Assembly (NCBI GenBank): GCA_958295985.1
Contig: OY282432.1
Span: forward strand, 1,827,282-1,859,281
DNA: 32,000 nucleotides
DNA from: an uncultured Candidatus Binatia bacterium
GTDB lineage: Bacteria; Desulfobacterota; Binatia; UBA9968; JAJDTQ01
Reading direction: 5' to 3'
Shown here in pieces: positions 1-32,000 of the stretch (its first letter is position 1; the number at the start of each line of letters is the position of its first letter). A program made the position numbers and the translations under genes. Under the pieces are notes generated by a model that made no database searches, was not told the DNA's origin, and saw nothing but the letters and a program-made list of their open reading frames with translations.

Positions 1-28
1 AGCTTGTCAAGCACGGCGGGCCGTGCGC

Positions 29-1168
29 CTACCCGGTAAACTCGAGAACGTCCAGCCCCGCCAAGCGGTCCAGCAGGTACAACAAGCCGCTGGATCGATC
101 GAGGAACACGTCGTTGCTCTGCACGATGGAGGCGCCCCGGCCGGGATCGGGCATGTAGTAGCCGATCTCCCGGGGACGGTAGGGGTCGCTGATGTCCACG
201 GCGCGGAGGCCGCCGGCGAACCAGGTGACGAAGATGGTGTTGCCCTGGACCTGTTCCTGCGGCTGATGGGAGCCGAACCATTCCTCGGGGTTGAACGGCT
301 CGTCGTTGGGCACCCGGAAGGTGGCGATGGGGACGGGTCGCGTCTCGTCGGTGATGTCGACTACCCACATGAAGGCGTTGGGCGCCGGGGCCAGGCGGTC
401 CACCACTTCCTCGTCCGTCACCACCATCAGCTTCCGACCCTGGATGGTTTGGGGAATGGGCAGGGCGGTATGGGTGGGGCACGGGTAGGGCGGGCTCCAG
501 TCCAGGCCGCTCACCATGCGCGGGCGAGTCAGCTCCGATATGTCGAGAATGACCAGACCGCCGTGCCAGTAGCTCACGTAGAGCCGGTCCCCCAGCCGGA
601 GCGGGTGGTGGCAGCGGTGCCGGACTCCCTGCCACGTCGGGGTTTCCCCGCCCGCGGTCCACTGTCCGGGGAGCCACCACCGCGACACCTCCTCGGGTCG
701 GGACGGGTCCTTCAGGTCCAGGATCATCACGATGTTTCCGACGTAGCCCTCCACCTGCGGCGAGAAATAGGCGTAGTCTCCGTCGAAGTCGAAGCGGTGA
801 ACGCCGGTGCCCGCGGCCCGGTAGAAGCCGATCTCACGGGGATGGGCCTTGTCGGCGACGTCGAAGATCTTGAGTCCGCCCTGAAAGGGGTCCTTCGCCG
901 CGCCGCCGTAGCGTTCGTAGTTCACCAGCATGACGTCGCCGTGGACCCTGACCTTGTGCGAGTGGGTCCCCTCGGGGACTTCCAGGTGCGATACCACCCT
1001 GGGGCTCCGTGAGTCGGAAACGTCCAGGATCGAAGTGCCGTGGGGCGGTTCCAGGTGTCCGACGTAGGCGTAGTGTCCCTGCACCACGACCTGGCCGCCG
1101 CCCGGGATGTCGATGTGCCCCAACCGCTTGAAACCTTTGCTGGTGCCGTAGGGTTCACGTTGTGTCAT
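29..1168 (-). CDS. LVIVD-repeat beta-propeller protein, no obvious signal peptide
   Basis: 379-aa ORF. ATG at 1168 is preceded by GGAGG. About 7 recurring strand+turn motifs (SILDVSDSRSP, LKIFDVADKAHP, VMILDLKDPSRP, LVILDISELTRP, MWVVDITDETRP, LRAVDISDPYRP, LYLLDRLAGLDV) are typical of LVIVD-type propeller repeats. It starts 37 nt downstream of the preceding gene on the same strand. Confidence 0.75.
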   Translation of the reverse strand: MTQREPYGTSKGFKRLGHIDIPGGGQVVVQGHYAYVGHLEPPHGTSILDVSDSRSPRVVSHLEVPEGTHSHKVRVHGDVMLVNYERYGGAAKDPFQGGLKIFDVADKAHPREIGFYRAAGTGVHRFDFDGDYAYFSPQVEGYVGNIVMILDLKDPSRPEEVSRWWLPGQWTAGGETPTWQGVRHRCHHPLRLGDRLYVSYWHGGLVILDISELTRPRMVSGLDWSPPYPCPTHTALPIPQTIQGRKLMVVTDEEVVDRLAPAPNAFMWVVDITDETRPVPIATFRVPNDEPFNPEEWFGSHQPQEQVQGNTIFVTWFAGGLRAVDISDPYRPREIGYYMPDPGRGASIVQSNDVFLDRSSGLLYLLDRLAGLDVLEFTG

Positions 1169-1205
1169 GACGGGCCTCCGTGAAGGTTGAGCGTCCGCGA
1201 TGCCG

Positions 1206-2312
1206 TCAGGATTTGCGCGCCAGCGCGGCTACCACGCCGCCGCTGGGCGGACCCTGGTGCTCCGCGCCCGCGGACACGTAGCACATGGTGTCCCCGGTGA
1301 CCGAGGCGACCACGGCGTTGACCGCGCCGCGAATGTGCCGCGTATAGTTGATGTCCGAGTCCTCGAACATGACGTGGCGCCGTCCCCGGGTGTCCCCGGA
1401 CGGATCTGGTTCGCACTTCACGAACACGTTCACGAGCCGGTCCTGGTCCTGCGCCGACAACTCGCCGTCGACCTGGAGACCCACCTTGCGGAGAGCCTGT
1501 CTCACGGCCGCCGCGTCGATGGCGTCCTTCATCACCGCGTGATCGATGATGAGGTCGCTGGCGGACCGCGGCGAGTTGCCGAGGACGATGATCTCGCAGT
1601 TCATCAGCTCGATGCCGGAAGAGGCCGAGGCCACGTTGGAGAAGACGGCCAGGTCCTGCCCAATAACCTCTTCGCCGACGTCTCCTTCCTCGATCTCGCC
1701 GGTGGCCATGCCGATGCCCAGGGCGGCGACGCTCCTGGCGTAGGACATGGACTTGTAGGTGTCGGTGGTGACCACGCCGCGGTTGCGCGCGTAGGCGTCC
1801 TTGATGCGCTCGGTGGTCAGGGCGCCGGTCTTGATCTGGACGAAGTGGATGTCCGAGGGATCGTCGATGCCGGCGTCCTGAATGGCCGCCCTCACCCCCT
1901 CGGCCGCGGACAGGACGTGCGGCATGGTGCCGAATTCCTCGGGCGTCATGTCGCGGGTATAGGCGGTGCCCACGGTAAAGCCCTTCTCGCCGTTGCCGGC
2001 GCCATCGCCGCCCGGTTCCTTCACGAAGATGGTGGCGTGTGGGCTCATCAAACCTTCGGTGCCGCCGGACCAGATGATCGGTACCTTTTTGGCGATGTCG
2101 CTCATGGTCAGTCCCGATTTTTCCGCGATCAGCAATTGAAAACACTGGGTCGCCAGAGCCCGGGTGTAGTCGTTGACGCCGCCGTTGCCCTCGGTCTTGC
2201 CCAGGATCGCCGCCACGTGCTGCGCCTGGAAAGCTCCCGCGTCCAGGAGCCTTCGTGCTTCCGACACGTCATCGGGCGCGCCCATCCCCACCTTGAATGC
2301 GGTTACCTTCAT
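1206..2312 (-). CDS. ring-opening amidohydrolase, cyanuric acid amidohydrolase (AtzD/TrzD)/barbiturase family
   Basis: Start trimmed from the 427-aa track ORF to the internal ATG at 2312 (MKVTAFKVGM...), which is preceded by AAGGAG. The family-typical motifs GKTEGNGGVNDYTRA and SGGTEGLMSPH are present. Length of 368 aa fits the family. Confidence 0.85.
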   Translation of the reverse strand: MKVTAFKVGMGAPDDVSEARRLLDAGAFQAQHVAAILGKTEGNGGVNDYTRALATQCFQLLIAEKSGLTMSDIAKKVPIIWSGGTEGLMSPHATIFVKEPGGDGAGNGEKGFTVGTAYTRDMTPEEFGTMPHVLSAAEGVRAAIQDAGIDDPSDIHFVQIKTGALTTERIKDAYARNRGVVTTDTYKSMSYARSVAALGIGMATGEIEEGDVGEEVIGQDLAVFSNVASASSGIELMNCEIIVLGNSPRSASDLIIDHAVMKDAIDAAAVRQALRKVGLQVDGELSAQDQDRLVNVFVKCEPDPSGDTRGRRHVMFEDSDINYTRHIRGAVNAVVASVTGDTMCYVSAGAEHQGPPSGGVVAALARKS

Positions 2313-2340
2313 GAGTTCACTCCTTGTCGGGTTTCGCGAC

Positions 2341-3756
2341 TTATTTGCCGTCCCGGAAACGGCGGGCCAACGCGGCGACGGCCTGTTCCATGCATGCCAG
2401 CGGTGCCCGGGTGACGCCCGCCCCGATCTGGCCGACGCCGGCCTGCCGGTGGGCGATGCCGGTGTTGATGACCGGCGCGATGCCGGCATCGACGCACTTG
2501 CGCACGTCGATGCCGGCGGGAGTGCCCTGGAAGTCCAGGACCGGCAAGGTCAATTCGGGGTTCCTTCCCAGGGTGATGTGCCTCATTTCGGACGTGGCAC
2601 CGAGGGCGTCGGCGGCGGAGCCGCCCACGAACTTCACGATGGCCGGAGACGCGGCCATGGCGAAGCCGCCGATGCCGGCGGTCTCGGTGATGGCGCTGTC
2701 GCCCAGGTCGGGCGCGGCGTCGTCCACGCTGTATCCCGCGAAGAAGAGTCCGTGGACCCGCGGCGCCGGGGCAGTGAACCATTGGTCCCCCGTGCCGCTG
2801 ACCCGGATGCCGAACTCCACTCCGTTGCGCGCCATGGCGGTGACCATGCTGCTGCCCGGGACGCCGTGGGCCGCGTCCAGCATGGCTTTGCAGGCGGCCA
2901 TGGAAAGGTTCAGAAAGAAGTGGTCGTTGCCGCTGATGAAGCGCACGGTCTCGGCGATGCGGGCTTGCGGCGCGCCGGTCTCCAGCAGGGCCGGCAGAAG
3001 CGCACGGAGCAGCAGGGAAGAGGCCGCGACGTTACGGTTGTGGACCTCGTCGCCCATGTGCAGCGCCTGCGCCATCAGGGGTTTGAGCGACAGTCCTCCA
3101 TGGTTTTCCAGCGCCGCCTTCAGGGTCGGCGCCAGCACGCGCTCCATCCATCGGAGCCGCTTCAGCACCTCGGGATCATAGGCGCCCATGCGCAGCACTT
3201 TGCCGAGCCCCTCGTTGAGGTTGCAGTAGGTGGCGTGGCCGTGCTCGGAGTCGCGCACGGTCCACACCGGCATGGACGGGCTGGTGACGCCGGCCATGGG
3301 GCCGACGCAGGCGTGATGGTGGTTCGGCTCGAAGACGATCTCGCCGCCGGCTGCCAGCGCCCGGGCGCCGTCCGGGTCCTCGGCCCACCCCTCGAGCAGG
3401 ATCGCACCGGTCACCGCTCCCTGCATGGGGCCGCACATGCGCTCCCACGCCACCGGCGGACCGGCGTGGAGGATCATGCGCTCCCCCATTCCCGGGACGT
3501 CGTGTCGTGCCGTACCGATCCCCTCCAGCACCGGCTGCGCGTTCAGGTACGCGGAGAACGCGCTGCCATTGGCCCGCTCCATGGCCGCAAGGTTGACGAG
3601 GGAGGCGAGGGCGGCGCCGATTTCGCTGTTCCCGGCCGCGGGCGGACGCCAATCGGTCCGTTGCACGGCGCCGCCGGCAGCGTCGATGGAGTCCGCAAAG
3701 ACCTCGAGGCCGACGTTGACGACCCGGAGTGTGTCGCTGAACAAAGGCTCGATCAT
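2341..3756 (-). CDS. DUF1116 (YlbE-like) protein, partner of FdrA
   Basis: Start trimmed from the 684-aa track ORF to the ATG at 3756 (MIEPLFSDTLRVVNVG...). This ATG overlaps the fdrA stop as ATGA (3753-3756). The upstream part of the track ORF is R/P/G-rich out-of-frame read-through of fdrA. The sequence resembles YlbE/DUF1116 proteins that accompany FdrA. Confidence 0.8.
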   Translation of the reverse strand: MIEPLFSDTLRVVNVGLEVFADSIDAAGGAVQRTDWRPPAAGNSEIGAALASLVNLAAMERANGSAFSAYLNAQPVLEGIGTARHDVPGMGERMILHAGPPVAWERMCGPMQGAVTGAILLEGWAEDPDGARALAAGGEIVFEPNHHHACVGPMAGVTSPSMPVWTVRDSEHGHATYCNLNEGLGKVLRMGAYDPEVLKRLRWMERVLAPTLKAALENHGGLSLKPLMAQALHMGDEVHNRNVAASSLLLRALLPALLETGAPQARIAETVRFISGNDHFFLNLSMAACKAMLDAAHGVPGSSMVTAMARNGVEFGIRVSGTGDQWFTAPAPRVHGLFFAGYSVDDAAPDLGDSAITETAGIGGFAMAASPAIVKFVGGSAADALGATSEMRHITLGRNPELTLPVLDFQGTPAGIDVRKCVDAGIAPVINTGIAHRQAGVGQIGAGVTRAPLACMEQAVAALARRFRDGK

Positions 3757-5357
3757 GTGCCTGTCGCCTTGCTGCGCCGTCGTGGTCCTTCCGGCTTCTC
3801 GTGTCGTTCGTTCCGCGCGAGCTCCAGTGCAATCCGGACGGCCTCGGCGTTGCTGCGGCCCAGGATCACTCCCGCCTCCTCCAAACCGAATTGCTGTTGC
3901 GTCGCGTTCTGTGGGTCGTCTGGGGTCCCGCACACGGATGCCGCGAACAGGAGCCGTCTCCCGGCTCTCTCCGCTACTCGCCGCGCTTTCCGGATGGCCG
4001 GCGTGAGGGCGCCCGCCGGGTCGTGGTGGGCGCCGTAGCCCAGCACCACGTCCAGGAGAACCACGGCCACCTCCGGGTCGGCGGCTTCGTGCAGGATGCG
4101 TTCGCCGCGCAGACGAGGATCGATCATCGGATGCGGGCGTCCGCGGGTCAGACGAGCGTCGCCGAGGTCCACGACGGTGTGTCCCCGGCTTTTCCAGATA
4201 TCGTCCAGGGAGGGCGGCATGGAAGTATTGCTGTAGACCGGGCCAACTGTCTCCCGCATTAGCTGGACGGCCTCGGCGGCCAGCGACCCGCCGCTGTAGA
4301 GCCCACGGATGAACCGTTGGGTGGGCGTCTTTGGATGGCCGGCATCCGGGAGCCTGCGGTGCGATGGGATCCTGTCTATGGGTTGGGTATCCCATGAGTA
4401 GGGAATGCCCTGGGACAGGGCCACCGCCCGGCGGGCGACCTCCTCCAGGGTCCGTGCCGAGACGATTCCCGGTGCGGGCTCGGTGAACGGGGCCGCCCCG
4501 AGAAAATTCACCACTACCGGTTTGCCGGCGCGCCCGGCCCGCTCGAGGATCCGGGCAGCCACCTCCGTCTCCGGAGGTTTGGAGACCACGACGATGACAC
4601 GTGTGGAGGGGTCTTGGGCCAGCGCGTTCAGGGCCTGCAGGGTCGCTGCGCCGCCGACGGCCCGGGAGAGGTCCCGTCCGCCGGTTCCAATGACCTGAGA
4701 GACGCCGGCACCGTGTCGATGGATGAGCGTGGAGACTTCCTGAAGGCCGGTGCCGGAGGCGCCGACGCAGCCGATGTCGCCGCGCCGCACCACGTTGGCG
4801 AAGCCCAACGGAACGCCGTTGATGATGGCCGTGCCGCAGTCCGGGCCCATGACGAGAAGGTCGTTGGCGGCGGCGTACCGCTTGAGCGCGACCTCGTCCG
4901 CTTCCGCCACGTCGGCGCTGAACAGCATGACATGGAGCCCCAGCCGCAAGGCCTTCAGAGCCTCGGCGGCAGCATAGTCGCCCGGCACCGAGATGAGCGC
5001 CAGATTGGCGTTCGTGTCTTGCAGGCTCATGGCCAAGCTGCGCGGTAAGCGGGTGTCTGCGCTCCCGGAGGCGCGGGATGCCGGGGAGCCCCGGTGCAGC
5101 TCTTCCGCAAGCGTGGCGAAGGCCTGCTCTAGTATGGGGGTTTCGTCACCGCGGATGATGACGAGAACGTCGGCGGCGCCGGCTTCCGGATGACCCGTCA
5201 ACAGCCCCGCGTCCCGCAACAGCGCCCGGTTCCCGTCGGTGGCCATCACCACAGCGGCGGCGTCCACACCGGGCGTTTCCGTCACCCGCGCCGAAAGTTG
5301 CATGAGCGACAAGGAATCGCGGTAGCAATTGCGGATGGCTCTCGTCAGTGTGATCAT
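3753..5357 (-). CDS. fdrA: FdrA-family protein (succinyl-CoA-synthetase-alpha-like / acyl-CoA synthetase FdrA)
   Basis: The N-terminus MITLTRAIRNCYRDSLSLMQLSARVTETPGVDAAAVVMATDGNRALL parallels the E. coli FdrA N-terminus (..CFQDSVSLM..VSVMMGTPANKALL). ATG at 5357 is preferred over the TTG at 5426 used by the track. The gene is translationally coupled to the next gene. Confidence 0.85.
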   Translation of the reverse strand: MITLTRAIRNCYRDSLSLMQLSARVTETPGVDAAAVVMATDGNRALLRDAGLLTGHPEAGAADVLVIIRGDETPILEQAFATLAEELHRGSPASRASGSADTRLPRSLAMSLQDTNANLALISVPGDYAAAEALKALRLGLHVMLFSADVAEADEVALKRYAAANDLLVMGPDCGTAIINGVPLGFANVVRRGDIGCVGASGTGLQEVSTLIHRHGAGVSQVIGTGGRDLSRAVGGAATLQALNALAQDPSTRVIVVVSKPPETEVAARILERAGRAGKPVVVNFLGAAPFTEPAPGIVSARTLEEVARRAVALSQGIPYSWDTQPIDRIPSHRRLPDAGHPKTPTQRFIRGLYSGGSLAAEAVQLMRETVGPVYSNTSMPPSLDDIWKSRGHTVVDLGDARLTRGRPHPMIDPRLRGERILHEAADPEVAVVLLDVVLGYGAHHDPAGALTPAIRKARRVAERAGRRLLFAASVCGTPDDPQNATQQQFGLEEAGVILGRSNAEAVRIALELARNERHEKPEGPRRRSKATGT

Positions 5358-5526
5358 GTTCAGGTCGGCCGGAGATGGCGCGCTTCGACTTCGGATGAAC
5401 GCCGATTCCTTCTGTGGCCCGGCCAAGGACTCTACTACGAAAACCCTGGAGGGTCCATTTGCGTTGGATTTCGACGACGAAACTCACTGAAACTCGCCCT
5501 TCGAACCAGGGCCACCGGGAGCAACC

Positions 5527-6759
5527 ATGAGCGAAACATTCGATCTCTTGATCCAGAGGGCTCGGCTGCGGCGCCGGCCGGGCGCTTTGTATGACATCGC
5601 CGTACGAGCGGGACGAATCGAGGTCATCCAGGAGTCGCCGGGGTTGTCGGCCGCCGTCGTCCTGGATGCGGCGGAGGGTCTCGTGACCGAGCCCTTCGCC
5701 AACCCCCACCTGCATCTCGACAAGGTCTACACGCTGCAGCGTCTGGACGAAGAGTCGTCCCTGCGGGCCTACCACGGTGAGGGAATGAGTAATGCGATGC
5801 ACGCGATCGAGGCAGCGTCGCGGGTCAAGGCGTCTTACCGCCAGGATTGGATCGTCGAGAACGCCAGACGGGCGCTTCGCGCCGCGGCGGTCCACGGCAA
5901 CACCCACATACGGGCTTTCGCCGACGTGGATTCCAAGGCGCGCCTGGAAGGCGTCAAGGCGTTGCTGCAGGTCAGGGAGGAGTTCCGCGGCGTCGTGGAG
6001 TTGCAGGTGGTCGCTTTTCCCCAGGACGGCGTCCTGCGTGAGCCCGGTGCAGCCGACCTGGTGCGGGAGGCGGTGGCCCTCGGCGCGGACGTGGTGGGAG
6101 GCATTCCGTGGATCGAGTACACGGATGCCGCTGCCCTAGAGCACGTGCGCCGGATGTTCGAGATCGCCGTCGCCAATGACCGGCCCGTCTCCATGCTCGT
6201 GGACGACGCCGGCGACCCCGGCTTGCGCACCCTGGAAATGATGGCGGTGAGTGCCATCGAGGTCGGTTGGCAAGGACGCGTCCTCGCCCATCACGCCCGC
6301 GCCATGGCGTTGTACCCGGAGCCCTATTTCCAGAAGCTGGCCGCGCTCCTGCGGCAGGCCGGGATGCCCGTGGTCACCGATCCCCACACCGGCCCGCTCC
6401 ATGCCCGCGTACGTGAGCTCCTGGCCGCCGACATCTGTGTCTGCCTGGGGCAGGACGACATCTCCGACGCCTACTACCCCTTTGGCCGCAACAACATGCT
6501 GGAGGTAGCGTTCCTGGCCGCGCACCTGCTGTGGATGACCACCGAAGACGACATGGAGCGCCTCTACGACATGATCACCGTGGACGCTGCCCGGGCCATG
6601 GGCCTCAACGACTTCCGCCTGGAAGCGGGCGCCTCGGCGGACATGGTCATACTGGACGCGCCGTCTGTGCCGGAAGCCCTGCGACATCACCGGGCGCCGG
6701 TGTACGTCATCCGTAACGGGAAGGCGGTGGACGTCGAGGCGCTGAAGGCCCGGGGGTAG
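5527..6759 (+). CDS. metal-dependent amidohydrolase, cytosine deaminase / AtzC (N-isopropylammelide amidohydrolase)-like
   Basis: 410-aa ORF with GGGAG 6 nt upstream of the ATG. It has the HLHLDK metal-binding motif, LQVVAFPQDG, and DVVGGIPW followed by DDAGD, as in the CodA/AtzC subgroup. It is transcribed divergently from fdrA across a 169-nt spacer. Confidence 0.85.
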   Translation: MSETFDLLIQRARLRRRPGALYDIAVRAGRIEVIQESPGLSAAVVLDAAEGLVTEPFANPHLHLDKVYTLQRLDEESSLRAYHGEGMSNAMHAIEAASRVKASYRQDWIVENARRALRAAAVHGNTHIRAFADVDSKARLEGVKALLQVREEFRGVVELQVVAFPQDGVLREPGAADLVREAVALGADVVGGIPWIEYTDAAALEHVRRMFEIAVANDRPVSMLVDDAGDPGLRTLEMMAVSAIEVGWQGRVLAHHARAMALYPEPYFQKLAALLRQAGMPVVTDPHTGPLHARVRELLAADICVCLGQDDISDAYYPFGRNNMLEVAFLAAHLLWMTTEDDMERLYDMITVDAARAMGLNDFRLEAGASADMVILDAPSVPEALRHHRAPVYVIRNGKAVDVEALKARG

Positions 6760-7010
6760 ATCCGGCCCTGTATGATCAGGATATCGCTCGCGGCCTTCCG
6801 GGTAGCGGCACGCCTTAACGACCGCATGCTTTCAACAGAATTGCCGGCAAGCGCTTCAAGTCCTCGTTGCGGGGATCGACCTCGAATCCGCCGGACTCCA
6901 GTGCGGTGACACCCAGCAAAGGATCGGCTTCCTCGTCGCAACGTGCGGGTCGCCGTTGGCCCGTTGATCCGGATCCGAATGTGCCCGTTCAAGGCGTCCT
7001 TCCATAGGCC

Positions 7011-7171
7011 AGTGTCCTGTCCCAGAAATAACGGTGCTAATCTGCTGGTCCTCTTTGCCGTCGGCTGCGTTGCTCCCCCTCGCGTGGTATGGGCCACTGC
7101 TCGTCGTCGCGCCTTGCCGACAACAAAAAGTCCTATGCATCTTAGCACCGTTATTTCCGGGACAGGACACT
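7011..7171. repeat. 161-bp element bounded by 30-bp inverted repeats (29/30 match), MITE-like
   Basis: 7011-7040 agtgtcctgtcccagaaataacggtgctaa is the reverse complement of 7142-7171 ttagcaccgttatttccgggacaggacact except for one base. The 101-bp interior is partly self-complementary. It lies in a 680-nt non-coding gap. Confidence 0.9.
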
Positions 7172-7442
7172 AGCTCCAGGGCCGTCTGAAGTCCAATCCA
7201 GGAATGGAATTCAGCGCTCTGGCAGTTCAGTGGGTCGGGCTGGCCACGATTCCACGGAAGGCTTGACACGGCTCGTGAAGGAATCCTATTTAGGGGCCAT
7301 GCGCACGGAAACGACGGTGGAGATCCGGGAGCTGCCGGACCTGCGGGCGCGGCAGCGCCATATGGACGATCTGCCTGCGCCGGGTCTGTCCCCTGCCCGT
7401 GTGCCCTCGGTTGTCTGAAATCATAAGCTGGAGGTTCAAGCC

Positions 7443-8243
7443 GTGCCCATCCTGCAACGCGACAATGTAGATCTCCATTACGACGTGACGGGCGAGGGAC
7501 GGCCGTTCGTCTTCATCAGCGAAACGGCGTGCGACGGCGAGGTGTGGAAGATGTACCCGGTGCCGGAGTTCTCCCGGGACCACCAGTGCATCACCTTCGA
7601 CTACCGCGGCACCGGCCGCTCCGGGAAGCCATCCATCAAGTACACCACCGACATGTTCGCCGACGATGTAGCGGCCGTCATGGACCACGTGGGCGCCAAG
7701 GACGCGATTGTCTGCGGCCATTCCATGGGCGGCCGGGTGGCGCAACTCCTGGCCCTGGACCACCCGGGAAAGGTGAGCAAGCTGATCCTGGCGTCCAGCG
7801 GGGCGTCGTTTCCCGACACCAAAGGTATCCCCATCAAGCTGGCCACGGAGATGGTGGAGATGGGATACGAGCGCTACGTGAGCGATAGCTCGGTGGCTGT
7901 GGGTTTCACCGATGCGTTCGCGAAGCAGTACCCGGAACGGGTGCAACGCTACCTGGACGTCCGCATGGCCAACGTGTGCCCGCCGGAGTTCTACCTGCGC
8001 CACGTCATCGCACGCCAGGAGCACGATACCAGCCACCGGCTCAAGGACATCGAGGCGCCGGCGCTGGTCTTGGTGGGGGAGGACGACCGCAGCGTCACCA
8101 GCGACATGGACCACAGGACGTCCGCGGACATCCTGGCCGAGGGGATCCCCGGCGCCCGCCTGGTGATCCTTCCCGGCGAGCGGCACAGCTACTTCTTTGC
8201 CAATCCCGATGCGGCGTTCAAGGCCATCCGGGACTTCCTGTAA
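7443..8243 (+). CDS. alpha/beta-fold hydrolase
   Basis: 266-aa ORF. GTG start with GGAGG 7 nt upstream. It carries the GHSMGG nucleophile elbow and an HG-type N-terminal region. It is a paralog of 11614-12441. Confidence 0.9.
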   Translation: MPILQRDNVDLHYDVTGEGRPFVFISETACDGEVWKMYPVPEFSRDHQCITFDYRGTGRSGKPSIKYTTDMFADDVAAVMDHVGAKDAIVCGHSMGGRVAQLLALDHPGKVSKLILASSGASFPDTKGIPIKLATEMVEMGYERYVSDSSVAVGFTDAFAKQYPERVQRYLDVRMANVCPPEFYLRHVIARQEHDTSHRLKDIEAPALVLVGEDDRSVTSDMDHRTSADILAEGIPGARLVILPGERHSYFFANPDAAFKAIRDFL

Positions 8244-8278
8244 GTCCAACCACGTCTTTAACGTGAGGAGGCGCCCCG

Positions 8279-8422
8279 ATGGCGGAATTCACCATAGCCC
8301 GGTTCAAGGATGGGTCCGAGGGTCTGCAGGAGGGCCAGTTCGCCGTGGGCCAACGGGAAAAGGCCCAAACCCTGGCGGATCTGGACCCTACCCACAAGCA
8401 ACTGCTCGATATGCCGGGCTGA
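8279..8422 (+). CDS. hypothetical 47-aa small protein (MAEFTIARFKDGSEGLQEGQFAVGQREKAQTLADLDPTHKQLLDMPG)
   Basis: Below the ORF-track size cut-off. ATG at 8279 with GAGGAGG 8 nt upstream. No recognisable family, so it could be a relic. Confidence 0.25.
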   Translation: MAEFTIARFKDGSEGLQEGQFAVGQREKAQTLADLDPTHKQLLDMPG

Positions 8423-8573
8423 GAGATCCCGTCATCGATGAGAAGCGCGTGTTGTTCGAGTGCCGCGTGGACACCGGACGCACGCGCGCGAGGCACTGAA
8501 GTAACGTGGTCTTGCCGACGCCGTTGTCCCCGAAGGGCCGCGGTGCGGCGTGTGGCGCTGCATACCGCGGCTG

Positions 8574-11408
8574 CTACTCCTCCCTCGGCGGGAACTCGAA
8601 CGCGACCTTGCCTTCATCGTCCAGCACAAGCCAGGCGGCGAAGGGCCGGCCGGATTTGGATGAGACGAATTCCGGCAGGAGATCGGTCTTGCCCTCGGTC
8701 AGCAGCTTGGTCATCTGGCTGCGTTCCAGCGGCTGCTCGAGGATGACCGTGCCGGCCTTGAAACGGCACGGCTTCTGCTCCGCCTGGGATTTTTCGCAGA
8801 GGTAGTGCGAGTCCCACTCGAAGATTCGGCCGCCGCACCGGGGGCATTTGCCCAGGGATTCCTGACCCGAGAAGTCCGCCTTGGCCGCTGGCTTGTTGCG
8901 GGCGGCCTGAGCCGTCTTTCTGGCCGGCCGCGGCTCGAACTCGAAGCCCACCTTTCCTTCCTGAATCGCCAGAAACGCCTTGAACGGCCGTCCGGTGCGG
9001 GATGAGACGAAGCCTGGCAGGAGATCGGTCTTGCCCTCCTTCAGCAGCTTGACCATCTGCTCCCGCGCCACTTCCTGCCGGAGAATGATCTTGCCGGAGC
9101 TGAACTCACACGTTCGCGCGTCGCCCACGGCGTTCTCGCACGCGTAGCGCATGGGTAGCTCGAACACGCGCCCGACACACCGGGGGCACTGACCCAAGGG
9201 TTCCTGGCCGGTGAAGTCCGCGCCCTGCTCGGCTTCGCCGTCCCGGGGCTCGTTGCCGAAGTCGAACGCGATCTTGTATTCGGGGGACAGCTTGAGCACG
9301 GCGGCGAACGGCCGACCCTGGCGGCTGCGAAATCCCTGTAGCGGCCCGAGTTGCCCGTCCTCGATCAGCGCCGCGGTCTCCTCGGCGCTCAGCAGCCGCC
9401 CGGCCAGGATCTTGGGCAGGCTAAGGCCGCAACTCATGCACTGGAAGTTCCGATACCGTTCATGCACCTCGCCCTTGCACTTGGGACACGGCGCCGAGAG
9501 GGAGCCGAAGTCCCCCGGGATGGTATCGTGCTCGTACTGGCGCGCCCGGTCCACGATCTGCCGGGTCATTTGGGCGATCTCGCCCATGAACTCGTCGCGG
9601 CTCTTCTTGCCGCCCTGCATCTGGAAGAGCTGGTACTCCCAGTTCCCCGTGAGCTCGGGGCGTGTGAGCTCCCGCACGCCCAAACCGTTCAGCAACTCCA
9701 TGAGCATGAAGGCCTTGGGGGTGGCATGAAGCTCCTTGCCGTCCCGGATGATGTAGTCCTCGTCGATGAGCCCCTCGATGATGGACGCCCGGGTGGCGGA
9801 GGTGCCGAGCCCCTTGCCGGCCATGGCCGCCCGCAGCTCCTCGTCCGTCACCAGGCGGCCGGCCCCTTCCATGGCGCCCAGGAGCGTGGCCTCGGTGAAC
9901 CGGGCCGGCGGCCGGGTCTGGTTCTCCTTGGCTTCGATGCCGAGGGTTTCGACCGGTGTGCCGCGGTCGCCGGCAGAGACGTCCGTGGCGTTGGACGCGC
10001 GAGCGTTCAGGGGCGCCAGTGTCGCCTCGTCGCCCTGTTGCCGGGTGTCCCTGCCGTGGACCTCCAGCCAGCCCGCCTTGACCATGACCTTGCCCGTGGT
10101 CTTGAAGGGCTCGTTTTCCACCCGGGTGATCCGGGTGGTCTCCAGGAACTCGGCGGCGGGGTAGAAGATAGCCAGGAAGCGGCGGGTCACCAGATCGTAG
10201 ATCTTCTGCTCGATCTCGTTCAGGCGCTTGGGCGCCTCGGTGGTGGGGATGATGGCGAAGTGGTCCGAGACCTTGGCATTATTGAAGATGCGCTTGTTGG
10301 GCTGGACCCAGTCCTTCTCCAGGATGGCGCCGGCAAACGGCGCATAGGCAGTGTCCTTGAGCATCCGGAGCGAGTCCTTGACCGTTCCGAGGTAGTCTTC
10401 GGGTAGCGCTCGGGAGTCGGTGCGCGGGTAGGTCAGCACCTTGTGCCGTTCGTACAACGCCTGGGCGATCTGCACGGTACGGTTGGCGCTCAGCCCGAAA
10501 CGGGCGTTGGCCTCGCGTTGAAGGCTCGTGAGGTCGAACAGCGGCGGCGGCATCTGCCGGGTGGGCTTGCTGTCCTCGGTTGCGGCGCCGGTCTTGCCCA
10601 GGCACTTCTCGCGGATGGCCTCGGCCGCGGCCTGCTCCCAGATCCGTTCGGCGCGGGCGTTGGGCTCGCTGTCCTTTTTCCTGAACCTCTCGTCGAACCA
10701 CCGTCCCTGATAGTCGCCGCCCTCCGACCGGAACGCGGCCGTCACTTCCCAGTAAGGTTCGGGCTTGAAGCTGCGTATCGCGGCCTCGCGCTCCACCACG
10801 ATGGCCAGGGTGGGGGTCTGCACGCGGCCCACGGTGGTCTTGTAGAATCCCCCGGGCTTGGAGTTGAACGCGGTCATGGCCCGGGTGCCGTTGATGCCCA
10901 CCAGCCAGTCGGCCTCGGAGCGGCTCAGCGCGGCATCCGCCAAGGGTTGCATTTCCGTGTCCTCGCGAAGCTTGACGAAACCGTTCCGGATGGCGTCGGG
11001 GGTCATGGACTGGAGCCAGAGGCGTTTGATGGGTTTCTTGGCCTTGGCGTGGCGGACGATGTTGCGGAAGATGAGTTCACCTTCCCGTCCGGCGTCGCAG
11101 GCGTTGACCAGGGCGTCCACATCCTTGCGCTTCATCAGCTTGACCAGCAGCTTGAGCCGGGAGGCGGTCTTCTGGATGGGTTTGAGTTCGAAAAAGGGAG
11201 GTATGACCGGCAGGTTGGCGAAGCTCCACTTGCCCCGTGTGGCTTCGACCCCCTCCGGCGGGATCTGCTCCAGCAGATGGCCCACCGCCGATGACAGCAC
11301 GTATTCGTCGCTCTCGTAGTAGTCCTGGTGCCGCTTGAAGCCGCCCAGCGCCTTGGCCACATCCGCGGCCACCGACGGCTTCTCCGCGATGATCAGTGCT
11401 TTAGCCAT
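8574..11408 (-). CDS. topB: DNA topoisomerase III (type IA) with three C-terminal Zn-ribbon + topoisomerase C-terminal-repeat modules
   Basis: 944 aa. TOPRIM N-terminus MAKALIIAEKPSVA...AVGHLLE. Active-site motif LTYPRTDSRALP (Tyr327). The C-terminal 300 aa contain three CPxC...(G)RPF(A/K)A.L.....KV.FEF modules. Confidence 0.95.
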   Translation of the reverse strand: MAKALIIAEKPSVAADVAKALGGFKRHQDYYESDEYVLSSAVGHLLEQIPPEGVEATRGKWSFANLPVIPPFFELKPIQKTASRLKLLVKLMKRKDVDALVNACDAGREGELIFRNIVRHAKAKKPIKRLWLQSMTPDAIRNGFVKLREDTEMQPLADAALSRSEADWLVGINGTRAMTAFNSKPGGFYKTTVGRVQTPTLAIVVEREAAIRSFKPEPYWEVTAAFRSEGGDYQGRWFDERFRKKDSEPNARAERIWEQAAAEAIREKCLGKTGAATEDSKPTRQMPPPLFDLTSLQREANARFGLSANRTVQIAQALYERHKVLTYPRTDSRALPEDYLGTVKDSLRMLKDTAYAPFAGAILEKDWVQPNKRIFNNAKVSDHFAIIPTTEAPKRLNEIEQKIYDLVTRRFLAIFYPAAEFLETTRITRVENEPFKTTGKVMVKAGWLEVHGRDTRQQGDEATLAPLNARASNATDVSAGDRGTPVETLGIEAKENQTRPPARFTEATLLGAMEGAGRLVTDEELRAAMAGKGLGTSATRASIIEGLIDEDYIIRDGKELHATPKAFMLMELLNGLGVRELTRPELTGNWEYQLFQMQGGKKSRDEFMGEIAQMTRQIVDRARQYEHDTIPGDFGSLSAPCPKCKGEVHERYRNFQCMSCGLSLPKILAGRLLSAEETAALIEDGQLGPLQGFRSRQGRPFAAVLKLSPEYKIAFDFGNEPRDGEAEQGADFTGQEPLGQCPRCVGRVFELPMRYACENAVGDARTCEFSSGKIILRQEVAREQMVKLLKEGKTDLLPGFVSSRTGRPFKAFLAIQEGKVGFEFEPRPARKTAQAARNKPAAKADFSGQESLGKCPRCGGRIFEWDSHYLCEKSQAEQKPCRFKAGTVILEQPLERSQMTKLLTEGKTDLLPEFVSSKSGRPFAAWLVLDDEGKVAFEFPPREE

Positions 11409-11613
11409 GTTGACGTCTCGATCCTGGAGTTGCCCGGGAAGTTCCGGCGTCCGCCCCCTCCGTGCGTCCGCCGTGAACAGTGCATATGTCTAATTGAGGT
11501 ATACCTGTCAAGCCGGCGGGGGCAAGCCGTTAGCGGGAAGTGGGGAATCCATGTAATAAGGGGGCACGGAAACGGGAGGACCGATATCCCGGCCCCCAAG
11601 GAGGAGAGAACCC

Positions 11614-12441
11614 ATGCCCAACGTGAAGTTGTCTACCGGCGTCGACCTCTATTACGAGACCCATGGACAGGGCGAGCCCATGATCTTCGTGCCCTCCACC
11701 GCCTATTCCGGCGAGGTCTGGAAGCCCTCGCAGATGCCGTTGGCGGATTCCCTGAACCTGATCTTCCATGACCCACGGGGTTGCGGGCGGTCGGTGGCGC
11801 AACAGAGCGTCTACACCATCGAGCTCATGGCCATGGACATCGTGGCGCTCATGGATCACCTCGGGTGCCCGTCGGCCCACTTCATCGGCCACTCCATGGG
11901 AGGCCGCATCGCGTTGTCCCTGGCGCAGAACTTTCCCGGCCGGGTCAAGAGCCTGATCATGGCGGCCGCGGGCTCCGGCACCGCGGGCCGGGCCGGGCCG
12001 GACTGCGTTCCCGGCCTGCCGCACCAGCTCGTCTATGAGCTGGTGGAGATGGGCTTCGAGAAGTTCGTCTATGATGAAATCGCCGAAACCGACACCTTCT
12101 TCACCGCCGACTACCGGGCCAATCACCGCGCTGAGGTGGAGGCCTTCTACAAGCTCGCCTGGGAGACCCACGCCAGGCTTCCCGAGTTCGTCCACCTGGT
12201 TATGGCGCGGCACAGCTTCGAGGGCACCCATCGCCTGCAGGATGTCCAGTGCCCGACCATGGTGCTGATCGGCGACGGCGACACCGTGGGAAGCAATCAC
12301 GTGGCCCAGGCCCAGGTGCTGGCGGACCGCATTCCCGGCGCCGAGTTGAAGGTCCTGGAGGGTCAGACCCACGGTTTCTTCTGGCAGGACCCGGAGGGGA
12401 CCAACGACGTCATCCTGTCCTGGGTGAAGCGCCACAGTTGA
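11614..12441 (+). CDS. alpha/beta-fold hydrolase (paralog of 7443-8243)
   Basis: 275 aa with AAGGAGGAG RBS. It has GHSMGGR and GEVWK, and shares the VEMG(Y/F)E(R/K)(Y/F)V and THRL(K/Q)D(I/V) blocks with the other hydrolase. Confidence 0.9.
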   Translation: MPNVKLSTGVDLYYETHGQGEPMIFVPSTAYSGEVWKPSQMPLADSLNLIFHDPRGCGRSVAQQSVYTIELMAMDIVALMDHLGCPSAHFIGHSMGGRIALSLAQNFPGRVKSLIMAAAGSGTAGRAGPDCVPGLPHQLVYELVEMGFEKFVYDEIAETDTFFTADYRANHRAEVEAFYKLAWETHARLPEFVHLVMARHSFEGTHRLQDVQCPTMVLIGDGDTVGSNHVAQAQVLADRIPGAELKVLEGQTHGFFWQDPEGTNDVILSWVKRHS

Positions 12442-12484
12442 GTCTTCGCGTGATCCGGGAATCATAGCCGCCCCAAAAAGCTCC

Positions 12485-13687
12485 ATGCCGGATCAGGCTG
12501 TCAAGCCGACTTTCTGGACGGGCACGTTCATCCTGTTATGCGCGTCGCAGTTCCTGGCCTACGGCCATCACGCGCTGCTGACCCCGACTCTGCCGCTCTA
12601 CCTGGACCATCTGGGCAGCTCGCCGTTCATGGTCGGGCTGTTGCTGGCGGCCTTCAGCAGCAGCAGCGTGGTGATCCGTCCCTTTGTGGGCACCTGGGTA
12701 GATTCCCGGGGGGAGACCCGGGTGCTCAGCCTGAGCTGCATCGGGCTGTGTCTGACCGTGCTGATCTTCGTGGTGCCGCATGTCGAAGGGGCTTTCACGG
12801 CCAACATCCTGCGGGGCTTTTCCTGGGCCGGGATAAACACCAGCGGTTACGCGTTCCTGGCGGCGGTGGTGCCCGCGGACCGGCGGGGAGAAGCCAGCGG
12901 CTACTACTCCGGCATCCAGAGCAGTTCGTCGGTGTTCTTTCCGTTCGCGGCGCTGTGGATCATCGAGAAGTTCGCGAGCGGCTATGCGCTGGTCTTCGTC
13001 CTGTCGAGTGTCGTAGCGCTCTTGGCCGCGGTCCTCGCCTACGTGTGCGGCCGGAGCATACGCCGGCCGTCCGGCCCCGCGGAGGCCGGTGGCCCCAGGC
13101 TCCCGTTCCGGAGCAGGACCTACTTCGACCGAGGCATTCTCTTCACCGCCCTTCTGCTCTTCTGCATGAACCTGCCCTGGTCGGGCCTGAATTCCTTCAT
13201 CGTGCTCTACGCCCGTGAGGTGGGGATCGAGAGTCTGGGCTGGTACTTCGTGGCCATCGGGTGCGCCAGTCTCGTGGGCCGGCCGCTGCTCGGCCGGGTG
13301 TCGGACAGCATCGGCCGCGGGCCCGCGGTGGTAGTGGCGTATGTCCTGGAGATCGCCGGCATCGCGCTGGTGGTGCTGGCCGCTGATGTCATCATGATGA
13401 TGATCGCCGGCATCCTGTATTTTCTCGGGTACGCGCTGGGCGTCTCCACCACCCTGGCCCTGGCCATGGAGCGGGGCGACCCCAAACGCCGCGGCGTCAC
13501 CATGGCGACTTTTTCCATGGCCTTCCCGCTGGGCTCGGGGTTGGGCGCCGCACTCAGCGGCGCCGTCGTCGCCCTGGTCGGCTACCGGGGAATGTACCTG
13601 AGCCTGATCGCGGTGCTGGCGCTCGGGCTGCTGTTGGCCCTGGGCAACCGGTCGGGCCTGACCACGCCCGCGCGCTCGGGTGGGTGA
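12485..13687 (+). CDS. MFS transporter
   Basis: 400 aa with about 12 hydrophobic segments. MFS loop 2-3 signature-like GTWVDSRGETRV and a second GRVSDSIGRG are present. Confidence 0.85.
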   Translation: MPDQAVKPTFWTGTFILLCASQFLAYGHHALLTPTLPLYLDHLGSSPFMVGLLLAAFSSSSVVIRPFVGTWVDSRGETRVLSLSCIGLCLTVLIFVVPHVEGAFTANILRGFSWAGINTSGYAFLAAVVPADRRGEASGYYSGIQSSSSVFFPFAALWIIEKFASGYALVFVLSSVVALLAAVLAYVCGRSIRRPSGPAEAGGPRLPFRSRTYFDRGILFTALLLFCMNLPWSGLNSFIVLYAREVGIESLGWYFVAIGCASLVGRPLLGRVSDSIGRGPAVVVAYVLEIAGIALVVLAADVIMMMIAGILYFLGYALGVSTTLALAMERGDPKRRGVTMATFSMAFPLGSGLGAALSGAVVALVGYRGMYLSLIAVLALGLLLALGNRSGLTTPARSGG

Positions 13688-13876
13688 GGCCATTGTCCGT
13701 ACCCCGCTTACGTCCTGTGACAATAGCGGCTATTGGTTCGACGTTTCGGACCAACGACGTTGAGCCGGCCCCTCCGCCTTTCCGCACTCATTCCTTGCCG
13801 AGCCGAATCCTCCTCAGGAGCCGTTCGGGTGACTTACGCATTCTTCTTCCCGTTCAAGCGTTGAGGGTTCACCGGC

Positions 13877-15088
13877 TCACGCGTCGTTCCCGGCCGCGCC
13901 CGGCTCCAGGTGGAACGTCACCCGCACGAATCGGTTACGCTCGTCGTTGACCAGTGTCGGCTCGGTTCCGTTGAAGCGCCTCATGGCGTGGCGCATGGTC
14001 AGCCAGCCTCGCCCGCGCCGCTCCATGAGTCCGCGCACGACCATGGCGTTCGCTATCATTTCGTTGCGGGAGCGCGGAGCGCCACCCATCCGCGCCTGTT
14101 CGACCGTCATGTGGTTCGGCAACGCGCCGGGGCTCGTCACCACGATGCGGTCGTCGAATACTTCCAGCAGGACCTGAGATCCAGTGATGGCGTAGTCCCG
14201 GTGGATGACCGCGTTGACAAGCGCCTCGCGCAGCACGTCCTCCGGCAGCGGCGGAACGTCTCGGCGGTAGAGTCCCTGATAGATTTCTCGCCGGCCCAGG
14301 CTGCGAAACCATCCCATCGCACGATTCACCTGATCTTCAAGGCGCCCCTTTCCCTCTCCAGCGCTCAACACGTCGGCCGCTTGGTCGGCGCCGCCGTACA
14401 GCGCGCATTGCACGAACAGACTCAGGGTGTGCGGATACGCCTGCGGGTCGCGCCCGAACACCATCAGCCCATACAGCGTGGGGCGAAGCACGCCGTCCAG
14501 TTCGTCAACGATGCTGGCGTTGCGCAGGTCGTCCTCGCGTGCCGGCTGCGGTGCCTGCTCGGTGTCCAGTCCCTGCGCCCGCATGAAGGTGCGCACTGCG
14601 CTGACGTCGATGTCGTCCAGGGTCGCGGATGGCACGACCTGTTTTTCGGTGAGGACGAACCCGAAAGCGTTCATCAACTCTTGAAGCTCGGACGGAGACG
14701 GCGCCACCGTCGCCCGGCCTCGCCGAATCCAGAACCGGCCGTCATAAGCGAACGGCTCGTAGCCCCGTTGGTGGCGATGCACGTCGATCCAGTGCATCCA
14801 ACCGCTACTGGTCTGGTATCTTCCGCATTGCGCGGTGACCGGCTTACCGCAGCCGGTATGCAGCAGGCTCGTCAACCGTTCCTGAACGGCCTCGGGATCT
14901 GCGTGCACTCCGACAATGGCCCTGGTAGCGTCTTCAACGCCGAGCACGATAAGGCCGCCCTCGCCGTTCGCGAACGCGCACAGCGTCTTGCCGACGCCCC
15001 GCAAGTCACTGACCCCACGCTTGAACTCGGTGCGAGCGTCTTCTCCGGCGGCGATGCGTCGTTCGACTTCAGGCCATTCCATCGGCAT
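13877..15088 (-). CDS. AlbA_2 (Schlafen-like divergent AAA) + HATPase_c_4 domain protein (often mis-annotated as RecG-like / transcriptional regulator)
   Basis: 403 aa. The N-terminus E..TEFKRG....GVGKTLCAFANGEGGLIVLGV is typical of AlbA_2. The C-terminus LREALVNAVIHRDYAITGSQVLLEVFDDRIVVTSPGALP is typical of HATPase_c_4. AGGAA precedes the ATG at 15088. Confidence 0.85.
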   Translation of the reverse strand: MPMEWPEVERRIAAGEDARTEFKRGVSDLRGVGKTLCAFANGEGGLIVLGVEDATRAIVGVHADPEAVQERLTSLLHTGCGKPVTAQCGRYQTSSGWMHWIDVHRHQRGYEPFAYDGRFWIRRGRATVAPSPSELQELMNAFGFVLTEKQVVPSATLDDIDVSAVRTFMRAQGLDTEQAPQPAREDDLRNASIVDELDGVLRPTLYGLMVFGRDPQAYPHTLSLFVQCALYGGADQAADVLSAGEGKGRLEDQVNRAMGWFRSLGRREIYQGLYRRDVPPLPEDVLREALVNAVIHRDYAITGSQVLLEVFDDRIVVTSPGALPNHMTVEQARMGGAPRSRNEMIANAMVVRGLMERRGRGWLTMRHAMRRFNGTEPTLVNDERNRFVRVTFHLEPGAAGNDA

Positions 15089-15137
15089 GCGTTCCTGTCT
15101 CGCGAGTCGTCATGGCATGGGTCGATTCTCATCCCGA

Positions 15138-15350
15138 TCATCCCACCCGTGAGTACGGATACTGATTCTTGACGTAAGTGTGGAGAAATTTACCCTTGGA
15201 CGAGGCTTGCATAAATTGACTATGCACATGTTCCGGGACACCGTAGTATTGGTATACTCCTCCGTTCGAGAATTCCACCTCAAGCGTTGACGTACGATCG
15301 TCGTAGCCTATCGCCTTGACATTCGACGACACTACGTTGTGTTTGTCCAT
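15138..15350 (-). CDS. KTSC domain-containing small protein
   Basis: Trimmed to the ATG at 15350 (the track uses the TTG at 15374). The sequence MDKHNVVSSNVKAIGYDDRTSTLEVEFSNGGVYQYYGVPEHVHSQFMQASSKGKFL matches the KTSC pattern (S..I..igYd.....L.V.F..G..Y.Y..VP..v...f..a.SkG.y). Confidence 0.8.
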   Translation of the reverse strand: MDKHNVVSSNVKAIGYDDRTSTLEVEFSNGGVYQYYGVPEHVHSQFMQASSKGKFLHTYVKNQYPYSRVG

Positions 15351-15401
15351 GGCTTGTCGGCGAGCAGACGGCAAACGTCGCGGCTCCAGAGAACCTGAAG
15401 C

Positions 15402-15623
15402 TTAGCCAACCGCAATCTCTACCTGGGTTACGTACACCTCGTTGTGCGGTCGCGGCTCGATCTCCGTGGCGGAAGCTGTCTCGAAGAACAGCTCCAACGC
15501 CTCCTTCAAGTTGCTACGCGCTTCGTCCACGGTGCCGCCCTGGCTGGCTATATCCAACTCGGGGCAGAGTGATACGTAACCATCGCCCTCGCGCTCTATG
15601 ATCGCCGTCAATTGTCTGGTCAT
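15402..15623 (-). CDS. hicB: HicB-family antitoxin (UPF0150, short form without DNA-binding domain)
   Basis: Trimmed to the ATG at 15623, preceded by AGGAGA. The sequence MTRQLTAIIEREGDGYVSLCPELDIASQGGTVDEARSNLKEALELFFE is a textbook HicB N-domain. Confidence 0.85.
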   Translation of the reverse strand: MTRQLTAIIEREGDGYVSLCPELDIASQGGTVDEARSNLKEALELFFETASATEIEPRPHNEVYVTQVEIAVG

Positions 15624-15885
15624 CGTGCTCTCCTGTTTTCCGAATCCGTGCTCCGGCCTTCGACCGTCTCGCGAAGAGCGGGTGGACATCCGTAACATGG
15701 TGCCACCGGCAGGCAGTCCGCCGCAAGAATGCCCTGCTCCACGCATCTTTCTGCCGTGCTGACACGGCGCACCTTTTCCCTCCTCGGCAGCACATTGATG
15801 CGACCCACGGATCAGCGCTCCTTCTCTCAGAGAACATCGCCGGAAACGACACGTCAATCTTGCGCCCGGACTGTTTGAGATCCAT
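15620..15885 (-). pseudogene. hicA-like toxin remnant, frame-disrupted
   Basis: HicA-like pieces lie in three frames: MDLKQSGRKI (ATG 15885), then LREGALIRGSHQ one frame over, then a third frame ending in a TGA that overlaps the hicB ATG (ATGA at 15620-15623). The span is 266 nt, which is not a multiple of 3. Confidence 0.4.
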
Positions 15886-16142
15886 CGGCCCGAGTCGCTT
15901 GGCCTCGACGGCGGCCTCGATCAATTCACTGGGCGAGGAATCCAGGACCGCGGCCCAAGGGGTCTCGAACAGCAGGCGGCCTCGTCGGCCGATGGCGAAT
16001 CCGAGAAGCAGTGCATATAGGGTGGCTGCGGGTGTCGCCCGGACGCGCAGGCGAAGTTTTAACGGATTGAGCTTGCGTTAGCCTGATGGCTGGATTATGA
16101 GGGCATAGTCGTTCAAGGGATAATCTAGCAAAGGAGGTATTC

Positions 16143-17243
16143 ATGATGTTAGAGGCATTCAAGAGAAAGGGCCGTCTGCTGCGACTCTATGGCGGTCTCT
16201 CGGCTTTGGTGCTGATGGGTTCGCTGCTGGTTCCGTCCGGCGCGTGGGCGCAGCGCTCGGATGCGGAACTGGCCAAGCTGTTCGAGTCCAAGCCGGTGAA
16301 CATCATCGTAGGTTCGGCCCCGGGCGGCGGCTACGACACGTTCTCCCGGCTGGTGGCCCGGTTCGTGGGCGAGTACCTGCCGGGCAACCCGTCCTTCATC
16401 GTCCGGAACGTTCCTGGAGCGGGTCAGCTACGCGGTCTGCGCCGGGCCATGAAGGCCAAGCCGGACGGGATGACCCTGGGACTGCTTCATCCCCGGTTCG
16501 TCCAGCGCGAGCTGGCGGGCAAGGACGTGCCGGATTTCGATCTCAAGACCGTGCGGGTGCTGGGAAGCCCCAGTTCGGGCGAGGTGCCTCGTATCTGGTG
16601 TGTGCGCCGCAGCCTCGGCGCGACCTATGCGGATCTGGTCAAACGCGGCAAGCCCGTGACCAGCGGCGGCAACGCCCCGGGCGCGGCCTTCGGAATCGGT
16701 CCGCAGTTCGTGATGGAACTGGGCGGTCCGATCAAGATGGTCTACGGTTACGGCGGCACCTCCGAGATCATGGCCGCCTTCGATCGGGACGAGATGGAGG
16801 GCGTGGACCGCTGCGTCGAGGAGAACGTGCCGCGGCTGTTCCCGAAGTGGATCACCGACAAGAAGGTGGCGCCCATCTTCTGGTGGGAAAAGGAGCCGTC
16901 CAAGGACTGGCTGGGCAGGCTTGGAGCCACCAAGGTGCCGCACCTCTTCGAGGTGGTGAAGTCCACCGAGGAGCAGCAGAACGCCTTTCTCGTGGCCCAG
17001 AGGTTCAACACGTTCAGCCGGATCTACGTGCTTCAGCCCGGTGTCCCGGATGACGTCTACGAAGCCTGGAAGAAAGCCTTCGAGTCTACCACGAAGGATG
17101 CGGGGTTCCTGAAGGCCGCAGGGGTGGCGGGCTACGAGGTCTCGTTGGGCACCGCGGAAGACTTCAACGAGGGGCTCAAGCGCTACCAGTCCCTGACGCC
17201 GGACGGAGAGAAGCTGCTCAAGAGGCTCATGGGCATCAACTAG
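16143..17243 (+). CDS. tctC: TctC/Bug-family tripartite tricarboxylate transporter substrate-binding protein
   Basis: 366 aa with AAGGAGG RBS and a signal peptide (..LVPSGAWAQ). IIVGSAPGGGYDTFSRLVA...VRNVPGAGQ...AKPDGMTLGL is the TctC signature region. Confidence 0.85.
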   Translation: MMLEAFKRKGRLLRLYGGLSALVLMGSLLVPSGAWAQRSDAELAKLFESKPVNIIVGSAPGGGYDTFSRLVARFVGEYLPGNPSFIVRNVPGAGQLRGLRRAMKAKPDGMTLGLLHPRFVQRELAGKDVPDFDLKTVRVLGSPSSGEVPRIWCVRRSLGATYADLVKRGKPVTSGGNAPGAAFGIGPQFVMELGGPIKMVYGYGGTSEIMAAFDRDEMEGVDRCVEENVPRLFPKWITDKKVAPIFWWEKEPSKDWLGRLGATKVPHLFEVVKSTEEQQNAFLVAQRFNTFSRIYVLQPGVPDDVYEAWKKAFESTTKDAGFLKAAGVAGYEVSLGTAEDFNEGLKRYQSLTPDGEKLLKRLMGIN

Positions 17244-17266
17244 CTCTCTGGGGAGCTGCGGGCATG

Positions 17267-17302
17267 AAAACGGCCATCCGTCACTTGGCGGATGGCCGTT
17301 TT
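17267..17302. terminator. bidirectional intrinsic terminator between convergent tctC and tctB
   Basis: Perfect 14-bp stem aaaacggccatccg / cggatggccgtttt with an 8-nt loop. A/T runs form the outer stem ends on both strands. Confidence 0.7.
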
Positions 17303-17311
17303 GCGTTCAAG

Positions 17312-17857
17312 TCAACCCCAGAACAGCCGGAGAAGCGGGGGGTCGTGCCACGTGGCGTTCAGGAACCGGTCGTAGACCAGCACGATCAGGGCCAGGAACA
17401 GGAGCCCCAGGATCGTGGACCAGATCCACCCGGCGCGGCCGTAGACGAGCACGTAGAAGAAGACTCCCAGCGGAATGGCGATGTGGAATCCCACCAGCCA
17501 GACCGCGGCGTAGAGGCCCAGGATGTAGCAACAGATGCGGGCGAAGCGCATTCTCTCGCCCTTGGGATCGGCGCCGGTGCGGAAGCCGAGGTCCATGATC
17601 TGCTCGGATGCGGTCGCCCGGGTGCTGCGCACCAGGGCGATCAGACGCAAGACCCAGAACGGCGTCCCCAACCCTATGGCGATGCGGGGCATGAGGGCCG
17701 AGCCCTCGGGCCAGGAGAAGGACTCGATGAGCATGTAGACGAAGAGCCCGCCGACGATGGCCAGCAGGATGATCTCCCCCAACACCTCGACGGAGAAGCC
17801 GCGTGGGGCCGTCCCCGCCGGGTCCTTGCCTGCGTTCATGTCCTTGCTCCCATCCAT
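17312..17857 (-). CDS. tctB: TctB-like small membrane subunit
   Basis: 181 aa with 4 predicted hydrophobic helices. ATG at 17857 overlaps the tctA stop (TGATG). An alternative start is ATG 17839. The rest of the 440-aa track ORF is out-of-frame overlap with tctA. Confidence 0.65.
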   Translation of the reverse strand: MDGSKDMNAGKDPAGTAPRGFSVEVLGEIILLAIVGGLFVYMLIESFSWPEGSALMPRIAIGLGTPFWVLRLIALVRSTRATASEQIMDLGFRTGADPKGERMRFARICCYILGLYAAVWLVGFHIAIPLGVFFYVLVYGRAGWIWSTILGLLFLALIVLVYDRFLNATWHDPPLLRLFWG

Positions 17858-19392
17858 CAGACCTGATCCAGTCCCGGCTCCTGCCCTTCTCCGGTGGACT
17901 CCTCCGCGGCCCGCTTGGCCCCCTGTTGCATCCGCAGGCTCACCACCATGACCAGGATCATCACCACGATGATGGACAGGAACTGCGGGCGCGCGAACAT
18001 GGACCAGCCGTAGCTGTTGGCCGAGAGCCAGAGGTACTTCTCCACGATATCCGCCAGCACCACCGCGATCAAGATCGGCGGGCGCGGCCAGCCGTAGCGC
18101 TTCATGAAGAGGCCCAGGACGCCGAAAGCCAAGACCAGGCCCAGGTCCTCCATGGAGTAGGTGGCCTGGTAGGCGGCCAGCGTCACCAGGGCGATGATAA
18201 TGGGTGCGAGGATGTTGGGCGAGATGGCGGCGATGCGGGTCATGTAGGGCGCGAAATAGAGCATGATGGGCACGACGATCACGTTCCCCAACACGATCGT
18301 GTAGACCAGGCTGATGGTGAGCTCCAGGTGCTGGGTCAGCATCGCCGGCCCCGGCTGGACCCCCGACAGCACCAGGATTGCCAGCAGGATGGCCATGCCG
18401 CCGCTGCCCGGTATGCCGAACACCACCGTGGGGATCAGCACGCCACCGTCCACCGAATTGTTGGCCGAGTCCGCGGCGATGACTCCGCGCACGTCGCCCT
18501 TGCCGAAGGTCTCCATCGCGCCCTTCTCCGTATGGCGCGCCTGGGCGTAGGCGATCCAGTGCGCCCCGGAAGAGCCGATGCCGGGCATCATCCCCACGAA
18601 GGTGCCGATGAGCGACGAGCGCGTCAGCAGCCATTTGTTGTTGAGGGCCTCGCGCATGCCCTTGTACACGTCCCGGTTCGCCTCCTTCAGCATGGTCTCG
18701 AGACGTTCACGGGCGATGGGGGTGTTGGACACCACCAGATCCACCACCTCGGGCAGGGCGAACAGGCCGATGACCACCGGGGCCAGCGGTATCCCGTCCC
18801 AGAGGTAGTCGATGCCGAAGGTAGAGCGGGTGTTGCCGCCGATGACGGAGAAACCGATCATGGAGATGGCGAGGCCGAAGCAGGCCGTGAGCATGCCCTT
18901 GACGAACGCTCCCGAACTGACGATGGCCACGCACATGAGTCCCAAGAGCGCCAGCAGGAAGAACTCGGAGGCGCCGAAGAGCCTCAGCAACTCACGGGAG
19001 ATGGGCAGCGCCAGCAGCAACGCCAGTGCGCCGATGATGCCGCCCACCAGCGTACACATGTAGCTGGCGCCCAGGGCCACGCCCGCCAGTCCCTTGCGGG
19101 CCATGGGATAGCCGTCGAGGATCGTCGCCTGGGCCGAGCGCGCCCCGGGAATGCCCATCAGAATGGAGGGGACCGGCTCCGTGATGTCGCTGGCCGCCAG
19201 GAAGAAGACCACGGCGGTGACCGTGATCCACGGGTCTACGTACCCGGCGAACCCCAGCAAGACCACCGCGATGGGCAGATTCCCCCCGGGCATCAGGCCC
19301 GAGATCAGCGCGACCGGCAGTATCACCAGTATCGCCAGCAGCGGCCCGAGGGAAAAGAGCTTTTCCGCCGCGCCTATGGCAGCTTCCCACAT
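17857..19392 (-). CDS. tctA: TctA-family large permease subunit
   Basis: Trimmed to the ATG at 19392 (MWEAAIGAAEKLF...), preceded by GAGGA. 511 aa and polytopic. Motifs GLMPGG, GIPGARSAQATILDGYPMA and MMPGIGSSGAHWIAYA are typical of TctA. Confidence 0.9.
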   Translation of the reverse strand: MWEAAIGAAEKLFSLGPLLAILVILPVALISGLMPGGNLPIAVVLLGFAGYVDPWITVTAVVFFLAASDITEPVPSILMGIPGARSAQATILDGYPMARKGLAGVALGASYMCTLVGGIIGALALLLALPISRELLRLFGASEFFLLALLGLMCVAIVSSGAFVKGMLTACFGLAISMIGFSVIGGNTRSTFGIDYLWDGIPLAPVVIGLFALPEVVDLVVSNTPIARERLETMLKEANRDVYKGMREALNNKWLLTRSSLIGTFVGMMPGIGSSGAHWIAYAQARHTEKGAMETFGKGDVRGVIAADSANNSVDGGVLIPTVVFGIPGSGGMAILLAILVLSGVQPGPAMLTQHLELTISLVYTIVLGNVIVVPIMLYFAPYMTRIAAISPNILAPIIIALVTLAAYQATYSMEDLGLVLAFGVLGLFMKRYGWPRPPILIAVVLADIVEKYLWLSANSYGWSMFARPQFLSIIVVMILVMVVSLRMQQGAKRAAEESTGEGQEPGLDQV

Positions 19393-19655
19393 GTGATCCT
19401 CATGAATCCTCGTTCCCCGCGGCCTGGGAACGATCCTCGTTCCGGTAGCCTTGGAATGCGAAGTGCTGACTTGCCATGACCGGTGTGCCGTGTCAACTCG
19501 CGGAGCGGGGGCCGGCCTTACGGAGTCCGGAGTTCGCAGCACGTCTCGGCGCAGGTCCGGGCGAGGAAAGGGCCGCCGCCCGATCCAAGGTTCGCGGCGT
19601 CACCGCGTCCGGTCCAGTGCTCGCTTTTTCCCTTGATCCGGGATAGGCCCCGAAA

Positions 19656-19701
19656 CATTGACTGGCACATTGACTGGCACGGACCATTGATTGGCACGGA
19701 C
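19656..19701. promoter_or_regulatory. three direct repeats of cattgaYtggca(c) in the tctA/eamA divergent intergenic region; candidate operator
   Basis: The sequence reads cattgactggca|cattgactggca|cggac|cattgattggca|cggac. It lies 50 nt upstream of the EamA start and 264 nt upstream of the tctA start. Confidence 0.5.
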
Positions 19702-19750
19702 GCCGCGCCGTTGCACGGATGCGCGCCCGCCCGCTGCCCCTGGCAAAGAG

Positions 19751-20620
19751 ATGTCCATCGAGCTGCTTGCCCTCCTGACCGCGTTCTCCTACGCCGCGTC
19801 GAACATCGCGGCCCGGTGGGGACTGCGGTATTCGACACCCAACACCGCGGTGCTGTTTTCGCTGTCCATGCACGCCCTCGGGCTGTCCTCCATCGTCCTG
19901 TTCACCGAAGGCGTTCCCGCGGTTCCCCGTGCGGCGCTCTATCTGGTGGTCGTCACCGGCGTGCTGCAGACGCTGCTGCGTTCCTGCCACTACCTGGCCA
20001 TCTCCACGGTGGGCGTATCCCGGGCCGTCACGCTGCGCAATACGCACCCCATGCTCACCGTTCTGATCGGGGTCACGGTGCTGGGAGAGCAGACCAATGC
20101 CTTCAATCTCGCAGGCGTGGGGCTGATCGTCGGGGGCACGGTTCTCACCTCGTGGAGGATGGACGACCAGATCCCCGACTTTCGGCCCTGGTATCTCCTG
20201 CTGCCGGTGGCAACCTCGGTCATCACCTCCACGGTGCATCCCGTCAGACGGTACGCCATGATCCTGGCCGGCGAGCCGTTCTTCTTCGCGGCGCTGGTTG
20301 GGGTGGTCTCGTTGAGTTGTTTCACGGCTTATCTGGCGCTGCCGCTGCCGCGGGACCCCCTCGTCTGGCATCGAAAGGCGTTGTTGCCGTTCGCCATCTC
20401 GGGAGGGTGCGAGACCGCGGCCATCCTGCTGCTGTTCCACGCACTGGCGTCCGGTCCGGTGGTGGTCGTGTCTCCCATTACCGCCACTTCCCCGGTATGG
20501 ACCGTGCTCCTGGCCAGCATCCTGCTGCGCCGCATCGAACACGTCACCCCGGCCGTGATCTTCGGCACGCTGCTGGTGGTCGCCGGCGCCGTCTGCGTCA
20601 GCCTGGGCCGGTACTGGTAA
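19751..20620 (+). CDS. EamA/DMT-family transporter
   Basis: Trimmed to the ATG at 19751 (MSIELLALLTAFSYAASNIAARWGL...). 289 aa with about 10 hydrophobic helices and a two-halves architecture. Confidence 0.8.
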   Translation: MSIELLALLTAFSYAASNIAARWGLRYSTPNTAVLFSLSMHALGLSSIVLFTEGVPAVPRAALYLVVVTGVLQTLLRSCHYLAISTVGVSRAVTLRNTHPMLTVLIGVTVLGEQTNAFNLAGVGLIVGGTVLTSWRMDDQIPDFRPWYLLLPVATSVITSTVHPVRRYAMILAGEPFFFAALVGVVSLSCFTAYLALPLPRDPLVWHRKALLPFAISGGCETAAILLLFHALASGPVVVVSPITATSPVWTVLLASILLRRIEHVTPAVIFGTLLVVAGAVCVSLGRYW

Positions 20621-20638
20621 GACCTGAAGAAGCGTCGC

Positions 20639-21298
20639 TCACCTCGCTGCCAAGTGTCCGGTCTTTACGTAGAAGGTGCAGCCCGCGCGGGTGCGCGGCG
20701 CATGTGCGCTGCCGGGAGGGCTCCGCAGCCACGTGCCCTTGGGGTAGACGCCGTGGCCGTCCTCGAGCACGCCTTCGAGCACCCAGATCTCCTCGCCTTC
20801 GGGATGATCGTGCGGTTCCAGGCGCGTCCCCGGCTCGAGCTTCATGAGCGAGACGGATTCCCTTCCCGCGTGGTGGAGCGGCATGACCAGCAGACCCCGT
20901 TCGCTCGCCGGGGACCACGGCGCGGAGGCGGTATCGATGCGTACGAACCCACGGTCCTCCGCTTCCATCTGACGGAGTTTCACGAACAGGGTGCAGCCGC
21001 CGCGGCTGCGGGGCCGGTGCCGGGAACCCGGAGGGTTCCTCACGTAGGTCCCCGCCGGGTAGTCCCCGTGTTCGTCGGAGAATACGCCTTCAAGCACCAG
21101 GAACTCCTCGCCGAGCCCGTGGGAGTGCTCCGCAAAGCGGCTGCCCGGGGCATAGCAGACGATGCTGGTGGCGCGCGCCACCTCGTCGCCGTCCCGCTCC
21201 AGCATGCGCCGCCGGACCCCGGGCAGCGGCGAGTCCGTCCAGGGCGTCTCCTCGGTGGCGATGACCACACGCCGGGTGATGTCGGTGTTCAAGAGCAT
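20639..21298 (-). CDS. ChrR-type bicupin protein (two cupin_7-like domains, no anti-sigma N-domain)
   Basis: 219 aa with an internal duplication: ..RFAEHSHGLGEEFLVLEGVFSDEHGDYPAGTYVRNPPGSRHRP versus ..RLEPHDHPEGEEIWVLEGVLEDGHGVYPKGTWLRSPPGSAHAP. Confidence 0.8.
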   Translation of the reverse strand: MLLNTDITRRVVIATEETPWTDSPLPGVRRRMLERDGDEVARATSIVCYAPGSRFAEHSHGLGEEFLVLEGVFSDEHGDYPAGTYVRNPPGSRHRPRSRGGCTLFVKLRQMEAEDRGFVRIDTASAPWSPASERGLLVMPLHHAGRESVSLMKLEPGTRLEPHDHPEGEEIWVLEGVLEDGHGVYPKGTWLRSPPGSAHAPRTRAGCTFYVKTGHLAAR

Positions 21299-21326
21299 GC
21301 CGGCGGCCTTCCACGATACCGGTCAC

Positions 21327-21356
21327 TTGTTGACCTGTCCGTCCGGGTCCTATAAT
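21327..21356 (+). promoter_or_regulatory. sigma70-like promoter candidate for the dehydrogenase gene
   Basis: Perfect -10 TATAAT (21351-21356). -35 is TTGACC (21330-21335, 15-nt spacer) or TTGTTG (21327-21332, 18-nt spacer). It lies about 70 nt upstream of ATG 21425. Confidence 0.4.
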
Positions 21357-21424
21357 TTTTCCTCGCTCAATACAATTTCCGGCAGGGTCCACGCGCGCAA
21401 GCGTGACGAGACGGGAGGAATCCG

Positions 21425-22492
21425 ATGGCCAAAGCCAAGGTGTTCATATTCGCCCCCAACGACGAGAGCGGCGAGTCTCACAAGAAGCTCGAGGATAACG
21501 GCTGCGAGCTGGTGCTGGGCAAGGCGGGCTGGCATACCCCGCAGGGCGACAACGAGGGCGAGATGTCCGCCATGGCCCAGGGAGTCCAGGCCCTGGTGGG
21601 GACGTCCATCCGCAGCTCTCCCATCAGCAAGGAGATCATGCAGAGCTCCAAGGATCTCCGGGTGGTGGCCAAGTACACCATCGGCGTGGACGACGTGGAC
21701 GTGGAGGCGGCGACGGAGATGGGGGTCATGGTCTGCCACGCGCCGACGGAATCCAACTGGGGCGGGGTGGCCGAGGGCGCCATCACCGGCATGCTGACCA
21801 TGCTCAAGCGCGTGCGCGAACGCGACCGCTACCTGAAATCGGGCGGTGAGTGGCGTGACCTGAGCCTCCAGGGAACCTACGTTGGGTCCCGTGAAATGGA
21901 CGGCTATCCCGGCATCGTCCTCGGCATCATCGGGCTGGGGCGCATCGGCACCCGCATCGCCAAGCTCATGAAGCCCTGGGGCATGAGGATGATCGCGTGC
22001 GACCCTTACCTGCCGGACGAGAAGTTCGAGGAAGCCGGTGTGGAACGGGTGGACCTGCCGACGCTTCTGCGGGAGTCCGACGTGGTGACCCTCCACGTGG
22101 TCCTCACCAAGGAGACCCGCCACATGATGGGGAAAGAGCAGTTCGCGCAGATGAAGAAGAGCGCCATCTTCATCAACACTTCCCGCGGCTACTGCGTCGA
22201 CGAGCCCGACCTGGCCGAGGCGCTGGGAAACGACGTGATCTCCGGCGCCGTCCTCGACGTCTTCGAGGACGAGCCCCTGTCCATGGAAAGCCCGCTCCGG
22301 AAGCTCGGCGACAAGGTGATCCTCTCCGCCCACATGGTGTCCTCCAACAAGGGGAGCGGGCTTCACCCCGGAGTGGTCTGGGCCACGCAATCCGTCCTGA
22401 CCGCGCTGCGCGGCGAAGTCCCCGACAACGTCTACAACAAGGAGGTCATCGAGCAGTGGAAGAGCCGCTTCGGCGGCAAGAGCCTTCTGTGA
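21425..22492 (+). CDS. D-isomer-specific 2-hydroxyacid dehydrogenase family protein
   Basis: 355 aa with GGGAGGA RBS. NAD-binding motif GIIGLGRIGTRIA is present. INTSRG...D and the catalytic-region motif SAHMVS fit the family. Confidence 0.9.
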   Translation: MAKAKVFIFAPNDESGESHKKLEDNGCELVLGKAGWHTPQGDNEGEMSAMAQGVQALVGTSIRSSPISKEIMQSSKDLRVVAKYTIGVDDVDVEAATEMGVMVCHAPTESNWGGVAEGAITGMLTMLKRVRERDRYLKSGGEWRDLSLQGTYVGSREMDGYPGIVLGIIGLGRIGTRIAKLMKPWGMRMIACDPYLPDEKFEEAGVERVDLPTLLRESDVVTLHVVLTKETRHMMGKEQFAQMKKSAIFINTSRGYCVDEPDLAEALGNDVISGAVLDVFEDEPLSMESPLRKLGDKVILSAHMVSSNKGSGLHPGVVWATQSVLTALRGEVPDNVYNKEVIEQWKSRFGGKSLL

Positions 22493-22598
22493 GGACTGCG
22501 CTGATCCTTCACCGGTTTCGGGAGACGCTTCACCGCGGGGCATGGAGACAAGCGTCCAGGATCCCGAAAACCTCGCCGAGCACGGATCCGGACGGTCT

Positions 22599-23012
22599 TT
22601 ATCGGCATGTTCGAAAATTCAGATAATCCGCTGGCGTCAAGATAGGAACGTCGTGAAACGAAGACATGTCCAGGAGGTCCCGATCCCCCGTGATCAGACA
22701 ATCCGCTTCACCCATCAGCGCTGTCTCAAGCAGCTTGTCGTCATCCGGGTCGCGGCAGCCCAGCTTGGCGCCAGCTATTGGCACCCATTCCGCGACCGCC
22801 TCGAGTTGGGCGAGGTAAACCGCTCTGCCTTCTCGGCCAACATAGCCGTCGAACTTCGGGCGATGGAAACGACTCCGAAGCTCGTTGAAGGTTTCGTCGG
22901 AGAACAGCAGCACCCCGTTCTCCGCCCGTAACGCATCCACGATTGCACGCGGCGGCCCTTGAGGTCGAAGGGCTGCGCTTATCAGAACGTTGGTGTCCAA
23001 ACTAGTAATCAC
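22599..23012 (-). CDS. PIN-domain toxin-like protein (TIGR00305/PIN_3 type), no adjacent antitoxin
   Basis: 137 aa. GTG start immediately after an in-frame TGA. Motifs LDTNVLISAAL, CRDPDDDKLLETAL and CLITGDRDLL are present. Confidence 0.8.
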   Translation of the reverse strand: MITSLDTNVLISAALRPQGPPRAIVDALRAENGVLLFSDETFNELRSRFHRPKFDGYVGREGRAVYLAQLEAVAEWVPIAGAKLGCRDPDDDKLLETALMGEADCLITGDRDLLDMSSFHDVPILTPADYLNFRTCR

Positions 23013-23163
23013 TGTATCTCATGACTCCGCCTCATACACGCGGGGCGGCGCAGATACGTCATAAACTGTTGTATTCCTGCTAGTTATATTCCAATCCTGA
23101 GCCGTCGTAGGGCTTGCATCACCGCCACCGATGCGCTTTAATCCACTCTGATTTGACCCCAGT

Positions 23164-23185
23164 CGCTTTCGATACGCTTACGGTG
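23164..23185. repeat. left copy of a 22-bp direct repeat (candidate attL)
   Basis: cgctttcgatacgcttacggtg matches 25674-25695 at 21/22 positions (16-nt perfect core cgatacgcttacggtg). It lies 49 nt upstream of the integrase-fragment start. Confidence 0.6.
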
Positions 23186-23233
23186 TGCACTTCCGATGCA
23201 GCCCGTAGGCTTCTCGTCTCAGGAGGCAGTGAC

Positions 23234-23980
23234 GTGGCCAGACCCGAGTACCTTAGCCTCTCGAAACGCATTATCGACCGTCTCTCCGTCGATGACAAGG
23301 ACGCCGTGTTCTGGGACCGCGACCTTCCCGGATTCGGCATCCGGGTCTACCCTTCGGGCGCCAAGGTCTACGTCGTGCAGACTCGCGTCTTTGGCCGCTC
23401 CAAGCGCGTCACCGTGGGCCGCCACGGCGAGCTTTCCACCGACCAGGCTCGCAAGGAAGCCGCCCAGATCATCGCCCGCATCAAGGCGGGCGAGTCTGCA
23501 CCCTTGACACCCGCTCGCCGCACAAATCCGGCGATGCAGATCGTCGGCTTCTGCCGTTTCGAGGACCGCGATCCGTTTCCAAGTGAGGGCCTGAGGTTGC
23601 GACGGGAGTTCGGACGCATCATCGGTGACGAACTGCCGGTCCCGCGCGTAGTTGGTCGGCCTGGGACCACGACTACTTTCGAATCGTGGCAGTCTGGAAT
23701 TGCCACCCATCCACATGGAGGGCATGTACCTAGTCACGAAAACCTTCGGTGTCTGGACCGGAAGGAACGCTGTGCGGTGTTTCGGAGGCCAGGGGCTTCG
23801 ACCAAAAAAGCGCCCCGTCTCGGCACCCGTTTCCGCAAGGGCTGCAACGCATCCAAGTGGAAGTACAGAAACGTGCCGATCGGGGCGAAGGTCGAAGGAC
23901 AACAGCCCCCATGGATGAAATCCGCGCACAAAGAACAGATGCCCGCCAGCGGGCCGTTCTGGCACTGCGACAGGCACTAA
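23234..23980 (+). pseudogene. tyrosine integrase remnant: only the N-terminal arm-binding (DUF4102-like) domain is recognisable
   Basis: GTG at 23234 with AGGAGG 7 nt upstream. DKDAVFWDRDLPGFGIRVYPSGAKVYVVQTRVFGRSKRVTVGRHGELSTDQARKEAAQIIARIKAGE is a P4-type integrase N-domain. After about codon 95 the ORF loses all integrase character, and no catalytic R..HxxR..Y region exists in any frame nearby. Confidence 0.65.
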
Positions 23981-24156
23981 AGGTCGCCAGCCCCGGGATC
24001 ACGAAGGAGCGGCGGGCACTCTCGAACGCTCGGACCTTGTGGCCGCGTTCGGCGCGACTCGACAATAGGAGGGCTCGGTCGCCGAGCATCGGCTGTTCGA
24101 CTGGCTGGAAGCGGGCATCTGCTCCGATCACCAACTCATGGTTAAGGTTTGCTGTG

Positions 24157-24831
24157 ATGACGTTCCGAAGGGAGATCTGCAAACTCTGGCACAATAGCGT
24201 CCAGATCGAACGTGAGGTCATATTCGGCCCTCACGACGCCAAATACCGACCGCTCCACTTGGCAGATGACGCAAACACCATGTTCGCGGGATTTGTCGGT
24301 CGCCGTTACAGGACCGGTGCCGGCATTCTCTTGCTCGCCATAAATCCTGGTGGCGGCGGAGATGCATACCGCTCACGAACTGGGGAAGACGAGCATTTCT
24401 ATCCGCTGTTGAGGGCCTTCAAGCGTGCTACGCCGGAGCACGCTCTGGAAGCCTTCGAACGTGTAAACGAAACCTTTGCAGAGATTGTCAGGCGCTGGAA
24501 CGTCTGGAAGATCATCGAGCCAACTCTTGAAGCCGCGGGTAAAGCGCTGGATGAGGCGGCTTACATGAATCTGGTTCCCTATCGAACGCGAGCCGACAAG
24601 ATGCCCCCGGTAGCGGCCCGAAGAACGGCCGTGAAGAGGTTTGTCGAACCGACCATCGACCTCCTTGTCCCCCGGGCAATCGTCGCCTTGGGGAAGAAGG
24701 CAGGGAAGATACAGGAATGTACCTCGCGACCGGATGTACCCATATACTGTGTTCGACGCACTAGGGGCGACACCGATGTCCATGCCGACGCAGTGCAGAT
24801 TCTCGCCGAGATCCGGCGCGCGCTCACTTGA
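24157..24831 (+). CDS. hypothetical protein, possible uracil-DNA-glycosylase-superfamily fold
   Basis: This is the C-terminal 224 aa of the 360-aa track ORF, from MTFRREICKLWHN. AGILLLAINPGGGGD resembles the G(I/M)NPG motif of MUG/SMUG-type UDGs. NLVPYRT and IVALGKKAG resemble later superfamily blocks. The start is uncertain (ATG 23911 is possible). Confidence 0.5.
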   Translation: MTFRREICKLWHNSVQIEREVIFGPHDAKYRPLHLADDANTMFAGFVGRRYRTGAGILLLAINPGGGGDAYRSRTGEDEHFYPLLRAFKRATPEHALEAFERVNETFAEIVRRWNVWKIIEPTLEAAGKALDEAAYMNLVPYRTRADKMPPVAARRTAVKRFVEPTIDLLVPRAIVALGKKAGKIQECTSRPDVPIYCVRRTRGDTDVHADAVQILAEIRRALT

Positions 24832-24887
24832 TTTTCAAGAGACTGGTACTCGGGCAACCGCGTCTTTACACGTAACCTCTCGGTCGA

Positions 24888-25497
24888 CTATCGTCCCTCG
24901 GCGATCAACAGGTAGCCACGGTTCTCGACACTATCGAAGGTGCGCATGGCCTTGATCAGATCGGCTGCGCTCACCCACATCCACGGAGCCCGATTCGGGT
25001 TCACGTCCATGATCAAAAAGGAATCGCTCGCCTCATCATAGGCTCCGAGGGGGAGCTGTGCCCGCCGCCTTTCTGACTCAGCGTCTTGCGGTGGTAGTTC
25101 ACCAGCACGTAGTCACCCGGGCCGGCCAGGTTCTTCGCCAGCTCGCGTTTGATCACCTCGTCGTGCATCTCCTGATCGACCACGCGGATCCTCACGTCGA
25201 GCTCGTGGGCACTCAGGGCCTGGGGCAGTTGCCGGAGTTGCAGGCCAAAGTCCTTCTTCATGGCCCCCTGGATCTCGATGGGCTTGCCCAGCACTTCGAT
25301 CTTGGTCTTGGTCTGGTCGGTGAGGACGTTGTTCGGCGTGTACTTTCCGAGGAAGGGGTTGAACCCCTTTAGGAGCCAGGCCCGTTCATCCTCCGCGATG
25401 GAGTAGGTGTCCTGGGGGAGCCCCTTCTTCTTGCCCAGGCTCAGCGCGTTCAAGACGATGGCCGAGGAGACAGGCCCGCAGAAGATCTTGTTGACCC
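24888..25497 (-). pseudogene. phytochelatin-synthase-like (papain-fold gamma-glutamylcysteine transpeptidase) gene, 5'-truncated and frameshifted
   Basis: In-frame RVNKIFCGPVSSAIVLNALS contains the catalytic-Cys motif. YVLVNYHRKTLSQKGGGH is followed, after a shift at the C5 run 25049-25053, by GAYDEASDSFLIMDVNPNRAPWMWVSAADLIKAMRTFDSVENRGYLLI in another frame. An in-frame TGA lies directly upstream at about 25498-25500. Confidence 0.7.
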
Positions 25498-25526
25498 GTC
25501 AACATCAGCAGCGGGTCACCGCCGGG

Positions 25527-25598
25527 TACACCGCGGAGAACCTGGCGTCGATGCACTGGATCGATGAGCTGTTTCTGAAGTACCCCATCGCAGAGTGA
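25527..25598 (+). mobile_element. IS3-family transposase (OrfB N-terminal) fragment
   Basis: YTAENLASMHWIDELFLKYPIAE* resembles the conserved IS3 OrfB block (..ENLALMRRIDELHLE(Y/F)PFYG..). No further transposase sequence is found in any frame. Confidence 0.4.
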
Positions 25599-25673
25599 AC
25601 TGGTCAGGCAAAGTCGTGAAGGCGAAGGAATTGGACGAGCACGCGCTGATTGACGCCGTTGTTGTAGTCAAAC

Positions 25674-25695
25674 CGCTTGCGATACGCTTACGGTG
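25674..25695. repeat. right copy of the 22-bp direct repeat (candidate attR)
   Basis: cgcttgcgatacgcttacggtg matches 23164-23185 at 21/22 positions. It lies 50 nt beyond the premature stop of the vapC remnant. Confidence 0.6.
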
Positions 25696-25745
25696 ATTGC
25701 GGTCGATTGAAGAAAGGAGAGCAACTTCAAGGTGTTACGTAGGCT

Positions 25746-25784
25746 TTACCCATTTGTGTCCAGAACGACACGCTTAACTTTCAT
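25746..25784 (-). pseudogene. vapC (PIN) toxin remnant: 12 codons MKVKRVVLDTNG then TAA
   Basis: ATG at 25784 overlaps the antitoxin 3' end by 11 nt, which is classic TA operon geometry. It encodes the PIN N-terminal VVLDTN motif and then stops. Confidence 0.5.
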
Positions 25785-26025
25785 CAGCCAGAAGCGCTTC
25801 GAGCTTGGCGTCCGTCAGGCCCTTCGCCGATGCTTCCCTGCCCAAGGCGTCCATCGTCGCCGTCAAGCGCTCCCAAGCGGCGCCGCGAAGCCGTTCATAA
25901 TGTTGTGCCGACAACACCACGCTGACCGCCCTGCCGTTCTTGGTCACACGCACGGGTGCGCTCTGAGCGGCGTCGAGCAAACGACCGAAGTGGTTCTTGG
26001 CATCCTTGGCAGCGATCTCTTTCAT
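25774..26025 (-). CDS. Phd/YefM-family type II antitoxin
   Basis: Trimmed to the ATG at 26025. MKEIAAKDAKNHFGRLLDAAQSAPVRVTKNGRAVSVVLSAQHYERL is the canonical Phd/YefM N-domain. Confidence 0.8.
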   Translation of the reverse strand: MKEIAAKDAKNHFGRLLDAAQSAPVRVTKNGRAVSVVLSAQHYERLRGAAWERLTATMDALGREASAKGLTDAKLEALLADES

Positions 26026-26245
26026 AAGGGCCCTAATAGCTAAAATAGCTTCACCTGACAACCAGCAGGAAACACATCGTTCAGGACGATCTTTGCCGAA
26101 GGTCTTCGGCTCCATGATCATCTTCCCATTATGGAGGACTCAGTCGCCTTTTGTGCTCACTTGGCGTTGGATTCGATCCCTCCCTTCAGGCCCACTTCTC
26201 GTTGAACAACAACGCTGACCCGTGCAAACGTTTCAATCGGCTGCT

Positions 26246-27457
26246 ATGCTGCGCGGCATGGCCGACAACCCCAGATGGATCCAGCCGGGACCTCGGCTGC
26301 TCGGCAGCCATGGCGGAGACACCGCCGGACCGCTGGTGATCGGCATCGGCGGGATCCATGGCAACGAGCCCGCGGGCGTGCGGGCCTTGCAACAGGCGTT
26401 GGAGGCCCTGCGGTGCTCCAACGCGCCTTTTCGCGGCAGGTTCGTCGGCCTGGCCGGCAACCGGGCGGCCTTGGCGCGCGGTCGGCGGTACATCCATGAG
26501 GATCTCAACCGGCTGTGGTTCCCCGAACGCATCCAGCGGCTGAGGGACGGCCACGGATCCGTCGATGCGACCTCCGAGGAAGCGGAGCAGCGCGAGCTGT
26601 TGGCGGCGCTGGACACCCAACTGGCGCAGCGCAACGGCCCGGTGGTCTGCCTCGACCTGCATACCACCTCCGCCGCAGGCAGCCCGTTCGTGGTCATCGG
26701 CGACACCCTCCTCAACCGGCGTTTTGCCTTCGGTCTCCGCGCCCCGGTAGTCCTCGGCCTGGAAGAGCGGCTGGAGAGCACCATCCTGAACTATCTGGGG
26801 GAGCGGGGATACGTCGCGGTGGGCTTCGAAGGCGGACAACACGATTCGCCTTCAGCGGTCACGATCCACATGGCGGCCATCCGCAGCGTTCTGGCAACCG
26901 CCGGTTGCATCCGGGCGAAGGACTTTCCGGCGCCGCACGGCGGCCGTGATGGGTCCGCGGCAGAGGCGACGGAGGGCCGGGCGGCGCCGGTGGTGGTGGA
27001 AATCCGTGATCATCACGTGATCCGGGAAGGCGACGACTTCGTCATGGAGCCCGGCTTCACGAACTTCCAGCCGGTGGAGCGCGGACAGCTCCTCGCCCGG
27101 GACCGCGGTGGACCGGTTCTTGCCCGCGAGTCCGGACAGATCCTGATGCCGCTCTACCAGGGACAGGGAAGGGACGGGTTCTTCCTGGTGCGGCGGGTAC
27201 GACCGTTCTGGCTGCGCGTGGCCGAGAGGCTGCGCCGTCTGCGGTTCGAGCGCTTCCTGCCGGTCCTGCCGGGGGTGCGCCGGTATGCGGACCATCCTGC
27301 GACCCTGGTGGTGGACCCGCGTATCGCGCGCTGGTTCGTCGTGGAGCTGTTCCACTTGTTGGGTTTCCGGAAGAGACGCTCCCGGGAAGGCAAGCTGATC
27401 GTCAGCCGGCGCTGGCACGAGCCCTGCGTATTCGAGAAGCTGGAACCCGAAGCGTAG
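26246..27457 (+). CDS. succinylglutamate desuccinylase/aspartoacylase (AstE/AspA, M14-like) family protein
   Basis: The Zn-site motif IGGIHGNEPAG is present, followed by DLNR and LDLHTTS. The start is uncertain (GTG 26222, ATG 26246 or ATG 26258; none has a clear RBS). Confidence 0.8.
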   Translation: MLRGMADNPRWIQPGPRLLGSHGGDTAGPLVIGIGGIHGNEPAGVRALQQALEALRCSNAPFRGRFVGLAGNRAALARGRRYIHEDLNRLWFPERIQRLRDGHGSVDATSEEAEQRELLAALDTQLAQRNGPVVCLDLHTTSAAGSPFVVIGDTLLNRRFAFGLRAPVVLGLEERLESTILNYLGERGYVAVGFEGGQHDSPSAVTIHMAAIRSVLATAGCIRAKDFPAPHGGRDGSAAEATEGRAAPVVVEIRDHHVIREGDDFVMEPGFTNFQPVERGQLLARDRGGPVLARESGQILMPLYQGQGRDGFFLVRRVRPFWLRVAERLRRLRFERFLPVLPGVRRYADHPATLVVDPRIARWFVVELFHLLGFRKRRSREGKLIVSRRWHEPCVFEKLEPEA

Positions 27458-27529
27458 GTAAGGGTGCGCGCATGGCCGTCGATGGCGGCTACGCGGCAAC
27501 GCGAAAGAAAAGTCGAGGAGGATTCACCC

Positions 27530-29050
27530 GTGAGAAGGGCGGCGAACTGGCTCTCCCCCGTGTTGGCCGGCATGGCGCTGGCTGCGGCCCTGCTTGCCGC
27601 AGGCAGCGGTTTCGCCAAACCGGTCGAGCTCACCATCGTTCACTTCAATGATCTGGACCGCATGGAGGAAAGCGGCGGCCAGGGCGGTATCGCCCGCCTG
27701 GCCGCGGTGGTCCGGGCTGAACGGGCGCGCAGCTCCAACGTCCTCGTGACCTTCGCCGGCGACGCCATCTCGCCCTCGCTGATGTCCAGCATCGACAAGG
27801 GCGCCCACATGATCGACCTGCTGAACGGAATCGGACTGACGGCCATGGCCATCGGCAATCACGAGTACGATTTCGGCCCGGACGTGGCCAGGCGGCGTTT
27901 CTCCGAAGCGAACTTCCCGATCCTCGGCGCCAACAACATCGATACCGACGGGGAGATCATCGACGGCGCCGAAGCGTCGGTCATGGTCGATGCCGGGCGG
28001 TTCAAGGTCGGGATCTTCGGTCTCACGACCCCTGGCGCCGCGGTCAAGTCGAGTCCCCGGGGGGTCACCTTCAGTCCGGTCCTGGAAGTGGCTGCGGCCC
28101 AGGCCGCCAAGTTGCGCGCGGCCGGCGCACACCTGGTTATCGCGCTGGCCCATACCGACATGGCCGAAGACGGCGCGTTGCTGAAACAACGAGCGGTGGA
28201 CGTGTTGCTCAGCGGCGACGACCACCGGCTGAGGCTGGACTACGACGGCGCCGTCCTGTTCGCCGAATCAGGTCAGCAGGCAGACTGGGTCACGGTGATC
28301 GAGCTCACCCTTGACGAGGTCGAGTCCCGGGGCAAGAGGCGCTTCGTGTGGAGCCCGGCTTTCCGCGCGGTCCATACCGCCCGCGTCAGCCCGGATCCCG
28401 AACTTGCCGCAGCCGTCCAGGTCTACCGCGACAAGCTGTCGCGGGACCTCGACCTCGAGATCGGCAGGACCACCACCGAGCTCGACAGCCGCCGGGCGAC
28501 GGTTCGTGCGCGGGAGGCCGCCATCGGCAATCTCATCGCCGATGCCATGCGCCTCGCCGTCAACGCGGATGTCGCCCTGACCAACAGCGGCGGCATCCGC
28601 GCCGACAAGGTCTATCCGCCCGGCACGAGGCTGACGCGGCGCGACATCCTGAACGAGCTGCCGTTCGGCGACAAGACCGTCCTTCTCGAGTTGACCGGAC
28701 GCGAGCTTCGCGCCGCACTCGAGAACGGATTCAGTCAGATCGAGAAGACATCCGGCCGCTTCCCCCAGGTCTCGGGGATCGAGGTGGTGTTCGATCCCGC
28801 CAGGCCGGCCGGCGGTCGCGTGGTCGAGGTCAGGCACGGCGGCGCGGCGCTCGACCCGGACGCCACCTACCGGCTGGCCACCAACGACTTCCTGGGTAGC
28901 GGCGGCGACGGATACAGTGTCCTTGCCGGCAAGAAACTCCTGATCGATGCCGATGCAGGCACGTTGACGGCGGCCCAGGTCATGGAGCACATTGCTGCGC
29001 GCGGCGTCATCGCGCCGCGCCCGCAAGGCCGTTTGCGCACCGTCGATTAG
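27530..29050 (+). CDS. secreted bifunctional metallophosphatase/5'-nucleotidase (UshA-like)
   Basis: Trimmed to the GTG at 27530 with GAGGAGGA 7 nt upstream. Signal peptide ..AAALLAAGSGFA. Motifs VHFNDLD, GDAISPS and GNHEYDFG are present, plus the C-terminal 5'-nucleotidase motif TNDFLGSGGDGY. Confidence 0.9.
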   Translation: MRRAANWLSPVLAGMALAAALLAAGSGFAKPVELTIVHFNDLDRMEESGGQGGIARLAAVVRAERARSSNVLVTFAGDAISPSLMSSIDKGAHMIDLLNGIGLTAMAIGNHEYDFGPDVARRRFSEANFPILGANNIDTDGEIIDGAEASVMVDAGRFKVGIFGLTTPGAAVKSSPRGVTFSPVLEVAAAQAAKLRAAGAHLVIALAHTDMAEDGALLKQRAVDVLLSGDDHRLRLDYDGAVLFAESGQQADWVTVIELTLDEVESRGKRRFVWSPAFRAVHTARVSPDPELAAAVQVYRDKLSRDLDLEIGRTTTELDSRRATVRAREAAIGNLIADAMRLAVNADVALTNSGGIRADKVYPPGTRLTRRDILNELPFGDKTVLLELTGRELRAALENGFSQIEKTSGRFPQVSGIEVVFDPARPAGGRVVEVRHGGAALDPDATYRLATNDFLGSGGDGYSVLAGKKLLIDADAGTLTAAQVMEHIAARGVIAPRPQGRLRTVD

Positions 29051-29147
29051 CTCGCCGTCCGGACGTCTTCAGTCAATGCGGCAAGGCCGTATTGTGGCTG
29101 CAGGGTCTTTCCAACGTCCCGCCAAACCCGTCATTCCGAGCGGCGCC

Positions 29148-29215
29148 TGTCATTCTAAGCGGAGCGAAGAGCCTCAGCTACGGCGGGGGGACCCTTCGCT
29201 CCGCTCAGGGTGACA
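29148..29215. repeat. REP-like extragenic palindrome (22-nt arms) downstream of the nucleotidase gene; possible terminator/mRNA stabiliser
   Basis: tgtcattctaagcggagcgaag (29148-29169) pairs with cttcgctccgctcagggtgaca (29194-29215): 19 Watson-Crick pairs, 2 G-U pairs and 1 mismatch. An extra half-site gtcattccgagcgg lies at 29130-29143. Confidence 0.7.
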
Positions 29216-29294
29216 AATGGAAAGGCCCTGATTTTTTGGCTGACAGGCGCTTGAAGCGTGAAGGGAAATCGAATAGGTAGGAGGTCCGGCTTGG

Positions 29295-31175
29295 TTGCGA
29301 CCCTCGCAACGGGCCAGGAAGGACGCCGTGAAGTACTGGAAATCAGCAACCATCGCAGCGGTCGTGACGTTGGTGTCAGGGGCGAATTACTGGCTCATGG
29401 CCGGGACCTGGAGCCCGCAAGCGCCGACAGAAGTCAAGACTGCTTTGCTGCGGACGCCCGGCAACGAGGTGCGCCGAGAGGCGAACCTGCCGAACATCTT
29501 GTCCAGGAGGGATGCGGCCTTCTACCGGAGCGTGTTCACGCTGCAGAAGGAAGGCCGCTGGAACAACGCCGACTCCTTGATCGGGCGGATCAACGATCCC
29601 CTGCTCATGGGTCACGTGCGGTTTCAGCGCTACATGCACCCCACCAAGTACCGCTCGTCGTACCATGAGCTGAGAGCGTGGATGGAGGACTATGCCGACC
29701 ATCCGGGCGCCCGGAGAATCTACAAACTGGCCAAGCGGCGTCAACCCAAGGGCTGGAAACCGCCGCGACATCCGGCGCGGGCCGTGCTCGTGTCCGAGGT
29801 CGAAACCGACCCGTTTCCGGTGGTGTCGCGGCCGCATCCGAACGGCCGCCGAACGGCCGCCGGGAGTTCGCGTACGGAGCGGCCCGAGGTCAGGGAGATC
29901 CAGCGCCGGATCCGGACCTGGGTGGCATCCGGCCACGTGACAAGGTCGTACCGGTTCCTGGACCAACCGCACCACGTCCGTTTGATGGGCGCCGTGAGCT
30001 TCGACGAGAGCCTGACCCGGATCGCCGCGGGATATTTCTTCTGGAACGAGGATCGCAAGGCGCTGAAAACGGCAAGCCGCGCGGTGGCGCGCTCGGGCCA
30101 TCGGGTCCCATTGGGCTATTGGTGGGGCGGTTTGGCGGCGTGGCGCCTGGGCGAGTACCATGAGGCGGCACGGCGTTTCCGGGCGCTGGCCGAGTCGAAA
30201 TCGGCGACACCCTGGCTGGTATCGGCCGGCGCCTATTGGGCGAGTCGCGCCTATCGGGCGAGCGACAAGCCGCAACGGGTCGAACCCATGTTGCGCGTGG
30301 CTTCCCGGTATCCGCGTACGTTTTACGGGCTGTTGGCGATCACCGCCCTGGGCCGGCGGCCGCCGCTCGATTTCGGGTTGCGCCGGCTCAGCGCCGTGGA
30401 TATCGAGATTCTCCTGCGCATGCAGCCGGTACGCCGGGCACTGGCCTTGATCCAGGTGGGCGAGCACGTGCGGGCGGGATCCGAGTTGCGCCGGTTCGCC
30501 CACCGTCTCTCGCCCCGGCTGGCGCAGGTCATGCTGGTGCTGGCCTCCGAGTCGGGGTTGGCCGATCTGTCTTACAGTACCGCGGAGAGTTTGCGGCAGC
30601 GGACAGGCGTGCCCGTGGACGCCGCTCTCTATCCGTTGCCGGTATGGGAGCCCGACGGCGGGTACATCATCGACCGCGCGTTTCTGTTTGCCGTGATGCG
30701 GCAGGAATCGAATTTTCGGGCCGGCGCCAAGAGCCCGCGCGGGGCCCGCGGTCTGATGCAGCTCATGCCCGGGACCGCCAGCGAAATGGCCGGCCAGCGC
30801 TATCGCGGGGCGGGCCGTCAGGAATTGCTGGACCCGGTGCTCAACGTGACCCTCGGCCAGAAATATCTTCAGCACCTGCTGTCGCAAGATGGGATCGACG
30901 GCAACCTGTTCTACGCGCTGTCCGCCTACAACAGCGGCCCCGGAAGGCTCAGGAAATGGCGGCGCGAGGTCGACTATCGAGGCGATCCGCTGCTGTTCAT
31001 CGAAAGCATCCCGGTCAGGGAAACGCGGATCTTCATCGAGCGGGTCCTGACCAATCTGTGGATCTATCGCGCCCGGCTCGGACAGCCGGCGCGCTCGCTG
31101 GAAACCATCGTGTCGGGCGGCTGGCCCAGCTATGTCCCCCTCGACCGCAGGCGGGCCGCTTCGGGGATTTATTGA
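29295..31175 (+). CDS. Slt70-like soluble lytic murein transglycosylase
   Basis: The SLT catalytic region is MRQESNFRAGAKSPRGARGLMQLMPGTA...YALSAYNSGPGRLRKW. An N-terminal signal/anchor is present. The start is either TTG 29295 (TAGGAGG 12 nt upstream) or GTG 29328 (AGGAAGGA 4 nt upstream). Confidence 0.9.
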   Translation: MRPSQRARKDAVKYWKSATIAAVVTLVSGANYWLMAGTWSPQAPTEVKTALLRTPGNEVRREANLPNILSRRDAAFYRSVFTLQKEGRWNNADSLIGRINDPLLMGHVRFQRYMHPTKYRSSYHELRAWMEDYADHPGARRIYKLAKRRQPKGWKPPRHPARAVLVSEVETDPFPVVSRPHPNGRRTAAGSSRTERPEVREIQRRIRTWVASGHVTRSYRFLDQPHHVRLMGAVSFDESLTRIAAGYFFWNEDRKALKTASRAVARSGHRVPLGYWWGGLAAWRLGEYHEAARRFRALAESKSATPWLVSAGAYWASRAYRASDKPQRVEPMLRVASRYPRTFYGLLAITALGRRPPLDFGLRRLSAVDIEILLRMQPVRRALALIQVGEHVRAGSELRRFAHRLSPRLAQVMLVLASESGLADLSYSTAESLRQRTGVPVDAALYPLPVWEPDGGYIIDRAFLFAVMRQESNFRAGAKSPRGARGLMQLMPGTASEMAGQRYRGAGRQELLDPVLNVTLGQKYLQHLLSQDGIDGNLFYALSAYNSGPGRLRKWRREVDYRGDPLLFIESIPVRETRIFIERVLTNLWIYRARLGQPARSLETIVSGGWPSYVPLDRRRAASGIY

Positions 31176-31213
31176 GATCGTCCATCCGAGGATCTATCAG
31201 GGAGGAGACCAAG

Positions 31214-32000
31214 ATGAAGACGCACCTGCCAATCCACAGGATCGTGTTACTCGCTGCGATCACCGTATTCCTCGGCAGCTCGGGGGCGGGAGCGGCGGAC
31301 TTCTACGCCGGCAAGACCCTCACCATCGTCTGTCCCTACTCCACGGGCGGTACGTACGACCGCATGTCGCGGCTCGCCGCGAAGTATCTGCCCCGACATA
31401 TTCCGGGCAACCCGGCCGCCATCGTGCACAACCGCCCCGGCGCCGGCGGTGTTATCGGGCTGCGGTCGGTTTACCGCGCCAAGCCGGACGGCCTGTCGCT
31501 CATACATTTCACCAGTCCCATGGTGGTCCGGAGCCTCACCGGGGGAATCGAGGATATCGACTTCAACAAGTTGACATGGCTCGGCAGCGTCGGCGGCGCG
31601 CATTACATATTCGCGTTGCGGTCCGAACGGCCCGAGCGTACCCTTGAAGCCTTCAAGAACACGAAGAACCCCATCCGCGTCTCCGCGTCGGGACCCAGCT
31701 CGCTGCTGACGCAGGCGGCGAAGTTCCTGCAACGAGCCGGCAAGTTCAACATCCGGCTGGTGTCGGGCTACAAGGGGTACAACCCCATGGCGCTGGCGCT
31801 CAAGCAGAACGAGGTGGACGGCGTGACCACGGCGGGGGCGGCGGTGGCGGTCAATACGGCGACCCGCGAGATGCACGCGGACGGCACCGTCAAGCTGGTG
31901 CTGTCCATGGGCGGCGCTCCGCCTCCCGCGCACCTGAAGGCGGAGGTCGCGGCGCTCCCGAAGTTCGTGGACGGTATCGACGATCCCAAGGACCGCAACG
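31214..32000 (+). CDS. second TctC/Bug-family substrate-binding protein (3'-partial, runs off the window)
   Basis: Not in the ORF track because no stop falls within the window. ATG at 31214 with GGAGGAG 6 nt upstream. The frame is open to 32000 on hand translation. Signal peptide ..GSSGAGAA. TIVCPYSTGGTYDRMSRLAAKYL...HNRPGAGG...AKPDGLSL is present. Confidence 0.85.
   Translation, partial: MKTHLPIHRIVLLAAITVFLGSSGAGAADFYAGKTLTIVCPYSTGGTYDRMSRLAAKYLPRHIPGNPAAIVHNRPGAGGVIGLRSVYRAKPDGLSLIHFTSPMVVRSLTGGIEDIDFNKLTWLGSVGGAHYIFALRSERPERTLEAFKNTKNPIRVSASGPSSLLTQAAKFLQRAGKFNIRLVSGYKGYNPMALALKQNEVDGVTTAGAAVAVNTATREMHADGTVKLVLSMGGAPPPAHLKAEVAALPKFVDGIDDPKDRN

Follow-up and report, generated by a model that had tools for sequence, protein, structure and literature searches.

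The locus described here joins a ring-opening enzyme with a cyanuric acid hydrolase (CAH)-type active site to homologues of AllF and AllG in one operon. Judging from its genes, we see roughly an even chance that it is a catabolic operon for a trioxo N-heterocycle, most likely cyanuric acid, in which AllF and AllG (AllFG) would phosphorolyse the ring-opened carbamoyl-urea to carbamoyl phosphate; the support for this pathway comes from gene context. The features concerned, numbered from the first letter of the window (the whole stretch of 32,000 nucleotides that was analysed), are the following.

29 to 1168, minus strand: LVIVD-repeat beta-propeller protein, 379 aa (PF08309, 69 bits)
1206 to 2312, minus strand: AtzD/TrzD-family ring-opening amidohydrolase, 368 aa (PF09663, 457 bits; TIGR02714, 442 bits)
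2341 to 3756, minus strand: allG/ylbE (DUF1116) homologue, 471 aa (PF06545 AllG, 340 bits)
3753 to 5357, minus strand: allF/fdrA homologue, 534 aa (NF004760 FdrA, 499 bits against a cut-off of 433; Pfam Ligase_CoA and CoA_binding)
5358 to 5526, no strand: divergent intergenic region with a conserved block at 5460-5427, minus strand (AAATGGACCCTCC...TTTCGTAGTAGAGTCC)
5527 to 6759, plus strand: CodA/AtzC-like amidohydrolase, 410 aa (Pfam Amidohydro_3)

The four minus-strand genes are tightly packed into one operon: ribosome-binding sites are present, and no terminator-like site lies between the genes. As checked on the sequence, their order is allF/fdrA, allG/DUF1116, the AtzD-family gene and the LVIVD propeller gene. 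On the minus strand, allF starts with an ATG at 5357 and ends with a TGA at 3755-3753, which the allG start (ATG at 3756-3754) overlaps as ATGA. Between the allG stop (2343-2341) and the AtzD-family gene lie 28 nt (2340-2313) that contain an AAGGAG ribosome-binding site, and the 37 nt that separate the AtzD-family gene from the LVIVD gene (1205-1169) contain a GGAGG site. The CodA/AtzC-like gene diverges from allF across a 169-bp intergenic region, in which no consensus sigma-70 site was found. The window, L001, L083 and L086 all keep the block at 5460-5427, whereas the intergenic sequence on either side of it has diverged, which makes the block a candidate shared promoter or operator. The first-pass annotation had reported the same gene order, co-direction, overlap, gaps and divergent amidohydrolase, all of which the sequence confirmed, and Pfam and NCBIfam profile scores showed all four of its family calls to be correct. 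The LVIVD stop codon lies 28 bases from the window end; the metagenome contig L001, 99% identical to the window, extends the locus past this gene into TRAP transporter genes and then, on the opposite strand, a cluster of hydantoinase A/B, CN-hydrolase and amidase genes.

The best solved relatives of the ring-opening enzyme are Moorella CAH 6bum (389 bits) and TrzD 5t13 (378 bits), with barbiturase 5hwe scoring lower (297 bits). At K39/S82/R51, K161/S231/R193 and K299/S347/R328, and also at E235 and E351, it has the same residues as the characterised CAHs, so that the three Ser-Lys dyads whose presence was to be checked are there and all three Ser-Lys-Arg triads are complete. The NCBIfam CAH 'equivalog' model fails to separate barbiturases from CAHs, and by the residues that do separate them the active site is of the CAH type and not of the barbiturase type: it has R193, R328 and E351, where barbiturases have N, K and V/A/M. 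With such an active site the expected product is 1-carboxybiuret and not 3-oxo-3-ureidopropanoate; the earlier placement in the AtzD/barbiturase family thus stands, and the barbiturase product assigned with it does not. Ring opening to 1-carboxybiuret is established chemistry for enzymes with a CAH active site. In characterised CAHs barbiturate is a tight inhibitor and no substrate (PMC4051656), and carboxybiuret, a compound with a half-life near 20 min, is made by both triuret hydrolase and cyanuric acid hydrolase (PMC7948467).

The window AllF is 38% identical to its E. coli counterpart and scores 274 bits against 3dmy, the structure of E. coli FdrA; it has a succinyl-CoA-synthetase-alpha-like fold and matches one subunit of the AllFGH oxamate carbamoyltransferase. 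The window AllG, which shares 50% of its residues with the E. coli protein and scores 429 bits against the uncharacterised structure 3clq, has a strongly conserved sequence (mean column identity 73%). Since the FdrA model aligns by its C-terminal end with AllG residues 7-52, the boundary between the two genes appears to be shifted. The first-pass annotation had described fdrA-ylbE-ylbF as linked to oxamate carbamoyltransferase activity; the association is right and its wording outdated, because E. coli AllFGH has since been purified and shown, in 2024, to be this enzyme (oxalurate + Pi -> oxamate + carbamoyl phosphate), with all three genes needed in E. coli (PMC11326118).

In the proposed pathway, the AtzD-family enzyme would hydrolytically open the ring to 1-carboxybiuret (-OOC-NH-CO-NH-CO-NH2). 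We infer that phosphate attack by AllF/AllG on the terminal carbamoyl of this ring-opened acyl-urea would then give carbamoyl phosphate and allophanate, on which a second AllF/AllG round may be possible; the substrate, the reaction direction and activity without AllH are all part of this inferred step. It would take the place of the reactions known so far, which are hydrolytic or decarboxylating (AtzEG/AtzH, TrtB, BiuH), and the carbamoyl phosphate could feed arginine or pyrimidine synthesis, or give ATP if a carbamate kinase is present.

The AllF-AllG-AtzD adjacency occurs in many loci and several lineages, far more than chance would allow. The same synteny was found in five loci of the Binatia type (from soil and from a TARA marine sample), in four Rokubacteria loci, where identity to the window proteins is only 43-45% for AllF and 51-56% for AllG, and in one alphaproteobacterial MAG. 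Hence the adjacency, on whose conservation in related genomes the original proposal had been made to depend, is conserved in related and unrelated genomes. Among metagenome AllG loci, whose contigs were short in this neighbourhood survey, it was present at 5 of 80, and the AtzD-linked AllGs take at least six separate positions in a crude neighbour-joining AllG tree. AllFG is present at just 4 of 11 Rokubacteria AtzD loci and is therefore optional there, the constant AtzD partner being a CoxL-like Mo-hydroxylase. The exact combination first envisaged, a barbiturase-type ring-opener with AllFG, was found in locus L120, in one operon with an additional amidase, and in 24 actinomycete loci a barbiturase orthologue directly adjoins a carbamate kinase. 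No description of an AllFG and AtzD-family pairing was found in the literature searched, which agrees with the first-pass annotation, to whose author no described pathway with this gene combination was known.

More widely, the AllFG clade lies within triuret, biuret and allophanate clusters. The closest non-Binatia AllGs (66-72% identical to the window AllG) belong to Nitrospira-type allHFGK-bmp/ABC-biuH-trtA-atzF clusters (PMC12625717; L087-L089), which contain GntR, AllH, AllF, AllG, carbamate kinase, a Bmp/ABC transporter, BiuH, a TrtA-like gene and AtzF, and whose BiuH and allophanate hydrolase exceed the NCBIfam equivalog cut-offs. Like the window, these clusters place an AllFG core among carboxybiuret/biuret/allophanate pathway genes; they have AllH, carbamate kinase and hydrolases but no CAH, whereas the window has the CAH and none of the others. 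An AtzD, BiuH-like or AtzF-like gene was present at 20 of the 26 metagenome AllG loci with adequate flanks, and minimal AtzF / AllF-AllG-AllK units also occur. Carboxybiuret, as a product of both triuret hydrolase and cyanuric acid hydrolase, is the chemistry common to these neighbours. With carbamate kinase accompanying the nearest AllG relatives among biuret, triuret-like and allophanate hydrolase genes, the carbamoyl-phosphate link put forward earlier is strengthened. Around about 100 AllFG loci, the search for allantoin genes gave no allC, no allE and just one allD-like gene.

Pfam scans of the other major window ORFs detected neither DUF2877/AllH nor carbamate kinase, and tblastn of the window with four AllH and two AllK queries gave no match, so the reported lack of a DUF2877/YlbF gene and a carbamate kinase in the window holds. 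None of the Binatia, Rokubacteria or L011 loci showed an AllH gene within about 10 kb, and of 26 AllFG relatives with adequate flanks, 7 have none at the locus. The Binatia loci have no carbamate kinase within about 10 kb and no allophanate hydrolase nearby, and AtzE/G/H, TrtB, BiuH and AtzF were not found in the operon or within +-10 kb in Binatia relatives.

Compared with E. coli AllF-AllG-AllH and AllK (allFGHK operon; Kim & Kim 2024, PMC11326118), the window has homologous, adjacent and translationally coupled allF and allG, and the substrate class, an N-acyl-urea with a carboxylate, would match. It differs in lacking AllH, AllK and nearby allantoin genes, in having a ring-opening amidohydrolase as the partner, in the shifted gene boundary, by which the AllG N-terminus corresponds to the FdrA C-terminus, and in the proposed substrate, which would be carboxybiuret or allophanate instead of oxalurate. 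The CAH-type first enzyme with three Ser-Lys-Arg triads is shared with AtzD-AtzEG-AtzH-AtzF of Pseudomonas sp. ADP and with AtzD/TrzD-(TrtB)-BiuH-AtzF of Rhizobium and Herbaspirillum; AllF/AllG occupy the place of the downstream enzymes of these cyanuric acid mineralisation pathways. With the oxidative pyrimidine pathway of Rhodococcus erythropolis (uracil dehydrogenase, barbiturase, ureidomalonase) the window shares the ring-opening enzyme family, and L120 and the actinomycete barbiturase-carbamate kinase pairs show a like tie to carbamoyl-phosphate genes; however, the window has no ureidomalonase or uracil dehydrogenase, and its enzyme lacks the barbiturase signature D86, N193, K328, V348 and a non-acidic 351 (V, A or M).

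The two outer genes fit the pathway less well. The LVIVD protein has no signal peptide, and its AlphaFold model (pLDDT 87, pTM 0.88) finds its best fold match in the Sphingobium TCM1 phosphotriesterase 5hrm (E 3e-15, TM 0.71). His, Asp, Glu and Cys residues are invariant in 36 homologues, and the protein is probably a hydrolase-like enzyme that depends on metal. Members of its family recur next to CodA-like amidohydrolases where neither AllFG nor AtzD is present, and the gene belongs to a separate recurring module, which corrects the earlier reading. The CodA-like protein has as its best NCBIfam match a 'cytosine deaminase' subfamily, at 275 bits and under the 438 cut-off; its scores against E. 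coli cytosine deaminase and AtzC are 193 and 160 bits. Its active site retains the HxH motif, H256 and D310, but has Leu where CodA has His214 and Asp where CodA has Glu217, and a loop of 13 residues is missing; the Binatia orthologues share all three differences. As a metal-binding His and the catalytic Glu are missing, a deaminase role is doubtful, and so is the suggestion that this enzyme feeds the pathway by deamination.

A possible but clearly less probable explanation is that AllF/AllG are an ordinary oxalurate-specific oxamate carbamoyltransferase in a nitrogen-scavenging regulon of parallel, unconnected reactions, where oxalurate, triuret and cyanuric acid co-occur as urate/purine oxidation products. 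The E. coli homologue is a proven enzyme of this kind (PMC11326118), the AllGs of every clade are 50% identical to that of E. coli, triuret and cyanuric acid can both arise when uric acid is oxidised chemically (PMC7948467), and the downstream TRAP transporter would fit a carboxylate such as oxalurate. The authors reporting allFGHK by biuH, trtA and atzF took the same view, publishing a separate oxalurate pathway merely neighbouring triuret genes (PMC12625717). Yet the roughly 100 loci are without allantoin/ureidoglycolate genes to make oxalurate, and an oxamate-handling enzyme is absent. Several times over, and each time independently, AllFG has come to share a tight operon with one or another enzyme of a single pathway (CAH, a barbiturase-type enzyme, BiuH, a TrtA-like gene, AtzF), the minimal AtzF-containing units also exist, and the Binatia operon has no other enzyme for the CAH product.

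It is unlikely, in our judgement, that AllF/AllG without AllH either are inactive or carry out a CoA/ATP-dependent activation like succinyl-CoA synthetase (e.g. of malonamate, malonate or allophanate) in place of carbamoyl transfer to phosphate, even though AllF has the fold and both domains of such a ligase, E. coli needed all three subunits (PMC11326118) and AllH is missing from so many loci. AllH-less AllF-AllG units with an adjacent carbamate kinase occur in many loci (e.g. L103, L106, L116, L128, L137), a sign that carbamoyl phosphate is formed even where AllH is not encoded next to them; the conservation of AllG and the ATGA coupling argue against decay, and AllH may be encoded elsewhere in the genome. 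Still more improbable is that this AtzD clade, which has no characterised members, opens another ring, either barbiturate (from cytosine/uracil via a neighbouring deaminase and Mo-hydroxylase) or a parabanate-like five-membered trione giving oxalurate, with AllFG acting on the product. Rokubacteria relatives (71-74% identical) always have an adjacent CDA-fold deaminase and Mo-hydroxylase, resembling the deaminate, hydroxylate and ring-open order of oxidative pyrimidine catabolism, and the 'equivalog' model also takes in barbiturases. On the other hand, every discriminating residue is of the CAH type, barbiturate inhibits characterised CAHs (PMC4051656), the Rokubacteria Mo enzyme is a CoxL-like 'group 5' protein and not a recognised uracil/xanthine dehydrogenase, and the Binatia operon has no Mo-hydroxylase.

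Returning to the proposed phosphorolytic breakdown of a cyanuric acid-type ring, the operon joining AtzD and AllFG is carried here by an uncultured soil bacterium of the Binatia type, and its recurrence in unrelated lineages suggests an undescribed, possibly energy-conserving breakdown of nitrogen-rich ring compounds.

The left 6.8 kb of the window, with a GC content of ~66%, carries four co-directional genes on the minus strand and one divergent gene:

5357-3753, minus strand: allF/fdrA, first gene of the minus-strand set
3756-2341, minus strand: allG/DUF1116, with an ATGA overlap with allF
2312-1206, minus strand: AtzD family gene, after a 28-nt gap downstream of allG, with an AAGGAG site
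1168-29, minus strand: LVIVD gene, after a 37-nt gap downstream of the AtzD gene, with a GGAGG site
5527-6759, plus strand: CodA-like amidohydrolase gene, divergent, separated by a 169-bp intergenic region

The gene order, spacing and divergent amidohydrolase described in the first-pass annotation match the sequence exactly, and profile searches confirmed all five gene families. No terminator-like site was found between the four minus-strand genes, and the promoter and terminator scan of the operon gave nothing informative. The window ends 28 bases past the LVIVD gene, and the continuation can be seen in a metagenome contig (L001) that is 98.96% identical over 6.7 kb. The next genes there are those of a TRAP transporter, some of them broken up in that strain; on the opposite strand a cluster follows that contains an acetone-carboxylase-gamma-like gene, hydantoinase B and A, a CN-hydrolase and an amidase. 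The TRAP DctM gene downstream of the operon (L001:7921-9799) lies in three fragments, as a pseudogene or through an assembly frameshift. Within the divergent intergenic region, a block at 5427-5460 (minus strand AAATGGACCCTCC...TTTCGTAGTAGAGTCC) is common to the Binatia loci and the surrounding sequence diverges; this candidate element may act as an operator or promoter, and no regulator gene adjoins it. Elsewhere in the window, the GC content drops to 0.585-0.62 at 22000-26000, a stretch that contains an Arm-DNA-binding integrase-like ORF (23114-23977) and a truncated phytochelatin-synthase-like ORF (25016-25498) and may be the remnant of an integrated element. The gene of a Schlafen AlbA_2/HATPase_c_4 protein (13877-15088, minus strand) adjoins a GC dip (0.584; 15001-16000) and is unrelated to the operon.

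The AtzD-family protein belongs to the AtzD/TrzD/barbiturase family over its full length and above the curated cut-offs, with 457 bits to PF09663 (cut-off 25; residues 6-366) and 442 bits to TIGR02714 (cut-off 153). Enzymes of this family carry three Ser-Lys dyads, one per domain, of which the domain-2 dyad is invariant. All three are present in the window enzyme, where K39/S82, K161/S231 and K299/S347 align with the dyads of the Moorella cyanuric acid hydrolase (CAH), each of which has an Arg (K40/S83/R52, K161/S231/R193 and K299/S347/R328; PMC6557486), and the domain-2 Arg is lost in barbiturases (PMC4051656). The top solved relatives are characterised CAHs, the scores being 389 bits to Moorella CAH (6bum), 378 bits to TrzD (5t13), 311 bits to AtzD (4bvq), 297 bits to barbiturase (5hwe) and 205 bits to a Frankia enzyme whose substrate is not known. 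For the active sites, we aligned the window protein with Moorella CAH, TrzD, the Rhodococcus barbiturase and locus-encoded relatives. The full CAH pattern (K39, R51, S82, E86, K161, R193, S231, E235, K299, R328, S347, E351) was found in the window enzyme and in all relatives from Binatia, Rokubacteria and an alphaproteobacterial MAG locus (L011). Barbiturases have, in contrast, D86, N193, K328, V348 and a non-acidic residue at 351, and the Rhodococcus and Actinomadura barbiturases, together with the enzyme of a metagenome locus (L120), depart from the CAH pattern at the discriminating positions. With three active-site Arg (R51, R193, R328), the acidic metal-loop residue E351 and E86, the window enzyme is like Moorella CAH and TrzD. 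A barbiturase identity was rejected on the active-site signature and the PDB scores, which both favour CAH; of the initial AtzD/barbiturase call, the family stood and the barbiturase-type substrate did not. Given this CAH-type pattern, the enzyme is predicted to convert cyanurate to 1-carboxybiuret, which is the expected reaction, and not barbiturate to ureidomalonate.

The NCBIfam equivalog NF052395 ('cyanuric acid amidohydrolase') was dropped as proof of the CAH substrate. The window enzyme scores 470 bits against a cut-off of 360, but a genuine barbiturase orthologue serving as control (L059:9971-11080, from Streptosporangiales) also passes with 477 bits, so the model does not discriminate CAH from barbiturase. 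It is likely that barbiturases are mislabelled as cyanuric acid hydrolases by the annotation pipeline that uses NF052395.

The AllF (FdrA) subunit scores 499 bits against NF004760 (cut-off 433) and 274 bits against 3dmy. The AllG (DUF1116) subunit is 50% identical to E. coli YlbE and scores 340 bits (cut-off 27) against PF06545, whose current Pfam name is 'Oxamate carbamoyltransferase subunit AllG'. The last ~45 positions of the FdrA model, which is based on E. coli, are matched by residues 7-52 of the window AllG (gene 2344-3756). AllF and AllG are therefore divided elsewhere than in E. coli, and this shift is consistent with an obligate complex. In E. coli, AllFGH, the oxamate carbamoyltransferase (OXTCase), catalyses oxalurate + Pi <-> oxamate + carbamoyl phosphate, and all three genes are required (PMC11326118). 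No AllH (DUF2877, PF11392) was found by Pfam scans of the major ORFs of the window, nor in the precomputed Pfam tables of L001 and two other Binatia-type loci (L083, L086). E. coli YlbF alone was judged too insensitive, and the search was redone with three Nitrospira-type AllH sequences; tblastn with the four queries gave no AllH in the window or in the AtzD-linked AllFG loci, except for two metagenome loci (L090, L141) where it is present, and none within ±10 kb at any Binatia, Rokubacteria or L011 locus. No carbamate kinase (AA_kinase gene) was found in the window or the Binatia loci, and no allophanate hydrolase near the Binatia loci. The first-pass report that DUF2877 and carbamate kinase are absent held across the 32 kb, in Pfam scans of the remaining large ORFs and in tblastn searches with AllH and AllK queries. 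Several well-flanked relatives (L103, L106, L116, L128, L137) keep AllF-AllG-carbamate kinase with AllH missing from the locus, and L128 has no space for AllH between the biuret hydrolase (BiuH) gene and AllF; AllH may therefore be dispensable, or it may be encoded elsewhere in the genome.

To follow the adjacency, species-representative genomes were scanned with an alignment of AtzD homologues, and the loci were searched by tblastn, for which the queries were the window proteins and E. coli AllFGHK. In loci above 70% GC a simple GC3-based gene caller mis-called genes, and the coordinates there are those of tblastn matches and enclosing ORFs; ORFs were clustered across loci for annotation, and only two locus-encoded AtzD proteins matched protein ids. 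AllF and AllG adjoin the AtzD gene on both Binatia MAG chromosomes, which also keep the LVIVD and CodA-like genes, and the scan found the same adjacency in 4/9 Rokubacteria loci and in one alphaproteobacterial MAG. A marine TARA scaffold has the same order (CodA-like, then AllF, AllG, AtzD, LVIVD and DctPQM); an NMT1-type ABC transporter and an ATZ/TRZ-type amidohydrolase come next. Searched from the AllG side, five of the 80 metagenome AllG loci have an AtzD-family gene next to AllFG:

L090: AllH-AllF-AllG-AtzD-Mo hydroxylase
L120: AtzD, two ABC-transporter genes, then AllF-AllG
L139: AllF-AllG-AtzD
L141: BiuH-like, AllK (carbamate kinase), AllH, AllF, AllG, AtzD
L142: AllG-AtzD

The neighbourhood noted at the outset thus recurs in Binatia, Rokubacteria, an alphaproteobacterial MAG and metagenomes. 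The AtzD-linked AllGs lie at six or more separate places among the other members of a neighbour-joining tree built from 94 AllG sequences. Between Binatia and Rokubacteria the AtzD proteins are 71-74% identical, whereas the AllGs are only 51-56% identical, and the window AllG is closer to Nitrospira-type AllGs (66-72%). The scattered tree positions and this contrast in identity indicate that the AllFG-AtzD juxtaposition was assembled or retained several times.

The nearest non-Binatia AllGs lie in a conserved Nitrospira-type cluster that consists of GntR, AllH, AllF, AllG, carbamate kinase, a Bmp/ABC transporter, isochorismatase 1, an ABC ATPase, isochorismatase 2 and an amidase. According to NCBIfam, isochorismatase 1 is a biuret amidohydrolase (410 vs cut-off ~360-370) and the amidase is an allophanate hydrolase (AtzF; 774 vs 511); isochorismatase 2 is a BiuH relative below threshold, as expected of triuret hydrolase (TrtA). 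Among the 80 metagenome AllG loci, many of them on short contigs, carbamate kinase occurs in 45, AllH in 36, AtzF-like amidases in 29 and BiuH-like genes in 26, and of the 26 loci flanked on either side by 2.5 kb or more, 20 have an AtzD, BiuH-like or AtzF-like gene. A recurrent minimal unit, seen in L091, L094, L100, L106, L110, L123 and L126, is an allophanate hydrolase divergent from AllF-AllG-carbamate kinase; AllH was not detected within the available sequence of these loci, several of whose contigs are short. Carboxybiuret, where the pathways for triuret and cyanuric acid meet, decays to biuret with a half-life of ~20 min, and urate oxidation can give triuret as well as cyanuric acid (PMC7948467). 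With CAH, TrtA-like, BiuH and AtzF as neighbours, the shared chemistry is thus the carboxybiuret, biuret and allophanate series, each member of which bears X-CO-NH-CO-NH2, the group cleaved by OXTCase in oxalurate.

The combination proposed in the first pass, a barbiturase-type enzyme with AllFG, is not in the window but is present at L120, where one tightly packed operon (8-9620) encodes hydantoinase B, a barbiturase-type AtzD homologue, an ABC ATPase, a permease, AllF, AllG, an NMT1-type binding protein and an amidase-signature enzyme. This operon is, for barbiturate, the equivalent of the window operon. Of 27 Streptosporangiales loci, 24 (L033, L043, L045, L046, L048, L052, L057-L060, L062-L067, L069, L071, L073, L075-L078, L080), from Actinomadura, Spirillospora, Nocardiopsis and other genera, have a carbamate kinase gene (NF009007, 281 vs cut-off 266) and, ~40 nt after it, a true barbiturase orthologue (592 bits to 5hwe). 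The pair is located at about 8950-11080 in each locus and is preceded by a class I/II aminotransferase gene, and no AllFG was found within 10 kb of it. The pairing points to a connection, so far undescribed, of barbiturate catabolism with carbamoyl phosphate. Taken with the L120 operon, it links ring-opened ureides to carbamoyl-phosphate metabolism.

Every CAH-type gene of Rokubacteria/Methylomirabilota (L004-L010, L012, L053, L084, L085) is directly preceded by the gene for a CoxL-like 'CODH group 5' molybdenum hydroxylase large subunit (NF040766, 1092 vs 950), directly upstream of position 10001 or equivalent, and a small CDA-fold deaminase often adjoins the two. AllFG is optional in this group, being inserted before or after the hydroxylase gene in 4/11 loci, and the Rokubacteria loci without AllFG have an N-carbamoyl-amidase-like CN-hydrolase instead. 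The pattern hints that the ring substrate is made by deamination and hydroxylation, and the ring opened by this enzyme clade may therefore be other than cyanurate.

The CodA-like protein (193 bits to E. coli cytosine deaminase, 160 bits to AtzC) has the metal ligands H61/H63 (HxH), H256 and D310. On strand 5, Leu stands where CodA has the metal ligand His214, and Asp takes the place of the catalytic Glu217 (VSMLVDDAGD vs IDVHCDEIDD). The ligand and catalytic set of the cytosine deaminase/AtzC subgroup (HxH, strand-5 His, strand-8 Asp and the Glu of HxxE) is incomplete, a 13-residue loop is deleted, and the NCBIfam score of 275 is below the 438 cut-off. Given these changes, the standard deaminase role suggested in the first-pass annotation, acting on an amino-substituted ring, is unsupported. 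The Leu, the Asp and the loop deletion are common to the Binatia orthologues (window 5527-6759, L083:5503-6738, L086:5295-6521), and more distant CodA-like homologues retain His and Glu. Since the changes are conserved among orthologues, the protein is probably functional, and this conservation suggests altered chemistry rather than decay.

The LVIVD protein matches PF08309 with 69 bits (cut-off 20), and its model is all-beta (pLDDT 87), the closest fold being the 5hrm propeller, a binuclear-metal phosphotriesterase of Sphingobium TCM1 (E 3e-15, TM 0.71). The family has >5000 matches at 60-86% identity, with many invariant His (H38, H69, H71, H124, H187, H188, H233, H301), Asp, Glu and Cys. 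The family probably represents a metalloenzyme, as yet uncharacterised, that takes part in N-heterocycle catabolism. Relatives (e.g. L170 and L171) lie beside CodA-like amidohydrolases 36-37% identical to that of the window, ATZ/TRZ amidohydrolases, and Bmp or NMT1 transporters, in surroundings that lack AllFG and AtzD. Two modules therefore seem to be fused in the window operon, one of amidohydrolase, LVIVD and transporter and the other of AllF-AllG-CAH. The LVIVD protein was also considered as a substitute for the missing AllH, and was rejected because this large conserved family recurs in such settings without AllFG or AtzD and is absent from the Rokubacteria AllFG-AtzD loci.

In the pathway that we propose, CAH would open the cyanurate ring to carboxybiuret, and AllFG would phosphorolyse the terminal carbamoyl of carboxybiuret to give allophanate and carbamoyl phosphate; in a possible second round, AllFG would convert allophanate to carbamate and carbamoyl phosphate. 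The succinyl-CoA-synthetase-alpha-like fold of AllF is compatible with phosphate attack on an activated acyl group to give an acyl phosphate, and tight coupling of CAH with AllFG would make sense because the intermediate is unstable. The evidence is comparative genomics, which is consistent from several directions, and we see about an even chance that a ring-opened carbamoyl-urea of the pathway is a substrate from which AllFG makes carbamoyl phosphate. Carboxybiuret as its specific substrate is less certain than this general claim. The main objection to AllFG phosphorolysis is that AllH is absent from the window and ±10 kb, yet required in E. coli.

The main rival explanation is that AllFG constitutes an oxalurate pathway that merely neighbours the ring and biuret genes, which is how the authors who saw allFGHK beside biuH, trtA and atzF in nitrifier MAGs read the arrangement (PMC12625717). 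The allantoin-pathway context and AllK, as operon partners of OXTCase, are missing at the window and Binatia loci (no AA_kinase; no allC or allE nearby), and searches with E. coli AllC, AllD and AllE queries found no allantoin genes near ~100 AllFG loci bar one AllD-like gene. We consider an oxalurate role somewhat unlikely. As to AllFG phosphorolysis, a far-reaching form of it can be put forward as a speculation that we think improbable: CAH with AllF and AllG would form a self-sufficient three-gene module that mineralises cyanuric acid through a single hydrolysis and then two phosphorolyses (carboxybiuret to allophanate to carbamate), each ring giving two carbamoyl phosphates without BiuH, AtzE/G/H, AtzF or AllH, and the environmental AllFG clade would be a general 'ureide phosphorylase' through which bacteria obtain ATP, or carbamoyl phosphate for biosynthesis, from the rings of s-triazine, triuret and barbiturate.

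Full-text literature searches returned no paper on AllFG/FdrA/DUF1116 together with cyanuric acid hydrolase or barbiturase, in agreement with the earlier view that the combination is undescribed; allFGHK beside biuret and triuret genes is noted in the nitrifier study alone (PMC12625717). Since every part comes from a known family, the system is not new in kind; the combination of genes implies a new version of a known pathway, in which carbamoyl phosphate would be formed. To our knowledge, the described routes for cyanuric acid, triuret and barbiturate rings are all purely hydrolytic, and the energy of the ureide bond is wasted. If the proposal is true, a phosphorolytic branch would save this energy as carbamoyl phosphate, for ATP via carbamate kinase or for arginine or pyrimidine synthesis, and would offer new enzymes for cyanuric acid removal. 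It would also give a function to a large environmental AllF/AllG (FdrA/DUF1116) clade, now annotated as acyl-CoA synthetase or unknown, and would change the reading of nitrogen-scavenging potential in nitrifier, Rokubacteria and Binatia metagenomes.
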